Positions 1-64,000 of a stretch of DNA of 64,000 nucleotides are shown piece by piece. The notes beneath the pieces are model-generated. The model saw only the letters and a list, made by a program, of their open reading frames with translations, had not been told where the DNA came from and did not search any database. Positions within the stretch are counted from its first letter, which is position 1, and every line of letters starts with the position of its first letter. Origin of the DNA: Agathobacter sp. (lineage in GTDB: Bacteria > Bacillota > Clostridia > Lachnospirales > Lachnospiraceae). The translations under genes were made by a program, and so were the position numbers. Location of the stretch: positions 23,384 to 87,383 of the forward strand of contig JALFLB010000011.1 of assembly GCA_022775045.1 (NCBI GenBank). Direction: 5' to 3'.

Positions 1-279
1 AAGGAAGGGGAGAACTCTCCACTGATTGAGACTGAAAGTGCCTATTACTTTGTGCGCCTGGATAAAGAAACAGATGAGGATGCTACAGAAAAAAACCGTG
101 AATCAATTATTAATACCCGCAAGACGGATCATTACAACGAAGTTTTGACGGGTTGGCAGGAGAACGATGGCTGGAAGGTCAAGGATAAAGTACTGGCCAA
201 GATTTCTTTTAAGAATTCACTTACTCAGAAGGATCCGAATGCTTCCGCAGAGACAGAGAATGTGCAGAGTACACAGTAA
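1..279 (+). CDS. 3' end of a gene entering from the left edge; likely PrsA/SurA-like peptidyl-prolyl isomerase (foldase)
   Basis: Frame is open from base 1 (KEGENSPLIETESAYYFVRLDKETDE...GWKVKDKVLAKISF), resembling the end of a parvulin domain plus C-terminal helix. The stop overlaps the aroK ATG (TAATG). Confidence 0.55.
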   Translation, partial: KEGENSPLIETESAYYFVRLDKETDEDATEKNRESIINTRKTDHYNEVLTGWQENDGWKVKDKVLAKISFKNSLTQKDPNASAETENVQSTQ

Positions 280-788
280 TGTTGAAAGATAATATTGTAT
301 TAATCGGAATGCCGGGGGTGGGTAAAAGCACCGTCGGCGTTATCCTTGCCAAGGTGCTTGGCTATCAGTTTGTTGATGCGGATCTGTTGATTCAGCAGCA
401 GGAAGGAAGACTTTTGTGCGATATTATTGCCCAGGAGGGGACGGAAGGATTCATTCAGGTAGAGAACCGGGTGAATGCATCAATTGAGGCAAAGCATGCG
501 ATCATCGCAACTGGCGGGAGTGTTGTGTACGGAGCGGAAGCAATGGAGCATCTGCGACGGATTGGCACGGTCATCTATTTGAAGGTGCCATATTCGGTTT
601 TAAAAAAGCGGCTTGCAGATATTCAGGGAAGAGGCGTTGTTCTGAAAGAGGGACAGAACCTGTATGATCTTTATTTGGAACGCACACCGTTGTATGAGAA
701 GTATGCGGATGTTGAGATTTCCGAAGCAGGGCTTGATATAGAACAGACTGTGGATCAAATTGTTGAGAAACTGAAGTTTCATGAATAA
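279..788 (+). CDS. aroK: Shikimate kinase
   Basis: P-loop GMPGVGKST, DAD motif, IATGGSVV and LYLERTPLYEKYAD. Confidence 0.93.
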   Translation: MLKDNIVLIGMPGVGKSTVGVILAKVLGYQFVDADLLIQQQEGRLLCDIIAQEGTEGFIQVENRVNASIEAKHAIIATGGSVVYGAEAMEHLRRIGTVIYLKVPYSVLKKRLADIQGRGVVLKEGQNLYDLYLERTPLYEKYADVEISEAGLDIEQTVDQIVEKLKFHE

Positions 789-848
789 CAATTGCAAATG
801 TAACGAATAGTATAGTTAGTAGGGGCATTTCATTTTTTGAGGTGAGAT

Positions 849-2141
849 ATGGAACAGTACGTGATCAAGGGCGGGAATCCGCTGAATGGTGAGGTTGAAA
901 TCGGTGGCGCAAAGAACGCTGCACTTGCAATTCTTGCAGCATCCATCATGACCGATGAGACTGTTACAATAGAGAATTTACCGAATGTGAGAGATATCAA
1001 TGTTCTGTTGCAGGCCATTGAAGAGATTGGGGCAAAAGTAGAACGGATTAATGATCATAAAGTGAAAATCAATGGGTCTTTTATTCGCGATGTGAGTGTG
1101 GACAACGAGTTTATTCGCAGAATTCGTGCGTCTTATTATTTGATTGGTGCTCTGCTTGGAAAATACAAGCGGGCGGAGGTGGCTCTTCCGGGTGGATGTG
1201 ATATTGGAAGCCGCCCGATAGACCTTCATATCAAGGGGTTCCGCGCAATGGGAGCACAGGTTGATATCGCACATGGATTGGTTGTTGCAGAGGCACAGGC
1301 TCTGACCGGGACACATATCTATCTGGATAAGGTATCGGTGGGAGCAACCATTAATATTATGATGGCTGCGTCTATGGCTCAGGGGAAAACGGTGATTGAG
1401 AATGCGGCGAAGGAACCACATGTCGTTGATGTGGCTAACTTTTTAAATAGTATGGGTGCGAATATCCGTGGTGCGGGTACCGATGTGATTCGTATTGTGG
1501 GGGTTGAGAAGCTTCATAAGACCGAATATTCAATTATTCCGGATCAGATTGAGGCGGGGACCTTTATGTTTGCTGTTGCAGCTGCTGGCGGAGATGTTCT
1601 GGTGAAAGATGTAATTCCTAAGCATTTGGAAGCTACGACGGCGAAGCTGGTTGAAGCTGGCTGCAAAGTAGAAGAATTTGATGATGCGGTTCGTATCATT
1701 TCGGATGGTAAGCTCCATCATACACAGGTGACAACACTTCCGTATCCGGGATTTCCCACAGATATGCAGCCTCAGATGGCGGTACTTTTGGGAATCGCGG
1801 AGGGAACAAGTACGGTGACAGAGAGTATCTTTGAGAACCGTTTCAAGTATGTGGATGAGTTGACCCGTATGGGAGCTAATATCAAGGTGGAGAGCAATAT
1901 TGCGATTATCAACGGGGTATCGCGTTATACGGGGGCAAGAGTTAATGCACCGGATCTTAGAGCCGGCGCAGCATTAGTGATTGCTGGTCTGGTTGCTGAA
2001 GGAATTACCGTTGTGGACGATATTTATTATATTGAGCGGGGGTATGAGGCATTTGAGAAAAAACTCCGGAGGATAGGCGCACAGATTGAAAAAATATCAG
2101 ATGAGAAAGAACTTCAGAAGTTTATATTAAAAGTTTCATAA
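849..2141 (+). CDS. murA: UDP-N-acetylglucosamine 1-carboxyvinyltransferase
   Basis: GAKNAAL, RASYYLIGALL, LPGGCDIGSRPIDLH (catalytic Cys), PGFPTDMQ and DLRAGAAL; RBS GAGGTG. Confidence 0.97.
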   Translation: MEQYVIKGGNPLNGEVEIGGAKNAALAILAASIMTDETVTIENLPNVRDINVLLQAIEEIGAKVERINDHKVKINGSFIRDVSVDNEFIRRIRASYYLIGALLGKYKRAEVALPGGCDIGSRPIDLHIKGFRAMGAQVDIAHGLVVAEAQALTGTHIYLDKVSVGATINIMMAASMAQGKTVIENAAKEPHVVDVANFLNSMGANIRGAGTDVIRIVGVEKLHKTEYSIIPDQIEAGTFMFAVAAAGGDVLVKDVIPKHLEATTAKLVEAGCKVEEFDDAVRIISDGKLHHTQVTTLPYPGFPTDMQPQMAVLLGIAEGTSTVTESIFENRFKYVDELTRMGANIKVESNIAIINGVSRYTGARVNAPDLRAGAALVIAGLVAEGITVVDDIYYIERGYEAFEKKLRRIGAQIEKISDEKELQKFILKVS

Positions 2142-2144
2142 TAG

Positions 2145-2180
2145 AAACCCGCACGGATAAAATCATCCGTGCGGGTTTTT
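2145..2180. terminator. Bidirectional intrinsic terminator between murA and the HD-GYP gene
   Basis: 14-bp inverted repeat AAACCCGCACGGAT/ATCCGTGCGGGTTT between convergent genes, with a T-run. Confidence 0.88.
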
Positions 2181-3315
2181 AAATGACGGCTTTGATAAAC
2201 AGATCTTTACTGGCGGTGGACAGATCCAGACAGCTGTTGTCATCAAACTGTACAATCGGTCGGGAGAGAGAATTCTGGTTAATCATAACAATGTTACAGC
2301 CTCTTCCGTCGCTTAGAATGACACGATTGCTCTGATAGGTGGTGGCAACATGGTGAAGAAAGGTGAAAATATATTTCGTGTGATATTTTTGGAAGCCATC
2401 TTTCTCAAAATTGCTGATTACCTGGAACGGACACAACGGCGAACGGTAAGAACGGGCCGTTGTCATGGCATCGTACACATCTGCAATTGCCACAATCATA
2501 GCGTAGTTATCGATAAAATCTTCCGTAAGTCCCGTTGGATAGCCGGTTCCATCGCAACGCTCGTGGTGCATGAGGGCGGCCTTTTTGATACGGGAATCCA
2601 AATCGTTCTGTCTTTTCAGGATTTCATATCCCAGCTTTGGATGCTGTTTTATTTGGGCAAATTCTTCATCGGTAAGAGCTCCGGGCTTGTTCAGAATTTC
2701 ATTTGGAATCAGCAGCTTACCAATGTCATGCAGTAAGCCGGCAAGAGTCAAAACGTCGAGATCGTGGCGTTCAAATTTTAGCCAGCGTCCGATCATACGT
2801 GAGATTAATGACACGTTCAGACAGTGGGCATAGGTAGAATCGGCAATTGTCCGCATATTGTAAAGCATGTCAAACAATTCTGCAATGGTGTTGCGGGAGC
2901 GAAACAGATTGGAGACACAGGAGAGAAGCGTTTCTGTGTCGATTGGGTCATTGTGCTGAATGGCAGCTATAAAGGATTTTTTCATCTGTTCAATTGCCTG
3001 AATATATTGAATCTGAAATGTACGGAATTCAGACGAAGCAGCCACCTTCTGGGAATGGGTTTTGCTCTCTTCGGCATGGGTTTTGGGAATCTTAGGTGCT
3101 TCTGCCGGAGCTTCTGCTGTAACCACTTCCGGTTCTGCTGGAGCAGGATCATCTCCCTCAACGGCGGCATACTCAACGCGATAAAGCTTCATTCGATTAA
3201 TCAGCTGGCGTGTGATGGTGGTTCCTTCCGGTGCAAGAATCTGTCCTAAAGGTGTTGCGACGGGTTCCGCAGTGATCATTCCGATTTCTAATTCTCTAGG
3301 GTTTAGCTTTCGCAT
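2179..3315 (-). CDS. HD-GYP domain protein (putative c-di-GMP phosphodiesterase)
   Basis: LLHDIGK, MHHERCDGTGYP and IADVYDAMT motifs. Start placed at ATG 3315 behind a GGAGG RBS. Confidence 0.88.
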   Translation of the reverse strand: MRKLNPRELEIGMITAEPVATPLGQILAPEGTTITRQLINRMKLYRVEYAAVEGDDPAPAEPEVVTAEAPAEAPKIPKTHAEESKTHSQKVAASSEFRTFQIQYIQAIEQMKKSFIAAIQHNDPIDTETLLSCVSNLFRSRNTIAELFDMLYNMRTIADSTYAHCLNVSLISRMIGRWLKFERHDLDVLTLAGLLHDIGKLLIPNEILNKPGALTDEEFAQIKQHPKLGYEILKRQNDLDSRIKKAALMHHERCDGTGYPTGLTEDFIDNYAMIVAIADVYDAMTTARSYRSPLCPFQVISNFEKDGFQKYHTKYIFTFLHHVATTYQSNRVILSDGRGCNIVMINQNSLSRPIVQFDDNSCLDLSTASKDLFIKAVI

Positions 3316-3344
3316 TTTTATCCTCCACAAGTGTATATACATTC

Positions 3345-3390
3345 AGTATAAGTTTTCTTGTGAAAAATGTCAATAAAATAGGGCTTGACA
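3345..3390. promoter_or_regulatory. Back-to-back SigA promoters (HD-GYP gene on -, SAM riboswitch/metK on +)
   Basis: Minus strand: TTGACA (3368-3373), 17 bp, TATACT (3345-3350). Plus strand: TTGACA (3385-3390), 17 bp, TATTGT. Confidence 0.65.
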
Positions 3391-3451
3391 GATATAAGAA
3401 ATCGCGTTATTGTATCGAATAGATATTTCAAATTTAATATTGTAAGCTTTT

Positions 3452-3572
3452 CTCTTATTCAGAGTGATGGAGATACATAGGATCTGTGAAGTCACGGCAA
3501 CCCCTGTTATAGATGAGAATAATCATCATTGTGGAAGGTGCTAACCTGAGCGAGTTTATCGAACAATAAGAG
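3452..3572 (+). ncRNA. SAM-I (S-box) riboswitch aptamer
   Basis: P1 CTCTTATT/AATAAGAG, CAGAG...GGAG, CGGCAACC...GGTGCTAA core; directly upstream of metK and followed by a terminator. Confidence 0.88.
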
Positions 3573-3595
3573 GATTTGATTATCTAGATATTCAG

Positions 3596-3619
3596 TCCGC
3601 TTAGTTAAGCGGATTTTTT
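3596..3619 (+). terminator. Expression-platform terminator of the SAM riboswitch
   Basis: TCCGCTTA/TAAGCGGA stem followed by a T-run, between the aptamer and the metK RBS. Confidence 0.75.
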
Positions 3620-3645
3620 ATTGGACACAAAGAGAGGAGAACAGA

Positions 3646-4827
3646 ATGGAAAAACGATTATTTACATCAGAGTCTGTAACAGAAGGGCATCCTGACAAAA
3701 TGTGTGATGCTATCTCCGATGCGATTCTGGATGCCTGCATGGAGCAGGATCCGATGAGCCGCGTTGCCTGTGAGACGGCAAGCTGTACCGGATTTGTGCT
3801 TGTGACAGGTGAGATTACAACGAAGGCACAGCTTGATATCCCGGCAATCGTCAGAAAGACGGTCAATGAAATTGGTTACAACGATGCCAAGACTGGTTTT
3901 GATGGCAATACCTGTGCAGTTATGGTGGCATTGGACCAGCAGTCCGCAGATATTGCTATGGGGGTAGACAAGGCATTGGAGGCAAAGAAAGGAGCCCTTA
4001 CAGATGACCTGGATACGGGAGCCGGAGATCAGGGTATGATGTTCGGATATGCAACGAATGAGACGCAGGAACTGATGCCGTATCCGATTTCCCTTGCCCA
4101 TAAGCTTGCATTGCAGCTGACAAAGGTGCGTAAGGAGGGAACACTTCCTTACCTTCGTCCGGATGGGAAAACACAGGTTTCGGTTGAGTATGATGAGAAT
4201 GGAAAGCCGAAGAGACTTGAGGCAGTTGTATTATCCACCCAGCATGACGAGGATGTGACACAGGAACAGATTCATGAGGATATCCAAAAATATGTTTTTG
4301 ATCCGGTTCTTCCAAAGGATATGATTGATGATAGTACAAAATTTTTCATTAATCCGACCGGACGTTTTGTTATCGGTGGACCGCACGGTGATGCGGGACT
4401 GACAGGACGTAAAATTATTGTGGATACTTATGGTGGGTATGCCCGTCATGGCGGTGGAGCGTTCTCAGGTAAAGATTGTACCAAGGTAGACCGTTCCGCA
4501 GCGTATGCGGCACGTTATGTGGCAAAAAATATTGTTGCAGCAGGGCTTGCAGAGAAGTGTGAGATTCAGTTGTCTTATGCAATTGGAGTCGCACAGCCAA
4601 CTTCCGTTATGGTGGATACATTTGGCACAGGTAAGCTTGCAGATGAAAAGCTTGTTGAGATTGTAAGAGAGAATTTTGATCTTCGTCCGGCCGGAATTAT
4701 TAAGATGCTGGATTTGCGCAGACCGATTTATCGCGGAACGGCAGCATATGGACATTTTGGGCGTACTGATCTGGATCTTCCGTGGGAGGCTACTAACAAG
4801 GTAGAAGTTCTGAAGAAGTATTTATAA
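3646..4827 (+). CDS. metK: S-adenosylmethionine synthetase
   Basis: [33 protein letters not shown] and GGGAFSGKD. Confidence 0.98.
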
Positions 4828-4886
4828 GTAAATGTCGGGCAGTTTATGAAAAGTTTACATATTTTCTGCTGAAACAATGCTATAAT

Positions 4887-4919
4887 AAGGCACAGGGGAT
4901 ATCCTCTGTGTCTTTTTTT
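4887..4919 (+). terminator. Intrinsic terminator after metK, overlapping a likely promoter for the kinase gene
   Basis: AAGGCACAGGGG/CCTCTGTGTCTT stem plus T-run; extended -10 TGCTATAAT at 4878-4886 abuts it. Confidence 0.7.
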
Positions 4920-4940
4920 GCGGATGGAAGGGAAGTATCA

Positions 4941-6431
4941 ATGAAGATAAAAACGAAACTCATTATCTCATTCTGTATCATTATTTTTGTGCCTGTTTTG
5001 CTTGCGGCTGCAACGCTGATCGGGTTTTGCAATTTTCAGGTACACGCCATTGAGCAGACGTACGGAATCAAGAATGCGGATGCATACAGCGTACTCTATT
5101 CGGTTAAGCTTCTGAACAAATACACGGTCGCTGACTTTGAGGACATTCAGGAGGCGATTCGGATGGAACCGGCGAAGCTTGCAGAGCAAAGTTATCTAAT
5201 GGAATTGAATGAGGATTTAAGCCAGAAATATTCTTACCTGATCGTGCGCAAGGGAAAGAAAGTATTTTTTAATGGAGGAACGAACAATCAGGAAATCATA
5301 GCGTCCCTGCCGGCTTTCGGAACAACCGGAGCTGCGAACGGGACAGAAACCTATATTGACAGCGATCATGAAATTCTGGTTAAGCAGGTGGATTTTAAGT
5401 TCTCTTCCGGAGAAAAAGCAACGGCATTTATTGTGACCTCGTTCAATGGAACGGTTTCTGAGATGCGACAGTTGATCCTTGGCGGTTCAATTTCCATTGT
5501 GTGCATTCTTCTTTTGACGGCACTTATGATGATTATATGGATTTACAGGAGTATGATCACTCCGATTCGAAAGCTGCAAGTGGCTGCAGAAAATATTAAG
5601 GAGGGAAATCTTGATTTTTCTGTGGAAGTAAGCGGGGAGGATGAAATCGGCGAGCTCTGCGTCACCTTTGAGGAAATGCGTCAGCGGCTTAAGGACAATG
5701 CGGAGGAAAAGCTGAGCAATGAGAAGGAAAATAAAGCACTGATCAGCAATATTGCACATGATTTAAAGACTCCTATCACAGCAGTTAAGGGATATGCGGA
5801 AGGAATTATTGATGGGGTGGCAAATACGCCGGAAAAGGTTGATAAATATGTTCGCACCATTTACAATAAGGCGAATGAGATGGATACGCTTATCAACGAA
5901 CTGACTCTTTATTCAAAGATTGATACAAACCGGATTCCGTATAATTTTGCAAAGATTCATATATCAGAATATTTTAAGGACTGTATAGAGGAAATCGGAC
6001 TTGATCTGGAGGCGAAAGGAATTGGTTTGTCATACTATAACTATGCGGCTCCGGATACGCTTATCATTGCTGATGCGGAGCAACTGAGGCGTGTGATCAA
6101 TAATATTATTGGAAATTCCATCAAGTACATGAATAAGACGGAGAAATTCATCAATATCCGGATTAAAGATGTGGGGGATTTTATACAGGTGGAGATTGAA
6201 GATAATGGCCGGGGAATTGCCCAAAAGGACTTGCCGTATATTTTTGACCGCTTTTACAGGACGGATGCATCTCGCAATTCGGCCACTGGTGGCAGTGGGA
6301 TTGGCTTATCTATTGTTAAGAAAATAATTGAAGACCATGGAGGAAAGATCTGGGCGACCAGCAAGGAGGACTCAGGAACGACCATGTATTTTGTAATTCG
6401 TAAATATCAGGAGGTGAAAGCAAATGAGTAG
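4941..6431 (+). CDS. HAMP-domain sensor histidine kinase
   Basis: Two TM segments, HAMP domain, H-box IAHDLKTP, N-box NIIGNSIKY, DNGRGI and GSGIGLSI. Confidence 0.93.
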   Translation: MKIKTKLIISFCIIIFVPVLLAAATLIGFCNFQVHAIEQTYGIKNADAYSVLYSVKLLNKYTVADFEDIQEAIRMEPAKLAEQSYLMELNEDLSQKYSYLIVRKGKKVFFNGGTNNQEIIASLPAFGTTGAANGTETYIDSDHEILVKQVDFKFSSGEKATAFIVTSFNGTVSEMRQLILGGSISIVCILLLTALMMIIWIYRSMITPIRKLQVAAENIKEGNLDFSVEVSGEDEIGELCVTFEEMRQRLKDNAEEKLSNEKENKALISNIAHDLKTPITAVKGYAEGIIDGVANTPEKVDKYVRTIYNKANEMDTLINELTLYSKIDTNRIPYNFAKIHISEYFKDCIEEIGLDLEAKGIGLSYYNYAAPDTLIIADAEQLRRVINNIIGNSIKYMNKTEKFINIRIKDVGDFIQVEIEDNGRGIAQKDLPYIFDRFYRTDASRNSATGGSGIGLSIVKKIIEDHGGKIWATSKEDSGTTMYFVIRKYQEVKANE

Positions 6432-7113
6432 AATATTGATTGTTGAGGATGAGGTTGCAATTGCAGACCTTGAGAAAGATTATTTAGAACTGAGCGGTTT
6501 TGAGGTTGAAATTGAAAATGATGGAAGACGCGGACTTGATCGGGCGCTGAAGGAAGACTTTGATCTTTATATTCTGGATCTGATGCTGCCTGAGGTGGAT
6601 GGATTTGAAATTTGCCGTCAGATCAGAGAGAATAAAAACACGCCGATTCTTATGGTATCGGCGAAAAAGGACGACATTGATAAAATCCGGGGGTTGGGGC
6701 TTGGAGCCGATGATTATGTTACCAAGCCGTTTTCGCCAAGTGAGCTGGTTGCGCGTGTTAAGGCGCATCTGGCGCGTTATGAACGCCTGATTTCCAGCAA
6801 TGCGCCAGAGAATGATATTGTAGAGATTCGTGGTATCCGCATCGATAAAACGGCACGACGGGTCTGGGTGAATGGAGAGGAGAAGCAGTTTACCACGAAG
6901 GAGTTTGATCTTCTTACTTTTCTTGCAGAGAATCCGAACCATGTTTTTACCAAGGAGGAATTATTCCGGGAAATATGGGATATGGAATCAATCGGTGATA
7001 TTGCAACGGTAACGGTGCATATTAAGAAAATCCGTGAGAAGATTGAGATGAATACCAATAAGCCGCAGTATATTGAGACCATTTGGGGAGTTGGATATCG
7101 GTTCAAACTCTAA
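6424..7113 (+). CDS. OmpR-family response regulator
   Basis: ILIVEDE, LDLMLP, GADDYVTKPF and winged helix with TVTVHIKKIR...IETIWGVGY; overlaps the kinase stop. Confidence 0.95.
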   Translation: MSRILIVEDEVAIADLEKDYLELSGFEVEIENDGRRGLDRALKEDFDLYILDLMLPEVDGFEICRQIRENKNTPILMVSAKKDDIDKIRGLGLGADDYVTKPFSPSELVARVKAHLARYERLISSNAPENDIVEIRGIRIDKTARRVWVNGEEKQFTTKEFDLLTFLAENPNHVFTKEELFREIWDMESIGDIATVTVHIKKIREKIEMNTNKPQYIETIWGVGYRFKL

Positions 7114-7120
7114 GGAAAGG

Positions 7121-7163
7121 AAAAAAGCCGTTGCATGGCTGATCTATAGCACATGCAACGGCT
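7121..7163 (-). terminator. Intrinsic terminator whose U-tract lies on the minus strand
   Basis: 12-bp repeat AGCCGTTGCATG/CATGCAACGGCT preceded by A6 on + (T6 on -). It may also stop response-regulator transcripts. Confidence 0.75.
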
Positions 7164-7545
7164 CTATTGTTATGAAATACTATTGTTCTCTGGAACACCA
7201 GATTTTGCTCGATCGCGTTTCTTATTAAGCAGAAAACTCTGCTTTGTAAAAACCTCTCCGGCAGGAGTGAGGAGTGCCTGATGGAGTGTAGGATCCTCCG
7301 CAGGAATCCGCATCCGGATATAAACTTTTTCCGCAGTCATATCACACTTAACCACAGATTACTTTGAAAACCCGCTTTCTGCAGTGGACAATCCGCTTGC
7401 TGAAAATGCAGAAATTAAAGGAATCCCAGTTCTCTATGTCAGCATATACACAACGTTGGTGCTGGTTCTATCCGTTTTACATCAAGTATTCTCACATCCT
7501 GTACCGTTGGTCATTTTTTATGCCGTCCAAAAATGGACTAGCAAT

Positions 7546-7574
7546 AGAATAAATCGAATAAGGAATTTTGTCAA
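7546..7574 (-). promoter_or_regulatory. Putative minus-strand SigA promoter
   Basis: TTGACA (7569-7574), 17 bp, TATTCT (7546-7551) on the minus strand. Confidence 0.55.
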
Positions 7575-7693
7575 TGGTAAATAATGCATATTTATGATTT
7601 ATGACAAGAATAGTGGGGAAAATATACTTGGCAAACCCTTTATCTTGCGATAGACTAAATTTTGAAAAGAAAATGAAGGAGAAGGGAGAAGTT

Positions 7694-8746
7694 ATGGCGA
7701 ACGGTACGCAGACACCGCATAAACGTCGTGTTCATTACAGTGGCAAATATCCAAAGCGTTTTGAGGAAAAATATAAGGAGCAGAATCCGGAAAAATATCA
7801 GGACACGATTAAGAAGGTTATACAAAAAGGAAGTACTCCTGCGGGAATGCATATTTCGATTATGGTAAAGGAAATTTTGAATATTCTTGCTATCCAGCCG
7901 GGGGAGACGGGGTTCGATGCTACGTTAGGTTACGGAGGACATACGAAGGCGATGTTGGAGTGTCTCAAGGGACAGGGACATATGTATGCGACGGATGTGG
8001 ATCCGGTGGAACTTGAGAAGACAAAAAAGCGTCTGAAGGATGCCGGGTTTGGAGAGGAAATCCTGACAGTCAAGCAGCAGAATTTCTGCACTATTGATGA
8101 GATTGCAGCTGAGGCTGGAGGATTTGATTTTATACTGGCAGATCTTGGTGTTTCTTCCATGCAGATTGATAATCCCCAGAGAGGGTTTTCTTTTAAGGCG
8201 GACGGACCTTTGGACCTTCGATTGAATCAGAAAGCGGGAATCAGTGCGGCGGAGCGCTTGAGAACAATTTCCAGGGAGGAATTGGAGGGAATGCTGGATG
8301 AAAATTCGGATGAGCCCTATTGCCGAGAACTTGCCAGGGCAATTACGGATGAAATCCGAAAAGGGAATCCCATTGATACAACGGCAAAGCTTCGCGATGT
8401 GATTGCACGTACTCTGGATTTCCTGCCGGAGAAGGACAAAAAGGATATCATCAAGAAAACCTGTCAGAGAGTCTTTCAGGCACTGCGAATTGATGTGAAC
8501 CATGAATTTGAAGTACTGTATGATTTTTTGGACAAAGTGCCTGAGGCGTTAAAGCCGGGAGGCAGGGTTGCCATTCTTACGTTCCATTCAGGGGAGGATA
8601 AGCTGGTAAAGAAGGCATTCAAGAACGGATACCGGGAGGGAATCTACCGAGAGATTGCAAAAGATGTGATTCGGCCGAGTGCGCAGGAATGTGCACAAAA
8701 CGGAAGGGCAAAATCAACAAAATTGCGTTGGGCAATCCGGATGTAA
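7694..8746 (+). CDS. rsmH: RsmH/MraW-family 16S rRNA m4C methyltransferase, non-dcw paralog with N-terminal extension
   Basis: HISIMVKE, DATLGYGGH, DLGVSSMQID, RGFSF, FQALRIDVN and TFHSGED. Own promoter TTGGCA-17-TAGACT at 7628-7656. Confidence 0.85.
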   Translation: MANGTQTPHKRRVHYSGKYPKRFEEKYKEQNPEKYQDTIKKVIQKGSTPAGMHISIMVKEILNILAIQPGETGFDATLGYGGHTKAMLECLKGQGHMYATDVDPVELEKTKKRLKDAGFGEEILTVKQQNFCTIDEIAAEAGGFDFILADLGVSSMQIDNPQRGFSFKADGPLDLRLNQKAGISAAERLRTISREELEGMLDENSDEPYCRELARAITDEIRKGNPIDTTAKLRDVIARTLDFLPEKDKKDIIKKTCQRVFQALRIDVNHEFEVLYDFLDKVPEALKPGGRVAILTFHSGEDKLVKKAFKNGYREGIYREIAKDVIRPSAQECAQNGRAKSTKLRWAIRM

Positions 8747-8796
8747 ATTCCCATTTTTACCTATTGCAAAATCACAAAAAATAAATTATAATGACC

Positions 8797-8894
8797 TCGT
8801 TATATGACTGACGGAACAAGTGAGGAAGGTTTGAATCACTTAGAATGTGGAGCACCACGTGAAGTATAACGTATATGAGCCGACCGTCTGGGCA
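8797..8894 (+). ncRNA. ZMP/ZTP (pfl) riboswitch
   Basis: TGACTGACGGA...GTGGAGCACCAC...GCCGACCGTCTGGGCA signature upstream of pflB. Promoter TTGCAA-17-TATAAT at 8764-8792. Confidence 0.9.
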
Positions 8895-8917
8895 GAGAAG
8901 CCCGGATGGTCTTTTTT
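8882..8917 (+). terminator. Terminator of the ZTP riboswitch expression platform
   Basis: GACCGTCTGGGC/GCCCGGATGGTC stem (with G.U pairs) plus T-run; the left arm is the aptamer 3' element. Confidence 0.85.
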
Positions 8918-8961
8918 AGTTTTAAGAAGCATATAAGTAACAGGATAAGGAGGAAAAACCA

Positions 8962-11214
8962 ATGGTAGAAATGAAAGAATGGGATGGATTCGAAGGACGT
9001 CTTTGGAAAGAAGAAATTAATGTTCGTCAATTTATTCAGGATAATTATACCCCATATGATGGCAATGAGGAGTTTCTTGCCGGACCGACAGAGTCTACAA
9101 ATAAGTTGTGGGGAGCACTGCAGAAGCTGCAGAAAGAGGAGAGAGCCAAGGGCGGTGTTCTTGATATGGAGACAGAGGTTGTCAGCGGACTTACTGCATA
9201 TGGACCGGGATATATTGACGAGTCCATGAAAGATTTAGAGCAGGTGGTTGGTCTGCAGACAGATAAACCATTAAAGCGCGCATTTATGCCTTATGGTGGA
9301 ATCAAGATGGCAGAGGAGGCCTGTGAGACTTATGGTTATAAGGTAAACCCACAGCTGCATGAGATTTTCACTAAGTATCATAAGACACATAATACCGCCG
9401 TGTTTGATGCATATACACCGGAGATGTTAAAGGTGCGCCATAATAAGATCTTAACCGGGCTTCCGGATACATATGGACGTGGTCGTATTGTTGGTGACTA
9501 CCGCCGTGTTGCATTGTATGGAATTGATTTTTTGATTGAACAGAAGAAGAAGGATAAGGCACATTGTGGAAGCGGAAGCATGAAGGGTGAAGTAATCCGT
9601 TTAAGAGAAGAAATCGCAGAACAGATTAAGGCACTTCAGGGGATGAAGGAGATGGCCGCAATATATGGATACGATATTTCCAAGCCGGCAAAGAACGCAA
9701 AGGAAGCAATTCAGTGGTTATACTTCGGATATCTTGCAGCAATCAAGACCCAGAACGGTGCCGCAATGTCAGTAGGGCGTGTATCTACATTTCTTGATAT
9801 TTATTTTGAACGAGATCTTAAAAAGGGAATCATTACAGAGGCTGAAATTCAGGAACTGGTTGATCACTTTACCATGAAGCTTCGTATGGTGAAATTTGCA
9901 CGTATTCCTTCTTACAATCAGTTATTCTCCGGTGATCCGGTATGGGCAACGCTTGATGTGGCAGGAACCGGTGTGGATGGTCGTTCCATGGTAACAAAGA
10001 CCGATTTCCGTTTCCTTCACACACTTGAGAATATGGGTCCGGCTCCTGAGCCAAACCTGACAGTACTTTACTCATCAAGACTTCCGGAGAATTTCAAGAA
10101 GTATGCGTCAAGAATTTCCATTGAGACAAGCTCTGTTCAGTATGAGAACGATGATGCTATGAAGCCGGTATGGGGCGATGATTACGCAATCTGCTGTTGT
10201 GTATCTGCAACACAGACCGGTAAGGAGATGCAGTTCTTCGGTGCAAGAGCCAACCTTGCAAAGTGCCTGCTTTACGCAATCAATGGTGGAGTGGATGAGA
10301 AGACCGGTGAGCAGGTAGGTCCGAAATACCGTCCGATTACCTCTGAGTATCTGGATTATGATGAGGTAATGGAGCGTTACGATGATATGATGGAGTGGCT
10401 GGCAGATATTTACGTTAACACCCTGAATCTGATTCAGTATATGCATGATAAGTATTACTATGAGGCTGCTGAGCTTGCACTGATGGACACAGACTTAAAA
10501 AGAACTTTCGCAACTGGTATTGCAGGATTCTCACATGTAATCGATTCCCTTTCTGCAATCAAGTATGCCAAGGTAAAGGTAATCCGTGATGAGAACGGTC
10601 TGGCAAAGGATTATGAGGTTGAGGGAGATTTCCCACGCTACGGAAACGATGACGATCGTGCAGATGAGATTGGGGTATGGCTTCTTGGAACATTTATGGA
10701 TAAGATTAAGAGACATCACACCTACCGTCGTTCTGAGCCTACAACCTCCATCTTAACCATTACTTCCAACGTCGTATATGGTAAGGCAACCGGTGCTATG
10801 CCGGATGGACGTAAGGCTGGAGAACCATTGTCACCGGGCGCAAATCCAAGCTATGGTGCAGAGAAGAACGGACTTCTTGCATCTTTAAACTCTTTAACCA
10901 AGTTGCCGTATGAGTGGGCATTGGACGGTATTTCCAACACCCAGACCATCAACCCGGGAGCCCTTGGAAATGAAGAGGGAGAGAGAATTGATAATCTTGT
11001 TCAGGTTATGGACGGCTACTTTGATCAGGGGGCACATCACCTGAACGTTAATGTATTTGGCAAGGAGAAGCTGATTGATGCTATGGAGCATCCGGAGAAA
11101 GAGGAGTATGCAAACTTTACAATACGTGTATCCGGCTATGCAGTTAAGTTTATTGACCTGACCAAGGAACAGCAGTTGGATGTTATCGCAAGAACCTGCC
11201 ATGAGAGAATGTAA
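8962..11214 (+). CDS. pflB: Pyruvate formate-lyase
   Basis: [23 protein letters not shown] active-site cysteines and glycyl-radical motif IRVSGY. Confidence 0.97.
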
Positions 11215-11971
11215 AGGTAATATTCATTCTGTGGAGAGCTTTGGTTCTGCTGACGGACCGGGCGTACGCTATATTGTATTCTTAAAGGGATGCAATATGC
11301 GCTGTCGGTACTGCCATAACCCGGATACCTGGGCAAAGGAGGGCGGCGAGCAGCTCACTCCGGAAGAGACACTGAAAAAAGCGCTCCGCTACAGGAATTA
11401 TTGGAAGAATAACGGCGGAATTACAGTGAGCGGTGGGGAAGCCCTGTTGCAGATTGATTTTGTGACCGAGCTGTTTCGCCTCGCAAAGGAAAAGGGCGTT
11501 CATACTTGTCTGGATACTTCGGGCAATCCTTTTACCAGAGAGGAGGCGTTTTATTCCAAATTTGAGGAACTGATGCAGGTGACGGATCTTTTTCTGCTGG
11601 ATATCAAGCATATTGATGATGACATGCATCGGAAACTGACGGGACAGACCAATGTGAATATTCTCGATATGGCACGCTGCCTGTCTGACTATGGAAAGGC
11701 AATGTGGATCCGGCATGTTCTCGTGCCTGGGTTTACCGATGATGAAGACCAGCTTCGCCGTTTGAGATCATTTATTGATACTTTGAAGACGGTCGAGCGT
11801 GTCGAAGTGCTTCCGTATCATACTCTGGGGGTATTCAAGTGGAAGGAACTGGGGATCCCATATACATTGGAAGAAGTGCAGCCTCCATCGGCTGAACAGA
11901 TTCGCAGAGCGAAAGAGCTGCTTGGTATCACTCATATAGGATCGTATCCAGGGCAGATGCAATATAATTAA
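11201..11971 (+). CDS. pflA: Pyruvate formate-lyase activating enzyme (radical SAM)
   Basis: [26 protein letters not shown] and [11 protein letters not shown]; the start overlaps the pflB end. Confidence 0.96.
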
Positions 11972-12030
11972 GGCAGAGTTTCGCAATTAGTTACCAAAAT
12001 ATATTGACGAGAAAAGAGGAGAACGGTATC

Positions 12031-12738
12031 ATGCAGGAACCTGAAATTATATATGAGGATGATGCATTGATTGTCTGTTACAAGCCGGCGGGGATTGCAA
12101 CGCAGACGAGAAAGATTGGACAAAAGGATATGGAGAGCATACTGAGGAATCATGTCGCTCTTGCTGGCCGAAAGACCGGCAGGAGCGTTCCTGCGTTTAT
12201 TGGGCTGGTTCACAGACTTGATCAGCCGGTGGAGGGCGTTATGGTGTTTGCAAAGACAAAGAAAGCCGCAGCTGGGCTATCCGAGCAGGTAATGCGGCGG
12301 GAAATCGGGAAAAAATATTACGCATTGGTGCAACTGCCAGATGTGAAGAGGTCATTTGGGGAGGTAACAGGACTGCCGGAAGAGGGAACTTTACGTCACT
12401 TTATCCTTTCGGATTCGCAAACAAATCTGTCTCGGATTGTTCCGGAGAAAACGAAGGGCGCGAAGGAGGCAAAGCTTGATTATGCACTGATTGCAGAGCG
12501 TGAAGGAAGCGCACTTTTAGATATTACACTACACACCGGAAGACATCATCAGATTCGCGCGCAGCTGTCTCATATCGGTACACCAATTTGGGGAGACGCG
12601 AAATATGGTAAGTCAGAGTCGGGACAATTGGCACTCTGCTCATACTACATATCATTTTTACATCCAGATAATGGAGAAAGGATGGTTTATGAAATAAGGC
12701 CTCATAATCTACAGATGATTCCATTTCTAAATATTTGA
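12031..12738 (+). CDS. RluA-family pseudouridine synthase
   Basis: YKPAG, VHRLDQPVEG (catalytic Asp), TGRHHQIR and PIWGDAKYG. Confidence 0.92.
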   Translation: MQEPEIIYEDDALIVCYKPAGIATQTRKIGQKDMESILRNHVALAGRKTGRSVPAFIGLVHRLDQPVEGVMVFAKTKKAAAGLSEQVMRREIGKKYYALVQLPDVKRSFGEVTGLPEEGTLRHFILSDSQTNLSRIVPEKTKGAKEAKLDYALIAEREGSALLDITLHTGRHHQIRAQLSHIGTPIWGDAKYGKSESGQLALCSYYISFLHPDNGERMVYEIRPHNLQMIPFLNI

Positions 12739-12745
12739 AAATGAC

Positions 12746-12782
12746 GCCAAACCTTGACAAGATTGTGGGTTTGGCATACTAT
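12746..12782 (+). promoter_or_regulatory. SigA promoter of proS with an inverted repeat flanking the -35
   Basis: TTGACA (12754-12759), 17 bp, TACTAT (12777-12782); GCCAAACC (12746-12753) and GGTTTGGC (12768-12775). Confidence 0.6.
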
Positions 12783-12854
12783 ATATTCGAGGATTTTCGC
12801 GATGCTATATGAATAAACAATAGCTGGACGAAAGCAGGAGAAAAGGAGAAAAAT

Positions 12855-14294
12855 ATGGCCAAGGAGAAAAAACTTGTTGAAGCCATTACTTCCATGGAGG
12901 AAGATTTTGCACAATGGTATACGGATGTTGTAAAAAAGGCAGAACTGATTGATTATTCAGCAGTGAAGGGATGTATGATCATCAAGCCTGACGGGTATGC
13001 CATTTGGGAAAATATACAGCATGAATTGGACCGCAGATTTAAGGAGACCGGTGTAGAGAATGTCTATATGCCGATGTTTATTCCGGAAAGCCTTCTGGAG
13101 AAGGAGAAGGATCATGTGGAGGGCTTTGCACCGGAGGTCGCATGGGTGACTTACGGCGGGCTCAATCCTCTTCAGGAGAGATTGTGTGTCAGACCGACTT
13201 CAGAGACACTTTTCTGCGATTTTTATAAGAATCTGATTCAGTCTTATCGGGATCTGCCTAAGGTTTATAATCAGTGGTGTTCTGTTGTCAGATGGGAGAA
13301 AGAGACCCGTCCGTTCCTGCGTTCGAGAGAGTTTTTGTGGCAGGAGGGACATACCGCTCACGCAACTGCCGAGGAAGCGGAGGAACGTACCGTACAGATG
13401 CTGAATCTATACGCAGACTTTTGTGAGGATTTTCTTGCAATGCCTGTTATCAAAGGAAGAAAGACTGATAAGGAAAAATTTGCCGGTGCGGAAGCTACTT
13501 ACACAATTGAAGCTTTGATGCATGATGGTAAGGCTTTGCAATCCGGAACCAGCCACAATTTTGGAGATGGATTTGCAAAGGCGTTTGGTATTCAGTACAC
13601 GGATAAGGAAAATAAGCTTCAATATGTTTATCAGACCTCATGGGGTGTGACAACCCGTTTGATCGGTGCGATTATTATGGTGCATGGAGATGATTCCGGT
13701 CTGGTACTGCCACCTAAGGTTGCTCCGACACAGGTGATGGTGATTCCAATCCAGATGCAGAAAGAGGGCGTTCTGGATAAAGCGAGTGAAGTGAGAGAGA
13801 GACTTGGCAAAGTATGCCGTGCGAAGATGGATGACTCGGATAAGAGTCCGGGATGGAAATTCTCTGAGCAGGAGATGAGGGGAATTCCGCTTCGCGTGGA
13901 GCTGGGACCAAAGGATATCGCAGAGAATAAGTGTGTTGTCGTCCGCAGAGATACCAGAGAGAAGATTGAGGTTTCTCTGGATGAGCTGGAAAGCAGGATT
14001 CCGGAGATTCTGGGTACGATGCAGAAGGAAATGTTCGAACGGGCAAAGGCACACCGGGATGCTCATATTTGGGATGCTCACGACTATGCAGAGTTCCGTG
14101 AGATTGCAGAGAATAAGCCTGGATTTATCCGGGCAATGTGGTGTGGAGAGCAGGCGTGTGAGGATAAAATTAAAGAGGATTTGTCGGTGACTTCACGTTG
14201 TTTGCCATTTCATGATCAGGAACAGATTTCAGATGTATGTGTCTGTTGTGGGAAGCCGGCACACAAATTAGTATATTGGGGGAAAGCATACTAA
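12855..14294 (+). CDS. proS: Proline--tRNA ligase (archaeal/eukaryotic type)
   Basis: [36 protein letters not shown] and C-terminal Zn-binding CVCCG. Confidence 0.97.
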
Positions 14295-14343
14295 TCAGGA
14301 GCGGTGTTCATAAAGATTGTGGACGAAGCAGGGGGGATAGGCC

Positions 14344-17300
14344 ATGATTGATAAGTATTATAATGGAGTCATAGACCAGGTATACAGCCGGATTGGAAAG
14401 GCAGAACGAAACATTGTTATGGCAAGCTATAACAATGATTTCTGTCTTGCTGATCTGGAAAATATCAAACGTTATCAGCAACAGGAGGATAACGTTTTTT
14501 TTGCTTGGCATGAGTTTGGGTATGGGGCTATTGCAGGGGCATACGAGCCTTTTCTGGATACAGTGTGCAATATGTATCATAAGTACAGGAAGGAGAATTT
14601 TGAGGATTTTCTTTCGGAGTGCAATGTCTATCAACTTCATCGACAGGTGTTGCTCAGCTATTATGAAAGTGGCTGCTGTTGCAGGGATGAGAGTGTGTTG
14701 TTGAATGAGGTAGAATATGAACAGCATCGTATGACGGAGGCAATTGCAAGAATGCTCACGTTGTTGGCTGATGAGCATCCGCTTGTGATCGTGATCAATC
14801 GTTTTCAACTGGCAAGCCGCAGTACAATGGAGCTAGTCTGTCGGTTGCTTTCGAATCCATCAAAAAATATCGGACTGGTGCTTGGTGTTAATGAGATGCA
14901 GCCACGGAGGGAGTCTGCTTCTGAGGTATGGAACTGTATTCTTGAACGGCTGGAGGATAACAGTCAGATTTATCATATCGGCAGTTCCGGCAAGCGCAGG
15001 GCACAGGATAATCTTGCAGAGCTGGATGAAGATTATTTTACAAGTGAAAGTTATGTCAAGACATTTGTCAAGCTGGAAAAGATTGCTGCTTTTTTGGATT
15101 ATGATGAGGTGGAAGGTTATTGCCAGGATATTGAGCATAAGATTAAGTTTGAGGATACGCCAATGGAAGAGAGAATTAAGAGGGATTTTTATCTTCTGTA
15201 TGCGCAGGCATCCATTTTGCTTGGGGAACTTCCCAAGGCGTTGGAACTGATTGCGGAAGTACAGCGTATGAATCTTCCGGATGAGAAGCATTTCTATCGT
15301 TTGCAGTGTGCCTTTTTGAAAGCAACTTGTCTGATGTATCAGGGAAAACTGGACAAGGCAGAGAAGTATGCGCGTATTGCGAGCAGCGAGGCGGAAGCGA
15401 ATGGGGACGAGAAAGAGATCTTTCGGGCAGAGCTTCTTGCTGTGGTGGCCCGGATGTCCGGCTGGTATAATATCTTTTTTTGTGTGCAGGATATTCCGAT
15501 TGCCGAAAGTCTTGTGGAAAAACTGATGAAGTATAACTACAAGAATCATCTGGCACATATTTATATTTATGCATATGATAACCGTCCTGAGGTTGTGGCG
15601 AAGTCCTATCGTTCGGAGGCTGCGCTGTTCTATTTCAGCAAAGGTGTTGAGATGGCGAAGGAAATCGGTAATGAGCAGCTGGTTCGCGATGCATATCAGA
15701 AGAATATTATGCTTGCCTCCACGAATGGAATGAATGAGATTGCGCTGCTGTATTCTACACGTTCTTACCAGTTTATGAAAGCGAAAACAGGAATCGATGC
15801 GGCGAGAATTATTTCGGGAATCGGGTATAATCTGAGTGCACTTGGGAAGCATTTAGAAGCAGAGGCCTGTTATAATCGATGCATTGAAATGATTTATCCA
15901 TTGCGGGCGCCGGAGGATATAGCGGAGGTATATTATAATCGTGCATTAAACTATATTGCTCTGGAAAAGTATGCTCTGGCAGAGCATGATCTTCAGATTG
16001 CGATGAAGGCAATTGAAAAGCTGCATTTGAATAGTCTTCGTGTATGTAATCTTTCAAAATTATATGGTCTGCTTGCACTCTCCTGCATTTTGCAGAAAGA
16101 TCGGTTTAATTGTGAACGGTATCTGTTGAGCTGTCGTCAGTTTTTAAATTATATTATTGAAAAAGAACTGGGGAATCAGAACGCGGAGGTCATCCATGAT
16201 TATGCCAAGTGTGATGATGATATGTTTCTCTACACGTTTTCACTTGCACTTCTGAACAGGATGGATGGCGACGATGAAGAGGCATTGGCAAATTTTGAGA
16301 AAGCAGAAAAACTCCTTCTGCAGGCAGAGGGAAATCAATACTACAGTTATCGCATTTTCAGGCAGGAGAGGATGAAACTGTTTCAGAAGCTTGGCAAAAT
16401 GGAACGCTATGAGAGAGAGAAGGTATTGCTGGACCAGCATGAAGAGATGAATCGCCAATTTGCGCAGACACAGCCGAATGAGATCCTGAAGGAGGCTGAA
16501 GTTGAGGTCGCTTTTGGTGAATGCAGGATTTCAGACGAGGAAATTGAGGCTTTGATCAAACAGGAGGGTGTGGCAAAGGATTATGCAAACTCCAAGCATC
16601 AGATGGAGTTTATCTCAACATGGCAGAAATTGATCGATGTCAGTGATATGAATATTATCGATATGGTGGAGAACGCCATTCGAACCTTCAGCAATCATTT
16701 CAGTCTGGACTGTACTTTGTACATCTGCTTCAATGATAATACCCCGCATGTGCTTTACGATGATACAGGGCGGGAAATGACGGATGAGGTGTTGCGTGGA
16801 ATCCAGAATGCCATGAAAGAATATCCGCAGGGATTTGCAGTGTCAAAAATCAGTGACAGCTTTTTGGAACATCAGAGTGTGATTTCCTTTTTTGGGACGG
16901 ATGATGTTTGTTCCTTTGTTGCGGTTCCATTCATCAAGAACAGCAAGATGACAAGCTTGCTGATTACTTATGTGCGGATGAAGGATAATTGGCACGGCTC
17001 GATTGAACGTTATATGCTGAATGAAGACGACTTGAGCATTTACAGGCTTCTGTTCCGCGAGATGGAGTATTCCATTAACCGTATGGAGGCAAATCAGAAG
17101 GTTTATATAGCAAACAGACAGCTTCAGGCGGCTGCTGTGACGGATATGCTGACGGGAATTTATAATCGTGCCGGAATGTATGAGGAGGTCCATCAGATGG
17201 CGGAGCGAATCAGTGCTTCCGGTAAGCCGCAGAAGACAGGACTGATGTTCATTGATTTGGATAATTTTAAGCATTATAACGATACCTATGGGCATGAGGT

Positions 17301-17670
17301 GGGAGATATCATTCTTAAGGAGATGGCATCAATTTTTGAACATGTATCTTCTGAAAAAGGGTTTGTAAGCCGTTTTGGCGGGGATGAGTTTATCATTATT
17401 CTCAATACAGATGACAAAGCAGAACTGGAAGCGATTGCCAGGGAAATTTATCGGAATATTGAGGAAACAAATGGCTTCAAGGATGAAATTGAGAAGTATA
17501 TGGGACATCCGGTGGAGATGGATGAGAGCCGGTTGGTTACCTGTTCAATCGGAATTGCACGAGCAGGGGATGTCAGAGTTGAGGAGGATATTAATCGGTT
17601 GATCCGCAAGGCGGATGATATGCTTTATACAGTAAAGACAGGACAAAAGGGACATTACGCTTTCTTATGA
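14344..17670 (+). CDS. Large diguanylate cyclase: degenerate ATPase-like N-terminus, TPR-like helical repeats, GAF-like region, GGDEF domain
   Basis: C-terminal TDMLTGIYNR, FIDLDNFKHYNDTYGHEVGD, SRFGGDEF and RKADDMLY; helical repeats in the middle. Confidence 0.85.
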   Translation: MIDKYYNGVIDQVYSRIGKAERNIVMASYNNDFCLADLENIKRYQQQEDNVFFAWHEFGYGAIAGAYEPFLDTVCNMYHKYRKENFEDFLSECNVYQLHRQVLLSYYESGCCCRDESVLLNEVEYEQHRMTEAIARMLTLLADEHPLVIVINRFQLASRSTMELVCRLLSNPSKNIGLVLGVNEMQPRRESASEVWNCILERLEDNSQIYHIGSSGKRRAQDNLAELDEDYFTSESYVKTFVKLEKIAAFLDYDEVEGYCQDIEHKIKFEDTPMEERIKRDFYLLYAQASILLGELPKALELIAEVQRMNLPDEKHFYRLQCAFLKATCLMYQGKLDKAEKYARIASSEAEANGDEKEIFRAELLAVVARMSGWYNIFFCVQDIPIAESLVEKLMKYNYKNHLAHIYIYAYDNRPEVVAKSYRSEAALFYFSKGVEMAKEIGNEQLVRDAYQKNIMLASTNGMNEIALLYSTRSYQFMKAKTGIDAARIISGIGYNLSALGKHLEAEACYNRCIEMIYPLRAPEDIAEVYYNRALNYIALEKYALAEHDLQIAMKAIEKLHLNSLRVCNLSKLYGLLALSCILQKDRFNCERYLLSCRQFLNYIIEKELGNQNAEVIHDYAKCDDDMFLYTFSLALLNRMDGDDEEALANFEKAEKLLLQAEGNQYYSYRIFRQERMKLFQKLGKMERYEREKVLLDQHEEMNRQFAQTQPNEILKEAEVEVAFGECRISDEEIEALIKQEGVAKDYANSKHQMEFISTWQKLIDVSDMNIIDMVENAIRTFSNHFSLDCTLYICFNDNTPHVLYDDTGREMTDEVLRGIQNAMKEYPQGFAVSKISDSFLEHQSVISFFGTDDVCSFVAVPFIKNSKMTSLLITYVRMKDNWHGSIERYMLNEDDLSIYRLLFREMEYSINRMEANQKVYIANRQLQAAAVTDMLTGIYNRAGMYEEVHQMAERISASGKPQKTGLMFIDLDNFKHYNDTYGHEVGDIILKEMASIFEHVSSEKGFVSRFGGDEFIIILNTDDKAELEAIAREIYRNIEETNGFKDEIEKYMGHPVEMDESRLVTCSIGIARAGDVRVEEDINRLIRKADDMLYTVKTGQKGHYAFL

Positions 17671-19007
17671 AAATAAAACTTCCGAAACAGGTTAATCAAA
17701 TTATTCATACGCTGAAACAGAATGGCTATGACGCATATGCTGTTGGAGGATGTGTCAGGGATACTCTTTTAGGACGCAGCCCGATGGACTGGGATATTAC
17801 CACTTCCGCTCTTCCGCAACAGGTAAAAAGACTCTTTTCCCACACGATTGATACTGGAATCCAGCACGGAACGGTGACAGTCATGCTGGATTATGAGGGG
17901 TACGAGGTCACGACTTATCGGATTGACGGGGAATATGAGGATGCACGTCATCCCAGGGAAGTGATTTTTACCGGAAATCTGGTGGAAGATCTAAAACGCC
18001 GTGACTTTACAATCAATGCGATGGCATATAATGATGAGTCAGGGCTTGTGGATGCATTTGATGGAATCGGAGATCTGCACAAAGGTGTTATTCGTTGTGT
18101 GGGAAATCCTAATGATCGTTTTCAGGAGGACGCACTTCGCATGCTGCGGGCTCTTCGCTTTGCCGCACAGTTGGGATTTTCAATAGAAAAAGAAACGAAA
18201 GCTGCAATTTCGGAGCTTTCCGGGAATCTGGCGAAGGTAAGCGCTGAGCGGATTCAGATGGAGCTGGTCAAGCTTCTGACTTCGGATCATCCACAGGAAA
18301 TCCGTACAGTGTATGAGCTTGGATTGAGCAGGATTTTTCTGCCGGAATTTGACCGGATGATGGAAACCCCACAGAAGAATAAACACCACAGCTATTCTGT
18401 TGGAGAACATACCGTTCACACGTTGCAGGAGATCGAACCGGATAAGGTCCTTCGTCTTACGATGCTGCTTCATGATGTGGCAAAACCGGTATGTATCACC
18501 TGCGATAACCAAGGACAGAATCATTTTAAGGGGCATCCGGCAGAAGGCGCGGTTATGGCACGGGAAATTCTGCGCCGCCTGAAATTTGATAATGATACCA
18601 TAGACCGAGTGTGTTGTCTGATTCGTTATCATGACGATCGGCCGGAGCTGAATCCGCGCAATGTGCGTCGTGCAATGAGCCGGATCAAAATAGAGAATAT
18701 GGAGGCTCTTTTCGCTGTAAAACGTGCAGATACGCTGGGACAAAGTCTGTATCACAGAGAAGAGAAGCTGAAATATATTGATACCTATGAAAGAATGTAT
18801 CGGGAAATTTTGGAACAGGAACAATGCGTACAGAAAAAAGATTTGGCCATTAATGGACGTGATCTTATTGCAATGGGCATGAAACCGGGCAAGGGTCTGG
18901 GGAATGTGCTGGATGCATTGTTTGAGGAAGTACTCGATCATCCGGAATTGAATACAAGGGAGCGCTTATTGGAACTGGCGCATAATTTGACCACCCGTCT
19001 CATATGA
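17667..19007 (+). CDS. cca: CCA tRNA nucleotidyltransferase with HD domain
   Basis: VGGCVRD, DWDITT, RRDFTINA, EDALRMLRALRF and HT...LLHDVAK. Confidence 0.93.
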   Translation: MKIKLPKQVNQIIHTLKQNGYDAYAVGGCVRDTLLGRSPMDWDITTSALPQQVKRLFSHTIDTGIQHGTVTVMLDYEGYEVTTYRIDGEYEDARHPREVIFTGNLVEDLKRRDFTINAMAYNDESGLVDAFDGIGDLHKGVIRCVGNPNDRFQEDALRMLRALRFAAQLGFSIEKETKAAISELSGNLAKVSAERIQMELVKLLTSDHPQEIRTVYELGLSRIFLPEFDRMMETPQKNKHHSYSVGEHTVHTLQEIEPDKVLRLTMLLHDVAKPVCITCDNQGQNHFKGHPAEGAVMAREILRRLKFDNDTIDRVCCLIRYHDDRPELNPRNVRRAMSRIKIENMEALFAVKRADTLGQSLYHREEKLKYIDTYERMYREILEQEQCVQKKDLAINGRDLIAMGMKPGKGLGNVLDALFEEVLDHPELNTRERLLELAHNLTTRLI

Positions 19008-19045
19008 TAGGAACACAGTGAAGTCATATGGGAGGGGTTATTTTG
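18981..19045 (+). promoter_or_regulatory. SigE-type promoter plus RBS-masking hairpin of the CotS-like gene
   Basis: ATA (18982-18984), 16 bp, CATATGAT (19001-19008). Left arm 18994-19007 pairs with 19024-19037, which contains the GGAGGGG RBS. Confidence 0.65.
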
Positions 19046-20023
19046 TATAATCAGCCGGAAACGATTTTGGAGCAATACGACTTGGAAATAAAGCAGATTA
19101 CAAAGGGAAGAGGGGCATATATCTGTGACAGCAATCAAGGTATGAAGCTTTTGATGCCCTTCCGAGGCTCAAAGGAACGTGCTGCTTTTTTGTGTGAGAT
19201 ATTGAGGGATTTGAAAAGCAGGGGCATTGTTGTTGAGCAGGTTTGCATGACAAAAGAAGGGGAGGCTGTTGCATCGGATGAAACAGGCACACGTTACTGG
19301 CTGAAGGATCTCATTGCGGGCAGTGAGTGCAGTACGAGCCGGGAGGCTGATATGATGGGGGCGCTTGGACAGTTGGCCGGACTGCATCGAGCACTTGCTG
19401 CATGTTCGCTTCCGGTTCCGGATTTTATGAAAAATGAACGCAACGAACCAGAGAATATGTATGAGAGACATTATCGGGAATTGATCAAGGTAAAGAACTA
19501 TGTACATACAAGAAAAACCAAGAATGCGTTTGAATATCGATTTGGTGAGCAGTATCCACATTACATCGCGGAAGCAGAGGAAGCACTTGCACTTTTAAAT
19601 CGTCTGAATCAGAGGAGTCTGGATAAGACTGGAAAGCTGTGCCATGGAGATTTTAATCAGCATAATGTTGTGCGGACAGCGGAAGGGTTTTGTATTGTAA
19701 ATTTCGAGAATCTGTGCTGTAATGCCTCTGTGGTGGATCTGGCAAACTTCATTCGCAAGATGATGGAGAAAAATAATTGGGAATCGAGACTGGGAATCCG
19801 TCTGGTGCAGGCATATGATCGGAAACGCCCACTCTCAGAATCGGAGAGACAGCTTTTATATATTCTGTTACTTTTCCCGGAAAAATTCTGGAAAATATCC
19901 AATCATTACAGCAATACACATAAAGCCTGGGTGTCCCAGCGTGATATTGACAAATTGAACCACATGGTTGAAATTGAGCCGGCCCGTGTAAGCTTTTTGC
20001 AAAATTTATTTTCATTCCTTTAA
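19043..20023 (+). CDS. CotS-family spore coat kinase-like protein
   Basis: LCHGDFNQHNV kinase-like motif, LLFPEKFWKISNHY and typical CotS architecture. Start placed at TTG 19043 behind the RBS (the ORF track uses ATG 19028). Confidence 0.82.
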   Translation: MYNQPETILEQYDLEIKQITKGRGAYICDSNQGMKLLMPFRGSKERAAFLCEILRDLKSRGIVVEQVCMTKEGEAVASDETGTRYWLKDLIAGSECSTSREADMMGALGQLAGLHRALAACSLPVPDFMKNERNEPENMYERHYRELIKVKNYVHTRKTKNAFEYRFGEQYPHYIAEAEEALALLNRLNQRSLDKTGKLCHGDFNQHNVVRTAEGFCIVNFENLCCNASVVDLANFIRKMMEKNNWESRLGIRLVQAYDRKRPLSESERQLLYILLLFPEKFWKISNHYSNTHKAWVSQRDIDKLNHMVEIEPARVSFLQNLFSFL

Positions 20024-20028
20024 GAATC

Positions 20029-21264
20029 ATGTATACTAAAGATATGAGAGAAAAAATGTTGAAACGAACAATTACATATGTCATAATGGCTTTTCTTGCG
20101 GTAGTTTTTCTTGCAGCTTGTAAAACGAAGGGCGCAGAAGAGGATGATACAGTATATTTTCATCATTCCATGGCAGATACAGAGACGCAGACAAAAGAGG
20201 TTCAGTCGGGAGAACAGCAGGAATATTATCTGATTACTGAAGTTGATCAGATTCAGGAGACGTTGCAGCTCTATCGCTATGAGAATGGGATGGAATACCG
20301 GTACTATTATGGGACGGGCACACGTTTTTATGATAAGTATGGCAATCGCACAACGGTGAGCAGTTTTAAGCAGGGACTGCTGGTCACCATTGGTGAGGTG
20401 AACAGCGAGGGCATTCTCTGTGAGGCAAGAATCTCTGATCAGGCCTGGGTGTATGAGGATGTCAGCCGGTTTTCTGTGAATCCGCAGCTGCACATGTTTA
20501 AGATTGCGGACAATAAATATAGTTACGATGAGACCACACATATTTTTTCCGGAGATCAACAGGTGCAGATGGAGGACATTGCTAAGGGAGATGTTCTGTC
20601 GGTTGTGGGGGTGGATAAACAGATTCTGTCGGTATGTATTACGACTGCACAGGGAACACTGCAGCTTAAGAATACCAAGCTTTTTGACGGAAGCTTTTTA
20701 CAGCTGGGAAACAGAATCTTTACAGAGATTACAACAGATATGGCATTGAAGGTGCCGGAGGGAACCTATGAGCTGGTCGTTGCGAACAACGGCTGGGGTG
20801 GAAGCACCGAGGTCACGATCGTGCGCGGAGAGACGACTGTTGTGGATCTTGACAGCATCAAGGGAAGTGGACCCAAGCAAGGCAGGATTCAGTTCCTTGT
20901 GGATGTGGAGGACGCAATCCTCATGATTGACGGGGAAGAGACAGATTATGAAAAACCGGTGAAACTGACCTACGGCAGTCACAGCGTGGCTGTATATGCA
21001 CCGGGTTTTGACGTGTGGAAGCGCAACCTTTATGTGAATTCGAAAAAAGCGACGTTACTGATCAGCCTTAAAGATGAAGGGGAGGAAGAGGAGAAAATCG
21101 AAACCGGCGGACAGGCCGGGCAGACGGAAACGCAGAAGACCACGGAATCAACGGCAAAGGAATCAGAAACAAAAAGTGAGAGTGAAAAAAGACAGGAGGA
21201 ACTTGATTTGATTAAAGATTTGATTTCCGGCATGACAGATGCGAGTTCCATTGTGTCAAATTGA
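20029..21264 (+). CDS. PEGA-domain lipoprotein
   Basis: Lipobox LAAC and PEGA-like VDVEDAILMIDG...YGSHSVAVYAPGF; the start may be 20056. Confidence 0.7.
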   Translation: MYTKDMREKMLKRTITYVIMAFLAVVFLAACKTKGAEEDDTVYFHHSMADTETQTKEVQSGEQQEYYLITEVDQIQETLQLYRYENGMEYRYYYGTGTRFYDKYGNRTTVSSFKQGLLVTIGEVNSEGILCEARISDQAWVYEDVSRFSVNPQLHMFKIADNKYSYDETTHIFSGDQQVQMEDIAKGDVLSVVGVDKQILSVCITTAQGTLQLKNTKLFDGSFLQLGNRIFTEITTDMALKVPEGTYELVVANNGWGGSTEVTIVRGETTVVDLDSIKGSGPKQGRIQFLVDVEDAILMIDGEETDYEKPVKLTYGSHSVAVYAPGFDVWKRNLYVNSKKATLLISLKDEGEEEEKIETGGQAGQTETQKTTESTAKESETKSESEKRQEELDLIKDLISGMTDASSIVSN

Positions 21265-21429
21265 CGATTTTTGAACTTGATTTTTGGTTGTTTTTAAAGG
21301 GCAAAAAGCGCGTAAATATGGGTTTTATTCTTGACAAATAGATGGAAAACAAGTATAAATAGATTTGTAAGTAATTTGAGAGAAGGAACTCGAATTATAT
21401 AATATAGAATCCATAGGAGGAATTTTAAC

Positions 21430-21702
21430 ATGAACAAAGCAGAGTTAGTTGCAGCAATCGCTGAGAAGGCTGAGATTTCCAAGAAAGATGCAGAGGCAGC
21501 TGTAAAGGCATTTACAGATGTTGTTGCTGAAGAGTTGAAGAAGGGTGAGAAGATCCAGTTAGTAGGATTCGGTACATTCGAGGTATCTGAGAGAGCAGCA
21601 AGAGTTGGTAGAAATCCACAGACAAAGAAGGAAATCACAATCCCAGCTTCTAAGGCACCGAAGTTTAAGGCTGGTAAGGCTTTAAAGGATTCTCTGAACT
21701 AA
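21430..21702 (+). CDS. hup: DNA-binding protein HU
   Basis: [26 protein letters not shown] and [11 protein letters not shown]. Confidence 0.97.
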
Positions 21703-21720
21703 TTTTGGTGAATAGTAAAT

Positions 21721-21749
21721 GTGGAGCACCTGCGGGCGCTCCACTTTTT
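21721..21749 (+). terminator. Terminator after hup
   Basis: GTGGAGC/GCTCCAC stem plus T-run. Confidence 0.75.
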
Positions 21750-21773
21750 GATTTTCGGGAAAGGAGTAAGGCT

Positions 21774-22013
21774 ATGCGACTGGATAAGTTTTTAAAGGTA
21801 TCCCGGCTGATCAAACGCCGTACTGTGGCGAATGAGGCATGTGATGCAGGACGTGTTATGGTTGGCGGCAAGCCGGCTAAGGCATCTACGAATGTCAAGG
21901 CGGGGGATGAAATCGAGATTCTGTTTGGACAGAAGTCGGTTAAGGTTCGTGTTCTCAGTGTTGCAGATACGATTCGCAAGGAAGATGCAAAGGATCTTTT
22001 TGAATATATTTAA
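21774..22013 (+). CDS. S4-domain RNA-binding protein (YabO/Hsp15-like)
   Basis: MRLDKFLKVSRLIKRRTVANEAC; conserved position upstream of yabP. Confidence 0.92.
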   Translation: MRLDKFLKVSRLIKRRTVANEACDAGRVMVGGKPAKASTNVKAGDEIEILFGQKSVKVRVLSVADTIRKEDAKDLFEYI

Positions 22014-22078
22014 CATAAAAAGTACATCTCCTCATATAGTAAATATATAAAATATTACAGGGAGGAGAAGGAATCATG
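22014..22078 (+). promoter_or_regulatory. SigE-type promoter plus anti-RBS of yabP
   Basis: ATA (22015-22017), 15 bp, CATATAGT (22033-22040). TCTCCTC (22027-22033) is the exact reverse complement of RBS GAGGAGA (22062-22068). Confidence 0.65.
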
Positions 22079-22357
22079 GAAGAAAAAAAGGTGACGGGAA
22101 CGCATAAGCTGATGCTGAAGGACCGGAAAAACGGGAGCTTTACGGGGGTATTGGATGTACTTTCGTTTGATTTGAATGAGATTTTGCTTGAGACAGAATG
22201 TGGAATGCTCCATCTGAAAGGAAAAGATCTTCATGTAAATCGGTTGGATCTTGAGAAGGGCGAGGTTGATATTGACGGACAGATTGATGCTCTGAATTAT
22301 TCACAGGTGCCGGGAATCGGGAAGAAGGGCAGCATGCTCGGAAAGCTGTTTAAGTAA
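22076..22357 (+). CDS. yabP: Sporulation protein YabP
   Basis: HKLMLKDRK...TGVLDVLSFD...GMLHLKGKDLHVNRLDLEKG; synteny. Confidence 0.92.
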   Translation: MEEKKVTGTHKLMLKDRKNGSFTGVLDVLSFDLNEILLETECGMLHLKGKDLHVNRLDLEKGEVDIDGQIDALNYSQVPGIGKKGSMLGKLFK

Positions 22358-22758
22358 TGCAGCCGGTTTCTGGACTTGAAATAGAACTGGCTTTGTTCTT
22401 GCGTTCTCTTTTGCTGGGAGCAGGTCTGTTGGCAGTTTATGATGGAATCCGGATTTTTCGTAGATTTTTTTCGCATGGAATGCTTTGGATTTCATTGGAG
22501 GATGCTGTGTATTGGACGGCGGCAGCAATCTTTTTTTTTCTTCAATTATGTGAGGTAAATAATGGAATCATAAGAGGATACATCTTACTTGGAATGGCAC
22601 TTGGCGCATGGATTTATTACTGTCTGCTGAGCAGGTTTGTGATGCGCAGACTGTCAAAAGTGATTATGCGTGCAAAAAAGCGATTGAAAAAAGTGAGGAA
22701 AGCGGCTACAATAAAAATAAGTAAATGGAAAAAGTCAGGAAGGACGGAGGAAAACTAA
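22357..22758 (+). CDS. yabQ: Spore cortex protein YabQ
   Basis: Hydrophobic protein with YDGIRIFRR...EDAVYW...NNGIIRGY and a basic tail; follows yabP. Confidence 0.88.
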   Translation: MQPVSGLEIELALFLRSLLLGAGLLAVYDGIRIFRRFFSHGMLWISLEDAVYWTAAAIFFFLQLCEVNNGIIRGYILLGMALGAWIYYCLLSRFVMRRLSKVIMRAKKRLKKVRKAATIKISKWKKSGRTEEN

Positions 22759-23057
22759 TGAGCCGCAGGAAAAAGGGGAGACGCCGCGGCACCGGAATGG
22801 TGAGCATTACGGTAATTGTTCTTGCATTTATGGTGGTGATGGCGGTTCAGATTTATAGAATCAAAGAAAAAGATGATGCGTATGTTGCGCGCGAGCAGGA
22901 ACTGAAGCAGGAATATCAGGATGAGACACAGCGAGCATCGGAGATTGGTGATCTTGAGACTTATATGAAGTCATCGGAATATATTGAAGATGTGGCAAAG
23001 AGTAAGTTGGGTCTGACTTATAAGAACGAGATTATTTTTAAGGAAAGCAGGGATTAA
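22758..23057 (+). CDS. divIC: Septum formation initiator (DivIC/FtsB family)
   Basis: Basic N-terminus, one TM helix, coiled coil and EYIEDVAKSKLGL; synteny. Confidence 0.82.
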   Translation: MSRRKKGRRRGTGMVSITVIVLAFMVVMAVQIYRIKEKDDAYVAREQELKQEYQDETQRASEIGDLETYMKSSEYIEDVAKSKLGLTYKNEIIFKESRD

Positions 23058-23164
23058 TGCTTTCCTTTTCCTTTTGTCAGGAAGTTCATGTTCCAAAGCA
23101 GATGCCCCTCGAATCGACCCTAAAGAGAAATTTTAGGGAAAAGTTTTTTAAAAATCGAAGAAAA

Positions 23165-23198
23165 TGCGACATGTATTGACTCTGTGTGTGTGTATAAT
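23165..23198 (+). promoter_or_regulatory. Probable Spo0A-activated SigA promoter of spoIIE
   Basis: Reverse 0A-box-like TGCGACA (23165-23171) lies 21 bp from TG-TATAAT (23193-23198), like the B. subtilis spoIIE/spoIIG arrangement. Confidence 0.45.
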
Positions 23199-23231
23199 TG
23201 CACCTTGAAAAATTGAATTTGGAGGAGCAAT

Positions 23232-25127
23232 ATGAGTACAAAAAGGAAACAAAGACAGAGTCTGAGATGGCCGGAGGTGTTGGGGAGACTGGTTTACGGT
23301 TTACTCGGTGCGTTGAGCAGTATGCTGTGCATTATGGGATATTATCCGCTTGTTCCGGCATTTTATGCAGGCTGTTGTTTCGACCAGAGAAAAAATTATT
23401 TACTGTACATAGGATTGTTTACAGGGATGGGGTTTTGCATGCCGGTTGGAGCAATGGTAAAATATTTATTTGTGCTGCTGGTGACGGGGATTGCCATTCA
23501 TTTTTACAGATGGGCAAATCGTCGCTGCAGTGGGGTGACCGCCGGTTTGATTTCAGGTCTGGCTACCGCTGCAATGAATTGTTCTGGTGCTGTGTTTTAT
23601 GCGATGGACCGTAAGGAATTTGTTTTGGGAATTTCGGAAGGAGTATGCGTGTTTGGTGCTGCAGTATTGTTTCATTATGTATCCCAGATGAGTTATGAAT
23701 TGGGACAGACGATACTGCAAAGCCCCAAAGATGATGATCAGGGTCAGCAGCAGACCGCGCTTGATGAAGCGCAGGGGCGGATTCATGCCTTTGCAGAGGC
23801 TGTCGATGGACTTTCGGTAGCTTTTGCAGCTATGGGAAGCCGGTCAGAATTTTCGGGTCATGAAAGCGTGACAGTCCTTGAACAGGAAATTACTGGAAAA
23901 TTGTGTGGCGCTTGTGATGCCTGTGCAGTTTGCTGGAATGATAAAACGGATTTGTCTGCAAAAATACGTAGAATGTTGCAGGCGGTGGTGGCTCATAATC
24001 CGAAGGAAGAAATATTGGATCAAAATTATATGGAAGAATGTCCGCGCTATCCGGGGATGGTGGAGGAAGCAATCTGGGCTTTTTCACGGATGGAATTAAA
24101 TGAAGCCTGGTACCGGCGGTTGCAGGAGAATCGAATGGTGATTGCGGGCCAGCTGGATGCGATGGCAGATGCCCTGCAGGATTGGAACAGGGATAAGAAA
24201 AATGTGGACGCAAAGTCAAAGCTGCTACTGGCGAGGGTAGGATTTGAGGCGTTGGAACGTGGGTTGGTTGCAGAAAATGTGCATATTTATGAGGATGACC
24301 ATGGACGGCGCAGCATCAGCGCAATGGTCAGCAGTAAGTGGGGGGGAGGAATTCCCAGCAAAAATTACAGGAAAGCACTGGAACGTGCTACAGGTCTTGC
24401 GCTACGTTTACAGAAGGATGCGAGAGCTATTCTTACGCAGGATGCGGTGCCGATTACAGCATATGAAGATACTTGCTATTATGCGCTTTCAGGGGTCGCA
24501 GCGGAGGCCAAGGATGGTGCGAGCATGAATGGGGATAATTTTTCCCTGTTTACTTCTGAGAACGGAAGATATCACATTTGTCTTTCTGACGGAATGGGGA
24601 GTGGACCGGCCGCCAGTAAGGAGAGTGATATGGTCGTAGATCTGATGGAAAAATTTATGGAGGCAGGGTTTCCCCGTGATACAGCGATTCATATCATGAA
24701 TTCTGCAATGGTTCTGAAGGGAGAAAATGATACGTATTCTACTCTTGATTTTGCGGTGGTTGATCTTTACACGGGGGAACTTGAACTAACCAAAATTGGT
24801 GCAGCTGCGTCCTTTATCCGCCATCGTCAGGAGGTGCGCTATATCCCCGGGGGGTCACTTCCGACCGGAGCAGAAGCAACGAAAGTGGACGAGCCGGTAT
24901 GTACCCGACTGACAAATGGCGATTTCCTTGTCATGGTAACGGATGGTGTGTTAGAATATTTGCATGTGAAAAATCCGGAGGAAAAGCTTTCGGAAATGAT
25001 CAGTGAGATAAAGACAGAGAATGCCGGAGTATTGGCGCGTCAGTTGATGGAACGTGTTATGCTTTTTACAGGAGGTCATGCATTGGATGACATGACGATT
25101 GTTGTTACCGGCATCTGGGAGAAATAA
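23232..25127 (+). CDS. spoIIE: Stage II sporulation protein E (PP2C phosphatase)
   Basis: N-terminal TM helices, CGACDAC...C Zn motif, NGDN, LSDGMGSG, TDGV and DDMT. Confidence 0.9.
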   Translation: MSTKRKQRQSLRWPEVLGRLVYGLLGALSSMLCIMGYYPLVPAFYAGCCFDQRKNYLLYIGLFTGMGFCMPVGAMVKYLFVLLVTGIAIHFYRWANRRCSGVTAGLISGLATAAMNCSGAVFYAMDRKEFVLGISEGVCVFGAAVLFHYVSQMSYELGQTILQSPKDDDQGQQQTALDEAQGRIHAFAEAVDGLSVAFAAMGSRSEFSGHESVTVLEQEITGKLCGACDACAVCWNDKTDLSAKIRRMLQAVVAHNPKEEILDQNYMEECPRYPGMVEEAIWAFSRMELNEAWYRRLQENRMVIAGQLDAMADALQDWNRDKKNVDAKSKLLLARVGFEALERGLVAENVHIYEDDHGRRSISAMVSSKWGGGIPSKNYRKALERATGLALRLQKDARAILTQDAVPITAYEDTCYYALSGVAAEAKDGASMNGDNFSLFTSENGRYHICLSDGMGSGPAASKESDMVVDLMEKFMEAGFPRDTAIHIMNSAMVLKGENDTYSTLDFAVVDLYTGELELTKIGAAASFIRHRQEVRYIPGGSLPTGAEATKVDEPVCTRLTNGDFLVMVTDGVLEYLHVKNPEEKLSEMISEIKTENAGVLARQLMERVMLFTGGHALDDMTIVVTGIWEK

Positions 25128-26593
25128 TGATTGAACGGGTTAGATCCTATATAGAACAATGGAATATGATTATGCCGGGAACACGAGTAGTTGCCGGGGT
25201 TTCGGGAGGCGCGGATTCGGTTTGTCTGTGTCTTTTACTGAAACAGTTATCCGAAGAAATGAATTTTACGCTGGAAGTGATTCATGTGGAGCATGGAATT
25301 CGCGGAGAGGACAGTAGGAAGGATGAGCAGTTTGTACAAAGATTGTGTACAGGACTGGGGATATTGTGCCATGTAGAAGTAGTGGATGTGCCTGCCTATG
25401 CGACCCAACACCATATGGGATTGGAGGAGGCGGCACGGATTCTGCGTTACCGTGTCTTTGCAGGATATGCTGCAAACGTGCCGGAATGCAGGATTGCACT
25501 TGCACATCATATGGAGGATAATGCGGAAACGATTTTGTTGCAGATGATTCGGGGGAGCGGACTTGATGGACTCTGCGGAATGCGGCCGCTGCGGCGAGGA
25601 ACGAACGGGGAATGTTACATCCGGCCTCTGCTGGAGTGCAGCAGAAGTGAGATTGAGGAGTTTTTGCAGAGCAGGGGGCAGGCGTACTGTAGTGATATCA
25701 CGAACGAGGATCTTTCCTACAGCCGTAACCGGGTACGCCATAAGGTGATGCCGGAGCTTTCGGACATTAACGCACAGGCGGTTATCCATATCAATCAGGC
25801 GGCGGAGTTTCTGGGAGAACTTCGGGATTATCTGGATGAACTTACGGATACGGTGATGTTGCGTACTGTAAAAACGAAGGAAGACGGGGTGGCTCTTGAT
25901 GTGAACAGTCTTGAAAATATGCCGCAGGTTCTTAGAATGCGTGTGATACAAAGAGCGGCGGCGCAAGCTGCCGGTGCCAAAAAGGACTGGACAAGAGCGC
26001 ATCTGGAAGCAATTGCATCGCTCCTTACAAAGCAGACGGGGCGCCGGGTGGATCTTCCCTATGAACTGACTGCAAAACGTGCATATCGGGAGATACTTTT
26101 ATACAGGAAGGAAAAGGATGTTTCGCAGAAAGCGCGGATGGAGATTTCTTCGAAACAGCTGCATGATTTATGCTGCTCAGGAAAAAAACACACACTGGTG
26201 ACGGAAGTGCAGGGAAGTCGTTTTACACTTCGCGTATTTCCGTTTCACGGGAAAATAAGTGAAATTCCACGAAAAATGTATACGAAATGGTTTGATTATG
26301 ATAAGATAAAAAATGGTTTTTCTATCAGGAATCGTGAGCCGCAGGATTTTTTCGTGTTTGATGTTGCAGGACATCACAAAAAGCTTGGCGACTATTTTAT
26401 TACAGAAAAAATTCCTTCGGAAGAGAGAGAAAGGTGCCTGCTGATTACTCAGGGTGCACAAGTGCTTTGGATTGTTGGTGGACGCATGGGGTGTACGGCA
26501 TTGGTGGAGAACACTACACGACTGATTCTTGAAATTGCCGTAGACACGGTTACATCAGAGATTATAGAAGGAGGAACAAATGATGGATTATAG
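25127..26593 (+). CDS. tilS: tRNA(Ile)-lysidine synthetase
   Basis: VSGGADS, AHHMEDNAET, IRPLL and NLSYSRNRVRH-like motif. Confidence 0.95.
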   Translation: MIERVRSYIEQWNMIMPGTRVVAGVSGGADSVCLCLLLKQLSEEMNFTLEVIHVEHGIRGEDSRKDEQFVQRLCTGLGILCHVEVVDVPAYATQHHMGLEEAARILRYRVFAGYAANVPECRIALAHHMEDNAETILLQMIRGSGLDGLCGMRPLRRGTNGECYIRPLLECSRSEIEEFLQSRGQAYCSDITNEDLSYSRNRVRHKVMPELSDINAQAVIHINQAAEFLGELRDYLDELTDTVMLRTVKTKEDGVALDVNSLENMPQVLRMRVIQRAAAQAAGAKKDWTRAHLEAIASLLTKQTGRRVDLPYELTAKRAYREILLYRKEKDVSQKARMEISSKQLHDLCCSGKKHTLVTEVQGSRFTLRVFPFHGKISEIPRKMYTKWFDYDKIKNGFSIRNREPQDFFVFDVAGHHKKLGDYFITEKIPSEERERCLLITQGAQVLWIVGGRMGCTALVENTTRLILEIAVDTVTSEIIEGGTNDGL

Positions 26594-27125
26594 TAAGCAA
26601 CATGAGATATCCGTCTATCTTACCGAGGAACAGTTGAATCAAAGAATTGCAGAGATTGGTGCACAGATTACGCAGCGCTTTGCCGGGGAATCTGTGTATC
26701 TGGTATGCATTTTGAAAGGCTCCGTCTTCTTTACGACAGAGCTGGCAAAGCGAATTGCGCTGCCGATGACGATTGATTTTATGTCTGTTTCAAGTTATGG
26801 TGCACAGACACATTCATCTGGAGTTGTCAATGTAAAAAAAGATCTGGAGCATTCTATTGAAGGAGAGAATGTGATCGTTGTTGAGGATATTGTTGATTCA
26901 GGACATACATTAAGTCGCTTGATGCAGCTTTTTGAGAGCCGTAAGCCTAAAACACTTACGATTTGTACACTTCTGGATAAACCGGACCGGCGTGTAGTGA
27001 AAGATCTGCATGTGGACTATACGGGATTTGTGATTCCAGATAAATTTGTTGTGGGATTTGGTCTGGATTATGATCAGAGATATCGTAATCTTCCATATAT
27101 TGGCTTTGTGGAAGATGCTGAGTAA
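26580..27125 (+). CDS. hpt: Hypoxanthine phosphoribosyltransferase
   Basis: ILKGS, DFMSVSSYG, VVEDIVDSGHTL and FVVGFGLDY. Confidence 0.96.
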   Translation: MMDYSKQHEISVYLTEEQLNQRIAEIGAQITQRFAGESVYLVCILKGSVFFTTELAKRIALPMTIDFMSVSSYGAQTHSSGVVNVKKDLEHSIEGENVIVVEDIVDSGHTLSRLMQLFESRKPKTLTICTLLDKPDRRVVKDLHVDYTGFVIPDKFVVGFGLDYDQRYRNLPYIGFVEDAE

Positions 27126-27140
27126 GAAAAGGAGAACACT

Positions 27141-28994
27141 GTGAATACAAAGAATAAAAGTGGATTTCGGGGATTTGGCATTTATGCGATGCTGATTTTG
27201 CTTGTGGTTTTGATCTGGTATTGGCTTAGTGGTAATACGACGACAAGCAGTTATACTAGAGCAGATTTTGAAAAGGCCCTTGGAAAGGGGGCGGTTGCGT
27301 CGGTCGAAGTAGTACAGAATCGTGAGATTCCGACTGGAAGTCTTCGGCTTAAGCTTAAGGATGGGACGCAGTCAGTGCTTTACACATCAGATGTCAATGA
27401 GATGCAGCAGTTGATGAACAACTATCAGTTTACTAACTATACACTTGCGGATGTACCGGCAGAGAGCTGGATCATGACGCTGTTGCCGTATTTGTTGATT
27501 TTTGGAGCTCTTTTTATACTGTTTATCATTTTGAATAATAATGCTGCAGCCAACAATAGCGGTGGAAAAATGATGAACTTCGGGAAGAGCCGTGCAAAGC
27601 TTTCGACGGAAGAAGATAATCATATGACTTTTGCCAATGTGGCAGGCCTTCGTGAGGAGAAGGAAGAGCTGGAGGAACTGGTGGATTTTTTACGGGAACC
27701 GAAAAAATACACGAAGCTTGGAGCCCGCATTCCGAAGGGAGTATTGCTCGTCGGACCTCCGGGAACCGGTAAGACATTGCTTGCCAAGGCCGTTGCAGGC
27801 GAGGCAGGGGTTCCGTTTTTCAGTATCTCAGGATCTGATTTTGTGGAGATGTTTGTGGGTGTCGGTGCATCACGTGTACGTGACCTGTTTGAGGATGCTA
27901 AGAAAAATGCTCCATGTATTGTGTTTATCGATGAGATTGATGCGGTGGCACGAAGAAGAGGAACTGGAATGGGCGGCGGGCATGATGAGCGTGAGCAGAC
28001 TTTAAATCAGATGCTTGTGGAGATGGACGGTTTTGGTGTCAATGAAGGAATTATCGTGATGGCAGCAACGAACCGCGTAGATATTCTCGATCCGGCAATC
28101 ATGCGCCCTGGTCGTTTTGACCGTAAGATTGTAGTTGGAAGACCTGATGTGGCTGGAAGAGAGGAGATTCTTGGAGTCCATGCGAAAAATAAGCCGCTTG
28201 GTGATGATGTAGATTTAAAACAGGTGGCACAGACGACAGCGGGCTTTACCGGAGCGGATTTGGAGAATCTGTTAAATGAGGCGGCAATCCTTGCAGCCAG
28301 AGAAGATCGTGCGTTTGTTGTTCAGGCGGATATTCAGAAGGCATTTATCAAGGTGGGAATCGGCGCGGAGAAGCGCAGCCGTATTATTTCTGAAAAAGAA
28401 AAGAAAATTACCGCTTATCACGAGGCCGGACATGCGATTCTGTTTCATGTACTTCCGGATGTGGGACCGGTGCATACGGTGTCTATTATTCCAACCGGAG
28501 CAGGAGCTGCCGGCTATACAATGCCGTTGCCGGAAAAGGATGAAATGTTCAATTCCAAGGGGCGTATGAAGCAGGAAATTATTGTGGATCTGGGAGGCCG
28601 TGTGGCAGAAGAGATTGTCTTTGATGATATTACAACCGGCGCATCGCAGGATATCAAGCAGGCAACGCAAATGGCACGTGACATGGTGACGCGGTACGGC
28701 ATGTCCGAGAATATTGGTCTCATTTGCTACAAAGAAGATGATGATGAAGTGTTTATCGGTCGTGATCTTGCGCATGCTCATAATTATAGTGAAGGTATCG
28801 CATCCGCTATTGATGCGGAAGTAAAGCATATCATTGATGAGGCATATGCGCAGGCTAAGAGGATCATTGAGGAGAATCGTGACATTCTGGAACGTTGTGC
28901 AAATCTCCTTTTGGAGAAAGAAAAAATCACCCGCGAAGAGTTCGAGGCCTTGTTTGCCGATAGAATGGAATCAGAAGTTGTGCAGAATATCTAA
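27141..28994 (+). CDS. ftsH: ATP-dependent zinc metalloprotease FtsH
   Basis: [21 protein letters not shown] and zinc motif HEAGH; GTG start. Confidence 0.97.
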
Positions 28995-29060
28995 AAAGAA
29001 ATTGAAACTTTTGTGAACTTTGTGCACACTTATCTTGTAAACCATGCTATTATAATAACC

Positions 29061-29155
29061 GTAAAAACCCCCCAATACATTATATATAGTTTTTACTATA
29101 CCCCATAGTAAAAATACCTTCTCCTAAAAAGACAGCGATCGTAGCTGTCTTTTTT
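29061..29155 (+). ncRNA. Candidate sibling small RNA, copy 1
   Basis: Own -10, CCCCCC tract, TTTTTACTAT-ACCCC-ATAGTAAAAA hairpin, CCTTCTCCT and terminator; no + strand ATG. Confidence 0.75.
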
Positions 29156-29272
29156 ACTGTTTTATAATGAAATGGGGAATTGTTTGCGATTATACAAAAT
29201 GTACAAAAAACACATCAAAATTTTGTTGGATTTGTTCACACTTATATACGGAACCGTGTTATTATAATAGCT

Positions 29273-29366
29273 GTAAAACCCCCCAATACATTATATATAG
29301 TTTTTACTATACCCCATAGTAAAAATACCTTCTCCTAAAAAGGCAGCGATCGTAGCTGTCTTTTTT
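29273..29366 (+). ncRNA. Candidate sibling small RNA, copy 2
   Basis: Same core as copy 1; an A>G change in the terminator stem keeps pairing as G.U. Confidence 0.75.
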
Positions 29367-29479
29367 ATTTTTGATGAAGTGGGAAATTATCTGAGATAGT
29401 GCAGATCGCACAAAAAACATATTGAAATTTTGTCAAGTTTGTTCACACTTATATACGGAACCGTGCTATTATAATAGCT

Positions 29480-29574
29480 GTAAAAACCCCCCAATACATT
29501 ATATATAGTTTTTACTATACCCCATAGTAAAAATACCTTCTCCTAAAAAGACAGCAATCGTAGCTGTCTTTTTT
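29480..29574 (+). ncRNA. Candidate sibling small RNA, copy 3
   Basis: Same core as copy 1; the single change lies in the terminator loop. Confidence 0.75.
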
Positions 29575-29692
29575 ACTATGCAAAAATGGAGAAAAAGAGA
29601 TAAATGAGAGGATTATGGATTTTCAAAAATCTGCTTGTCAACGGGAATAGATTATGATATAATTCAACACTGTCAGAGTGATTTGACAAAAT

Positions 29693-29774
29693 GGGCAGAT
29701 TCCCGAGTGGCCAAAGGGGGCAGACTGTAAATCTGCTGCAAATTGCTTCGGTGGTTCGAATCCACCTCTGCCCA
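29693..29774 (+). tRNA. tRNA-Tyr (GTA), CCA not encoded
   Basis: Acceptor GGGCAGA/TCTGCCC, anticodon GTA at 29727-29729, long variable arm and GGTTCGAAT T-loop. Promoter TTGTCA-17-TATAAT at 29635-29663. Confidence 0.96.
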
Positions 29775-29776
29775 TG

Positions 29777-29818
29777 AAAACTGCCGCACGAATGAGTCAT
29801 CATTCGTGCGGCAGTTTT
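29777..29818. terminator. Bidirectional terminator between tRNA-Tyr and the lacI-family gene
   Basis: 19-bp perfect inverted repeat with A/T runs at both ends. Confidence 0.9.
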
Positions 29819-29829
29819 GCGTCTACTGT

Positions 29830-30828
29830 TTATTTATTGCGAACACGCGTGGTTGATTCACGCTCTACAAGTTTTGGACGCAATAGAGTTTTGCTGATTG
29901 AGATGTGGTGAATGAGCGAGTTGAGAATCACATAGGCACATTTGCCGATCTCATTGCGTTCCTGGCGGATTGTAGTAAGGGGCGGATCAAAAGTAGCTGC
30001 AACGGAAATGTCATCAAATCCAATTACGCTGATATCTTCCGGAATCTGAAATCCTCTCTGGATACATTCTTCCATGACTCCTTTTGCAATTAAATCATTG
30101 CCACACACGATGGCTGTTGCTCCGGCAGCAAGAAAACCCGGAACATGGTACTTGGCACTGTCCGATACATAGTAGCCATATGCCATGAGATCGCTGCGAA
30201 TCGGTAGACCAACGGCGGTCATTGCATTTTCGAACGCCTCCTGGCGCTGATCAGATACCATTGAGTATAAAGAGCCGTTGAGAAAGGCAATATTTTTGTG
30301 CCCTAATGTATAAAGATGGTTGACAGCCATGGAAATTCCTTCGTAACTGTCGGTTCCGATATAACAGACGTTCGGATTGCTGTCAATGTAGTTGTCTAAA
30401 AGGACAGTTGGCATAGTGGTGTCCTCTAATTGCTTCATCCAGGCATCGTGTAATGCAAAACCCATGAGAAAGGCACCGCAGTAACCGTTTTTGAGCAAAT
30501 AGGTGTCATATTTTTCTTCTTCCTGGAAAGCAGGCGTGATGGGCACAATGTCTACATCCCATTTATGACGGAAAGCATTCTGCTTGAAGCCCAGCACGAT
30601 TTCATAGCCAAATTCGTCAATGGAATCGTAGTTCATATTTTCAATAAAGATACATAACTTGCGATTTTCTTCTTTTTTGGAACGCTTAGTTGCATAACCC
30701 ATTTCTACAGCAGTGTCCAAAACCATCTGCCGTAATTCTTCGCTAATGTCACTTGCACCATTCAGACCCTTGGAGACTGTGCTGACAGAAACTCCGAGGC
30801 GGTTGGCGATATCTTTAATCGTAGCCAT
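29830..30828 (-). CDS. LacI-family transcriptional regulator (probable maltodextrin-locus repressor)
   Basis: MATIKDIANRLGVSVSTVSKGL helix-turn-helix and VIGFDD...PPLTTIRQ; divergent from malQ. Confidence 0.93.
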   Translation of the reverse strand: MATIKDIANRLGVSVSTVSKGLNGASDISEELRQMVLDTAVEMGYATKRSKKEENRKLCIFIENMNYDSIDEFGYEIVLGFKQNAFRHKWDVDIVPITPAFQEEEKYDTYLLKNGYCGAFLMGFALHDAWMKQLEDTTMPTVLLDNYIDSNPNVCYIGTDSYEGISMAVNHLYTLGHKNIAFLNGSLYSMVSDQRQEAFENAMTAVGLPIRSDLMAYGYYVSDSAKYHVPGFLAAGATAIVCGNDLIAKGVMEECIQRGFQIPEDISVIGFDDISVAATFDPPLTTIRQERNEIGKCAYVILNSLIHHISISKTLLRPKLVERESTTRVRNK

Positions 30829-30999
30829 AAAAAATCTCCCTTCTATGTATAATAATTATAAAATAATTCAGAATACTCTGCAATTGTTTCAGGGAAAATA
30901 TTTTCGAAAAAAGAGCACAATACTGTTGTGAATATATACAAAAATATAAACTAAAATCCGTGAAAAATGGAAAAAATGAGCTTGCAACCCCAAAAAACA

Positions 31000-31061
31000 T
31001 TGACAAAACGACTTGTAGAGACTAGAATTATCCTAGATACGAAAAAACACGAAAATTTTCG
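31000..31061 (+). promoter_or_regulatory. SigA promoter of malQ with a downstream palindromic operator candidate
   Basis: TTGACA (31000-31005), 17 bp, TAGAAT (31023-31028). CGAAAATTTTCG at 31050-31061; related GAAAATATTTTCG at 30894-30906. Confidence 0.6.
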
Positions 31062-31142
31062 AAAGCCAAGCAGACAGATTTGGCATTTGGGAGAATTCTT
31101 TGTGGAGACAGGGTGGGAAGAAATTTGGAAGAACAGGAAGTG

Positions 31143-32621
31143 ATGAGAGGGTCTGGAGTCCTTCTTGCGGTATCAAGCCTTCCGTCTGAATACGGGATTG
31201 GTACGATGGGGGATGCGGCTTTTCGATTTGTTGATCTTCTGGTTGACTTAAAACAAAAGTACTGGCAGATACTTCCCATTGGACCGACAAGTTTTGGCGA
31301 TAGTCCGTATCAGGCAATGTCGGCATTCGCAGGGAATCCTTATCTGATTGATTTGGATGAACTTGTCAGACAGGGCTTGCTGACAAGGGAAGAGATTCGA
31401 TGTTATAATTGGGGAAATGATGAGTCTACAATTGATTACGCTGCACTTTTTGAAAACCGTTACCGTATACTGAAACAGGCATTCGAACGGTTTGACCAGC
31501 GGGATTCACAATTTATAAAGTTTGAAGATGAAAATGCGGATTGGGTTGAAGATTATGGACTGTTCATGGCACTGAAGGAGCTCTTTGGATTTGTCAGCTG
31601 GCAGGAGTGGCCGGAAGAAATTAAAAATAAACAACCGGTTGCGCTTGCAAAATACCGAAAAGAGTTGTATAATAACATCAGGTTTTGGGTGTTTTGCCAA
31701 TATAAATTCTATGAGCAATGGACAAAACTCAAAGAATATGCCAATTTCAGAGGAATCCAACTGATTGGAGATGTTTCGTTTTTTGTTGGGATGGACAGTG
31801 TGGATGTCTGGGTACATCCGGAACAGTTTCTGGTTGATGAAAACGGGGAAGCTGTTTATGTGGCTGCCGCTGGTCCTGACAAGTTTTCGCACACCGGTCA
31901 GGTATGGGGAAATCCGCTGTACAATTGGAAGAACATGGAAGAGGATGGGTTCTTATGGTGGAAACACAGAATGAGTATCAGCAGCCAGTTATTTGATGTG
32001 ATACGAATTGATCATTTTGCGGGATTCGCCAAGACATATATGGTTCCGAAGAATTCACCGGACGCCTCAGGAGGCAGATGGATGAAGGGACCGGGAAGAA
32101 AGCTGATAGATGCGCTCAACCCGGTACTGCAAGGGAAGACAGTGATTGCTGATGACTATGGCGGCAAGGCATTGGTCCCGGGAACAAAAAAACTGTTACA
32201 TAAAGCGGGGTGGCTGGGGACAAAGGTTTTGATGTTTGCGTTTGATGGAGATCCGGCGAATGAACATCTTCCACACAATTATCCGGATGGCCACTGGGTT
32301 GTATATGCAGGAACGCATGATAACGATACGATTGTTGGATATTTCAGAGGTAAGACCGAATATGAGCTGGCCTACCTGTATGAATATCTGAATATAGAAA
32401 AGCAGGATGAGATTCCGGATGCACTGATCCGGTGTGCCTATGCAAGTGTTGCAGATATTGCAATTATCCAGATGCAGGATTTATTGAAGCTGGGGAATGA
32501 GGCGAGAATGAACAAGCCTGCTACGGTCGGTGCCAATTGGCGCTGGCGTTTTGGCAAAGAACAGCTTACGGAGAACCGCAGGGCATGGATTCGCAATCTG
32601 GCGGCGGTGTATCGTAGATAA
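31143..32621 (+). CDS. malQ: 4-alpha-glucanotransferase (GH77)
   Basis: RGSGVLLAVSSLPS, SPYQAMSAFAGNP, WGNPLY, RIDHF and GTHDNDT. Confidence 0.94.
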   Translation: MRGSGVLLAVSSLPSEYGIGTMGDAAFRFVDLLVDLKQKYWQILPIGPTSFGDSPYQAMSAFAGNPYLIDLDELVRQGLLTREEIRCYNWGNDESTIDYAALFENRYRILKQAFERFDQRDSQFIKFEDENADWVEDYGLFMALKELFGFVSWQEWPEEIKNKQPVALAKYRKELYNNIRFWVFCQYKFYEQWTKLKEYANFRGIQLIGDVSFFVGMDSVDVWVHPEQFLVDENGEAVYVAAAGPDKFSHTGQVWGNPLYNWKNMEEDGFLWWKHRMSISSQLFDVIRIDHFAGFAKTYMVPKNSPDASGGRWMKGPGRKLIDALNPVLQGKTVIADDYGGKALVPGTKKLLHKAGWLGTKVLMFAFDGDPANEHLPHNYPDGHWVVYAGTHDNDTIVGYFRGKTEYELAYLYEYLNIEKQDEIPDALIRCAYASVADIAIIQMQDLLKLGNEARMNKPATVGANWRWRFGKEQLTENRRAWIRNLAAVYRR

Positions 32622-32704
32622 GATTTATTTTAATAGTGATATAGAACGCAGAGGCGTTTTATATAAATACTTTTGGTTATCATTAAAAAAAGGAGAGGAA
32701 AACG

Positions 32705-33997
32705 ATGAAAAAGAAAGTATTATCAGCATTACTCGTTGCAGCAATGACAGCTACTATGTTCGCTGGCTGTGGCGACAAGAAGACCGATGAGGGAACTACA
32801 CCTGCTACACAGGGTGGCAGCGCAGAGACACAGTCTGAGATTACGGATTACGGCTCAGGCGACATTAAGATCTGGGTTGCAGACAATGTTGTAGATTTTA
32901 CAAAGGAGAAGGCAGAGGAGTTCCTCGCAAGCAACGATGCATTTTCTGGTTACACAGTAACCGTTGAGGCCGTTGGTGAGGGTGATGCAGCTGGAAACAT
33001 GATTACCGACGTTGAGGGCGGCGCTGATATCTACGGATTTGCTCAGGATCAGATTTCCCGTCTGGTAGCTGCTGGCGCATTACAGCCAATCGTAGGTGAC
33101 TATGCTACCTGGGTAACTGAGAACAACGATGCAGATTCTGTAAATGCAACAAAGGTTGGTGATCAGATGTGGGCATTCCCAATGACATCTGATAACGGAT
33201 ATTTCTTATACTATGATAAGAGTGTTGTTACAGATCCTTCTTCACTGGAGCAGATTGTAGCTGACTGTGAGGCCGCAGGCAAGAATTTCTACTTTGAGAT
33301 TAACTCTGGTTGGTATCAGCCGGCATTCTTCTTCGGAACCGGATGTGAGTTTACATATGAGACAGATACTGATGCAAACTTTACTGCATGTAATATGGAT
33401 TATGCTTCTGACAAGGGTGTTGTAGCTCTGAAGGAAATTATTGAGTTAGCATCTTCTAAGTGCTTCCAGAATGGTTCTTCATGGGATAAGGCTACCGATT
33501 GTGCAGCAATCGTTGATGGAACATGGGATTCAGCAGCAATTAAGAGCGGACTTGGTGATAACTTCGCATGTGCTAAGTTACCTTCATTCACAGGTTCTGA
33601 TGGACAGACCTATCAGTTAGGTGGATTCTCAGGATTCAAGCTTCTTGGAATCAAGCCTCAGACAGAGGAAGGAAAGGCTGCAGTATGCTACCAGTTAGCA
33701 CAGTACTTAACAAGCTCTGAAGTTCAGACTGCTCGTTACGAAGCAGTAGGCTGGGGACCATCTAATACAGAGGCTCAGGCAGCAGATGCAGTTCAGTCTG
33801 ACGTTGCACTTACAGCATTAAGAGAGCAGATTCCGAACGATGTTCCACAGGGTAACTACCCAGGAGATTACTGGACTCTTGCAACTTCACTTGGTGATAC
33901 CATCATTTCCCACGATCTTAACACTAAGACAAGTGATGAAGATCTTATGAAGACTCTTCAGGATTTCCAGGATACATGTATCGGATACGCAAAATAA
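32705..33997 (+). CDS. Sugar ABC transporter solute-binding lipoprotein (maltodextrin-like)
   Basis: Lipobox FAGC, ADIYGFAQDQ and FPMTSDNGYFLYYDKS; lies between malQ and the permeases. Confidence 0.88.
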   Translation: MKKKVLSALLVAAMTATMFAGCGDKKTDEGTTPATQGGSAETQSEITDYGSGDIKIWVADNVVDFTKEKAEEFLASNDAFSGYTVTVEAVGEGDAAGNMITDVEGGADIYGFAQDQISRLVAAGALQPIVGDYATWVTENNDADSVNATKVGDQMWAFPMTSDNGYFLYYDKSVVTDPSSLEQIVADCEAAGKNFYFEINSGWYQPAFFFGTGCEFTYETDTDANFTACNMDYASDKGVVALKEIIELASSKCFQNGSSWDKATDCAAIVDGTWDSAAIKSGLGDNFACAKLPSFTGSDGQTYQLGGFSGFKLLGIKPQTEEGKAAVCYQLAQYLTSSEVQTARYEAVGWGPSNTEAQAADAVQSDVALTALREQIPNDVPQGNYPGDYWTLATSLGDTIISHDLNTKTSDEDLMKTLQDFQDTCIGYAK

Positions 33998-34113
33998 TTT
34001 TGTAGAATTATAATATGCAATAAGTAAGGGGATTCGTTCCCCTTACTTGTTCATATATAGCAACTGCAGGTGGCAGTGATGCCTGCAACCGCGGTGGGGC
34101 GACGGGAGGCACT

Positions 34114-35511
34114 ATGAAAGATAGTAAAAAATCAGCTGGCAACAAGATTGCAGGCTTTTTCAAATGGATCGGAAGAGACATCGCTGATATCGGTGTGACT
34201 TTCAAAGAGGGCGATTGGAAGACTCGCTTATCTTTTATCATTATGGGATTTGGTCCCCTGATGCGTAAGCTTTACGCAAGAGGAATTGCATTCCTTGCAT
34301 TAGAGATTGCATTCTTCTATTATATAATTACATTTGGCTGGGGGTATTTACAGAAATTTACAACCCTCGGAACCCAGCAGGCTGGATGGAATGATGCCGG
34401 ACTTCGTGTTTACGGTGACAACAGCTTTTTGATTTTGCTGTATGGTCTGTTAACCATCATTTTCATGCTGGCATTTATCCTTCTCTGGCGTATGAATGTA
34501 CGTGAGAACCGTAAGGAAGAGTTACAGTTGAAAGCCGGACATCCGCTGAAGACAAATAAGCAGGATCTGCATTCGCTTTTGGACTCTAATTTTGACAAGA
34601 CCCTGTTGGCATTGCCTATGGCCGGTATCTTTGTTTTTACCGTATTGCCGATTCTTTTTATGATTTGTGTCGCATTTACGAATTACGACTACAATCATCA
34701 GGCACCGTCAAAGCTGTTTACATGGGTAGGATTTGAAAACTTTAAGAACCTGTTTTCTTTTGGGACAGCAGGATTTGGTTCCACCTTCTTTAAGGTGTTG
34801 GGATGGACATTAATTTGGGCATTTTTTGCAACATTCTTAAACTACTTTGTAGGTATGGCTGTTGCAATTCTGATAAATAAAAAGGGCGTTAAGTTTAAGA
34901 AACTTTGGAGAACTATTCTGGTTATGACAATTGCGGTACCACAGTTTGTATCTCTTTTGTATGTTTCCAAGATGTTTGCCAATGACGGTTTGATCAATTC
35001 ATATTTTATGAAGTGGGGCTGGATTGATAGTCCGATTCCGTTTTGGACTAATCCGATGCTTGCACGAGTAGTAATTATTCTGATTAACTTGTGGGTTGGT
35101 ATTCCGTACGTTATGTTGATTACAACCGGTATTCTGATGAATATTCCGGAAGATCTGTATGAGAGTGCACGTATTGATGGTGCCAATGCATGGCAGATGT
35201 TCCGTAAGATTACTCTGCCGTATATGTTATTCGTTACCGGACCATATCTGTTAACATCGTATACAGGTAATCTGAATAACTTTAACATTATCTTCCTTTT
35301 GTCGGGAGGCGGACCGCAGAACATGAAGCTGACCGGTGGTGCAGGTGGAACAGATTTGCTCGTTACATGGCTATATAAGATGACCGTAAATGATACGAAC
35401 TATTGTATGGCAGCTGTTATCGGTATCATGGTATTCGTTGTGACGGCTGTGATCTCCCTGATAGTTTATGGTATATTACCATCCGTTAAAGATGAGGAGG
35501 GATTCCAATAA
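34114..35511 (+). CDS. Sugar ABC transporter permease (MalF-like)
   Basis: Multiple TM helices and EAA loop DLYESARIDGA. Confidence 0.92.
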   Translation: MKDSKKSAGNKIAGFFKWIGRDIADIGVTFKEGDWKTRLSFIIMGFGPLMRKLYARGIAFLALEIAFFYYIITFGWGYLQKFTTLGTQQAGWNDAGLRVYGDNSFLILLYGLLTIIFMLAFILLWRMNVRENRKEELQLKAGHPLKTNKQDLHSLLDSNFDKTLLALPMAGIFVFTVLPILFMICVAFTNYDYNHQAPSKLFTWVGFENFKNLFSFGTAGFGSTFFKVLGWTLIWAFFATFLNYFVGMAVAILINKKGVKFKKLWRTILVMTIAVPQFVSLLYVSKMFANDGLINSYFMKWGWIDSPIPFWTNPMLARVVIILINLWVGIPYVMLITTGILMNIPEDLYESARIDGANAWQMFRKITLPYMLFVTGPYLLTSYTGNLNNFNIIFLLSGGGPQNMKLTGGAGGTDLLVTWLYKMTVNDTNYCMAAVIGIMVFVVTAVISLIVYGILPSVKDEEGFQ

Positions 35512-36383
35512 TGGCAGCAGAAAAGAAATTACACAAACAACACAGAACTGCCAGCAATGTGGCAGCGTATATTGCACTCATTATTATCAGTATTATCTGG
35601 CTGTTCCCGTTCGTATGTATTGTTTTACAGAGCTTTCGTTCGTTCAACCTGGAACCGGGCGGAATGGTAAATTATCTGGTACCGAAGACTTTTTCACTGG
35701 ATTCCTATAAGTGGTTGTTCAGTGGTGACAGTCAGTTCTTCAAATGGTATGGTAATACGTTGATTATTGCTACATTTGTTGCAATTGGACAGACCATTAT
35801 GGTTCTTATGGTAAGTTATGCGCTTTCCAGAATGCGTTTTAAGGGACGTGAACTTTTGATGAGATTCTGGTTGATTCTTGGAATGTTCCCGGGATTCCTT
35901 ACCATGATCTGTCTGTATTTCCTGTTAAAGAACTTTGGATTGACACAACAGGGAGCTATTCCTGGCTTGATTTTGATCAGTGTGGCTAGTTCCGGTATGG
36001 GCTACTATGTATGTAAGGGATTTTTTGATACAATTCCGAAGTCTCTTGATGAGGCAGCCAGAATTGACGGAGCATCCAGAGCGAGAATCTTCCTTACCAT
36101 GACGATACCGCTTTCCAAGCCGATCATCATTTACACTGCGCTGACCGCATTTATGGCACCATGGTGTGATTACATCTTTGCATCATATGTTGCTTTTGGA
36201 TGTAGTGATAAGTATAACGTGGCTGTAGCGTTGTATCGCTGGGTTAATACAAACGATTATCAGGGATATTTTACCCGGTTCTGTGCCGGCGGTATTCTGG
36301 TTGCAGTTCCGGTAACAATTCTTTTCATGTGCTTGCAGAAGTACTATGTAGAGGGTGTAACCGGTGGTGCAGTAAAGGGTTAA
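35511..36383 (+). CDS. Sugar ABC transporter permease (MalG-like)
   Basis: FFDTIPKSLDEAARIDGAS and MCLQKYYVEG. Confidence 0.92.
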   Translation: MAAEKKLHKQHRTASNVAAYIALIIISIIWLFPFVCIVLQSFRSFNLEPGGMVNYLVPKTFSLDSYKWLFSGDSQFFKWYGNTLIIATFVAIGQTIMVLMVSYALSRMRFKGRELLMRFWLILGMFPGFLTMICLYFLLKNFGLTQQGAIPGLILISVASSGMGYYVCKGFFDTIPKSLDEAARIDGASRARIFLTMTIPLSKPIIIYTALTAFMAPWCDYIFASYVAFGCSDKYNVAVALYRWVNTNDYQGYFTRFCAGGILVAVPVTILFMCLQKYYVEGVTGGAVKG

Positions 36384-36399
36384 TGGTTAAAATATCAAT

Positions 36400-36425
36400 C
36401 GGCGGTCTTCGGACCGCCGTTTTTT
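36400..36425 (+). terminator. Terminator after the permeases
   Basis: CGGCGGTC-TTCG-GACCGCCG plus T-run. Confidence 0.85.
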
Positions 36426-36440
36426 GTTTAGGAGAAGTAT

Positions 36441-38024
36441 ATGAAGAAGAGAGTATTATCAGTACTGCTTGTGCTGTCGATGTGCTTTGCCCTGTTTGAG
36501 GGCTGCGTGGAGAGAAAACCGGAACTTTCCATTGTTGAGGATAATTACCGTAACTATTATGAAATTTTTGTCGGCTCCTTTTATGACAGTGATGGAGACG
36601 GTATGGGAGATCTCAATGGGGTGACCAGGAAATTGGATTATATACAGGAGATGGGATTTAACGGAATCTGGCTGATGCCGATCATGCCATCGCCGACATA
36701 CCATAAATATGATGTAACAGATTATATGGATGTGGATCCGGCTTATGGAACCGTTGACGATTTTAAAACACTTATGGAAGAATGCCATAAAAGAGATATC
36801 CGGTTGATTATTGATATGGTGATGAATCACTCTTCCTCTTCACATCCGTGGTTTACGGAGGCGTGCACATATTTGCGGAATCTGCCGGAAGGACAGGAAG
36901 CAGATGAATCAGAGTGTCCATATGTAGGATATTATCATTTTTCACAGGAAAAAGTAGATTCCACTTATTATGCAGTCCGGGGAACGAACTGGTGGTATGA
37001 GGGCTCTTTCTGGTCGGAAATGCCGGATCTTAATTTGAATAATGCCGCACTTCGCGAGGAATTTCAACAGATTGCAGATTTCTGGCTCGATCTTGGTGTG
37101 GATGGATTTCGAATGGATGCGGCTATGCACTATGAGGAAAACGATATAGCAGGAAATAATCAGGACCTGAATTGGATTTATAATTACTGCAAAGAGCAGA
37201 ACCCGGACTTTTATATGGTGTCCGAGGTATGGGCAAATGAACAGACAATTGCAGATTACTATGGAAGCGGCACACCGAGTATGTTTAATTTTGATGCGGG
37301 AAGTGCGGAAGGTAAAATCATTCAGGCAGCCCGAAGCGGGAAGGTTACCTCTCTGGTACAGGCGATGCTTACTTATCAGGAAGATTTTTCCAAAGAAAAT
37401 CCGGAATATATTGATGCTCCATTTTTGACAAACCATGATATGGGACGTGTTGCAAACGCACTGATGAGCGATGAAGATAAGCTCAAGATGGCAGCAGGAC
37501 TGCTTATGATGATGAATGGAAGTCCGTTTGTATATTACGGAGAAGAAATTGGTATGAAGAGTGCCGGAACGAAGGACGAAAATAAGCGGATTCCGATGTT
37601 CTGGTCGGCGACAGATAGTACAGGAATGACCGATGGACCGCAGGGGATGGATGCGGGAATTGAATCTTCCCTACCCCCGTTGGATGAGCAGATGAAGGAT
37701 GAAACTTCTCTGTTGAACTATTACAAGAGAGCGCTTCGCCTTCGTAATGAAAATCCGGAGATCGCAAGAGGTACAGTTCAGGCAATTGACAGTTTGTGTG
37801 TAGGCTCGATGGCGGCAATTACAAAGAGCTACAATGGAAGCACGATTGGAATTATTTATAATATAGGTGAAGAAGAGACTACATTTTCACTGGATCAGAC
37901 GGAACTTTCCGGGATGAAAATCCAGGGATATCTTACACTGAATAACGAAAAAGTGGTGCTTTCTGATGACGAATTAATTATGCCTGCACGCAGTATCTGT
38001 ATTGTAAAATCTGTCAAAAAATAA
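36441..38024 (+). CDS. GH13 alpha-amylase-family lipoprotein
   Basis: Lipobox-like FEGC, DSDGDGMGDLNG, DMVMNHSS, DGFRMDAA and FLTNHD. Confidence 0.9.
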   Translation: MKKRVLSVLLVLSMCFALFEGCVERKPELSIVEDNYRNYYEIFVGSFYDSDGDGMGDLNGVTRKLDYIQEMGFNGIWLMPIMPSPTYHKYDVTDYMDVDPAYGTVDDFKTLMEECHKRDIRLIIDMVMNHSSSSHPWFTEACTYLRNLPEGQEADESECPYVGYYHFSQEKVDSTYYAVRGTNWWYEGSFWSEMPDLNLNNAALREEFQQIADFWLDLGVDGFRMDAAMHYEENDIAGNNQDLNWIYNYCKEQNPDFYMVSEVWANEQTIADYYGSGTPSMFNFDAGSAEGKIIQAARSGKVTSLVQAMLTYQEDFSKENPEYIDAPFLTNHDMGRVANALMSDEDKLKMAAGLLMMMNGSPFVYYGEEIGMKSAGTKDENKRIPMFWSATDSTGMTDGPQGMDAGIESSLPPLDEQMKDETSLLNYYKRALRLRNENPEIARGTVQAIDSLCVGSMAAITKSYNGSTIGIIYNIGEEETTFSLDQTELSGMKIQGYLTLNNEKVVLSDDELIMPARSICIVKSVKK

Positions 38025-38108
38025 AAGATTTTGATTGTTGTTTCTGTAAAATTATAGTATACTAGGCGTATAAATATAGTGTAGAAGTACTAGTGGGGGC
38101 GCAATCGT

Positions 38109-40289
38109 ATGAGTAAGCTGAAAAAAGAAGACAATATGAGGAAAACGAAAATAAAACAGACAAAAGTCAAGGCTTCAAAGACTGAAAAAGCAAAGGTGAA
38201 GGTGCCGAGGGAGAAAAAACCAAAAACAAAAAATGCCAAGGGAAATGAGAAGAAAAAAGAGATCCCGTTTTATAGAAGTATCGCTATGCGATTGATTCTG
38301 GCATTCCTGCTTCCGGTAATTGGTGTACTGGCTCTTGGCTTGGTTTCTTATCGGACGGCATCCAATGCGATTGTTAATACATACAAGAATTCCGTACAGC
38401 AGACCATCGATACCATGCAAAGATATGTGGATTTGATTGTGGGAAGTGAGAAGGATGAGTTTAAGATTTATCTGACAGAGGGAATCCTGAAGAAATACTT
38501 TGGTGGACTTATGGACAGCGTCGAGGAGAATGGAACGAGAAACGATTATCAGAGTGAACTCCGCAATAAACTGGCATTGGACAGCAAGATTCAAAGTGCA
38601 TATTTTCTTGCGGATAATCGTCGAACCATCAATGCAAAGGTTGGTGTGATTACAGAGGATCTTTATACTGCTTACAAGGGAACTGAGCAGGGGGCCAAGG
38701 TAACCCAGAGCTCAACAGAGTGGTTTTATTTTGGACAGGATGATGAGTCTGATGAGGCAATCGGAATTGGAGATTCTGAGTATTGTGTTCGAATTGCCAA
38801 GAAAATGAATGATCAGCCGGCAATTATGATCGTTAATATCAGTGCGGATTTTGTACGTTCCACCATGCTTTCATTAGATCCGGGTAAGGGCGGATATGTT
38901 GCAATGGTTACCACGGATGGTAAAGAATTTTATGCCGATGAAGCGACCAGACCCAAAAGTAATCTGATTTATGGCACTGATTTTTATCAGAAAGCAATGG
39001 AGAGTAAGGAACAGACCGGAAATCAGATGATTCAGCTGAATGGTGAAGAGTATATGTTTGTGTACAGTAAGCTGAGTACCGGAAATATCATGATGACTGC
39101 GTTGATTCCTTCTGCGCGTCTCATTGAAAAATCGGCTGAAATTAAGCAGCTAACCATGATTTTGACAATTATTTGTATATTGATTGCTCTGGCGCTGGGC
39201 ACCTTAATTTCAAGACAGATGACGGGAACGATTCAATATATTCTGCGTCAGTTGCGAAAGGTATCGAAGGGAGACTTGACGGTTTCTCTGAAAGGAAAGC
39301 ATAGGGATGAGTTTGGTCTTCTCTGTGATGGTGTCAATGATACAGTGGATCATATGAAGGCGCTGATTCGGGATGTGAATGCAGTCAGTGAACAGGTTGG
39401 AGTAGCAGCTGTACATCTGGCGGAGACTTCAGGAACATTTATGGAGACTTCTCAGAATATTCAGGATGCGGTCATTGAAATTGAGAGTGGTGTCAATAAG
39501 CTTGATACGGGATCAGATAATTGTTTGAATCAGATGGATTCCCTGTCAGGCAAGATTACTAATGTAAGCTCCAATGCGGATGAGTTGGAGAAGCTGACAA
39601 ACGAAGCGGGAGAAACAATCAGCGCTGGTATTTCTTCGGTACAGACTTTGACAAAGAGTTCGGAAGAGACGGTTACAATCACAAGAAATGTAATAGAGTC
39701 TATTCAGGAACTGGAGGAGCAGTCGAGATCCATCAGTAATATCGTATCGGCTATCAATGACATTGCAGAGCAGACAAATCTTCTGTCTTTAAATGCCTCA
39801 ATTGAGGCTGCACGTGCAGGAGAGGCAGGCAGAGGATTTTCGGTTGTGGCAGAGGAGATTCGGAAACTGGCTGACCAGTGTCTGGCATCGGCAGGACAGA
39901 TTTCGCATATTGTGGACGATATTGTAACAAGAACAGGAAATGTTGTTTCTATTGCGAGAAAGGCAGAAGAGGCGGTTGCTTCACAGTCCAGTGTCGTGGA
40001 AACAACAACAGATTCTTTCCGGCAGATTGATCAGCTTGTAGCGCAGCTGATTCAGGCACTGCAGATTATCTCCAATAATGTTCAGGAGATGAACGGAGCA
40101 CGTAATGAGACACTGAGTGCAATTGAGAGCATCTCCGATGCATCATCACAGACGGCCGAGTGTTCTACTTCTGTGCATACAGCAGCGGGAACACAGATGG
40201 AAGCAGTCAAGAATCTTGATGAGGCTTCTCGAAGTCTGACAGAAAAGGCAGAGAAGCTATTAGACGCACTTGCAACATTTCAAATTTAA
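38109..40289 (+). CDS. Methyl-accepting chemotaxis protein
   Basis: Two TM helices, Cache-like region, HAMP domain and IAEQTNLLSLNASIEAARAGEAGRGFSVVAEEIRKLA. Confidence 0.95.
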   Translation: MSKLKKEDNMRKTKIKQTKVKASKTEKAKVKVPREKKPKTKNAKGNEKKKEIPFYRSIAMRLILAFLLPVIGVLALGLVSYRTASNAIVNTYKNSVQQTIDTMQRYVDLIVGSEKDEFKIYLTEGILKKYFGGLMDSVEENGTRNDYQSELRNKLALDSKIQSAYFLADNRRTINAKVGVITEDLYTAYKGTEQGAKVTQSSTEWFYFGQDDESDEAIGIGDSEYCVRIAKKMNDQPAIMIVNISADFVRSTMLSLDPGKGGYVAMVTTDGKEFYADEATRPKSNLIYGTDFYQKAMESKEQTGNQMIQLNGEEYMFVYSKLSTGNIMMTALIPSARLIEKSAEIKQLTMILTIICILIALALGTLISRQMTGTIQYILRQLRKVSKGDLTVSLKGKHRDEFGLLCDGVNDTVDHMKALIRDVNAVSEQVGVAAVHLAETSGTFMETSQNIQDAVIEIESGVNKLDTGSDNCLNQMDSLSGKITNVSSNADELEKLTNEAGETISAGISSVQTLTKSSEETVTITRNVIESIQELEEQSRSISNIVSAINDIAEQTNLLSLNASIEAARAGEAGRGFSVVAEEIRKLADQCLASAGQISHIVDDIVTRTGNVVSIARKAEEAVASQSSVVETTTDSFRQIDQLVAQLIQALQIISNNVQEMNGARNETLSAIESISDASSQTAECSTSVHTAAGTQMEAVKNLDEASRSLTEKAEKLLDALATFQI

Positions 40290-40301
40290 AAAGAATTATA
40301 G

Positions 40302-40344
40302 AAAACCGCCGCATGGGATGTGAAAATCTCATGCGGCGGTTTTT
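40302..40344. terminator. Bidirectional terminator between the MCP and acyltransferase genes
   Basis: AAAACCGCCGCATG/CATGCGGCGGTTTT. Confidence 0.88.
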
Positions 40345-41089
40345 AATTTGTTTTTGAAGCAAGTGCCTTGTTGAGCATCTCCTGAACGATATTTTCGCAA
40401 TAAGAAGCGATATGTTTCTGCTCTTCACGAGAGAGCTCAGATAATAGAATTGGTTCCCCGTAGGTTAATGTTACATTTGTGCCATGTATCCACGGAAAAT
40501 GTTTTTCAAATACATCATCCGTTCCGGTCAAAACCATAGGGATAATCGGACAACCGGTTTTTTGGGCAATCTTGAATGAACCATCTTTAAAAGGAAGCAG
40601 GGAAGCAGGATCGTCTGCATTTCGATTGCGGGTTCCTTCTGGAAAGATACACATGGATATGCCGGATTTAATCTGATCAATCGCTGTCAGGATAACTTTT
40701 AATCCCTGCTTAAGGTCTTTACGATCCAAAAAGAGACAGTACAAGCGCTTCATCCATAAGCCGAGGATAGGGACCTTATTGATTCCGTCTTTGGCGATGT
40801 ATCCAGTCAGCCTCGGGCAGCGAGCATAGGTGACAACGATATCGAAAAAACTGCGATGATTACCGATGTAAAGCACAGCTTGATCTTTAGGGACATTTTC
40901 TTCCCCTTTTACTGTGAGCTTGATACCGGACAGAAACGAAACGCAACGGAATCCCCATTGGACGATTCGAAGCTGGCTGACATCAGCGGCACGCCGGTTA
41001 AATTTTGCGATGATCCATTCTACACCGAGAACCGGCAGTCCGAGCACAAGAAAGAGGAACACATAGAGTACAACAATAAATGTTCGCAT
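40343..41089 (-). CDS. 1-acyl-sn-glycerol-3-phosphate acyltransferase (PlsC family)
   Basis: NHRSFFD, FLDR, FPEGTR and FKDGSF. Confidence 0.92.
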   Translation of the reverse strand: MRTFIVVLYVFLFLVLGLPVLGVEWIIAKFNRRAADVSQLRIVQWGFRCVSFLSGIKLTVKGEENVPKDQAVLYIGNHRSFFDIVVTYARCPRLTGYIAKDGINKVPILGLWMKRLYCLFLDRKDLKQGLKVILTAIDQIKSGISMCIFPEGTRNRNADDPASLLPFKDGSFKIAQKTGCPIIPMVLTGTDDVFEKHFPWIHGTNVTLTYGEPILLSELSREEQKHIASYCENIVQEMLNKALASKTN

Positions 41090-41212
41090 TTTTAACCTCT
41101 CTTTATGATATATTTTGTTTATACAATAATAGTATAGTAAAAAAACGGTATCAAATCAATGATTGATGCATAGAATTGCATAAGATATCAATCGAATGGA
41201 TGCAGAAATAAA

Positions 41213-41620
41213 ATGAAAAAATGGCTCGAAGTGATGGTGTTACTAATGGTATTTTCCATGCTTGCCGGTGGATGTGTGATGCAGCAGGGAAAGGAAAAGC
41301 TGGAAGATTTAGAATTTACAGTGACAAAGCAACAGGATCTGCCTGCGGCGTTGCAAGAGCAGATAGAGAAAAAAAAGGAGGAAAATTTCAGTCTTACATA
41401 TAGCGATAATGAATACCTTTATCTTGCACGAGGATATGGAATTCAGGAAACCGGAGGATATAGCATTTCTGTGGATGATTGTTATCGGACGGAAAATGCG
41501 ATCTGTGTCAAGACAACACTGCATGGACCACAGGTGGGGGAGGATGTGGCAAAGTCGCCAAGTTACCCGTATCTTGTCATAAAGCTGGAGCTGCGATCGG
41601 AACCTGTCATTTTTCAGTAA
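41213..41620 (+). CDS. PrcB C-terminal-domain lipoprotein
   Basis: Lipobox LAGGC and GIQETGGYSI...SYPYLVIK. Confidence 0.7.
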   Translation: MKKWLEVMVLLMVFSMLAGGCVMQQGKEKLEDLEFTVTKQQDLPAALQEQIEKKKEENFSLTYSDNEYLYLARGYGIQETGGYSISVDDCYRTENAICVKTTLHGPQVGEDVAKSPSYPYLVIKLELRSEPVIFQ

Positions 41621-41732
41621 AAATTGCAAGGTACTTATGTACTATTGCCAAAATTTTAACACTCTGCTATACTAAAGCTACTAGATATTGTATTATTCTA
41701 GAATAATCAGCTCAAAATAGAGGAGGTACAAT

Positions 41733-41975
41733 ATGGAACAGGCAGAAATCAGCAAGGTTCGGGCATCCGTTCATCAGCAGTGCGGCAGCAGAGTTAAGAT
41801 TCAGCTGGATCGAGGACGAAATAAAGTGGATATTCAGGAAGGCGTTATCCAGAGAGCTTACCCAAGTGTTTTTACGGTACTTGTAGATGATGAGCGTGAG
41901 GAAAATCCTCCTCAGTTATTATCATTCAGTTATACTGATATTATTACGAAGGATATTCGTATGAAGCTCTGCTAA
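41733..41975 (+). CDS. veg: Veg-family protein
   Basis: GRNK...EGVIQRAYPSVFTV...SFSYTDIIT. Confidence 0.85.
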   Translation: MEQAEISKVRASVHQQCGSRVKIQLDRGRNKVDIQEGVIQRAYPSVFTVLVDDEREENPPQLLSFSYTDIITKDIRMKLC

Positions 41976-42000
41976 TGACAGAATCATCATTTTTTATGGA

Positions 42001-42063
42001 ATAAAGTTCTCTCTCTTTGAATAAGTATTTTTATACGAAGTTTGAAGAGAGGGAATTTTTTTG
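42001..42063 (+). promoter_or_regulatory. SigE-type promoter plus RBS-masking hairpin of the SPOCS-LysM gene
   Basis: ATA (42001-42003), 16 bp, AATAAGT (42020-42026). 16-bp stem 42003-42018 / 42044-42059 (3 G.U pairs) covers the RBS. Confidence 0.65.
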
Positions 42064-43626
42064 ATGGAGTTAAAGAAACAGTCATTTAATCAGAATTTGC
42101 AAAAAGGAAAGGCTTTCACACAGGTAACACTGGACGATGACTGCATTGTTCGTGATAGTAAGCCTGATGTCATCAAGATTATACATACGAAAGGCAGTAT
42201 TATTTTTGAAGAGGTTAAAGTAAGCAGCCAGACAGTCTGGGTTACCGGACAGTTAAAATTTACTGTGCTTTACCGTAGTGATGGGGGTGGTAATAAACTG
42301 GAAACATTATCTGATTCTGTGAATTTTGGTGAAAAAATATTCATGGATGAAGTGGAGGAACTAGATCAGGTAAAATTGAGTGGACGGCTTGAGGATCTGA
42401 GCATTACGGCCATTAATTCCCGTAAATTGGCAGTGCGTGCGGTGGTGGGGATTCAGGCAGTTTGCGAACAGCAGGAGGAAGAGGAGCTGGTAAGTTCTGT
42501 GATTGCTGGAGAGGAGGTTCAGCAGCGGAAGGAAACCCGTCAGATGTTATTGCTCATGACCTCCAAAAAAGATCTGATACGTACACACAATGAGATGACT
42601 TTGCCTGGAAGTAATCCGAATGTGGGCCGAATCATTTACTATCATGTAGATATTCGAAACAAAGAAGTCGTGCTTACGGGGAATCTTGTCCAGATGAAGG
42701 GGGAAGCTTTTCTCAGCGTGCTGTATCTGAGTGTGGAAGGTCAGATGGAGTGGTATGAGACAATGGCTCCTTTTACGGGAAGCATGGATTGTGAGACAGG
42801 CGGTCAGCAGCCTATTTATTGGATTCGCACGAATCCGGCAGATATAGAATTAGAACTGATTGGAGACTATGATGGGGAAATGCGTAGTCTGAGTCTGGAT
42901 ATGACATTTGATGTGGATATAAAAATCTGGCAGGAACAGGAGATGGAGATTTTAGCGGATGTGTATTCACTATCAGAAAATTTGATTCCTCAGACACAGC
43001 AAACACGCACATGGAAGCTTTTGGTAAAAAACGAAGCAAAACTCCGGGTATCCCAGCAAATGAAATTGGCGGATGGACAGGAGCGTATTTTACAGTTGTG
43101 CTCTTATGAAGGAACAGTTGCAATCGATCAGATAGAACCGGTTGACAATGGTCTTAAGGTTGAGGGAATCCTGTCTGTACATATTCTTTATGCAACAACG
43201 GATGACAGTTTTCCGGTTGCCCATACCTTTGAACAGCTGCCTTTTACACAGATTATAGATGTGCAGGGAATGGCAGCAAATGCAAGGGATATAGTCTATG
43301 AACTGGAGCCGGGAATTGATCAGCTTGCAGTGAATCTTTTGGATAATGAGAGATATGAAATCAAAGCATCGATATCATTGGCTGCACTGGTATTGAAGGA
43401 AGAATGTTTCGATAAGATTGTAGAAATCCGGGAAGAAGCGCTTGATGTGGAGCAGCTTTCGAATCAGCCGGGGATAACCGGTTACATGGTACGTTCGGAG
43501 GAATCACTTTGGGATATTGCAAAAAGATATCACACAACGGAAGATGAGATTATGCGTACTAATGGGCTCAAGTCTCGTAATTTCAGAGGGGGTGAGAAAT
43601 TAGTGATTGTAAAAAGTGTTAGCTGA
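42061..43626 (+). CDS. SPOCS (DUF3794) repeat plus C-terminal LysM spore coat morphogenetic protein (SipL-like)
   Basis: Three DUF3794-like repeats and LysM YMVRSEESLWDIAKRYHTT. Confidence 0.85.
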   Translation: MMELKKQSFNQNLQKGKAFTQVTLDDDCIVRDSKPDVIKIIHTKGSIIFEEVKVSSQTVWVTGQLKFTVLYRSDGGGNKLETLSDSVNFGEKIFMDEVEELDQVKLSGRLEDLSITAINSRKLAVRAVVGIQAVCEQQEEEELVSSVIAGEEVQQRKETRQMLLLMTSKKDLIRTHNEMTLPGSNPNVGRIIYYHVDIRNKEVVLTGNLVQMKGEAFLSVLYLSVEGQMEWYETMAPFTGSMDCETGGQQPIYWIRTNPADIELELIGDYDGEMRSLSLDMTFDVDIKIWQEQEMEILADVYSLSENLIPQTQQTRTWKLLVKNEAKLRVSQQMKLADGQERILQLCSYEGTVAIDQIEPVDNGLKVEGILSVHILYATTDDSFPVAHTFEQLPFTQIIDVQGMAANARDIVYELEPGIDQLAVNLLDNERYEIKASISLAALVLKEECFDKIVEIREEALDVEQLSNQPGITGYMVRSEESLWDIAKRYHTTEDEIMRTNGLKSRNFRGGEKLVIVKSVS

Positions 43627-43678
43627 TGATAAGATTTTTAGGTAATTATTTTAAAAATATATACAAGAGGAGAAAGAT

Positions 43679-44947
43679 ATGGATAACGATAATAATAAAA
43701 ATTCATTTCAGGACTATTCTGCACCTGAACCCTATGATCCGGATGCACAGTATGGATTTCCATCCCGTAATGCAGCGCAGACAGATCAGCAGACCACCCA
43801 GCAGCAGTATACGCAGCAGACCGATCAGCAGACTGTGGGGCAGACGGCACAGAGTACCGGTGGTTATAATCTGAACGGACAGTATTACCAGAATAGCAGT
43901 GGCAGCTATAATGCGGGAACGGGAAATCCGAATGCAGCGTATGGAATGCCAAACGATAGTGGATATCATTATGGAGGCGGCGATTACGGTTCTACTGCAA
44001 GAACCGTTCCGCTTGACAGGAAAGGGCGGCCGCTTCGAAACCGGTTTGGAATGAAATTGACCTTTTCCATTCTTGGAGTTGTTTTTGGGCTGATTTTTAT
44101 GTTTTTGAGTCCGTGTTATGGGCTGATACCGCTTGTTTTGTCTATTATTGCGCTGGTATTTACCTGTATGCAGAATAAACATTATAAAGAAGGAAACTGG
44201 CCTGTTTTCCAATCGACGGCAAAAGTTTCGGCGGTACTGCTCTGGGTGAATCTTGGAGTTTGGGTTGTAATCCTGATTTTCTTTATCATTGCAATGATTG
44301 TTTTATTCTCAATTGGAAATGATTTTTTTGATGAACTTGGGCTTGATGATATGAATCTTCCATCGTCCGGTTATGAATCTGATTATGGTTCAGATGATAA
44401 GGATGATGCTCCGGTGAAAAAAGATGGGGAGATTCATAGTCTGGAAGGGGAGCGAGTACCGGATGTAGAAGGGTTCAACCAGTTTACGCTTCAGGGGGAG
44501 ACATTTACTATTCCGATGTCCGTGGATGATTTTTATGAAGCAGGATTTTATCTGCAGGAGGATTCACAGAAGGAGAATTTGGAACCGGAGAACTCCAACG
44601 GATACGCTTATTATGATGCGGACGGGAATTATCTGGGGACGCTTTTTGTGTACAATACAACAGATAGATCCATTCAGGTGAAAGACGGTATGATCGGTGG
44701 AATTACGGTTAATCAAATAGACGGAATCGATTTTCAGATGGTTGGAGGATTGACATTTGACAGTTCGCTGAAGGATGCTGCAGCAGTGTTGGGAACAGCT
44801 GTTACGGACATGGATGAATCTGGTGCATATGGGTATTATCAATGGTATTTTGAAAATGGCGGTTATGCAACTAGTGTGGAGCTGGATTTTGATGAGGATA
44901 AGATGAATGAGGTCTGGATCATGAACTATGCAGAATTGAAAGATTAA
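43679..44947 (+). CDS. Hypothetical membrane protein with a Q/T/Y/G-rich low-complexity N-terminus
   Basis: 422-aa ORF with a good RBS, TM segments in the middle and an acidic C-terminal domain. Confidence 0.75.
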   Translation: MDNDNNKNSFQDYSAPEPYDPDAQYGFPSRNAAQTDQQTTQQQYTQQTDQQTVGQTAQSTGGYNLNGQYYQNSSGSYNAGTGNPNAAYGMPNDSGYHYGGGDYGSTARTVPLDRKGRPLRNRFGMKLTFSILGVVFGLIFMFLSPCYGLIPLVLSIIALVFTCMQNKHYKEGNWPVFQSTAKVSAVLLWVNLGVWVVILIFFIIAMIVLFSIGNDFFDELGLDDMNLPSSGYESDYGSDDKDDAPVKKDGEIHSLEGERVPDVEGFNQFTLQGETFTIPMSVDDFYEAGFYLQEDSQKENLEPENSNGYAYYDADGNYLGTLFVYNTTDRSIQVKDGMIGGITVNQIDGIDFQMVGGLTFDSSLKDAAAVLGTAVTDMDESGAYGYYQWYFENGGYATSVELDFDEDKMNEVWIMNYAELKD

Positions 44948-44957
44948 AAAGATTTTT

Positions 44958-44987
44958 CCCCGGGTATTAGGCCCGGGGTTTTATTTT
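44958..44987 (+). terminator. Intrinsic terminator
   Basis: CCCCGGG/CCCGGGG stem plus T-rich tail. Confidence 0.7.
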
Positions 44988-45092
44988 GAAGAAAAAGTTT
45001 AAATTTCTATAAATACTAATAAAAACCAGTGGAAAAAAAATGCATTTTGTGACAAAATAAGAAGAGGTATAAGAACGGATAGGAGGCTAAAA

Positions 45093-46328
45093 ATGCGTTG
45101 TAGATTACACAGGAATAAAAAAAGAAAACATGGAGTACATACAAGGCTTTATTCCGCAATCTTGGTGCTGGCGCTCGGCGTATCGCTGCTTTCCGGCGCA
45201 TATTGTGTGCCGGCTGTCTATGCGAGAACAGAGGCGGAGAGGCAGCGTGATAAGTATAAGGATAAGTTAAAGGAGACGAACGACGATATCAAGGATATCA
45301 AGAACAATCAGGAGGATGTTTCTAAGGACTTAAAAACAGCGGCCGCAAATATGAATGCGCTGCTTGCCAAGCAGGAGACCTTAAAGGGCGATATCAGTAA
45401 GAAGCAGGCAGAGGTTGAGAAGGCAAATGATTCTTTAGTTGAGGCCAAGCGTGTCGAAAAGGAACAGTACGAAGCGATGAAGCTCCGGATTCAGTATATG
45501 TATGAGAATAGTACAGATAATTCCATCTGGACGGCAATTGTTGAGTCTGATGGCCTGGCCGATATGCTGAACCGTATTGAGTATGCGACAGATCTCTACC
45601 AGTCAGACCGAGATCTGATGGATTCTTATGAGACTGCAGTACAACAGGTGGAAGATTGGACACAGCAGCTTGCGGTGGAGATGGAAAATCTTCTTGCTCT
45701 GAAGGATGAATATGATAAGCAGCAGGATGATCTGGATGTTTTGATTGCCCGGCTTGAGGAGAAAAAAGAGGATTATGCGCAGCAGCTTGCAGATGCGAAG
45801 GCGCAGGCAGCTGATTACAAGCAGACAGTTAATAAATACGAGGAGATTATACGGGCACAGGAGGCAGCTGCAGCCCAGCAGAATCCAAATAGTTATGACG
45901 GTGGAGGTTCCGGTGCCAGCGGAGGAATCGGAAGTGATTCCTATTTGCAGGATCCAAGCTGTAATCCGTCGAATGCCACCAATGTGAGTGGTGCAGAGGT
46001 GGTTGCATACGCACGGCAGTTTGTTGGAAATCCTTATGTATGGGGAGGAAACAGTTTGACGAACGGATGTGACTGTTCGGGATTTGTACATTTGGTTTTC
46101 CAGCATTTTGGAATTAGTACACCGCGATATTCACAGGCCTTTAAGACGGTGGGACAGCCAGTGTCCTACCAGAATATTCAGGCGGGAGATGTTGTTGTGT
46201 ATCCGGGACATGTGGCAATTTATATTGGAAATGGCTGCATTGTTGAAGCACAGTCCACAAAGGCAGGTATTACTGAGACTCGTTCGGTTAACTGTCATAC
46301 TATTACTGCAATCCGCAGGCTGGTATAG
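45093..46328 (+). CDS. Coiled-coil NlpC/P60 peptidoglycan endopeptidase (PcsB/CwlO-like)
   Basis: Signal peptide, long coiled coil and NPYVWGG...DCSGFV...GHVAIY. Confidence 0.9.
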   Translation: MRCRLHRNKKRKHGVHTRLYSAILVLALGVSLLSGAYCVPAVYARTEAERQRDKYKDKLKETNDDIKDIKNNQEDVSKDLKTAAANMNALLAKQETLKGDISKKQAEVEKANDSLVEAKRVEKEQYEAMKLRIQYMYENSTDNSIWTAIVESDGLADMLNRIEYATDLYQSDRDLMDSYETAVQQVEDWTQQLAVEMENLLALKDEYDKQQDDLDVLIARLEEKKEDYAQQLADAKAQAADYKQTVNKYEEIIRAQEAAAAQQNPNSYDGGGSGASGGIGSDSYLQDPSCNPSNATNVSGAEVVAYARQFVGNPYVWGGNSLTNGCDCSGFVHLVFQHFGISTPRYSQAFKTVGQPVSYQNIQAGDVVVYPGHVAIYIGNGCIVEAQSTKAGITETRSVNCHTITAIRRLV

Positions 46329-46337
46329 AGGGAAAGG

Positions 46338-47030
46338 ATGCAGATTATGGCAGAGATAAAGCCGGTAAAAGGAGGCATCCACAAATTTTTTGTTACGGCT
46401 GTTTTACTTGCTATTCTTGTCTTTTTTTTGATTGGAACGAGGTGGGAGAGCCGCCAGAGAGATCCTCTTGTTTATCGGGATTCGCTTGAAATGAAAGCTG
46501 TGACTGTGAATGGGAATGAATTGACACTTCGGGATCTGGCCTTTTATGTGGCCTATGAGGAAGCCGAAGTGCAGCGGCAGGCTGTCGTCTATGACGCAGA
46601 TAATCCGATCCGGTATTGGAATGCAAATATGGGCGGAACCTACACAAGGGTTGCAGCACGTAATATTTCCATGCAGATGGCAATTCACGATGAAGTCTTT
46701 TACCAGATGGCAATGGAGGAAGGAATTGAACTGAGTGAGGCGGATGAGAGCGCACTTGCGGATGTGGAACAGGATTTCTGGTCGGATTTGATTATGATCG
46801 ATGGGGATCAGCGCATGGGGATTTCCGAGAAAGATATTCAGATGACAATGCGTAAGATGGCGCTGGCTCAGAAATATCAGGAAATTTATGCTGAACTGAA
46901 TAATAAATCTTATGAGGATTATGATTTTACAGAAGCACCGTATAAGAAGCTTTTGAAGAAGCAGGATTATAAGATCCATGATAAGGTGTGGAAAAGGGTA
47001 AGTATGGGAAGTATCACCCTAAATCAGTAA
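46338..47030 (+). CDS. Hypothetical protein, SurA N-terminal-like
   Basis: One TM helix followed by a helical domain (VTVNGNELT...MAMEEGIELSE). Confidence 0.6.
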   Translation: MQIMAEIKPVKGGIHKFFVTAVLLAILVFFLIGTRWESRQRDPLVYRDSLEMKAVTVNGNELTLRDLAFYVAYEEAEVQRQAVVYDADNPIRYWNANMGGTYTRVAARNISMQMAIHDEVFYQMAMEEGIELSEADESALADVEQDFWSDLIMIDGDQRMGISEKDIQMTMRKMALAQKYQEIYAELNNKSYEDYDFTEAPYKKLLKKQDYKIHDKVWKRVSMGSITLNQ

Positions 47031-47061
47031 GTGATTGCAAAATTAAAGGAGCAAATGTAAT

Positions 47062-47937
47062 ATGTCAGTAAAATTAGGAAGAAATGATCCCTGTTGGTGT
47101 GGCAGCGGGAAAAAATATAAAGCGTGTCATGCAGCATTTGATGATAAGATTGCGCGTTTTGCGCAGGAGGGACATCAGGTACCAACAAAAGATTTGATTA
47201 AGACACCCGAACAGATTGCAGGGATTAAGGAGAGCGCGAAGATAAACATTGCGGTACTCGACTACATTGAGAAAAATATTCATGCCGGCATGAATACGGC
47301 TGAGATTGATAAAATTGTCTATGATATGACGACCAGTATGGGGGGGATTCCGGCACCACTGAATTATGAAGGATATCCCTATAGTGTATGTACTTCCGTT
47401 AATGAGCAGGTGTGTCATGGATTCCCTTCTGAAGATGTTGTTTTAAAGGAAGGCGATATTATCAACGTGGACTGTTCGACAATTTTGAATGGATATTTTT
47501 CGGATTCTTCAAGAATGTTCTGTATTGGAGAAGTAAGTCCGGAGAAAAAGCGTCTGGTGGAGGTCACCAAGGAGTGCGTGGAGCTGGGGCTGAAAGAAGT
47601 GAAGCCCTGGGGCTTCTTAGGAGATATGGGGCAGGCAGTTCATGACCATGCCTATCAGAATGGATATACAGTTGTGCGGGAGATTGGCGGACACGGTGTG
47701 GGACTGGAGTTTCATGAAGAACCGTGGGTAGGCTACAATTCGAAGCGTGGAACTCAGATGCTGTTGGTTCCAGGTATGATATTTACGATCGAGCCGATGG
47801 TTAATATGGGTGGAGTTGAGATTTACATTGATGACGAGAACGACTGGGAGGTTTATACCGAAGATGGTAAACCGTCTGCACAGTGGGAAATCATGGTTCT
47901 GGTGACAGAAGACGGAGCAGAGGTTCTGTGCTGGTAA
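47062..47937 (+). CDS. map: Methionine aminopeptidase with N-terminal SEC-C motif
   Basis: GRNDPCWCGSGKKYKACH, CHG, DSSRM, GHGVG...HEEP and IEPM. Confidence 0.95.
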   Translation: MSVKLGRNDPCWCGSGKKYKACHAAFDDKIARFAQEGHQVPTKDLIKTPEQIAGIKESAKINIAVLDYIEKNIHAGMNTAEIDKIVYDMTTSMGGIPAPLNYEGYPYSVCTSVNEQVCHGFPSEDVVLKEGDIINVDCSTILNGYFSDSSRMFCIGEVSPEKKRLVEVTKECVELGLKEVKPWGFLGDMGQAVHDHAYQNGYTVVREIGGHGVGLEFHEEPWVGYNSKRGTQMLLVPGMIFTIEPMVNMGGVEIYIDDENDWEVYTEDGKPSAQWEIMVLVTEDGAEVLCW

Positions 47938-47954
47938 AGGATTTTGGGGGAAAA

Positions 47955-48509
47955 ATGAAAGACTGTATTACTACATATACGAAAATTCAATTCAATACAT
48001 TTGAGCCGGAGGAGAATAAAATTTGTATTGAGGACATTGCTCATGCACTTTCAATGATGACACGTGCAAACGGTCATTTTCCGGAGTTTTTCTCTGTGGG
48101 ACAGCATTGCATTCAGTGCTGCCGGGAGGCAGTCGCACGAAATTATGTGCCGGAAACGGCACTTGCCTGTCTTCTGCATGATGGCAGTGAGGCATATCTG
48201 GCTGATGTGACGCGCCCGGTCAAGAAAAATATGACTATGTATCTGCAGATTGAGGAGCAACTGCAAAATATGATTTATCACAAATTTCTGGGCTATGTGC
48301 CACAGGGAGAAGAGGAAGTGCTTGTCAAGAACATAGATGACACCTGCCTGTATTTTGAATTTGCCCATTTTATGGATGAGAGGCTGGCACCTGCAGAGCC
48401 CGTGATGATGAGTGATCCTCATTATGAAGTTCGTCCGATGAAGGAAGTGGAGGAGGAGTTCTTGAAACTTTTCCATCAATTGAAGAAGGAAATTACAGAA
48501 GATGAATAA
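47955..48509 (+). CDS. HD-domain phosphohydrolase (YfbR-like/phage-type nucleotidase family)
   Basis: IEDIAHALS...RANGH...SVGQHC...LLHDGSEAYLADV. Confidence 0.8.
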   Translation: MKDCITTYTKIQFNTFEPEENKICIEDIAHALSMMTRANGHFPEFFSVGQHCIQCCREAVARNYVPETALACLLHDGSEAYLADVTRPVKKNMTMYLQIEEQLQNMIYHKFLGYVPQGEEEVLVKNIDDTCLYFEFAHFMDERLAPAEPVMMSDPHYEVRPMKEVEEEFLKLFHQLKKEITEDE

Positions 48510-49788
48510 AAAGGAAATATTGGAATTAAAGAGAAGATTCAAGAAAGATGCCGCAACCTTTACAAGGGTTTGCGGCTGTTATGTCGATTGCAACCACAAT
48601 AAGATTTGTAAGTTCGGCAATACATTTTTAAATTTGGAGGAAGATGAGTTTTACAAGTATCTGGAAATTGCAAATAAGGCACTGTCCGGAACACTTGGGA
48701 ATAATCTGTTGGAACTGCATTTTCCGATTGAGGAGGAAGAGGTTGGTGGTCGCCAGCAGATTCTGATGGCACTTCGTGAGACAAAGCTTCAGGATGAGGC
48801 ACTGCTTGACACCTATTATGATCTGGTGATTGATTCCTATGACCATGCGGGCAATTATTTGATAGTGCTTTTTCATGATGCTTATGATGTCATGACGCGC
48901 ACCAGTGACAATAACAATCTCGATGAGTCTGAGGAAGTGTATGAGTATCTGATCTGTGCAATCTGTCCTGTGGATCTCTCCAAGCCGGGACTTGGTTTTT
49001 TGGAGAATGAGCAACGAATTGGACCGCGTGTAAGGGACTGGGTTGTGGGAGCTGTGGATACTGCCTTTTTATTTCCGGCATTTAACGATCGAAGCACCGA
49101 TATTCATTCAACGCTTTTCTATACGAAGAATACAAAGGAGCCGCATTCGGAGTTTATGGCAAATGGTCTGGGGTGTGGTGTGGAGCGTACAGCAACAGAG
49201 CAGAAGATGGCGTTTCATTCGATTGTTCGCAATGTGTTAGGAGCAGAGGATGAGCATACGGATGATGTTCTTTTGGATATTCAGCAGAATTTAAGTGAGA
49301 TGATTGATGAGTATCAGGAGACTCATGATGACGAGGAGGATGTGTTCCTGCTGGATAAGGAAGTTGTTGGAAAGCTTTTGGCTGACAGTGATATCTCCGA
49401 GGAGAAGGCGGCGCGTATCGAGAAATCCGTGGATGAGGCATTTGGTGAGAAGCCGCCAATCGCAGAGCATGTGATTGATGCGAAGGCGCTTGTACAGAAC
49501 GAGCTTCGAGTGGAGAAGCTGGCCCTTGAGGATCAGGTTGGAGATCTGACGTTGCAGCTCAACCAGAAGGAAGACGAGTTGAAGGAGCGTACGAACCAGC
49601 TTGTTGAGAAGCAGGAGGAGATTGACAATTATATTGCAGAGACGAAGACGTATGATGTGGTGCTTAGGGTAAAGCCAGAGAAGGCAGCACAGATTCAGTC
49701 GAAGGTAATTGATGGGCAGAAGTGTCTTGTTATTCCGATGAAGGAAGACGAACACGCAACCATAAACGGGGTGAATACTACCGTATAG
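48502..49788 (+). CDS. DUF4317-like acidic protein
   Basis: MNKKEILELKRRF..., FLFPAFNDRSTDIH and C-terminal coiled coil; family recognised from memory. Confidence 0.7.
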   Translation: MNKKEILELKRRFKKDAATFTRVCGCYVDCNHNKICKFGNTFLNLEEDEFYKYLEIANKALSGTLGNNLLELHFPIEEEEVGGRQQILMALRETKLQDEALLDTYYDLVIDSYDHAGNYLIVLFHDAYDVMTRTSDNNNLDESEEVYEYLICAICPVDLSKPGLGFLENEQRIGPRVRDWVVGAVDTAFLFPAFNDRSTDIHSTLFYTKNTKEPHSEFMANGLGCGVERTATEQKMAFHSIVRNVLGAEDEHTDDVLLDIQQNLSEMIDEYQETHDDEEDVFLLDKEVVGKLLADSDISEEKAARIEKSVDEAFGEKPPIAEHVIDAKALVQNELRVEKLALEDQVGDLTLQLNQKEDELKERTNQLVEKQEEIDNYIAETKTYDVVLRVKPEKAAQIQSKVIDGQKCLVIPMKEDEHATINGVNTTV

Positions 49789-49825
49789 TTTAGTTATTGA
49801 TTATTGGGAAAGGAAGAAGAGCCGC

Positions 49826-52531
49826 TTGGTACTTGGAATTCTGGCACATGTAGATGCAGGTAAGACAACTTTATCAGAGGCAATGCTCTATACCACAGGG
49901 CAGATTCGGACACTCGGCAGAGTCGATCATCAGGACGCTTATCTGGATACGGATGAACAGGAAAGAAAGCGTGGAATAACGATTTTTTCCAAACAGGCCC
50001 GTTTGAAAGACTGGACTCTTCTTGATACCCCGGGACATGTGGATTTTTCTGCAGAGATGGAGCGGACTCTGCAGGTTCTTGATTATGCAATTCTTGTAAT
50101 CAGCGGTACGGATGGTGTGCAGGGGCACACCCGTACTCTGTGGCGGCTTCTTCGCCATTATGAGATTCCCACATTCATTTTTGTGAATAAGATGGATTTG
50201 CCTGGGGCAGATCGTGCTTTTGTACAGACACAGCTTAAGAAGGAACTGTCGGATGGCTGTGTGGATTTTACCCAGAGTCAGGAGGCTGAGGGGGAACTGA
50301 CGGATGCATTTTATGAGGAGATTGCGGTCTGTGGAGAGGACTTTCTGGATGAATACATGCACAATGGGGAGATTGCGATTGACCACATTGCGGAAGGAAT
50401 CACTCAGAGACTTGTATTCCCTTGTTTTTACGGTTCAGCACTCCGGCTGGAGGGAATTGAAACATTTCTTACAGGACTTTCCCGGTATATGCGAAAGCCG
50501 GATTATGGTAGTGATTTTGCTGCACGGGTTTACAAAATTGGGCGGGATGTGCGTGGTGCGCGCCTGACCTATTTGAAAGTGACTGGTGGAAAGCTGCGGG
50601 TGAAAGAACGGATTTCCTACGATGGTCTGGAGGAGAAGGTGGATCAGATCCGGCTCTATTCCGGGGATAAGTATGAGACTACGGAGGAACTTGCGGCAGG
50701 TGAGGTCTGTGCGGTGACCGGGCTTACTGCTACATATCCAGGGCAGGGACTGGGGGCAGAGCAGGCGACAAGCGCTCCTTTGCTGGAGCCGGTATTAAAT
50801 TATCAGATAAGACTTCCGCAGGATGTCAATCCGGTTGAGATGATGGGAAAGCTCAAATTGCTGGAAGAGGAAGATCCGCAGCTTCACATTCTCTGGAATG
50901 AACAGCTGCAGGAGATCCATGTGCAGATGATGGGGCAGGTGCAGATTGAAGTACTGACTCAGCTCATCAAAGAGCGGTTTGGTGTTGTGGTTGCCTTTGG
51001 CCAGGGGAATATCGTCTATAAAGAGACGATTGCAAAACCAGTGGAGGGAATCGGACACTTTGAGCCGCTGCGCCATTATGCTGAGGTGCATCTGCTGTTA
51101 GAGCCGGCGGAGCCGGGAAGTGGGATTCAGGTATCCAGCGTTTGTAGTGAAGATGTGCTGGATTTAAATTGGCAGCGCCTGATTGCGACTCATGTGACGG
51201 AGCGGGAGCATCCCGGGGTACTGACCGGTTCGGTACTTACGGATGTGAAAGTTACAATTTTGACGGGACGTGCCCACACGAAGCATACAGAGGGCGGAGA
51301 TTTCCGGCAGGCAACCTACCGTGCCATCCGGCAGGGACTCAAAAGCACCCGGAGTGTACTCTTGGAGCCGATGTATGCCTTTTCCTTAGAAGTGCCGCAG
51401 GAGACGGTGGGACGGGCTATGACAGATTTAAAACAGCGCTGTGGAATGTTTGATTCACCGCAGTTTGTTTCCGGCTCACATGGGGATATGGCAGTGTTGA
51501 CCGGTAAAGTCCCAGTTTCTACCATGCAGGATTACAGCGCGGAAGTGGCAGCCTATACAAGCGGAAAGGGACATCTGACGCTGGAGTTGGCTGGGTATGA
51601 TGTGTGCCACAACAGCGAGGAAGTAATTGCATCTATTGGTTACGACAGCGAGGCGGATACAGCCAATCCGACGGGCTCGGTGTTCTGTGCGCACGGTGCA
51701 GGCTTTCTTGTACCGTGGGATGAGGTGGACCGCTATATGCATCTGGAGCGGGTCATTGATTCGAATCAATATACGTTAGCAGCAGGAAATGGACGCACCT
51801 ATGATATGACAGGAGCAGCTTACAGTGCCGGGGAAGCAGATTCCCTGACCGGAATTAAGAGGCGCGGAAGCTGGGAGAAGTCCGTGTCTAATATGAGCTC
51901 CTTAGAACTGGACAAGGAACTGGCGGATGTGTACGCCAGAGAGTTTGGCATGAGCCGGGAGGACATGGAAGAGCAGGAGCGACGCAAATGGAGTCAGAAG
52001 AAGCCGGATAAGTTAAAGGCACCCACAGTAAAGCATGATAAAAAGGGAAATCCAATCTACCCGGCCAAGGGACCACAGGAGCGTATGCTTGTGGTGGATG
52101 GTTATAACATTATTTTTGCTTGGAAGGATCTGAACGAATTGTCCCGGGTGAATATTGCTTCGGCAAGGGATCGGCTAAAGGATATTCTGCTTAATTATCA
52201 GGGGTATGAAGGCTGCCGTCTGGTTGTGGTTTTCGATGCCTATAAGGTAAAGGATAATGCTGGAAAGAAGGAATTCTATGACGGGAGGCGAAAGCGTCAG
52301 GGCGCAGGAAATCCGTCCGGCGATATTGGAATTGAAGTGGTGTACACCCGCACCGATGAGACTGCCGATGCTTATATTGAGAGGCTGGTGCATGATGAGA
52401 AGGGACATTACCATATCTCCGTTGCCACAAATGACGGGCTGGTGCAGCTTACGGTTATGAGTCAGGGTGCCCTTCGTATGTCGGCGGAGAATCTGCGTGA
52501 GGAGATTGCGAGAGCCGGGCAAAAAGGATAA
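49826..52531 (+). CDS. EF-G/TetM-like translational GTPase fused to a C-terminal NYN (YacP/Rae1-like) domain
   Basis: AHVDAGKTT, RGITI, DTPGH and NKMD, EF-G domains II-V, then VDGYN...VFDA...ETAD...ATND; TTG start. Confidence 0.9.
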   Translation: MVLGILAHVDAGKTTLSEAMLYTTGQIRTLGRVDHQDAYLDTDEQERKRGITIFSKQARLKDWTLLDTPGHVDFSAEMERTLQVLDYAILVISGTDGVQGHTRTLWRLLRHYEIPTFIFVNKMDLPGADRAFVQTQLKKELSDGCVDFTQSQEAEGELTDAFYEEIAVCGEDFLDEYMHNGEIAIDHIAEGITQRLVFPCFYGSALRLEGIETFLTGLSRYMRKPDYGSDFAARVYKIGRDVRGARLTYLKVTGGKLRVKERISYDGLEEKVDQIRLYSGDKYETTEELAAGEVCAVTGLTATYPGQGLGAEQATSAPLLEPVLNYQIRLPQDVNPVEMMGKLKLLEEEDPQLHILWNEQLQEIHVQMMGQVQIEVLTQLIKERFGVVVAFGQGNIVYKETIAKPVEGIGHFEPLRHYAEVHLLLEPAEPGSGIQVSSVCSEDVLDLNWQRLIATHVTEREHPGVLTGSVLTDVKVTILTGRAHTKHTEGGDFRQATYRAIRQGLKSTRSVLLEPMYAFSLEVPQETVGRAMTDLKQRCGMFDSPQFVSGSHGDMAVLTGKVPVSTMQDYSAEVAAYTSGKGHLTLELAGYDVCHNSEEVIASIGYDSEADTANPTGSVFCAHGAGFLVPWDEVDRYMHLERVIDSNQYTLAAGNGRTYDMTGAAYSAGEADSLTGIKRRGSWEKSVSNMSSLELDKELADVYAREFGMSREDMEEQERRKWSQKKPDKLKAPTVKHDKKGNPIYPAKGPQERMLVVDGYNIIFAWKDLNELSRVNIASARDRLKDILLNYQGYEGCRLVVVFDAYKVKDNAGKKEFYDGRRKRQGAGNPSGDIGIEVVYTRTDETADAYIERLVHDEKGHYHISVATNDGLVQLTVMSQGALRMSAENLREEIARAGQKG

Positions 52532-52550
52532 AGTGATAGGAGGAGAAATT

Positions 52551-53744
52551 ATGATAGTTGCAGAAGATATGTACAGATTAGGAAGTCAGCGTTCGGCAAT
52601 CCGGGAATTGTTTGAATATGGAAAACAGAGAGCAGCAGTTGTGGGAGCAGAGAATGTGTACGATTTTTCTCTGGGGAATCCGACTGTTCCGGCACCGGCA
52701 TGTGTCAATGAAACGATTCGCCAGTTGACGGAGTCACTGGATTCCATCTCGCTGCATGGTTACACATCCGCCCAGGGAGATGAGGAGACAAGGGCAGCCA
52801 TTGCAGCTTATCTCAACCGGGCGCATGGCACGCATTTCCGTGAGGATAATTTCTATATAACAATGGGCGCAGCGGCATCGTTGTCCATCTGCTTTCGTGC
52901 ACTGACCACCAGTCCGGAAGATGAATTTATTGCGATTGCACCATTCTTTCCGGAGTATCGGGTATTTGTTGAGGCAAATGGTGCAAAGCTTGTGATTGTT
53001 CCGGCGGACACCGAAACTTTTCAGATTAATTTCGAGGAACTGGAAAAGGCTGTGAATTCCCATACGAAGGGAGTAATTATCAATTCCCCGAACAATCCGT
53101 CCGGTGCGGTGTATTCGGAGGAGACGATTCAGAAGCTGGCAGACTTGCTTCGTGGAAAATCAAAGGAATTTGGAACGGAGATTTTCATTCTTGCAGATGA
53201 ACCATATCGTGAAATTGTCTATGATGGAGTGCAGGTTCCATTTGTTACGAAGTATTATGACAACACACTGGTATGCTATTCCTACAGCAAGTCATTGTCT
53301 CTGCCGGGAGAGAGAATCGGTTACGTTTTGGTGCCGGATGAGGTGACGGAGAGCGAAACTGTGTATGCGGCGGTTGCAGGAGCCGGACGTGCCCTTGGTT
53401 ATGTTTGTGCGCCGAGTATGTTCCAGAAGGTTCTTGTGCAGTGCATGGGACAGACGGGAGATGTGGAACTCTATAAGAAGAACCGGGATTTGCTCTATGA
53501 AGGGCTGACGAAAATCGGATACGAATGCTTTCAACCGCAAGGCGCCTTCTACCTGTTTGTGAAGGCACTGGATCCGGATGCGGATGCTTTCTGTGAGCGG
53601 GCAAAGGAGGAGGATCTGCTTATTGTTTCCGCCACAGGCTTTGGCTGTCCGGGTTATGTACGCATTTCCTATTGTGTGGATGAGGATATGATCCAGCGTT
53701 CCTTTGGGGCTTTTGAGAGGTTATACAATAAGTATGAGCACTAA
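52551..53744 (+). CDS. Class I/II PLP-dependent aminotransferase (aspartate aminotransferase-like)
   Basis: FSLGNP, INSPNNPSG, ADEPY and SYSKSLSLPGERIG. Confidence 0.92.
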   Translation: MIVAEDMYRLGSQRSAIRELFEYGKQRAAVVGAENVYDFSLGNPTVPAPACVNETIRQLTESLDSISLHGYTSAQGDEETRAAIAAYLNRAHGTHFREDNFYITMGAAASLSICFRALTTSPEDEFIAIAPFFPEYRVFVEANGAKLVIVPADTETFQINFEELEKAVNSHTKGVIINSPNNPSGAVYSEETIQKLADLLRGKSKEFGTEIFILADEPYREIVYDGVQVPFVTKYYDNTLVCYSYSKSLSLPGERIGYVLVPDEVTESETVYAAVAGAGRALGYVCAPSMFQKVLVQCMGQTGDVELYKKNRDLLYEGLTKIGYECFQPQGAFYLFVKALDPDADAFCERAKEEDLLIVSATGFGCPGYVRISYCVDEDMIQRSFGAFERLYNKYEH

Positions 53745-54009
53745 AATACGGGAGTATATGGTTTTCACCGGGCGAGTGCAGGGAGTGGGATTTCGCTATA
53801 AAATGACATATCTTGCTAACTCTTTTGGTTTGACTGGCTGGGTGAGGAATGAATATGATGGTTCGGTGTCTGCCGAGTTGCAGGGTCTGCCCGGGGAACT
53901 GGATCAGATTATCCAAAGGCTGGGGCAGGACCGCTATATTGAGATTGACGGCATCAGCCGGAAGAAGATTCCAGTTAGGGATGATGAAAGAGAGTTTCGG
54001 ATTCGTTAA
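53734..54009 (+). CDS. acyP: Acylphosphatase
   Basis: GRVQGVGFR and GLTGWVRN. Confidence 0.92.
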   Translation: MSTKIREYMVFTGRVQGVGFRYKMTYLANSFGLTGWVRNEYDGSVSAELQGLPGELDQIIQRLGQDRYIEIDGISRKKIPVRDDEREFRIR

Positions 54010-54119
54010 TTTGGAAAATGGATTTTAAAAAATGGCGCAGTGCGGCTATGAACGCTCAGCAGGAGTGCCGGTAAAAGCGAGCCCCTCAATTTTGAGGGGC
54101 TTGGACACTTTTTATGAAA

Positions 54120-55784
54120 TTAGTGAATGTACAGTTTCTCGAATTCTTCCACCGGCATTGGCTTCGCATAGTAGAAGCCCTGGGCGGTATTACAACCACA
54201 ATTTTGCAGAAAATCTGCCTGATCTTTTGTTTCCACCCCTTCGGCAATCATGTCAAGCCCGATGGATTTTGCCATCTGAATGGTGTGCTCTACAATTCGT
54301 TGTCCGCGGGCGGAGCCGATAAAATCCTGTAAGAAGGAACGGTCAATTTTGATGACATCGAACTGGGTATCCTTCAGGGTGTTGAGAGAAGAGTAACCGG
54401 AGCCGAAATCATCCATCAATAAGGTGAATCCATGATCCTTCAGCTGCTGCATGCTTTCCGAAATTCCGGCTTCGTTCACAGTTTCGGTAATCTCAATTTC
54501 CAGAAGAGATTTTGGAATCTGATATTTCTCAATTAAAGAATCTAGTATCTGAATAAAATTTATATCCCGTAAATGCCGTCGGGAGACGTTGATGGAAATA
54601 GGCAGTGGTGTAATTTTGGCATCCATCCATTTACGAATCAATTTACAGGCTTCTTCCCAGATATACTGATCCATTTTAATAATGAATCCATTTCTCTCAA
54701 ATACAGGTACAAAATCGTTTGGAGGGACAATGCCGTGCCCGGGCATAATCCACCTTACAAGAGCCTCGGCCCCAACGATCCCGCCATTTGCAATGTTGCA
54801 TTTGGGCTGGAGATACATGACGAACTCACCGTTTTCTAACGCCTGATTCATGTTATCTTCAATAAATTTGCTGGTTGAGATATCTTTTTTCAGGGCGGTG
54901 TGGTAAAAGGCAACTTTCTGAAGCGCATCATCTTTGATGCTTTGTCTCGCCATTGCAGCTGCATCACCATACTGCCTAAGCCCGCCGGTAAGATCTCCGA
55001 TAGGGCAGACTCCATATACAATCCGGTATTGCATACCGTCATAGCCCAGTAAATGTTGATCCAGAAGTTCGACAAAATCATAAAGATCAGCTTTGTCTTC
55101 GTATGGTGTAATAATCATAAATACATCTGCAGATAACCGGCTGTAGAGCTGGTATTTATTACAAATCACCTTAAGCGTTGAGACAAAGAAATTAAGCAGC
55201 TCAGTTGCCTTTTCTTCACCGTAATCGGCAGTGATCATTTTGAACTTTGCGACATCAAACTGGATTACTGCAAATTCCATATCCGGGTGTGAGTGAATTA
55301 ATTCTGCAACCTGATCCTGAAAAAGCGCAGGGTTAAGATCAGCAGTAAATGTTTGAGCAATTCGGATTCGATGAACTTCTTCTACGTCCAAAGGGTCTGT
55401 CATGACGAAAATCCGGCTGATTTTTTTGTCTTCCCAGTCGAGCCAACATTCAATATTCTGATAGAGATAGGCTCCATTGTCTGCTAACAATCGCACAGCG
55501 ATAGTTGATTTTCGGTCATGTGATGTAATGCTGGATGAATTTCCAGACATAGCGGCTTTCATCTGATCTAAAAACACATTGAAAGTAGGAACATCATCCT
55601 TATATACCCAGTTCTTCAGATGAAACAAATCCATCTGTGAGTAATCAGCATCCTTCAGGACCTTGGAATGCTTTGTAGCAGTATGCCAGCCACTTCCCTT
55701 TTCCCAGAGCAAAATCAGGAAATCTTCTCTGTCATCGATATATTTTAGTATTCTTTGCATTATGTCCATAACAACACCCCACAA
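54120..55784 (-). CDS. EAL-domain phosphodiesterase with degenerate GGDEF domain
   Basis: YLQPK, EALVRW, SINVS, IEITE, DDFGSGYSS and KIDRSF; the GGDEF position reads SADVF. Confidence 0.9.
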   Translation of the reverse strand: MWGVVMDIMQRILKYIDDREDFLILLWEKGSGWHTATKHSKVLKDADYSQMDLFHLKNWVYKDDVPTFNVFLDQMKAAMSGNSSSITSHDRKSTIAVRLLADNGAYLYQNIECWLDWEDKKISRIFVMTDPLDVEEVHRIRIAQTFTADLNPALFQDQVAELIHSHPDMEFAVIQFDVAKFKMITADYGEEKATELLNFFVSTLKVICNKYQLYSRLSADVFMIITPYEDKADLYDFVELLDQHLLGYDGMQYRIVYGVCPIGDLTGGLRQYGDAAAMARQSIKDDALQKVAFYHTALKKDISTSKFIEDNMNQALENGEFVMYLQPKCNIANGGIVGAEALVRWIMPGHGIVPPNDFVPVFERNGFIIKMDQYIWEEACKLIRKWMDAKITPLPISINVSRRHLRDINFIQILDSLIEKYQIPKSLLEIEITETVNEAGISESMQQLKDHGFTLLMDDFGSGYSSLNTLKDTQFDVIKIDRSFLQDFIGSARGQRIVEHTIQMAKSIGLDMIAEGVETKDQADFLQNCGCNTAQGFYYAKPMPVEEFEKLYIH

Positions 55785-55902
55785 GTAAAATGAAAAGTAA
55801 CCATTTCATCCTATTGGATAATATTAACATAAAATGATAAAAAATGAAACTGTTTTTGAACATTTTGACAAGGAAAATATGAAAATATAATTTTATAATT
55901 TC

Positions 55903-55931
55903 TTGCTATATACCAAAGTGGGGTATATAAT
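55903..55931 (+). promoter_or_regulatory. SigA promoter with a CsoR-type operator in the spacer
   Basis: TTGCTA (55903-55908), 17 bp, TATAAT (55926-55931). ATACC-N7-GGTAT with a G-tract at 55910-55926. Confidence 0.65.
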
Positions 55932-55940
55932 ATTTAAATA

Positions 55941-56021
55941 TCTGGTGCAGAAATCGCAGATGAGATGTTGAAAAAGGCAGTTGAGGAGCAGGATTATAAG
56001 GTTACTGCGATTAATAGCTAG
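55941..56021 (+). pseudogene. C-terminal remnant of a CopA/CopZ-type heavy-metal-associated domain
   Basis: Frame reads SGAEIADEMLKKAVEEQDYKVTAINS*, with an in-frame stop just upstream (55935-55937); resembles clostridial Cu-ATPase C-termini. Confidence 0.65.
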
Positions 56022-56039
56022 ATGATAGGGGGATATTGT

Positions 56040-57071
56040 ATGAGAAAAAAAGGGATATGTTTAAAGATTCTTGCTGTTGTATGTATTTGTGTTTTGATCT
56101 TCGATTTAACAGGCGGGGTCCAGACGACATACGCGGCAACGAAATTTGTCGATGCGAAGGCAGGACCACTTCATGTGGAGGGAACGAAACTTTGTGACGA
56201 GAACGGCAACATGGTGCAGCTGAGAGGAATCAGCACACATGGACTTTCCTGGTTTCCGCAATATGTGAATGATAAGTGCTTTAAGGAGCTTCATGACAAG
56301 TGGGGCATTAATGTTGTACGTCTTGCTATGTATACGGAGGAGTACAACGGATATTGCAGTGGTGATGCAAATAACCGTAAGGAACTGAAAAAACTGATCA
56401 AAAAGGGAGTTAAACTTGCTTCAAACTATGATATGTATGTAATTGTAGACTGGCACATCTTAACAGATGGGAATCCCAATACACACAAGAAAGCAGCGAA
56501 AGCTTTTTTTAAGGATATGTCAAAGCAATTAAAAGACTACGATAATGTGCTGTATGAGATTTGTAATGAGCCGAATGGGGGAACTACATGGAAACAGATC
56601 AAGTCCTATGCAAAGGAAATCATTCCGGTGATTCGGGAGAACGATAAAGATGCGGTTATCATCGTTGGTACACCGACCTGGTCACAGGATGTGGATCAGG
56701 CCGCGGCAAGTCCGATAAAGGAAGATAATCTTATGTATGCACTGCATTTTTACGCTGGAACACACAAGGAAGACCTGCGTAAAAAGATGACAGATGCGAT
56801 TAAAGCAGGACTACCTATATTTGTCAGCGAATTTGGCATTTGTGATGCGAGTGGAAGCGGTGCAATTAATAAGACCGAGGCGAAAAAATGGATCAATGCG
56901 ATGAATAAATATGATGTCAGTTATGTCGCGTGGAATCTGTCGAATAAGGGGGAGACTTCGGCGGTTATAAAGAGCAGTTGCCAGAAAACAAGTGGTTTTA
57001 AAAAGCGTGATCTGAGTGATTCAGGGAAGTGGCTGTATGACATTTTTAAAAAATGTCAAAAAAGTAGGTAA
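56040..57071 (+). CDS. Secreted GH5 endoglucanase/cellulase-family protein
   Basis: Signal peptide, QLRGISTHG, IVDWH, YEICNEP (acid/base), ALHFYAG and FVSEFG (nucleophile). Confidence 0.92.
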   Translation: MRKKGICLKILAVVCICVLIFDLTGGVQTTYAATKFVDAKAGPLHVEGTKLCDENGNMVQLRGISTHGLSWFPQYVNDKCFKELHDKWGINVVRLAMYTEEYNGYCSGDANNRKELKKLIKKGVKLASNYDMYVIVDWHILTDGNPNTHKKAAKAFFKDMSKQLKDYDNVLYEICNEPNGGTTWKQIKSYAKEIIPVIRENDKDAVIIVGTPTWSQDVDQAAASPIKEDNLMYALHFYAGTHKEDLRKKMTDAIKAGLPIFVSEFGICDASGSGAINKTEAKKWINAMNKYDVSYVAWNLSNKGETSAVIKSSCQKTSGFKKRDLSDSGKWLYDIFKKCQKSR

Positions 57072-57179
57072 AATGGTCTATTTTATTTGCGATACAAATT
57101 TTATATATTATATATGAGATATTTATGTCATTTTGAATTATAGTCAATTGGCAAAACAAACAAAAGGAGATTTAGTGAA

Positions 57180-57743
57180 ATGGGAAACTATCAAAATGCA
57201 GGCGCAGGACTCAAGAAAATGTTTATTGCATCTGTTGGTGCAATCATTTGTACCGTATTGATGATCATTCCAATCGTCAATATTCTGGCTGCAATCGGAG
57301 CAATTGTATTTGGAATCATCAGTATGGTTGGATTGTATGGAGCAGGTAAAGATATCGCTGGATGTAAGACAGCATTTACCATTACAATTGTTAATCTGGT
57401 GGTAAGTGTACTTGGTGCATTCCTTAAGATTGGTGTTTTAGGAACAATTATTACAATTGTTGGCGAGGTATTATCATTACTGGTTGTTTATTATGTATGT
57501 ACATCAGTTTCAGAAGCGTTGACAGGAATTGGTGCTGCTGAGGCAGCGCAGAAGGGACTTACTGTATGGAAGATGAACCTTGTTTGCTATATCATTATGA
57601 TTGTAGTGGAAGTTCTTGCTTTGATTCCGTTTATTAATATTATTGCAGCTGTTGTTCGTGTCATTACAGCAATCGTACAGATTGTTGCCTCTATCCTGTA
57701 TATGATTTTCTTAAACAAGAGCTATCAGGCTTTTGGTGCATAA
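57180..57743 (+). CDS. Hypothetical integral membrane protein
   Basis: Highly hydrophobic 187-aa ORF with an AAGGAG RBS and an internally repeated IP-x-(V/I)NI-x-AA motif. Confidence 0.8.
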   Translation: MGNYQNAGAGLKKMFIASVGAIICTVLMIIPIVNILAAIGAIVFGIISMVGLYGAGKDIAGCKTAFTITIVNLVVSVLGAFLKIGVLGTIITIVGEVLSLLVVYYVCTSVSEALTGIGAAEAAQKGLTVWKMNLVCYIIMIVVEVLALIPFINIIAAVVRVITAIVQIVASILYMIFLNKSYQAFGA

Positions 57744-57761
57744 CAGTCGATTGAAACAAAT

Positions 57762-57821
57762 GAATATGTAATACATCCCCTGCATAGACTGTACAAACAG
57801 ATATGCAGGGGTATTTTTTTG
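57762..57821 (+). promoter_or_regulatory. SigE-type promoter plus RBS-masking hairpin of spoIIID
   Basis: ATA (57764-57766), 16 bp, CATAGACT (57783-57790). CCCCTGCATA (57777-57786) and TATGCAGGGG (57802-57811) form a perfect 10-bp repeat. Confidence 0.7.
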
Positions 57822-58076
57822 AAAACATATATTGAAGAACGCGCTGTGGAAATCGCGAATTATATCATTGAACACAATGCCACCGTGCGGCAGGCTGCGA
57901 AGAGTTTTGGCATTAGTAAAAGTACTGTACATAAGGATGTTACCGAGCGGCTGACGCAGATTAATCCCGGACTTGCAGCGGAAACCCGAAAGGTGATTGA
58001 TGTGAACAAGTCTGAACGTCATATTCGTGGCGGAATGGCAACCAAAGAAAAATATGCACATCAACATGTAATGTAG
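57819..58076 (+). CDS. spoIIID: Sporulation transcriptional regulator SpoIIID
   Basis: YIEERAVEIANYII...TVRQAAKSFGISKSTVHKDVTERL...RHIRGGMATKEKY; TTG start. Confidence 0.96.
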   Translation: MKTYIEERAVEIANYIIEHNATVRQAAKSFGISKSTVHKDVTERLTQINPGLAAETRKVIDVNKSERHIRGGMATKEKYAHQHVM

Positions 58077-58240
58077 GAACGTGGTATCAGCAAGGCACTG
58101 GCAGCAGTGTCTTGCCACCATCTTGCGTGAAATTATATAATTATTTTACTGACAAAAGAGAGAAAGATTAGGAGTGGAAAAAAAGATAGGTAGTATGTAT
58201 AATGGAGCAGGAACAATAATATTTACCATGAGAGGTGCAT

Positions 58241-58876
58241 ATGAATATAAAGAGAGAACAGCTGAAATTGTATGCGGTGACGGACCGCAGCTGGCTTGGC
58301 GATGAAACCTTATATGAGCAGGTGGAAAAAGCGCTGAAGGGAGGCGCGACCATGGTGCAGCTTCGTGAAAAGAATCTGGACGAGGAGACTTTCGTTCAGG
58401 AGGCGGAGGAAATCATGGAATTGTGCCATAGATATCAGGTGCCGTTTATTGTAAATGATAATGTGGAGTTGGCGAAACGTATCGGAGCTGATGGGGTTCA
58501 TATCGGACAAGCAGATATGGAGCTGGAGCAGGCGAGAAAACTTCTTGGCGCAGATGCAATTATCGGTGTGACGGCAAAGACGATTCAGCAGGCAAAAGCT
58601 GCTGAAGAGGGCGGCGCAGATTATCTTGGAAGCGGTGCGGTCTTTGGCAGCAGTACAAAGCCGGATGCAAAGCCGATGGATCACGCGTTGCTGCAGGAAA
58701 TCTGCGGGAGTGTGGAGATTCCGGTTGTGGCAATCGGTGGAATTTCGGCTGCGAATGTAATGCAGCTGAAAGGCAGAGGAATGGCCGGAGTTGCTGTGGT
58801 CAGTGGAATTTTTGCGTGTGAGGATATTGAGGCCGGAACAAAAGAACTGTGTGAACTTGTAGAGCATATTATATAG
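58241..58876 (+). CDS. thiE: Thiamine-phosphate synthase
   Basis: LYAVTD, VQLREK, IVNDN, GVHIGQAD, STKPD and VAIGGI. Confidence 0.95.
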   Translation: MNIKREQLKLYAVTDRSWLGDETLYEQVEKALKGGATMVQLREKNLDEETFVQEAEEIMELCHRYQVPFIVNDNVELAKRIGADGVHIGQADMELEQARKLLGADAIIGVTAKTIQQAKAAEEGGADYLGSGAVFGSSTKPDAKPMDHALLQEICGSVEIPVVAIGGISAANVMQLKGRGMAGVAVVSGIFACEDIEAGTKELCELVEHII

Positions 58877-58937
58877 GATAAGTGTTTTCAAAATGCAATT
58901 GATGTTTTGATTATATATGGACGCAGAAGGAGAGAAT

Positions 58938-59732
58938 ATGAACACAGCATTAACAATTGCCGGAAGTGATTCCAGCGGAGGCGCTGGAATTCAGGCCGAT
59001 ATTAAGACAATGACTGCCAATGGTGTGTATGCCATGAGCGCAATCACGGCACTTACCGCACAGAATACAATGGGAGTGGCAGATATTATGGAGGTGACAC
59101 CGGATTTTCTGGAAAAGCAGATTGATTGCATTTTTACGGACATTTATCCGGATGCGGTCAAGACAGGAATGGTGTCTTCTGCTGCGCTGATCGAGGTGAT
59201 TGCGGACAAGCTGAAAACCTACAGTGCAAAAAATATTGTTGTGGATCCGGTTATGGTGGCTACCAGCGGAGCCAGGCTGATCAGTGAGGAAGCAGTTGAT
59301 ATCATGAAAGAAAAGTTGTTGCCAATTGCTACTCTCATTACGCCGAATATTCCGGAAGCGGAAGTGCTTGCCAAAATGGAAATCACGACTCAGGAGAATA
59401 TGGAAATGGCAGCAGCACGCATTTGTGAAGCTTACGGATGTGCAGTTCTTTTAAAAGGTGGTCATCAGCTGAATGATGCAAACGATCTGCTGTATTGCAG
59501 TGGGGAGGAACCGGTGTGGTTTCATGGAAAGCGGATTAACAATCCCAATACACACGGAACCGGTTGTACGCTCTCGAGTGCAATCGCATCGAATCTTGCT
59601 AAAGGATACGATTTGAAAACTGCCGTGAAGAACGCGAAGGATTATATCTCGGGTGCATTGGCAGCGATGCTCGACCTTGGAAAGGGCAGTGGTCCGATGA
59701 ATCATGCTTTTGCAATTATGAATAACAGATAG
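58938..59732 (+). CDS. thiD: Hydroxymethylpyrimidine/phosphomethylpyrimidine kinase
   Basis: LTIAGSDSSGGAGIQAD, DPVMV, TPNIPEA and THGTGCT. Confidence 0.96.
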   Translation: MNTALTIAGSDSSGGAGIQADIKTMTANGVYAMSAITALTAQNTMGVADIMEVTPDFLEKQIDCIFTDIYPDAVKTGMVSSAALIEVIADKLKTYSAKNIVVDPVMVATSGARLISEEAVDIMKEKLLPIATLITPNIPEAEVLAKMEITTQENMEMAAARICEAYGCAVLLKGGHQLNDANDLLYCSGEEPVWFHGKRINNPNTHGTGCTLSSAIASNLAKGYDLKTAVKNAKDYISGALAAMLDLGKGSGPMNHAFAIMNNR

Positions 59733-59754
59733 AGAAAGAGAGATTGATTGTACG

Positions 59755-60291
59755 ATGGAGAAACAAGCAGGAAGAAATAGTATAAAGAAATTAACATTGA
59801 CGGCATTTTTTACGGCAGTCGCCGTGATAGGAAGTTTGTTTTCCTTCCCGGTATTCGGGTCAAAATGTGCGCCGGTACAGCATCTGGTAAATGTGCTGTG
59901 TGCGGTTACGGTCGGTCCGTGGTGGGGGCTTGCGCAGGCGTTTATGGCGGCACTTTTGCGCAATCTGCTCGGGCTTGGCAGTCCGCTGGCGTTTCCAGGA
60001 AGCATGTGTGGAGTGCTTCTGGCAGGATTACTCTATAAATATGGGAAAAAATTGCCGTTTGCTTATGTGGGAGAGGTGTTTGGGACAGGAATTCTTGGAG
60101 GTATGCTTTCTTACCCGATTGCCGCTTTTGTCATGGGGAATAAAGAGGCTGCGCTGTTTACTTTCGTGGTGCCATTTCTGATCAGCACCTGTGGGGGAAC
60201 CCTGATTGCAGCAGCGATAACAATTCCGATGAAAGCCTCCGGATTGCTTGCGCGGATGGGGCAGAGTCTGGATGGAGAACCGGTAAAATGA
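59755..60291 (+). CDS. thiW: ECF transporter S component ThiW
   Basis: CAPVQHLVNVL...LLRNLLGLGSPLAFPGSMCG...EVFGTG. Confidence 0.88.
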   Translation: MEKQAGRNSIKKLTLTAFFTAVAVIGSLFSFPVFGSKCAPVQHLVNVLCAVTVGPWWGLAQAFMAALLRNLLGLGSPLAFPGSMCGVLLAGLLYKYGKKLPFAYVGEVFGTGILGGMLSYPIAAFVMGNKEAALFTFVVPFLISTCGGTLIAAAITIPMKASGLLARMGQSLDGEPVK

Positions 60292-61151
60292 AACTGACGA
60301 AACAATATGTGGCTGATATCTATAAAAAAATAAAGGAGCAGCGTCCGATTATTCACTGCATCACCAACGCGGTGACGGTGAATGACTGTGCGAATATTCT
60401 TCTGGCTTTAGGCGCTTCGCCGACGATGGCACATCATCCACTCGAGGTAGGTGAGATTACACAAGGGGCAAAGAGTCTGGTCTGCAATTTTGGCGCAATT
60501 GGAGATTATGAGGCAATGCTGGCAGCTGCAATGCGTGCCCACGAACTGGGACACCCTATCGTCATTGATCCGGTAGGTGTATCCGGCTCATCGTACCGAC
60601 GGGAGCATGCCCTTAATTTGATTGACAAGGTCAGACCGGGTTGCATTCGTGGCAACTATTCTGAGATTCGGGCGTTGCTTGAAAACTGTGGGACTGTGAC
60701 CGGCGTGGATGCCGCCGAGGCGGATCAGGATGCCGATCATCAGGCGGCATTGATCGAAGTAATGAAGGAATATGCAGATGAAAAACAGACTATTTTAATT
60801 GCATCCGGGAAGACGGATATCATTACGGATGGAAATGTCACATATCTGTGTGAAAACGGAGATCCGCTAATGGCAAAAATTACGGGAAGCGGCTGTATGT
60901 CTTCAGTGATGCTTGGAGCATTTTTGGGGGTGGAGGAGTCGGTAGAATGTGCCGCGGCCTGCTGTAGCTTTATGGGTATCGCAGGTGAGCTTGCAGCTGA
61001 GAGAGCACGTGCTTGTGGTGGTGGAACCATGACGTTTCGTGATTATATGATTGATGCGGTATCAATGATGAAAGAAGAGGATTTTGGCAGAGTATCCTGT
61101 TGGAAAACGGACTGCGTCTTTTTACAACGGATAGGAGAAAAAAGAGATTAA
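60288..61151 (+). CDS. thiM: Hydroxyethylthiazole kinase
   Basis: HCITNAVTVNDCAN, PTMA, DPVG, IRGNYSEI and ITGSGCM. Confidence 0.95.
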   Translation: MKLTKQYVADIYKKIKEQRPIIHCITNAVTVNDCANILLALGASPTMAHHPLEVGEITQGAKSLVCNFGAIGDYEAMLAAAMRAHELGHPIVIDPVGVSGSSYRREHALNLIDKVRPGCIRGNYSEIRALLENCGTVTGVDAAEADQDADHQAALIEVMKEYADEKQTILIASGKTDIITDGNVTYLCENGDPLMAKITGSGCMSSVMLGAFLGVEESVECAAACCSFMGIAGELAAERARACGGGTMTFRDYMIDAVSMMKEEDFGRVSCWKTDCVFLQRIGEKRD

Positions 61152-61257
61152 AAAGTGACAATCGATTGTCTGTTTCAAGCCTATCTCAGAAGGCAAAATT
61201 TCTTTATAATCTTCTTTGAATTAGCACATATCTATGAGGGTAAAGGGAGGAAGGCTT

Positions 61258-62925
61258 ATGGGCAAAAGAGACACTTTTTTAAAACATGTGACGGCTTGGA
61301 TGTTATGTTTATGCATGGTAGTGGTACTGGTTCCGGTAGACACAGCAATGGCAAAGACGTCGACTCCGGGGGTGACGATCACTTACAAGTTCAAGGGTAG
61401 TGACGCTGCCACAGCAGGCTTTGCACAGGGAACTATTACAGTAAAGTCTAAGACTGGCGGAAATTATTATCTGTATTGGGCCAACGGTACAAAAGCGTTG
61501 GATGGATATTATGAGATTGCACAGTTAAAGGTGAAAAAGGGTGGAAGCAAGAGTTTTACTTTTGCAGAGCAGACCGCAATACCGGCAGATGCAACCAGCA
61601 TTATCGCAATCAAATCAACGAAAGAGCCTGTCACTAAGACCGTGGCAAAGGCGGCTGCCGTTTACAAGATTCCTGCAAAGAAACAGCTGAAGTCCAAATC
61701 CAAGGATGCGCTTTATACGTTTAATTCTTATTCTGATATTCATATTGATGAGGAAAAATGGGGTGGTCCGGCAGCATACTGGCAGTACTCAGAGAAGAAC
61801 TGGGAGCAGGCGTTAGAATATTCGGTAAAAAAGAAAGTTGATTTTATCGTATCTTCGGGAGATCAGGTGACCAATGCCAATTTTGACAACCTTGATAAGG
61901 AGTGGAAGGCATACCAGAGTATTCTGGCGCAGTCCGATTACGTGAATCCGATTTATGAGGCAGGTGGAAATCATGAGGTTCGTAAGGATCCGGTTAAAGA
62001 AGAACTGGCTGCTTATGTAAAGGGCAGTGGTCTTGACTGCAATATCAGTACGATCAAGAGTGGGAAGACTTATTATACCATTACTGAGCCAAATACCGGA
62101 GATCTGTTTATATTCATGGCTCTGGAGGGAGGATACCGTCCGGCACAGTATGATGAATTTACGGACGAACAGCTTGATTGGCTGGAAAAGACATTGAAGG
62201 AAAATTATAATACGGGTAAAAATATTTACCTGATTCAGCATGCGCTGATTTCCGGTTATGGTGCAGGTGATGACACGGAAAATCCATACTATGGAGGTTC
62301 TATCAATAAGGATTTGCCAAGTGCAAAACGTTTTATTTCCATCATTGAGCAGTATCCGGACATTATCTGGATTTCCGGTCATACACATGAGGATTATCGA
62401 TTGGGATACAATTATTCGAATAACAACGGAACTTCCTGCAATATGATCCACAATAGTTCTGTGGGAAATCCGACAACGCTGGAGACGAAGGATGGAAAAA
62501 CAAGCTTAAGTTACGAATTCCATGAGAATAATTCTCAGGGTTATTATGTACAGGTATTTGAAAAGGCGATTGTGTTTAACGGAGCAAATCTGCATGATCA
62601 GAAAATTTATCCAGCATACTCTTATATCATCAAGGGAAATACAGAAAAAATTAATTCTAAAACCGACGTCTATACGATGGTAGATAAAGAGGATCTGACA
62701 TCCGGAAGTGTGAACTCGATGCTGGCAACGGTAAAGACATACCTGTCAGTCAACTATCAGTACAGTTCTTATGATCAGTATCAGCAGCTTAAGAGAACAT
62801 ATTATCAGTACAAATCTGCGGATACTTCCAAGATGTCTGCAAAGCAGCTTAAGACAGTGTACAGCAAGCTGAATTCACATCTTGAAGAACTTCATAAAGT
62901 TGTTACGGAAGTTGCGATGAATTAA
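61258..62925 (+). CDS. Secreted calcineurin-like metallophosphoesterase
   Basis: Signal peptide and SDIH, GDQV, GNHE and GHTH metal-binding motifs. Confidence 0.85.
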   Translation: MGKRDTFLKHVTAWMLCLCMVVVLVPVDTAMAKTSTPGVTITYKFKGSDAATAGFAQGTITVKSKTGGNYYLYWANGTKALDGYYEIAQLKVKKGGSKSFTFAEQTAIPADATSIIAIKSTKEPVTKTVAKAAAVYKIPAKKQLKSKSKDALYTFNSYSDIHIDEEKWGGPAAYWQYSEKNWEQALEYSVKKKVDFIVSSGDQVTNANFDNLDKEWKAYQSILAQSDYVNPIYEAGGNHEVRKDPVKEELAAYVKGSGLDCNISTIKSGKTYYTITEPNTGDLFIFMALEGGYRPAQYDEFTDEQLDWLEKTLKENYNTGKNIYLIQHALISGYGAGDDTENPYYGGSINKDLPSAKRFISIIEQYPDIIWISGHTHEDYRLGYNYSNNNGTSCNMIHNSSVGNPTTLETKDGKTSLSYEFHENNSQGYYVQVFEKAIVFNGANLHDQKIYPAYSYIIKGNTEKINSKTDVYTMVDKEDLTSGSVNSMLATVKTYLSVNYQYSSYDQYQQLKRTYYQYKSADTSKMSAKQLKTVYSKLNSHLEELHKVVTEVAMN

Positions 62926-62962
62926 ATTATGTGGTAATCTAATAAGCAGAACATAAAGGATT

Positions 62963-62998
62963 AGCTGTCATTTGACATTGGCCAGATGACAGCTTTTT
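62963..62998 (+). terminator. Probable intrinsic terminator
   Basis: AGCTGTCAT/ATGACAGCT plus T-run. Confidence 0.65.
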
Positions 62999-63042
62999 CC
63001 TATGTTGTCGGAATGATTTTGAAAGTGATGGGGGTAAGCGAT

Positions 63043-63894
63043 TTGGAATGCAAACTGGAATTGGTGGAGCGGGATCCGAACATACCGGGACGCATTTTGA
63101 TGCAGGATAAACCGGGCTGGCGATGCAGATCTTCTCTTCACTGGCATTCAGAATTGGAATTTGTTTATATGATTCACGGATGCATGGAGGCAAAGGTCAA
63201 CGGCAAGGAGTACACGATTCATGATGGGGAATTTTATTTTGTTGATCATGAGGATATCCATATCAATGCCGCACCGGATAAAATGGCGGTGCAAAAGTAT
63301 CTGGTCGTGTTGCTTTCCTACGATGAACTGAAGAGGTATCGTGAGGATCTGGATCAGTATGTGATCTGTGTCAACACCAATGAAGATGTCCGGGAAGAAA
63401 TTGCAGGACTGCTGATGCGTCTTACGGAATATGAGGAGACAGCGCCACCCTACAGTCAGATTTTAAAAAATCAGGTCATTTTGCAGCTCTATTACATCTT
63501 TCTTACTAAATGTCTCGAGCCGAAAGAGCATTTTCTGGGGGGAGTCAGAGATGTTCGTTATGCAAAACAGATCATTTCTTATGTACGGTTACATTTTCGG
63601 GAAAAGATCACGATGAATATGCTGGCTGATGAAGTCGGGTTGTCCCCACAGTATTTGTCCAAGTACTTCAAGTCAGTTACGAAAATGAATCTTGGGCAAT
63701 ACCTTGGGCGGGTGCGTGTAGAAAATGCGAACCGCGAATTGGTCAGTGGGGATCGGACTGTCACAGAAGTTGCCTTGGATAATGGATTTCCTAATGTGAA
63801 ATCCTATATCAATGTCTGCAAGCGCGTGTACGGAATGACTCCAACAGAATATAAGAAAAAACGCACTTGCAAAGAAGATTCCGGAATTATATGA
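63043..63894 (+). CDS. AraC-family transcriptional regulator (cupin plus helix-turn-helix)
   Basis: LHWHSELE cupin, LSPQYLSKYFK and VALDNGFPNVKSY; probable TTG start at 63043 behind GGGGGT. Confidence 0.92.
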   Translation: MECKLELVERDPNIPGRILMQDKPGWRCRSSLHWHSELEFVYMIHGCMEAKVNGKEYTIHDGEFYFVDHEDIHINAAPDKMAVQKYLVVLLSYDELKRYREDLDQYVICVNTNEDVREEIAGLLMRLTEYEETAPPYSQILKNQVILQLYYIFLTKCLEPKEHFLGGVRDVRYAKQIISYVRLHFREKITMNMLADEVGLSPQYLSKYFKSVTKMNLGQYLGRVRVENANRELVSGDRTVTEVALDNGFPNVKSYINVCKRVYGMTPTEYKKKRTCKEDSGII

Positions 63895-64000
63895 TGGAAG
63901 AAAAAGTTGTAAAAGGAAGGAACCGGTATGTCATTATTAAGTTGTTTTGTATATCACGGTATGGCGCGCAGCCGGGCTTACAACGCCGGAAGACATTGAG

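Follow-up and report, generated by a model that had tools for sequence, protein, structure and literature searches.

What is encoded between ftsH and tRNA-Tyr at this locus, where a unit of ~210 bp recurs three times in tandem? The first-pass annotation of the window (i.e., the whole 64-kb stretch of DNA that was analyzed) had read the interval 29011-29574 as a trio of sibling small-RNA genes, each with an upstream box, a TG-extended -10 element, an RNA, and an intrinsic terminator. We therefore asked whether the array is real, how widely its units are conserved, what the RNA might do, and whether it belongs to any described family.

The tandem array and its components

Three direct-repeat units lie between ftsH and tRNA-Tyr, with start-to-start spacings of 211 and 208 bp, and a covariance model places three copies, and no more, in the 64-kb window (100-103 bits, E ~1e-19). 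The previously described unit length, flanking genes, and four-part architecture are thus borne out in all three copies, and the annotated coordinates needed only slight extension. The features are as follows, with promoters, RNA starts, and RNA extents being predictions.

27141-28994, + strand: ftsH (Pfam Peptidase_M41, AAA, FtsH_ext), the upstream anchor gene, given for context and outside the RNA
~29009 (box) to ~29577: entire array, with the copy 1 upstream elements counted in
29009-29033, + strand: copy 1 upstream regulatory box, TTTTGTGAAC-TTTGTGCACACTTAT
29019-29031: copy 1 proximal near-invariant element, TTTGTGCACACTT, overlapping the -35 position
29045-29056, + strand: copy 1 TG-extended -10, TG-c-TATTAT, overlapping TATAAT; no TTGACA-like -35
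29060-29063: putative start of copy 1
29062-29155, + strand: copy 1 predicted sRNA, ~94 nt (covariance model, 102.6 bits, E 3.7e-19; fold; terminator scan)
29068-29073: copy 1 CCCCCC tract
29089-29115: copy 1 hairpin, with the ACCCC loop at 29100-29104
29117-29125: copy 1 CCUUCUCCU
29126-29154: copy 1 terminator, followed by a U-tract
29200-29210, + strand: copy 2 distal inverted element, TGTACAAAAAA (family consensus TGCACAAAAA)
29221-29245, + strand: copy 2 upstream box, TTTTGTTGGA-TTTGTTCACACTTAT (copy alignment and family consensus)
29257-29268, + strand: copy 2 TG-extended -10, TG-t-TATTATAAT
29273-29366, + strand: copy 2 predicted sRNA (covariance model, 100.5 bits; fold z -5.35)
29408-29417, + strand: copy 3 distal inverted element, CGCACAAAAA
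29428-29452, + strand: copy 3 upstream box, TTTTGTCAAG-TTTGTTCACACTTAT
29464-29475, + strand: copy 3 TG-extended -10, TG-c-TATTATAAT
29481-29574, + strand: copy 3 predicted sRNA (covariance model, 102.3 bits; fold z -7.75)
29692-29775: tRNA-Tyr, the downstream flank of the trio

Alignment of the copies is near-invariant from the TGnTATTATAAT element through to the terminator, with diverged spacers, in agreement with the earlier description of an essentially identical core joined by divergent linkers; a 25-nt core, ACCCCATAGTAAAAATACCTTCTCC, is matched three times with no mismatches (0.00 matches expected by chance). The two substitutions described as structure preserving fit that description, with A>G at 29343 in copy 2 giving a G.U pair in the terminator stem and G>A at 29556 in copy 3 falling in the terminator loop; the A-run of copy 2 is also 1 nt shorter. 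Folding of the window copies yields a hairpin with an ACCCC loop followed by an 11-bp terminator (z = -5.4 to -7.8), such that the loop first proposed for the hairpin stands, while its stem is of 11 bp instead of 10. The CCCCCC tract and CCUUCUCCU are unpaired in these folds and, as had been noted, direct reading of the transcribed + strand of the units finds no ATG.

In pig-gut DNA runs X1, X2, X3, and X6, exact unitigs span ftsH to copy 1, copy 1 through the spacer to copy 2, and copy 3 to the tRNA in each of the four; the junction from copy 2 through the spacer to copy 3 was recovered in three (depth being zero at 29378-29445 in X6). Junction unitigs have the depth of the single-copy flanks. 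With each junction found in independent DNA metagenomes, an assembly artifact, one of the outcomes that the first-pass annotation had named as refuting its reading, is ruled out.

An RNA family of the Lachnospiraceae and its promoter

The element is a family-wide Lachnospiraceae RNA, normally single-copy, and is not special to the source genome. Pattern scans returned at least 120 loci from genomes and at least another 120 from metagenomes, for a lower bound of >200 homologous loci. Among the matches listed, organism-titled genome loci are nearly all from Lachnospiraceae, Blautia, Roseburia, Coprococcus, Butyrivibrio, and Enterocloster being among the genera represented. A covariance model, R1, was built from 108 homologues and gave 103 hits of 60-113 bits on 100 genome loci; the window copies conform to its definition at 100-103 bits, and a pattern match in Sutcliffiella was rejected by it. 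The family can be defined as 5'-(G)UAAAA-C5-7-AAUACAUUAUAUA...ACCCCAU...AAAUACCUUCUCC-terminator, with a promoter of the form TTTGTGCACACTT-N16-19-TAYTAT/TATAAT ahead of the RNA. Most genomes carry one copy, directly 3' of tilS-hpt-ftsH, and some strains carry two or three. An ftsH homologue is encoded directly upstream on the same strand at 86 of the 120 loci listed, and a GH13 α-amylase gene lies downstream on the same strand at 70 loci among those listed; other copies are found after a sigH-like sigma gene or elsewhere. Some copies are located on contigs classified as viral.

Family-wide, sequence is kept rather than fold: what persists are the C-rich tracts CCCCCC, ACCCCA, and CCUUCUCC, together with a terminator whose stem shows compensatory changes at 8 of 10 pairs. 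Conservation is very high: over ~60 nt, AU-rich linkers (e.g., AAUACAUUAUAUA) included, the sequence hardly varies between genera. When 108 homologues were folded one by one, the unpaired fraction was 98.7% for the 5' C-tract, 98.6% for the internal CCCC, and 80% for CCUUCUCC, and a motif-independent scan of 90 sequences recovered a 5' C-run of at least five in 86, an internal CCCC in 86, and the exact CCUUCUCC in 82. Many relatives bear a fourth C-rich tract in the terminator loop. The 5' 64 nt contain 3.1% G, compared to 26.9% for the + strand of the window, with a family mean of 6%; as the 5' two-thirds of the RNA is almost G-free, its C-rich tracts stay single-stranded.

The internal hairpin was considered as a family-wide feature and rejected, since RNAalifold retains the terminator only. 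Constrained folds instead separate three subtypes: (i) that of the window, with the stable CCCC-loop hairpin, (ii) the commonest, Blautia-type, with almost no structure, and (iii) a small group (loci L017, L071, L090, and L108) with a different hairpin 5' of the CCCC and GNRA-like inserts. The ACCCC-loop hairpin is specific to the subtype of the window, and this hairpin subtype contains few independent compensatory events.

Over 116 homologous promoters the consensus is TTTGTGCACACTT, which 101 of 123 match at 12/13 positions or better; spacing from the box to the -10 is fixed, aTGnTAttaTAat is conserved family-wide, and no TTGACA -35 is found in promoters of the family. An upstream fragment carrying the candidate regulator site reads TGCACAAAAA...TTTTGTGAAGTTTGTGCACACTT. 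With up to one mismatch, the box is absent elsewhere in the ~1 Mb sampled, where no further regulon members were found. That it occurs only at these promoters in this sample suggests a dedicated regulator, and the near-invariant box would most simply be the site of a dedicated transcription factor, whether activator or repressor. The known sites of Rex, CRP/FNR, ResD, Spo0A, WalR, and the sporulation sigma factors offer no convincing fit; the box resembles the Rex operator without fitting its spacing, and a link to the redox/NO regulators (Rex, ResD/SrrA) is not supported for the box.

Expression, proposed function, and rival explanations

RNA-seq covers the locus. The data are Logan contigs, which are unstranded, break at the repeats in Roseburia, and run through the locus in Blautia. 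In RNA-seq from a Roseburia-like isolate (X47), contigs confined to the RNA body, which inform on abundance rather than on transcript ends, reach k-mer depths of 3,400-17,600 (25,000-31,000 summed), compared to ~1,700 for the ftsH-side contig and 410 for a 4.1-kb flanking contig. A 60-nt contig of depth 17,600 from the same run covers positions ~-31 to +28 around the predicted start, which would mean that transcripts from an upstream copy read through heavily or that the start site lies further upstream; coverage is likewise high for a 992-nt contig 3' of the terminator. One contig from Blautia isolate RNA-seq extends without a break over ftsH, the RNA, and the gene downstream, and the locus is covered in pig-gut metatranscriptomes. 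A discrete transcript of ~95 nt is a prediction.

Searches for targets gave no signal above expectation. Within the 64-kb window, RNAduplex energies are equal for the real and shuffled sRNA, and there are 45 seed matches of 9 nt or longer, where 42 are expected; for a bipartite SD-plus-AUG target, 1.88 Mb of sequence yielded only the antisense of the sRNA itself. The neighbor genes GH13, ftsH, hpt, and tilS show no excess complementarity relative to control genes. CCUUCUCCU is complementary to the AGGAGAAGG-type ribosome-binding sites of rsmH, yabP, and a secreted-type α-amylase in the window, with no excess over shuffles, and CAU-N10-CCUUCUCC is the exact reverse complement of AGGAGAAGG-N10-AUG.

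The account we favor, and consider probable, is that every unit, as a gene in its own right, encodes a ~94-nt trans-acting, C-rich sRNA that represses mRNAs by anti-Shine-Dalgarno pairing. The independence of the units is supported by the conservation of promoter and terminator at >200 loci and by covariation of the latter. Transcription would initiate at a σA-type promoter with a TG-extended -10 and the box in place of a -35 hexamer. A predicted regulator acting at this box, which is flanked upstream by a TTTTGTnAAg repeat and the distal inverted TGCACAAAAA, would decide when the RNA is made, and the strong intrinsic terminator would end the transcript. The exposed C-rich tracts would then pair with the G-rich SD and start-codon regions of several mRNAs, and by analogy to LhrC, the csRNAs, RsaE/RoxS, and FsrA, this would stop ribosome binding and repress translation. 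Where three near-identical copies are present, these would act additively and raise the dose.

Several other explanations bear on the same observations. The RNA could be a sponge or decoy for a protein or the ribosome, with C/CU-rich tracts binding a conserved RNA-binding protein (e.g., a KH-domain protein such as KhpA/KhpB, or Hfq) or mimicking the 16S anti-SD tail; the strong conservation of ~60 nt down to its AU-rich linkers, the multiple, repeated, and always single-stranded motifs, the high abundance in X47, and the absence of target signal in the window, the neighbors, and 1.88 Mb would all suit such a role. However, CsrA-type sponges use GGA motifs whereas this RNA is almost G-free, the distribution of motifs over loop, linker, and terminator loop fits the base-pairing LhrC (PMC4132741), and RsaE, another highly conserved RNA, works through base-pairing (PMC4152353); we regard a sponge as unlikely. 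In a further proposal, to which we attach a low probability, a dedicated, family-wide module of sRNA and transcription factor would be a core regulator of Lachnospiraceae physiology, with the near-invariant ~60-nt RNA body working through short seeds and, in addition, mimicking a translation-initiation partner, as an anti-SD-like decoy or by binding a conserved protein. Conservation beyond what a short seed requires could point to such a protein or ribosome partner and, if true, translation control in dominant butyrate-producing gut bacteria would be global rather than gene specific.

The units could instead act in cis, whether as a leader or attenuator of the gene that follows, which in most carriers encodes the GH13 amylase, or as an extension processed from the 3' end of the ftsH mRNA; this would be consistent with ftsH upstream at 86 and GH13 downstream at 70 of the loci listed, with the Blautia contig that is continuous from ftsH through the downstream gene, and with the high coverage of the 992-nt contig after the terminator in X47. 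In the window, though, the units precede each other and tRNA-Tyr instead of GH13, other copies follow the sigH-like gene or lie elsewhere, each unit comes with a predicted promoter of its own and a strong terminator for which no competing antiterminator pairing is found, and complementarity to the GH13 initiation region is no greater than in control genes, leaving this explanation quite improbable. Less credible still is that either strand encodes a small protein. On the minus strand, the sequence does read AGGAGAAGG-N10-ATG GGG TAT AGT AAA AAC TAT ATA TAA, in which an SD-like sequence stands plausibly far from an ATG and seven codons follow; yet indels break this frame across the family (MGYSKNYI*, MGCSKTI*, MGCSKKLYNVLGG..., MGLVKII*), many family frames run open into the promoter, the hairpin and T-run would stop minus-strand transcripts before the ORF, no minus-strand promoter is conserved, and the + strand lacks an ATG. 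Finally, the tandem arrangement and the presence of some copies on contigs classified as viral might suggest a nonfunctional repeat or a mobile or assembly-derived duplication. Against this stand single-copy depth at the junctions (three of four present in all four runs, and copy 2-to-copy 3 in three), the conserved position over >200 loci in many genera, the expressed RNA, and the lack of any associated transposase or terminal inverted repeats; a nonfunctional repeat is effectively refuted by terminator covariation, conserved synteny, and the DNA-run junctions, and we give this class of explanation almost no weight.

The Lachnospiraceae, which include butyrate producers and bile-acid converters, rank among the gut bacteria of greatest abundance and relevance to health. 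Within this family, the RNA stands out as a strong first candidate for a core regulator acting post-transcriptionally, owing to its near-invariance across genera, fixed chromosomal position, abundance in RNA-seq from a Roseburia-like isolate, and exceptionally well-defined promoter; its role may be comparable to that of RsaE/RoxS in Bacillales or csRNAs in streptococci. Carriers already in culture include Blautia, Roseburia, Coprococcus catus, and Enterocloster, a covariance model is available, the promoter motif could be used to find the regulator, and copy-number variation (one versus two or three) constitutes a natural dosage experiment.

Comparison with known C-rich regulators

The family is apparently undescribed. 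At Rfam 15 gathering thresholds, cmscan of the whole window reports SAM, ZTP, and tRNA only, and no match in the trio. A permissive scan of 28950-29700 gave 18 hits at E<=10, the best being SQ1002 (30.5 versus a gathering threshold of 128 bits), followed by PsrR1 (21.9 versus 42 bits) and csRNA (21 versus 57 bits). Full-text literature searches, sequence strings included, returned no description of this RNA and no characterized sRNA from Lachnospiraceae, and a Clostridioides difficile Hfq study contains nothing on C-rich seeds or SQ1002 (PMC8237595). The initial impression that this is not a described clostridial family is thereby sustained.

SQ1002 (RF03533) is an abundant σA-driven clostridial sRNA of ~200 nt that adjoins feoA2 (PMC3649979). 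Copy 2 aligns to its C. difficile model at 30.5 bits (E 1.3e-4) through a CCCC-loop hairpin, a short C-linker, and a terminator; however, the model is 237 nt long, ~110 of its positions (89 + 20) are skipped, and only this generic 3' architecture is common to both. With scores of 30.5 and 19.7 versus 128 bits, the units do not belong to SQ1002.

The suggested resemblance to LhrC and csRNAs is apt at the level of architecture. LhrC1-5 of Listeria monocytogenes (with siblings Rli22 and Rli33-1) are likewise multicopy, ~100 nt, partly tandem, and block translation at the SD. Their UCCC/C-rich motifs in loops and single-stranded linkers pair with the SD, a trait shared with RsaE, RNAIII, SprD, and FsrA, and LhrC is marked by three UCCC motifs and a LisRK-dependent promoter, the copies having an upstream LisR-responsive element in common (PMC4132741). 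In contrast, the present RNA has CCCCCC, ACCCCA, and CCUUCUCC in place of UCCC, an additional long single-stranded 5' C-tract, and a different upstream box that overlaps the -35, and it occurs in Lachnospiraceae (Clostridia) rather than Listeria. No sequence or covariance-model similarity links the two, with no LhrC family among hits at E<=10, and the likeness is one of architecture only.

The csRNAs (Cia-dependent small RNAs) of Streptococcus (RF02379) comprise several highly similar copies of 87-151 nt in a two-stem-loop layout, under promoters set by a response-regulator repeat with no normal -35, and both anti-SD and anti-AUG sequences are present here as well (CAU-N10-CCUUCUCC, antisense to SD-N10-AUG). 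They differ in that the 5' stem-loop here is absent or variable, most carriers have one copy, and the upstream repeat is TTTTGTnAAg/TTTGTGCACACTT and not a CiaR box. The CiaR box is a TTTAAG-N5-TTTAAG repeat, which is absent upstream of the trio. At 21 versus 57 bits (E 3.8), the units fall outside the csRNA family, in which anti-SD and anti-AUG sequences lie between two stem-loops and copies act additively (PMC4152353).

RsaE/RoxS of Bacillales (RF01820) shares a length of ~100 nt, high conservation over an order or family, and several CCCC motifs, and is probably the best functional analogue in breadth of conservation. Taxon, genomic location, and motif context differ, and none of the 18 hits at E<=10 is to this family, placing the units outside it. 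In RsaE, the motif context is ACCCCUUUGUUU. Highly conserved itself, RsaE acts by base-pairing with the SD regions of many metabolic mRNAs (PMC4152353).

The units share with these regulators two features of the C-rich (UCCC/CCCC-motif), anti-SD class of trans-acting sRNAs in Firmicutes, which is a functional class and not a homology family: a short predicted unit with its own promoter and intrinsic terminator, and several exposed C-rich motifs (80-99% unpaired in 108 homologues and retained in 82-86 of 90). The best reading is of a new family within this known class, analogous to LhrC, csRNA, and RsaE.

Architecture and integrity of the tandem array

Region 28996-29600 holds three direct units, with start-to-start spacings of 211 and 208 bp, each carrying a predicted C-rich small RNA (sRNA) gene. 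A 25-nt core is matched perfectly three times (0 mismatches; none expected by chance), and alignment of the units reveals a near-invariant stretch from the TGnTATTATAAT element to the intrinsic terminator, separated by divergent spacers; spacing, core and alignment thus bear out the trio proposed in the first-pass annotation. Its flanks were likewise confirmed, with ftsH (identified by its Peptidase_M41 and AAA domains) on one side and tRNA-Tyr on the other.

Features of the array and its downstream flank
29062-29155 (+), predicted sRNA gene, copy 1
29273-29366 (+), predicted sRNA gene, copy 2
29481-29574 (+), predicted sRNA gene, copy 3
29635-29663 (+), strong sigma-70-type promoter (TTGTCA-17-TATAAT with TG) directly upstream of tRNA-Tyr
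29641-29612 (-), near-consensus divergent promoter-like site close to the tRNA-Tyr promoter

Having a promoter of its own, tRNA-Tyr does not simply rely on transcription running on from copy 3. Folding of each predicted RNA gives an 11-bp hairpin with an ACCCC loop and an 11-bp terminator (z-scores -5.4 to -7.8), leaving the 5' CCCCCC tract and the inter-hairpin CCUUCUCCU unpaired. Alignment and folding agree with the two internal substitutions described earlier, i.e., one in the copy 2 terminator stem, where it creates a G.U pair, and one in the terminator loop of copy 3.

Assembly artefact was ruled out as the source of the trio: four independent DNA metagenome runs from pig gut all yielded exact unitigs across three array junctions, and three of these runs also yielded the copy 2-copy 3 junction, with depths matching those of the single-copy flanks. 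All four runs also contain a variant contig in which a copy-2-like terminator is fused to the tRNA-Tyr region (29371 joined to 29689, skipping 317 bp); this indicates that copy number is polymorphic, with related strains or populations carrying two copies rather than three.

Distribution and conservation of the family

At gathering thresholds, Rfam 15 matches in the whole window were confined to two riboswitches (SAM and ZTP) and tRNA, leaving the sRNA array without a match. A permissive scan of the array region gave sub-threshold matches only: SQ1002 of C. difficile (30.5 bits against a gathering score of 128), PsrR1 (21.9 against 42) and csRNA (21 against 57). SQ1002 is a ~200-nt RNA adjoining feoA2 (PMC3649979); the match is limited to the CCCC-loop hairpin, linker and terminator and skips ~110 positions of the SQ1002 model. 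Full-text literature on Lachnospiraceae sRNAs, searches with sequence strings, and Roseburia and Blautia sRNA work yielded no description of the family, in keeping with the original remark that it was not recognised as a described clostridial family.

Riboswitches elsewhere in the window
3452-3572 (+), SAM (S-box) riboswitch, 63.5 bits, RF00162
8794-8900 (+), ZMP/ZTP (pfl) riboswitch, 52.1 bits, RF01750

The family is widespread and near-invariant across Lachnospiraceae. A first pattern scan, in which the three C-motifs were imposed, picked out six true copies among IMG/VR contigs and at least 120 matches in a species-representative genome collection. Among the matches listed, nearly all are from Lachnospiraceae, with carriers in Blautia, Roseburia, Coprococcus, Butyrivibrio, Pseudobutyrivibrio, Fusicatenibacter, Agathobacter, Lachnospira, Enterocloster, Hungatella, Marvinbryantia, Oliverpabstia and Hominisplanchenecus. 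Contigs bearing the names Oscillospiraceae, Acutalibacteraceae, Paludibacteraceae and Prevotella (loci L016, L035, L047, L125) also have true copies; mis-binning or loose naming of MAG contigs is the probable explanation, not a genuine presence outside Lachnospiraceae. Four IMG/VR loci classified as viral (L003, L004, L011, L012) bear true copies, L011 a trio, and may be pieces of chromosome wrongly assigned to viruses, or regions next to prophages. Chance accounts for the pattern matches at some GC-rich loci and at one Sutcliffiella locus, the latter rejected by the covariance model.

This model, R1, was built from 108 non-redundant sequences; it recovers the three window copies at 100-103 bits with no other match there, and across 100 loci it scored 103 sites (60-113 bits), revealing one divergent extra copy in L111. 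The search was repeated on metagenome contigs with the promoter box and the AU-rich AAUACAUUAUA segment as the sole anchors. The 90 unique sequences so obtained include 86 with a 5' C-run of five or more, 86 with an internal CCCC, and 82 with the exact CCUUCUCC, the remaining ones having CU-rich variants; because the C-motifs were retained in a search that did not require them, their conservation is real and not circular. Tandem arrays are rare (~10 of the 218 loci listed, trios in five), and that of the window is the most compact among them.

What is conserved across the family is the sequence and exposure of the C-tracts, not the fold. RNAalifold retained the terminator alone, with compensatory changes in 8 of its 10 pairs, and constrained folding of each homologue resolved three subtypes: that of the window copies, with a stable CCCC-loop hairpin (-6 to -8 kcal/mol); the commonest (Blautia and others), with a 3' arm AUAAGAAGAAAU and almost no internal structure; and a third with few members, in which an inserted arm forms another hairpin (UAUAGnn-loop-nnCUAUA) immediately 5' of single-stranded CCCC. 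Independent compensatory events in the hairpin subtype are few: L028 and L111 show G-C swaps, and in L035/L075/L191 and L036/L190 both arms change length in step. C-tracts are unpaired in all subtypes (98.7%, 98.6% and 80%), staying free because the 5' 64 nt of the RNA are nearly devoid of G (3.1%, versus 26.9% on the window + strand). In many homologues (e.g., L031, L003, L087, L124) the terminator loop supplies a fourth C-motif, which is ACCCC, UAUCCC or CCCCC; the window copies have GAUCGUA or AAUCGUA there and no fourth C-motif.

Promoter, genomic context and expression

With the box as anchor, 116 upstream regions gave the promoter consensus TGCACAAAAA-N11-aaaTTTTGTnAAg-TTTGTGcACACTTaT-N10-aTGnTAttaTAat-aa.cGTA. 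In 101 of 123 promoters the proximal box, whose spacing to the -10 is fixed, is matched at 12 of 13 positions or better; it includes an 8-bp palindrome, TGTGCACA, and its left half recurs inverted ~30 bp upstream. No TTGACA-like -35 was found in the family promoters, which a simple sigma-70 scan therefore misses. With up to one mismatch, the box did not occur beyond the sRNA promoters in ~1 Mb of window and locus sequence. We read it as the putative site of a dedicated regulator, activator or repressor, on an extended -10 promoter. To our knowledge, it does not fit the consensus of Rex, CRP/FNR, Spo0A, WalR or sporulation sigma factors.

Of the 120 loci listed, 86 have the RNA gene directly after a co-oriented ftsH; hpt and tilS are each found further upstream in 58, and a GH13 alpha-amylase gene lies downstream in 70. 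The recurring association, with GH13 directly following the RNA gene, is notable; no complementarity linking the sRNA and the GH13 gene was found. Downstream context in the window differs, with two more copies, tRNA-Tyr, a LacI-family gene and malQ. Roseburia-type genomes have a second recurrent site (L040, L041, L067, L116), where genes for mini-RNase III (mrnC), a SpoU methylase (rlmB) and a sigH-like sigma-70-family factor lie ~100-800 bp upstream of the RNA.

Alpha-glucan utilisation cluster downstream of the array, and upstream gene order
22076-22758 (+), yabP-yabQ
25127-28994 (+), tilS-hpt-ftsH
29830-30828 (-), LacI-family regulator
31080-32621 (+), malQ (GH77)
36441-38024 (+), secreted-type GH13 amylase

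Since the order yabP-yabQ ... tilS-hpt-ftsH mirrors a Bacillus subtilis chromosome region, the organism is probably a spore-former keeping this ancient synteny.

RNA evidence comes from assembler contigs, which carry neither strand nor transcript ends; it shows that the locus is transcribed and that the RNA is highly abundant in Roseburia. In RNA-seq of a Roseburia-like isolate (run X47), short contigs confined to the RNA body reach k-mer depths of 3,400-17,600 (25,000-31,000 summed), compared with ~1,700 for a contig running on into ftsH and 410 for a 4.1-kb flanking contig. One 60-nt contig (L056:2837-2882; depth ~17,600) extends from about -31 to about +28 relative to where one copy is predicted to start, reflecting either very strong read-through from an upstream copy or a start further upstream. 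A single 3.7-kb contig spans the whole locus in a Blautia isolate, and pig-gut metatranscriptomes contain the core.

Proposed mode of action and relation to known sRNAs

A coding explanation was rejected. The RNA is unlikely to be a cis-regulatory element, as its downstream partners vary and promoter and terminator are autonomous. Titration of a protein by the RNA is a less probable alternative to mRNA pairing, though somewhat favoured by the extreme conservation of its sequence. For pairing with Shine-Dalgarno (SD) sequences, the sRNA segment CAU-N10-CCUUCUCC is the exact antisense of AGGAGAAGG-N10-AUG, and AGGAGAAGG-type ribosome-binding sites precede rsmH, yabP and the secreted-type amylase gene in the window; apart from such matches, target prediction in the available DNA was uninformative.

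Ultimately, the first-pass reading proves essentially right and the finding real, providing a valuable, readily testable entry point to RNA regulation in a major gut lineage. C-motifs in the loop, the pre-terminator linker and often the terminator loop, within a G-poor body, are the hallmark layout of Firmicutes C-rich, SD-targeting sRNAs. In LhrC, UCCC motifs at the corresponding three positions (loop, linker before the terminator, and terminator loop) bind the lapB SD (PMC4132741), while csRNAs present anti-SD and anti-AUG sequences between two stem-loops and act additively (PMC4152353). The R1 family is a new family of a known kind of regulator, and not categorically new.

Follow-up and report, generated by a model that had tools for sequence, protein, structure and literature searches.

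In the 64,000-nucleotide stretch of DNA analyzed here (the window), one gene encodes a protein that joins an EF-G/TetM-like GTPase to a Rae1/YacP NYN ribonuclease domain. We propose that this fusion is probably the Rae1 orthologue of its organism, tethered to a translational GTPase and acting on stalled or collided ribosomes. Cutting of mRNA on stalled ribosomes is a more likely role for the fusion than tetracycline resistance. Rae1 is an mRNA endonuclease whose activity depends on the ribosome: on stalled ribosomes its cleavage site lies 12 nt upstream of the A-site codon, and after collisions it feeds tmRNA. Its site of engagement is debated, with the A site proposed in 2017, the tail end in 2025 and collisions in 2026.

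The 901-aa protein is encoded by a single ORF (49826-52531, + strand) with a TTG start, 9 nt upstream of which lies an AAGGAAG Shine-Dalgarno sequence; the upstream gene stops at 49788. The start position is common to homologues, some of which use ATG. The gene is transcribed in gut metatranscriptomes, contigs of which cover both of its halves. It comes from pig-gut Clostridia, and its neighbors in the window are DUF4317, MetAP, aminotransferase and acylphosphatase genes. Its GC and GC3 contents are the highest in the window, so an old horizontal acquisition is possible. The features of the gene and its product are the following, and the E-values given with them leave no room for chance matches.

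49810-49828, + strand: ribosome-binding site AAGGAAG (49810-49816) and TTG start (49826-49828), read from the sequence
49832-50491, + strand: G domain with G' insertion, residues 3-222 (Pfam GTP_EFTU, E 3e-46)
50516-51001, + strand: EF-G domains II and III, residues 231-392 (Pfam EF-G_D2 231-301, EFG_III 321-392)
51008-51346, + strand: domain IV, residues 395-507 (Pfam EFG_IV)
51053-51085, + strand: domain IV loop I, GHFEPLRHYAE, residues 410-420
51266-51307, + strand: domain IV loop III, GRAHTKHTEGGDFR, residues 481-494
51356-51616, + strand: domain V, residues 511-597 (Pfam EFG_C, E 3e-19)
51617-51745, + strand: C-terminal extension after domain V, residues 598-640, ...NPTGSVFCAHGAGFLVPWDEVDRYMH (defined by family conservation)
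51746-52078, + strand: flexible linker, residues 641-751 (pLDDT mostly 36-55)
52079-52528, + strand: Rae1/YacP NYN endonuclease domain, residues 752-901 (Pfam NYN_YacP 755-899, E 1.4e-38)
52283-52327, + strand: lineage-specific basic insertion, residues 820-834

The same single-ORF fusion occurs in another 213 distinct proteins, drawn from species-representative Clostridia genomes and 49-78% identical to the window protein. The closest relatives belong to Agathobacter/Lachnospiraceae MAGs, and the best 120 protein matches all have the same architecture. Several hundred Clostridia species of several orders, from gut and rumen, carry the family, in genera that include Agathobacter, Roseburia, the Blautia group, Mediterraneibacter, Enterocloster, Ruminococcus and Intestinimonas. 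Three independent genome scans recovered the fusion as a single ORF in 80/80, 77/80 and 67/79 matches. All 80 loci of the first scan were single ORFs, one of them cut by a contig end, and the remaining matches of the others (3/80 and 12/79) were stand-alone genes, contig-end cuts or the two interrupted copies of the fusion (L092 and L178). The preliminary description had raised the case that the two domains might be separate genes in all relatives; we found instead that, where enough flanking sequence was available, nearly all relatives encode them in one ORF. A set of short NYN proteins (P0211, P0141, P0244 and others) was considered as stand-alone Rae1 and rejected. In the genome scans, the best relatives of P0211, and most of those of P0244, were the C-terminal parts of full fusions, so most of these short "proteins" are fragments from short contigs.

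The architecture was known to earlier surveys and is in this respect less novel than the preliminary description implied. Atkinson (2015, BMC Genomics) described a fusion of Tet and a YacP-like NYN domain in ten species, placed it in the Tet subfamily and suggested resistance, and Matelska et al. (2017, NAR) listed a TetM-like-NYN_YacP fusion in "some Clostridia", mentioning an association with HTH. Both are the same family as ours, found in Clostridia and with the TetM-like GTPase preceding NYN_YacP in the chain. These papers recorded only the architecture, either speculating on resistance or leaving the role open, and drew no link to ribosome-dependent mRNA cleavage by Rae1 or to loss of a stand-alone gene. 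As the preliminary description had supposed, our literature search found no functional study of the fusion. New here are the survey of 213 proteins, an invariant signature at the tip of domain IV, the empty rae1 sites of Lachnospiraceae and the similarity between fused and stand-alone NYN domains.

All five EF-G domains (G, II, III, IV and V) were matched by Pfam, and the AF2 model matched EF-G structures with a Foldseek probability of 1.0. The GTPase motifs G1 to G5 had been reported as complete, and we located each of them (AHVDAGKT 7-14, RGITI 49-53, DTPGH 67-71, NKMD 121-124 and GSAL 203-206), with D10, G12, K13, T14, T52, D67, G70, H71, N121, K122 and D124 invariant in 214/214 members. 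By these residues the GTPase module looks catalytically intact, and ribosome-stimulated GTP hydrolysis is predicted for it. The fold and the G1-G5 motifs are those of EF-G, to which the fusion is ~25% identical. However, the EF-G equivalog models scored below their cutoffs (TIGR00484, 289 against 659; NF009381, 310 against 583), the G' region is not alignable to that of EF-G in one piece, the QTGGRGQ tip is missing from loop I, which is 4 aa shorter, and the fusion has in addition a C-terminal extension, a tether and a nuclease. Tet(M) and Tet(O) have the same five-domain layout and a similar Tet-type G' region. They are the best PDB sequence matches, in one collinear alignment of ~590 residues (E 1e-67 to 1e-70), and by analogy with them the fusion would presumably bind the factor site, place domain IV in the A site and act as a ribosome-dependent GTPase.

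This likeness raises the question of whether the fusion is a tetracycline ribosomal protection protein (RPP), with the NYN domain an accessory or part of a novel resistance mechanism. The classification and suggestion of Atkinson point that way, as does tet_protect being the best-scoring NCBIfam model. Some public records name family members TetM/W/O/S resistance proteins, in line with the mislabeling that had been anticipated for annotation pipelines. Yet the cutoffs of the curated RPP models were all missed by a wide margin (NF012153, 408 bits against 775; NF033148, 271 against 1100; NF012155, 225 against 1420; NF000120, 288 against 900).

The tip of domain IV also differs from that of the RPPs. 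Residues 481-493 (GRAHTKHTEGGDF) align with ...YYSPVSTPADF of TetM/TetO and with ...SYHEVDSSEMAF of Thermus thermophilus EF-G. H484 aligns with H573 of T. thermophilus EF-G and is the only loop III residue of EF-G to be retained, whereas A483-H-T-K486-H487 stand opposite YYSPV, which places K486 at TetM P509. In TetM, Pro509 of loop III contacts 16S C1054 in the tetracycline site. Both loops I and III are near-invariant across the 214 sequences; K486 and H487 occur in 214/214 members, and the tip carries the invariant family signature G[RK]AHxKHTEGGDFR. The tip had been described as unlike the YSPVST loop of TetM or the HDVDSS loop of EF-G, and this holds for the whole family, with YSPVS in 0/213 relatives, H[DE]VDS in 0/213 and an invariant AHxKH in their place. 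The loop III residues that displace the drug are replaced. Loop I likewise sets the fusion apart from Tet(M)/Tet(O), as does the added nuclease, whose strictly conserved active site drug displacement would leave unexplained. Unlike Tet(M)/Tet(O), the fusion is chromosomal and not on mobile elements, with an old, vertical-looking distribution; its spread over several hundred Clostridia species at ~50% identity, with no mobile context or conserved neighbors, is what one would expect of an old housekeeping gene. Given scores far below the cutoffs of the RPP and EF-G models and a Lys for TetM Pro509, the fusion is, as judged from its sequence, not a bona fide tetracycline protection protein, and we regard a resistance function as very unlikely.

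Domain V is followed by an extension at the same position as the C-terminal extension of TetM, but longer and with conserved Cys/His: near-invariant are C621/H623 and, just before the extension in the last part of domain V, C594/H595, and AF2 predicted a beta-hairpin (618-629) and a short helix (634-637). The linker that comes next is ~110 aa long in the window protein and of low AF2 confidence, with an acidic first part containing low-confidence helices and a Lys-rich stretch over its last ~35 aa (RRKWSQKKPDKLKAPTVKHDKKGNPIYPAKGP). Its sequence and length vary across the family (81-162 aa from W631 to D758, median 97), whereas the pattern of charge is kept, with a net positive charge over the last 35 aa in 92% of members.

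A long, variable linker predicted to be disordered, together with the absence of confident contacts between the domains (AF2 pTM 0.46), would suit two independent halves, an EF-G-like spare factor for translocation or recycling and a Rae1 fused to it for co-regulation only. We consider such an arrangement improbable: the fusion is kept in 214 distinct members from several Clostridia orders with only two interrupted copies, a stand-alone copy of this GTPase was found in none of the genome scans, the EF-G models stayed under their cutoffs, and the domain IV loops form a unique invariant signature that is not EF-G-like. With this pTM and the low pLDDT of the tether, the arrangement of the NYN domain relative to the GTPase in the model was left unused. 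The NYN domain cannot enter the A site while domain IV sits there, so the geometry of the fusion needs a long tether, whose course on the ribosome is conjectural.

The C-terminal domain matched NYN_YacP (PF05991) with 132.9 bits, against a gathering score of 24.6. In the alignment with B. subtilis YacP/Rae1 (PDB 5mq8/5mq9, E 6e-18), its motifs VVDGYN (756-761), VFDA (802-805), DETAD (844-848) and ATND (867-870) have their counterparts, and D758, D804, D848 and D870 are each present in 213-214 of the 214 members. D758 and D848 correspond to D7 and D81 of Rae1, the two residues changed in a published catalytic mutant. The acidic motifs of Rae1 are thus kept after the linker, as had been claimed; the NYN domain, which AF2 modeled confidently, looks catalytically intact and RNase activity is predicted for it. 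The basic insertion GRRKRQG noted earlier is real (820-826), though lineage-specific: most members lack it, and it is not a feature of the family. The match covers positions 1-132 of the 166 of the NYN_YacP model and the protein ends 2 residues later, the window protein lacking the last ~35 positions of the model and with them the ~40-aa C-terminal tail of YacP that most other fusions and stand-alone proteins keep (median, 38 aa). Stand-alone Rae1/YacP (5MQ8/5MQ9) shares with the fusion the NYN_YacP domain and the four acidic residues, D7 and D81 equivalents included. It differs in being a protein of ~170 aa on its own, whereas the NYN domain of the fusion forms its C terminus, joined by a long tether to a 600-aa GTPase, and, in the window protein, lacks the tail and carries the insertion.

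Identity to B. subtilis Rae1 is 39% for the window protein and 31-52% for the family (mostly 38-52%), and the fused and stand-alone clostridial groups are each ~45% identical to it. The mean identity between fused NYN domains and clostridial stand-alone Rae1 is 54%, compared with 57% among fusions and 60% among stand-alone proteins. On these identities, the fused NYN domain has not diverged from stand-alone Rae1 and is about as similar to it as stand-alone proteins are to one another. A neighbor-joining tree of the ~130-aa NYN domain leaves the monophyly of the fused domains undecided, and we drew no count of fusion events from it.

Stand-alone rae1 genes with enough flanking sequence lay in the order cysS-mrnC-rlmB-rae1 in all cases (7/7). 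The fusion gene is outside this operon (cysS-mrnC-rlmB-rae1-sigH when sigH follows), a position that is typical of Rae1 and not strictly defining. In Lachnospiraceae, 72 of 78 mrnC-rlmB loci have no rae1 downstream. Three genomes (FOPE01, JBGVKW01 and JBGVHH01), the only ones in which the presence of the fusion and the absence of the operon rae1 were seen directly, carry the fusion elsewhere in the assembly and have rlmB followed directly by sigH; Anaeromicropila populeti retains rlmB-rae1-sigH. No second Rae1 was found in the window or in the flanks of the fusions, and the fusion may be the only Rae1 of its carriers. The lack of the operon rae1 in most Lachnospiraceae strengthens the inference that the fusion functions as Rae1.

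The company that canonical rae1 keeps, namely mini-RNase III, which matures 23S rRNA, and the rRNA methyltransferase RlmB, could also be taken to mean that the NYN nuclease, positioned by the GTPase module, cuts rRNA and not mRNA, either in maturation or when defective or idle ribosomes are inactivated or degraded. Early bioinformatic papers (Atkinson 2015; Matelska 2017) predicted rRNA/tRNA processing, GTPase-stimulated cleavage of pre-18S rRNA by Nob1 in eukaryotes offers an analogy, and both the C-terminal extension of the GTPase and the tether's basic end would be near rRNA. We hold this to be unlikely, though deserving of more weight than a resistance function, since the Rae1 substrates defined by experiment are all mRNAs whose cleavage depends on translation, the fused domain shows no divergence from stand-alone Rae1, and the fusion gene itself is outside the rRNA-processing operon.

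Clustering of all ORFs flanking the 80 loci of the first scan revealed no conserved operon partner. The largest cluster other than the fusion was a generic ABC ATPase (13/80 loci), the upstream DUF4317 gene, in one orientation or the other, adjoins the fusion in close relatives only, and the HTH association of Matelska 2017 was not seen among these flanks. Nuclease-NTPase fusions are common in defense systems and the GC content of the gene is atypical for the window, as might be expected of an effector, toxin-like or of anti-phage abortive infection, that arrests translation through RNA cleavage on ribosomes. PADLOC returned no match, however, and we set an anti-phage role aside. No conserved mobile context, defense island, antitoxin or conserved neighbor surrounds the fusion loci, and the gene is kept as one conserved copy across hundreds of species, making a defense function the most improbable of the roles weighed here.

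For the preferred role as a tethered Rae1, we infer ribosome binding, the ribosomal state recognized, the mRNA substrate, the position of the cut and the part played by GTP hydrolysis as follows. The five-domain module, in its GTP form, would dock at the ribosomal factor site, where the His/Lys-rich tip of domain IV may probe the 30S A site and pick a stalled ribosome whose A site is vacant or which is blocked in translocation, for example by collision. The Rae1 NYN domain, on a tether of 81-162 aa with a basic end, could then reach mRNA outside the A site. Current thinking places the cut of B. subtilis Rae1 at the ribosome edge or in inter-ribosome mRNA, and for the fusion the likeliest cut would likewise be at the edge of the ribosome or in the mRNA between the ribosomes of a collided pair, with the four aspartates performing cleavage. 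GTP hydrolysis at the sarcin-ricin loop would release the factor, and the truncated mRNA would pass to trans-translation.

A broader version of this proposal, which we advance only tentatively, is that Rae1 generally acts beside a ribosome whose factor site is free, and that Clostridia hard-wired this targeting by fusing Rae1 to a sensor derived from EF-G/TetM, creating a single-chain counterpart of Hbs1/Dom34 plus Cue2. Such hard-wired targeting would operate in most Lachnospiraceae and many other Clostridia. The tip might read a specific stall, such as that of the trailing ribosome in a collision, blocked in translocation, and the tethered nuclease would meet the inter-ribosome mRNA at what corresponds to the -12 position mapped for B. 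subtilis Rae1, with GTP hydrolysis serving as a licensing and release step. Recognition of stalls or collisions is coupled to an endonuclease in MutS2 of B. subtilis, SmrB of E. coli and Hbs1-Dom34 with Cue2/NONU-1, to which the fusion compares by analogy only. MutS2 is also an NTPase-nuclease fusion and Hbs1 a translational GTPase that delivers a rescue factor, but their folds have no relation to those of the fusion (SMR versus NYN; ABC/MutS ATPase versus EF-G-type GTPase), no homology is implied, and none of these systems uses an EF-G-like body as its targeting module.

Annotation of the family as tetracycline resistance could inflate resistome counts. If the fusion is Rae1, a ribosome complex that can be trapped through the GTPase, with GDPNP or a His71 mutant, would be suited to cryo-EM. 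Delivery of an endonuclease would, if true, be a new job for bacterial translational GTPases and define a new functional class. The fusion would then serve as a "Rosetta stone" for the action of Rae1 in Gram-positive bacteria generally, and ribosome rescue in dominant gut anaerobes would not follow the models built on B. subtilis and E. coli.

The gene joining a TetM-like GTPase to an NYN domain lies in the window with these immediate neighbours:

48502-49788, DUF4317 gene (E = 8e-135), stop 38 nt before the fusion start
49826-52531, + strand, fusion gene, single ORF of 901 aa, TTG start
52467-53744, downstream aminotransferase as called mechanically, overlapping the fusion 3' end

An AAGGAAG ribosome-binding site is located 9 nt 5' of the TTG, and the start residue is common to the homologues, several of which use ATG. 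DUF4317 adjoins the fusion in 12 of 80 loci, all from close relatives, and in several of these the two genes have opposite orientations; a functional partnership is improbable. Homologues place the true aminotransferase start at the ATG at 52548, 17 nt past the fusion stop. This corrected start, a metatranscriptome contig that bridges the fusion-aminotransferase junction, and the sole strong terminator (54078-54103) together suggest that the fusion is co-transcribed with the aminotransferase and an acylphosphatase. The fusion has the highest GC (0.509) and GC3 (0.522) of the 42 window ORFs (mean of the others, 0.445 ± 0.023 and 0.449 ± 0.037, respectively), which could reflect amino acid composition or an old horizontal acquisition. 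Elsewhere in the window, a SAM riboswitch (3452-3572; 63.5 bits), a ZMP/ZTP riboswitch (8794-8900; 52.1 bits), and tRNA-Tyr(GTA) (29692-29775) are nothing unusual for a Firmicutes chromosome.

The existence of the GTPase-Rae1 fusion was confirmed, and the preliminary description proved factually accurate apart from the basic insertion discussed below. The Pfam domains are as follows:

residues 3-222, GTP_EFTU
residues 231-301, EF-G domain II
residues 321-392, EF-G domain III
residues 395-507, EF-G domain IV
residues 511-597, EFG_C
residues 755-899, NYN_YacP (E = 1.4e-38)

The preliminary description had considered the GTPase motifs complete, and we found five of five G motifs. Among solved structures, the best sequence matches were Tet(O) (E = 1e-70) and Tet(M) (E = 4e-67), each in one collinear alignment of ∼590 residues; EF-G ranked after them, with split alignments. 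An AF2 model (mean pLDDT, 75) adopted the EF-G fold, and Foldseek matched it to EF-G structures with a probability of 1.0. The top NCBIfam model was that of generic tetracycline ribosomal protection proteins, at 408 bits versus a cutoff of 775, and all specific Tet models and all EF-G models were far under cutoff. As first noticed, the tip of domain IV is unlike that of TetM or EF-G. A483-H484-T485-K486-H487 lies opposite Y506-Y507-S508-P509-V510 of TetM, in which Pro509 occupies the tetracycline site against C1054; the only equivalence noted for EF-G is that of H484 with H573 of the Thermus thermophilus protein, and loop I of EF-G is longer by four residues. Genuine tetracycline protection, the activity of the proteins that the GTPase module matches best, thus appears very unlikely for a factor with this tip. 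Domain V is followed by a strongly conserved extension (NPTGSVFCAHGAGFxVPWDEV..YMH). The C-terminal extension of TetM is shorter and lacks the near-invariant C-H ... C-x-H of the fusion (window 51605-51694), which could form a small zinc site (C594 in 212, H595 in 184, C621 in 214, and H623 in 206 of 214 family members).

The C-terminal domain aligned with Bacillus subtilis YacP/Rae1 (PDB 5MQ8/5MQ9; E = 6e-18), and the acidic motifs VDGYN, VFDA, ETAD, and ATND proposed to be shared with Rae1 matched in this alignment. D758 and D848 are the counterparts of Rae1 D7 and D81, the residues changed in the published catalytic-dead protein. The basic insertion reported as GRRKRQG (820-826) is real in the window protein, where it belongs to the low-pLDDT segment GRRKRQGAGNPSGDI between NYN strands (window 52283-52327, residues 820-834), but it is lineage specific and missing from most family members. 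The window protein stops directly after the NYN core (window 52523-52531); a C-terminal tail of ∼30 to 50 aa, which the Agathobacter-like clade of the window protein has lost, is kept by stand-alone Rae1 and by the majority of the other fusions (median, 38 aa). The tether between W631 and D758 spans 81 to 162 aa (median, 97) in aligned family members and has low pLDDT, with a conserved charge pattern consisting of an acidic start and a basic stretch over the last 35 residues.

A search of 5.8 billion proteins returned the fused architecture in 120 of the 120 best matches (62 to 100% identity). The source names of these matches span "small GTP-binding protein", "NYN domain-containing protein", and TetM/TetW/TetO/TetS family tetracycline resistance ribosomal protection protein, so the mislabeling as a resistance gene that had been predicted is real. 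A scan that took one genome from each GTDB species yielded at least 593 matches, the best 80 of which were all single ORFs with P-loop and DGYN (one cut by a contig end); hence, the two domains are not separate genes in all relatives. Two more scans, seeded with apparent stand-alone NYN proteins, recovered full fusions in 77/80 and 67/79 cases. Carriers include the Lachnospiraceae Agathobacter (76% identity, the closest among the matches listed), Roseburia, Mediterraneibacter, Enterocloster, Hungatella, Sellimonas, and Anaerobutyricum, as well as Ruminococcus, Oscillospiraceae including Intestinimonas, Clostridium amylolyticum, Desulfitobacterium, Desulfosporosinus, Fusibacter, and Cellulosilyticaceae. 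The window sequence was found in pig-gut metagenomes, and fragments from each half of the fusion gene were present in pig-gut metatranscriptome assemblies.

We aligned 214 distinct family proteins that share 49 to 78% identity with the window protein. The residues of the P-loop, switch, and NKxD, loop III (H484, K486-H-T, and G490-G-D-F-R), loop I (G-H-[FY]-E-P-L-[RK]-H-Y-A-E), and the four NYN aspartates were each kept in 213 to 214 of them. It is improbable that the two halves are mechanistically uncoupled. In the flanks of the loci examined, we found no neighbor gene conserved beyond close relatives and saw no mobile-element or defense context; a role of the fusion as a toxin or in defense is the least credible of the alternatives.

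Several records stand out. In two species representatives (L092 and L178), a stop or frameshift upstream of the NYN part breaks the frame, which could mean a pseudogene, a gene split in two, or an error of assembly. A 1,046-aa member (P0054) carries a Gly/Ala/Arg-rich repeat of ∼150 aa (GRVGEPG-like) inserted in domain II. Typical Lachnospiraceae contigs with the fusion or mrnC-rlmB occur in MAGs labeled Bacteroides, Senegalimassilia, Paludibacteraceae, or Moraxellaceae (L034, L216, L245, L293, and L299), probably through misbinning or mislabeling in public records. Many short "NYN proteins" of 135 to 750 aa from a 50%-clustered protein library (P0121 to P0270), in which the NYN domain forms the very C-terminal end, look like N-terminally truncated fusion fragments from short metagenomic contigs; such fragments can pass for stand-alone Rae1 in domain-architecture surveys.

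True stand-alone rae1 is present in some Clostridia, and the 7 genes with enough flanking sequence were all in the canonical cysS-mrnC-rlmB-rae1 operon. Mean NYN identity was 54% between fused and stand-alone domains, 57% among fused domains, and 60% among stand-alone ones, and both groups were ∼45% identical to B. subtilis Rae1, showing that the fused NYN has not diverged from Rae1. That this half instead serves rRNA processing or ribosome decay is unlikely. Using RlmB as a probe, we collected 80 Lachnospiraceae mrnC-rlmB loci: rae1 followed rlmB in 6, was absent from 72, and had no room in 2. Anaeromicropila populeti (L267) has rlmB-rae1-sigH, the order of B. subtilis, and five other species retain rae1 after rlmB (L240, L241, L266, L268, and L298). 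In most Lachnospiraceae, rlmB is directly followed by sigH with a gap of ∼16 to 30 nt, as if rae1 had been cleanly excised from the conserved operon. For 3 of the 72 loci without rae1, the same assembly carries the fusion on another contig:

Lachnospiraceae bacterium C7, rlmB locus L253, fusion locus L011
Agathobacter MAG_296, rlmB locus L270, fusion locus L004
Agathobacter MAG_348, rlmB locus L276, fusion locus L010

As rlmB directly precedes sigH in all three, the fusion appears to serve as Rae1 in these organisms and not to be an additional paralogue, and their empty rae1 slot is the strongest new evidence for this assignment.

Cleavage of mRNA by Rae1 is strictly tied to translation, and a 2026 preprint connects Rae1 with collided ribosomes and with tagging by tmRNA. 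Both Tet proteins and EF-G occupy the factor site, with domain IV in the A site of the 30S subunit, and exit after GTP hydrolysis. From sequence comparison, the functional interpretation initially given to the fusion, a ribosome-docking GTPase that carries an mRNA nuclease, is supported, and we consider the following reading of it rather probable. The GTPase module would pick a stalled ribosome with a vacant A site or blocked translocation, and the NYN domain, whose tether is long enough to exit the intersubunit space, would cleave the mRNA between collided ribosomes or at the edge of the ribosome; the factor would be recycled by GTP hydrolysis, and the truncated message would be cleared by trans-translation. 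With the A site taken up by domain IV, the nuclease would be barred from simultaneous cutting there, so this proposal suits the revised model of Rae1 better than the earlier one, which placed the cut in the A site.

As an architecture, the fusion had been published before and is not a discovery: Atkinson (2015) listed ten Clostridiales species whose Tet proteins carry a YacP-like NYN domain and suggested an RNase assay, and Matelska et al. (2017) reported the TetM-like-NYN_YacP fusion in some Clostridia and left its role open. A full-text literature search, with key Rae1 papers outside its reach, found neither a functional study of the fusion nor a paper tying it to the ribosome-dependent activity of Rae1; the family has been noticed yet is uncharacterized. 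The new elements are the scale of the family, a domain IV signature that is invariant and unlike that of Tet proteins, and the canonical operon with its rae1 slot emptied. The fusion is abundant in gut Clostridia, some annotations call it a resistance gene, and a complex trappable through its GTPase would offer a direct experimental route to how Rae1 engages stalled ribosomes.

Follow-up and report, generated by a model that had tools for sequence, protein, structure and literature searches.

Sporulation gene promoters nested in hairpins that pair the ribosome-binding site in Agathobacter and related Lachnospiraceae

Four sporulation genes in a 64,000-nucleotide stretch of Agathobacter sp. DNA (hereafter the window), namely spoIIID, yabP, a SipL-like gene and a CotS-like gene, are each preceded by a hairpin with the ribosome-binding site (RBS) of that same gene in its 3′ arm and with a 5′ arm situated in the promoter region. 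These hairpins are conserved in Lachnospiraceae orthologs, their arms co-evolve and they are specific to sporulation genes. With somewhat more confidence than doubt, we read them as composite insulators, in which a promoter is nested in a hairpin that is both terminator and anti-RBS and that shields sporulation genes from upstream transcription.

According to this model, the hairpin would span the gene's own sporulation promoter. The 5′ arm would be formed by the spacer and the −10 element (in the case of the CotS-like gene inside the end of the upstream gene), the loop would contain the start site along with what remains of the −10, and the 3′ arm would be the short 5′ UTR with its Shine-Dalgarno (SD) sequence, beyond which there is usually a U-tract extending into the start codon. 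RNA polymerase coming in from the upstream gene would transcribe both arms, and hairpin and U-tract would terminate most of this transcription; in the residual read-through transcript the RBS would stay paired and the gene untranslated. A sporulation sigma factor would initiate inside the loop and give an mRNA with the 3′ arm only, which for that reason would neither terminate nor hide its RBS. Both termination and the translational block are thus activities that we infer.

The genes were identified with NCBIfam and Pfam as SpoIIID (TIGR02844), YabP (TIGR02892), a CotS family protein (TIGR02906) and a SipL-like protein with three SPOCS domains (PF12673 x3) and a LysM domain, and the neighbouring cca, hup, S4-domain protein and veg genes were assigned in the same way. 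The promoters, arms and tails of the four elements are on the plus strand, as are the upstream genes (cca, the S4-domain gene, veg and a membrane-protein gene), which end 0-75 nt before the elements. An earlier, sequence-only reading of this DNA had claimed four inverted repeats with the anti-RBS arm within the promoter spacer or −10, and at each of the four sites both can be read directly from the letters. The B. subtilis SigE consensus consists of a −35 ATA motif, a spacer of about 14-16 nt and a −10 CATAcanT. To the promoters proposed in that reading (ATA, 15-16 nt, CATA-n3-T), spoIIID, yabP and the CotS-like gene fit exactly, whereas the fit of SipL is loose. An ATA motif is also described for sigmaE of C. 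difficile, where spoIIID and sipL are SigE-dependent (PMC3789822); for the spoIIID and sipL genes of the window, SigE dependence is suggested by homology only.

At spoIIID (coding sequence 57819-58076, 130.8 bits to TIGR02844), the −35 ATA is found at 57764-57766 and is at least 90% conserved in an alignment of 72 Lachnospiraceae spoIIID upstream regions. The −10 CATAGACT (57783-57790) has a CATA..T that is invariant or nearly so in the alignment, as is a GTAAAAA block, and a conserved GTAcAAA lies directly 3′ of the −10. The last six spacer nucleotides and the CATA of the −10 make up the 5′ arm CCCCTGCATA (57777-57786), a perfect complement of the 3′ arm TATGCAGGGG (57802-57811), which holds the RBS (AGGGG). 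The arms form 10 of 10 Watson-Crick pairs, and an inner 4-bp stem leaves an apical loop of 4 nt. Promoter geometry predicts the start site at about 57796-57799. A T7 tract (57814-57820) runs into the TTG start codon (57819-57821), so that tract and codon together occupy 57814-57821.

The yabP promoter (22015-22040) has ATA at 22015-22017, a 15-nt spacer and CATATAGT at 22033-22040, and its −35 region adjoins the stop codon of the S4-domain gene (22011-22013). Its 5′ arm TCTCCTC (22027-22033) and its 3′ arm GAGGAGA, the RBS (22062-22068), pair at 7 of 7 positions across a 28-nt loop; there is no T-run, and the ATG is at 22076. The putative SipL promoter (42001-42027) has ATA at 42001-42003, a 16-nt spacer and the loosely matching AATAAGTA at 42020-42027. 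The core of the SipL hairpin, 42003-42018 with 42044-42059, has 16 pairs including three G-U, and the fold extends it to 20 consecutive pairs between a 5′ arm at 42003-42022 and a 3′ arm at 42040-42059 that includes the RBS GAGAGGGA. A T7 tract is found at 42056-42062, and the start is either TTG at 42061 or ATG at 42064. The CotS-like promoter (18982-19008), with ATA at 18982-18984, a 16-nt spacer and CATATGAT at 19001-19008, is conserved in orthologs. Both this promoter and the 5′ arm (18994-19007) overlap the last part of cca (stop codon at 19005-19007). This arm pairs with 19024-19037 at 13 of 14 positions including one G-U, and the 3′ part of the element (19024-19045) comprises the RBS GGGAGGGG (19030-19037), the tail TTATTTTG and a likely TTG start at 19043.

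At each of 55 curated gene starts in the window, the best duplex between the RBS region (−20 to −3) and the 60 nt upstream was determined and compared with shuffled controls. The CotS-like gene (−23.9 kcal/mol, z −4.9), SipL (−20.1 kcal/mol, z −6.3) and spoIIID (−19.0 kcal/mol, z −4.9) occupy ranks 1-3 of 55, and 0 of 200 shuffles match their duplex energy, so a chance origin of these three pairings is excluded. For yabP the window duplex is weaker (−12.4 kcal/mol, z −2.6, p = 0.02), and its orthologs carry much stronger versions. After these genes the next best gene of the window has z −3.0 and all others lie above −2.5; spoIIE, hup, veg, ftsH and the remaining window genes gave no RBS-to-upstream pairing signal in the 55-gene test. 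Enrichment over shuffled controls, for which the sequence-only reading had proposed a genome-wide check, is found within the window, with three of the four sites top-ranked. Long RNAs that include the 5′ arm fold with the RBS paired at −24 (spoIIID), −11.3 (yabP), −29.6 (SipL) and −21.5 (CotS-like) kcal/mol; when cut back to the predicted start site, the RNAs fold at 0 to −4.8 kcal/mol.

An Rfam 15 scan of the window gave no covariance-model match at the four sites at gathering score, and its only matches were a SAM riboswitch, a ZTP riboswitch and one tRNA. The SAM riboswitch (3452-3572) lies upstream of metK (3646-4827), and the ZTP (pfl-motif) riboswitch (8794-8900) lies upstream of a pyruvate formate-lyase gene (8962-11214) and its activase gene. 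Downstream of spoIIID there is a thiamine operon (thiE, thiD, thiW, thiM; 58235-61151) with a good SigA-like promoter, TTGCCA-18-TATAAT, at 58112-58141 (within 58077-58234); no TPP riboswitch was detected upstream of it at Rfam gathering score. Elsewhere in the window, a 901-aa ORF (49826-52531) joins an EF-G/Tet(M)-like protein (GTP_EFTU, EFG_III, EFG_IV, EFG_C) to a C-terminal YacP-like NYN nuclease (residues 755-899), which is an unusual fusion unless the ORF call merged two genes.

The organism is a member of the Lachnospiraceae from pig gut, close to Lachnobacterium and Agathobacter. Conservation was assessed in 80 spoIIID loci, 80 yabP loci, in which the CotS-like gene is also found some 3 kb further upstream, and 3+80 SipL loci; single-protein scans for SipL gave 3 loci in genome contigs and 0 in metagenome contigs, and an alignment query was used for the larger set. 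The hairpin is found in 55-100% of the upstream regions of the four families: CotS-like orthologs (n = 55) have a median of −21.6 kcal/mol with 82% at z<−3, yabP orthologs (n = 80) −15.6 kcal/mol with 55%, and spoIIID orthologs (n = 78) −16.2 kcal/mol with 56%. In SipL, the hairpin is present in 23 of 23 unique upstream regions (median −23.4 kcal/mol, 100%) at protein identities down to 39%. Nine control families from the same loci (cca, g20029, hup, yabO, yabQ, divIC, tilS, hpt, ftsH) have a median z of about 0, with 0-3% at z<−3. A strong hairpin is absent in 20-45% of orthologs.

The promoters are conserved along with the hairpins. In spoIIID, ATA-N16-CATAcAaTGTAAAAA is invariant in the 72 loci, almost all loci have the −10 at −36 ± 2 relative to the start codon, and the alignment shows no conservation upstream of the −35. 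The spoIIID 5′ arm takes two forms, being either the promoter spacer itself (for example AACCCCTCAGAATACTT / AAGTATTCTGAGGGGTT, 17 bp, in locus L077) or, as in the window, a C-run plus the GCATA of the −10. Orthologs of yabP have the promoter TCATAA-N14-AATATAGT and a stem of 12-13 bp with a 4-nt loop and T5-6, which resembles textbook terminators, and distant SipL orthologs have GAATAAA-N14-AATAGAATGTAC, closer to the SigE motif than the SipL promoter of the window. The ORF upstream of spoIIID is co-directional in 60 of 76 orthologs, at a median intergenic distance of about 115 nt. In some loci where the nearest upstream ORF looks divergent, according to heuristic ORF calls, the spoIIID hairpin is kept and is only slightly weaker; this speaks against an insulating role, as read-through would be of less consequence there. 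Four Herbinix-like loci (L041, L050, L056, L060) have a second hairpin (GCGTTCC...GGAACGC) after the −10 hairpin, about 100 nt upstream of the spoIIID start. An ATG right after GGGGG opens a 5-codon uORF or an in-frame N-terminal extension in these loci, the annotated ATG of spoIIID lacks a separate RBS, and the arrangement resembles the usd-spoIIID coupling of B. subtilis.

Since the arms change register between clades and, in the spoIIID clade examined column by column, are mostly conserved, co-evolution was assessed by a swap test, in which each species' own arms are compared with arms exchanged between species. Own arms pair better than swapped arms in spoIIID (−16.4 vs −11.5 kcal/mol, p 2e-11), yabP (−14.9 vs −10.8 kcal/mol, p 5e-13) and CotS (−19.6 vs −16.2 kcal/mol, p 6e-8), and the nine control families show no effect beyond a nominal one (divIC, p 0.04). 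SipL arms are wholly different between clades and still complementary at the same positions (ACGCTTTTCTCC/GGATGGGAGCGT, ACTCTCTAATTC/GGATTGGAGAGT, GTTCTCTCTCTT/AAGAGAGGGAAT). Covariation in orthologs, another check put forward with the original claim, is thus supported by the swap test, but a column-wise count in a 26-sequence spoIIID sub-alignment barely rises above shuffles (79.9% paired vs 78.3% shuffled, with 24 of 500 shuffles as high); slid registers of the same sub-alignment are 38-64% paired. Plus- versus minus-strand duplex energy was considered as a sign of RNA-level selection and discarded, as control genes are equally asymmetric because a G-rich SD can wobble-pair.

The tail of the hairpins points to a second activity. 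Among hairpin families, the spacer between SD and start codon has a mean of 3.8-6.3 T per nine bases vs 1.3-3.5 in controls, and T-runs of at least 4 are found in 40-100% of cases. In the window, the U-tract is T7 in spoIIID, T7 in SipL and TTATTTT in CotS, and yabP has none. When the tail is left out of the pairing, stem strength still varies with the T-tail in spoIIID (rho −0.54, p 4e-7), CotS (rho −0.64, p 4e-7) and yabP (rho −0.25, p 0.03), all values being uncorrected for phylogeny. Between the upstream stop codon and the element, cca, veg and the membrane-protein gene have no room for another terminator. Because hairpin strength correlates with the T-run, the element probably also serves as the intrinsic terminator of the upstream gene, and termination is at least as likely a function as translational gating. 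A simple terminator scan called none of the four window sites. Several of the hairpins have loops of 14-28 nt, and such long loops are atypical for efficient intrinsic terminators; in the folds, outer loops measure 15-28 nt, and inner stems in spoIIID and SipL leave apical loops of 4 nt. The proposal that read-through RNA folds and hides the RBS agrees with the folding of the long RNAs, but the U-tracts suggest that gating alone is an incomplete account.

Start codons follow the same trend. TTG accounts for 67% of spoIIID, 71% of CotS-like and 100% of SipL orthologs, vs ATG in at least 86% for most control families (the exceptions being ftsH with 82% TTG and yabQ with 65% ATG). The TTG codons at 57819, 19043 and 42061 and in their orthologs form the end of the U-tract, which may explain the unusual TTG frequency at these genes.

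RNA evidence came from assembled metatranscriptome contigs of run X25, whose ends are imprecise; a second metatranscriptome run added nothing. The contigs span 57812-58029 (spoIIID), 42055-44885 (SipL through the next gene), 19040-20530 (CotS-like) and 22119-23051 (yabPQ-divIC, ending at the divIC terminator), and none of them holds a 5′ arm; RNA reading in from an upstream gene was not seen. The spoIIID contig has a depth of 47.8 vs 4.3 for the upstream gene (about 11-fold) and also breaks off some 90 nt early on its 3′ side, showing how imprecise contig ends are. These contigs are consistent with start sites in the loop and with independent promoters, at a resolution too coarse for proof. 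A start site between the arms, as originally proposed, is also what promoter geometry predicts, placing +1 in the loop, and it is from this geometry together with the coarse contigs that we infer the start-site position. The spoIIID mRNA should lack the 5′ arm, since its promoter sits in the loop, and the same would apply to the other genes' own mRNAs. The mother-cell sporulation genes have depths of 10-48 in X25, comparable with hup (17.7) or higher, and for this reason the organism appears to be sporulating in the gut sample.

Reach beyond the four genes was assessed in 745 gene starts of the first 163 loci with thresholds of dG <= −15 and z <= −3.5. Of the starts belonging to the four families, 76 of 136 pass, vs 9 of 609 other starts, one of the nine being a CotJA/B-like gene. 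A second scan (554 starts) gave clusters of matches only at SipL, CotJA and an amidohydrolase gene that heads some cotJ operons (2 amidohydrolase genes). Gathered through CotJC, 80 cotJ operons yielded 59 unique upstream regions, of which 51% have z<−3 (swap test p 1e-6), making the cotJ operon a fifth family that was not part of the original claim. Many of these regions have a 20-25 bp hairpin, AAAAACTCCTTT..GCAGATACTA / TAGTAT..GCAGGAAAGGAGTTTTTT-ATG. In C. difficile, cotJ-like operons are SigK-dependent (PMC3789822). The first gene of Lachnospiraceae cotJ operons (L153 2381-2821; L164-L243) usually encodes one protein of about 145-165 aa directly upstream of cotJC, in which CotJA-like and CotJB-like motifs occur together, suggesting a fusion.

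A SigA-type promoter (TTGACA-N17-TATAAT) precedes some Agathobacter spoIIE genes (L092, L101, L117, L119, L123, L129) at a distance of about 60 nt. Its spacer ends just 5′ of TATAAT in (G/A)ACCTC, the complement of the GGAGGT that serves as RBS some 25 nt further on (swap test p 3e-7). No T-run follows these elements, and the window's own spoIIE (23232) lacks the arrangement. SigE-type promoters, which the sequence-only reading had given as the setting, are hence too narrow a description: the arrangement is not tied to SigE as such, because some SigA-type spoIIE promoters have it, and the cotJ operon carries it as well. The "genome-wide design rule" suggested there is supported in that the arrangement recurs, is conserved and is sporulation-specific, but its scope is five gene families in about 2 Mb of related loci. 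A strict SigE-motif scan of the first 163 loci gave almost no SigE-like promoters outside the families already studied, for which reason there is no comparison set of hairpin-free SigE promoters. A SpoIVA search with an approximate B. subtilis query sequence had only Bacillaceae among the matches listed and added no sixth Lachnospiraceae family.

Several other explanations account for parts of these observations. The hairpins could merely be the upstream genes' intrinsic terminators, for which the following gene, through its G-rich RBS and its U-rich spacer, incidentally provides the 3′ half, RBS occlusion being unselected. The T-runs after most stems and their correlation with hairpin strength agree with this, as do the lack of any other candidate terminator behind cca, veg and the membrane-protein gene and, in yabP orthologs, the classical stem with its 4-nt loop and T5-6. 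We nevertheless consider it unlikely: a strong hairpin is kept in a third of low-T spoIIID loci, the spoIIE versions pair the SD with the spacer without any T-run, and at a median spoIIID intergenic distance of about 115 nt an overlap with promoter and RBS is not forced. Moreover, five independent families use the RBS as 3′ arm, whereas ordinary terminators at the same loci, such as that after hup, involve no RBS. The opposite simplification, on which the original claim was based, is that the hairpin serves solely to mask the RBS of read-through mRNA and has no role in termination. It has the sigG precedent (PMC5942855) on its side, along with spoIIE, some spoIIID cases and the yabP site of the window, none of which has a U-tract. 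It is at odds with the U-tracts, which are strongly enriched and correlate with stem strength, and TTG starts at 67-100% in three families suggest selection on the U-tract itself, so that pure gating seems improbable to us.

A start site upstream of the 5′ arm would instead mean that the gene's own transcript carries the hairpin, which would repress or attenuate translation until opened by uORF translation, a helicase or a protein. This finds some support in B. subtilis, where the uORF usd upstream of spoIIID is needed for spoIIID translation (Decatur 1997, as cited in PMC4474612) and where sigG mRNA has a small RBS hairpin of its own (PMC5942855); the second hairpin and small uORF of the four Herbinix-like loci fit it too, and contig ends are compatible with a start site a few nucleotides upstream of the arm. 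We give this explanation slightly less credence than pure gating. The invariant SigE-type −35 and −10 at fixed spacing inside the hairpin put +1 in the loop and nothing upstream is conserved, the CotS 5′ arm is within the cca coding sequence and the yabP −35 adjoins the yabO stop, and the predicted spoIIID 5′ UTR of the window has no RBS-led uORF, usd-like candidates being found only in those four loci. Finally, palindromes that flank or overlap the −10 might be DNA operators of a dimeric regulator overlapping the promoters. This is very improbable, as the arms remain complementary although their sequences vary by gene and species, the SD invariably forms one of them, and the G-U pairs (three in SipL, one in CotS) would be mismatches in a DNA palindrome.

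The composite insulator, the reading we prefer, would make sense of the location of these genes. Leaky growth-phase expression of mother-cell regulators and coat morphogenetic proteins is likely harmful, and an insulator built in without additional sequence would explain why sporulation genes of compact gut Firmicute genomes can lie just behind vegetative genes with high expression (veg, cca and hup/yabO, for example). In Lachnospiraceae, and perhaps in wider Clostridia, nesting of the promoter in a hairpin could be a regulon-wide rule for developmentally timed sporulation genes (mother-cell SigE/SigK and some Spo0A/SigA genes such as spoIIE), giving two-layer transcriptional and translational insulation against vegetative read-through and a signature by which the sporulation regulons and start sites of uncultured spore-formers of the gut may be predicted from DNA alone. 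We offer this generalization tentatively and would rate its chances at a little under even. If general, the arrangement would provide a DNA-only marker of mother-cell promoters in uncultured Lachnospiraceae and, as a terminator with a promoter inside it, a naturally occurring part for synthetic insulation, and it would join sigG, usd-spoIIID and IS10 under one principle.

The sigG gene (spoIIIG) of B. subtilis, cited in the sequence-only reading as a single-gene precedent, is a real one. In transcripts from the upstream spoIIG operon a large hairpin sequesters its RBS, and its own sporulation promoter starts inside the hairpin, so that the resulting mRNA cannot form the structure (PMC5942855). 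The pairing of the RBS in read-in transcripts and the promoter inside the hairpin are as predicted here. The sigG case differs in that it concerns one gene with a forespore (SigF/SigG) promoter in Bacilli, with no terminator role described, whereas here at least five mother-cell gene families of Lachnospiraceae are involved, the 5′ arm is in the spacer and −10, and a U-tract is usually next. The RBS of B. subtilis spoIIID is held in a stem-loop, so that in usd-spoIIID the same gene has its RBS in a hairpin. There, however, the SigE promoter is upstream of usd and the hairpin is in the gene's own mRNA, to be opened by uORF translation; here a uORF is missing from the predicted UTR of about 22 nt, and the 5′ arm belongs to the promoter.

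In fold-back inhibition of IS10, the translation start of the transposase is base-paired, in transcripts from outside, with a segment further upstream, and the element's own promoter lies inside the pairing; the schemes of IS50 and IS3 are similar. Protection of IS10/Tn10 from external promoters was described by Davis, Simons & Kleckner 1985, as cited in PMC13181058. IS10 is a mobile element of Enterobacteria, whereas the present elements belong to chromosomal developmental genes and have an intrinsic-terminator tail. With Rho-independent terminators they share a GC-rich stem followed by a U-tract just after the upstream stop codon, but they differ in having long loops or inner stems, a complete promoter and start site inside the hairpin, an RBS as 3′ arm, and a U-tract that ends in the start codon. 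A literature search found the sigG, usd and IS10 precedents and no description of a recurrent regulon-level arrangement, and recurrence across a regulon thus appears undescribed. The type of mechanism is already known; what is new is that it recurs in at least five families, that the 5′ arm lies within the promoter, and that the hairpin is fused to a U-tract ending in the start codon.
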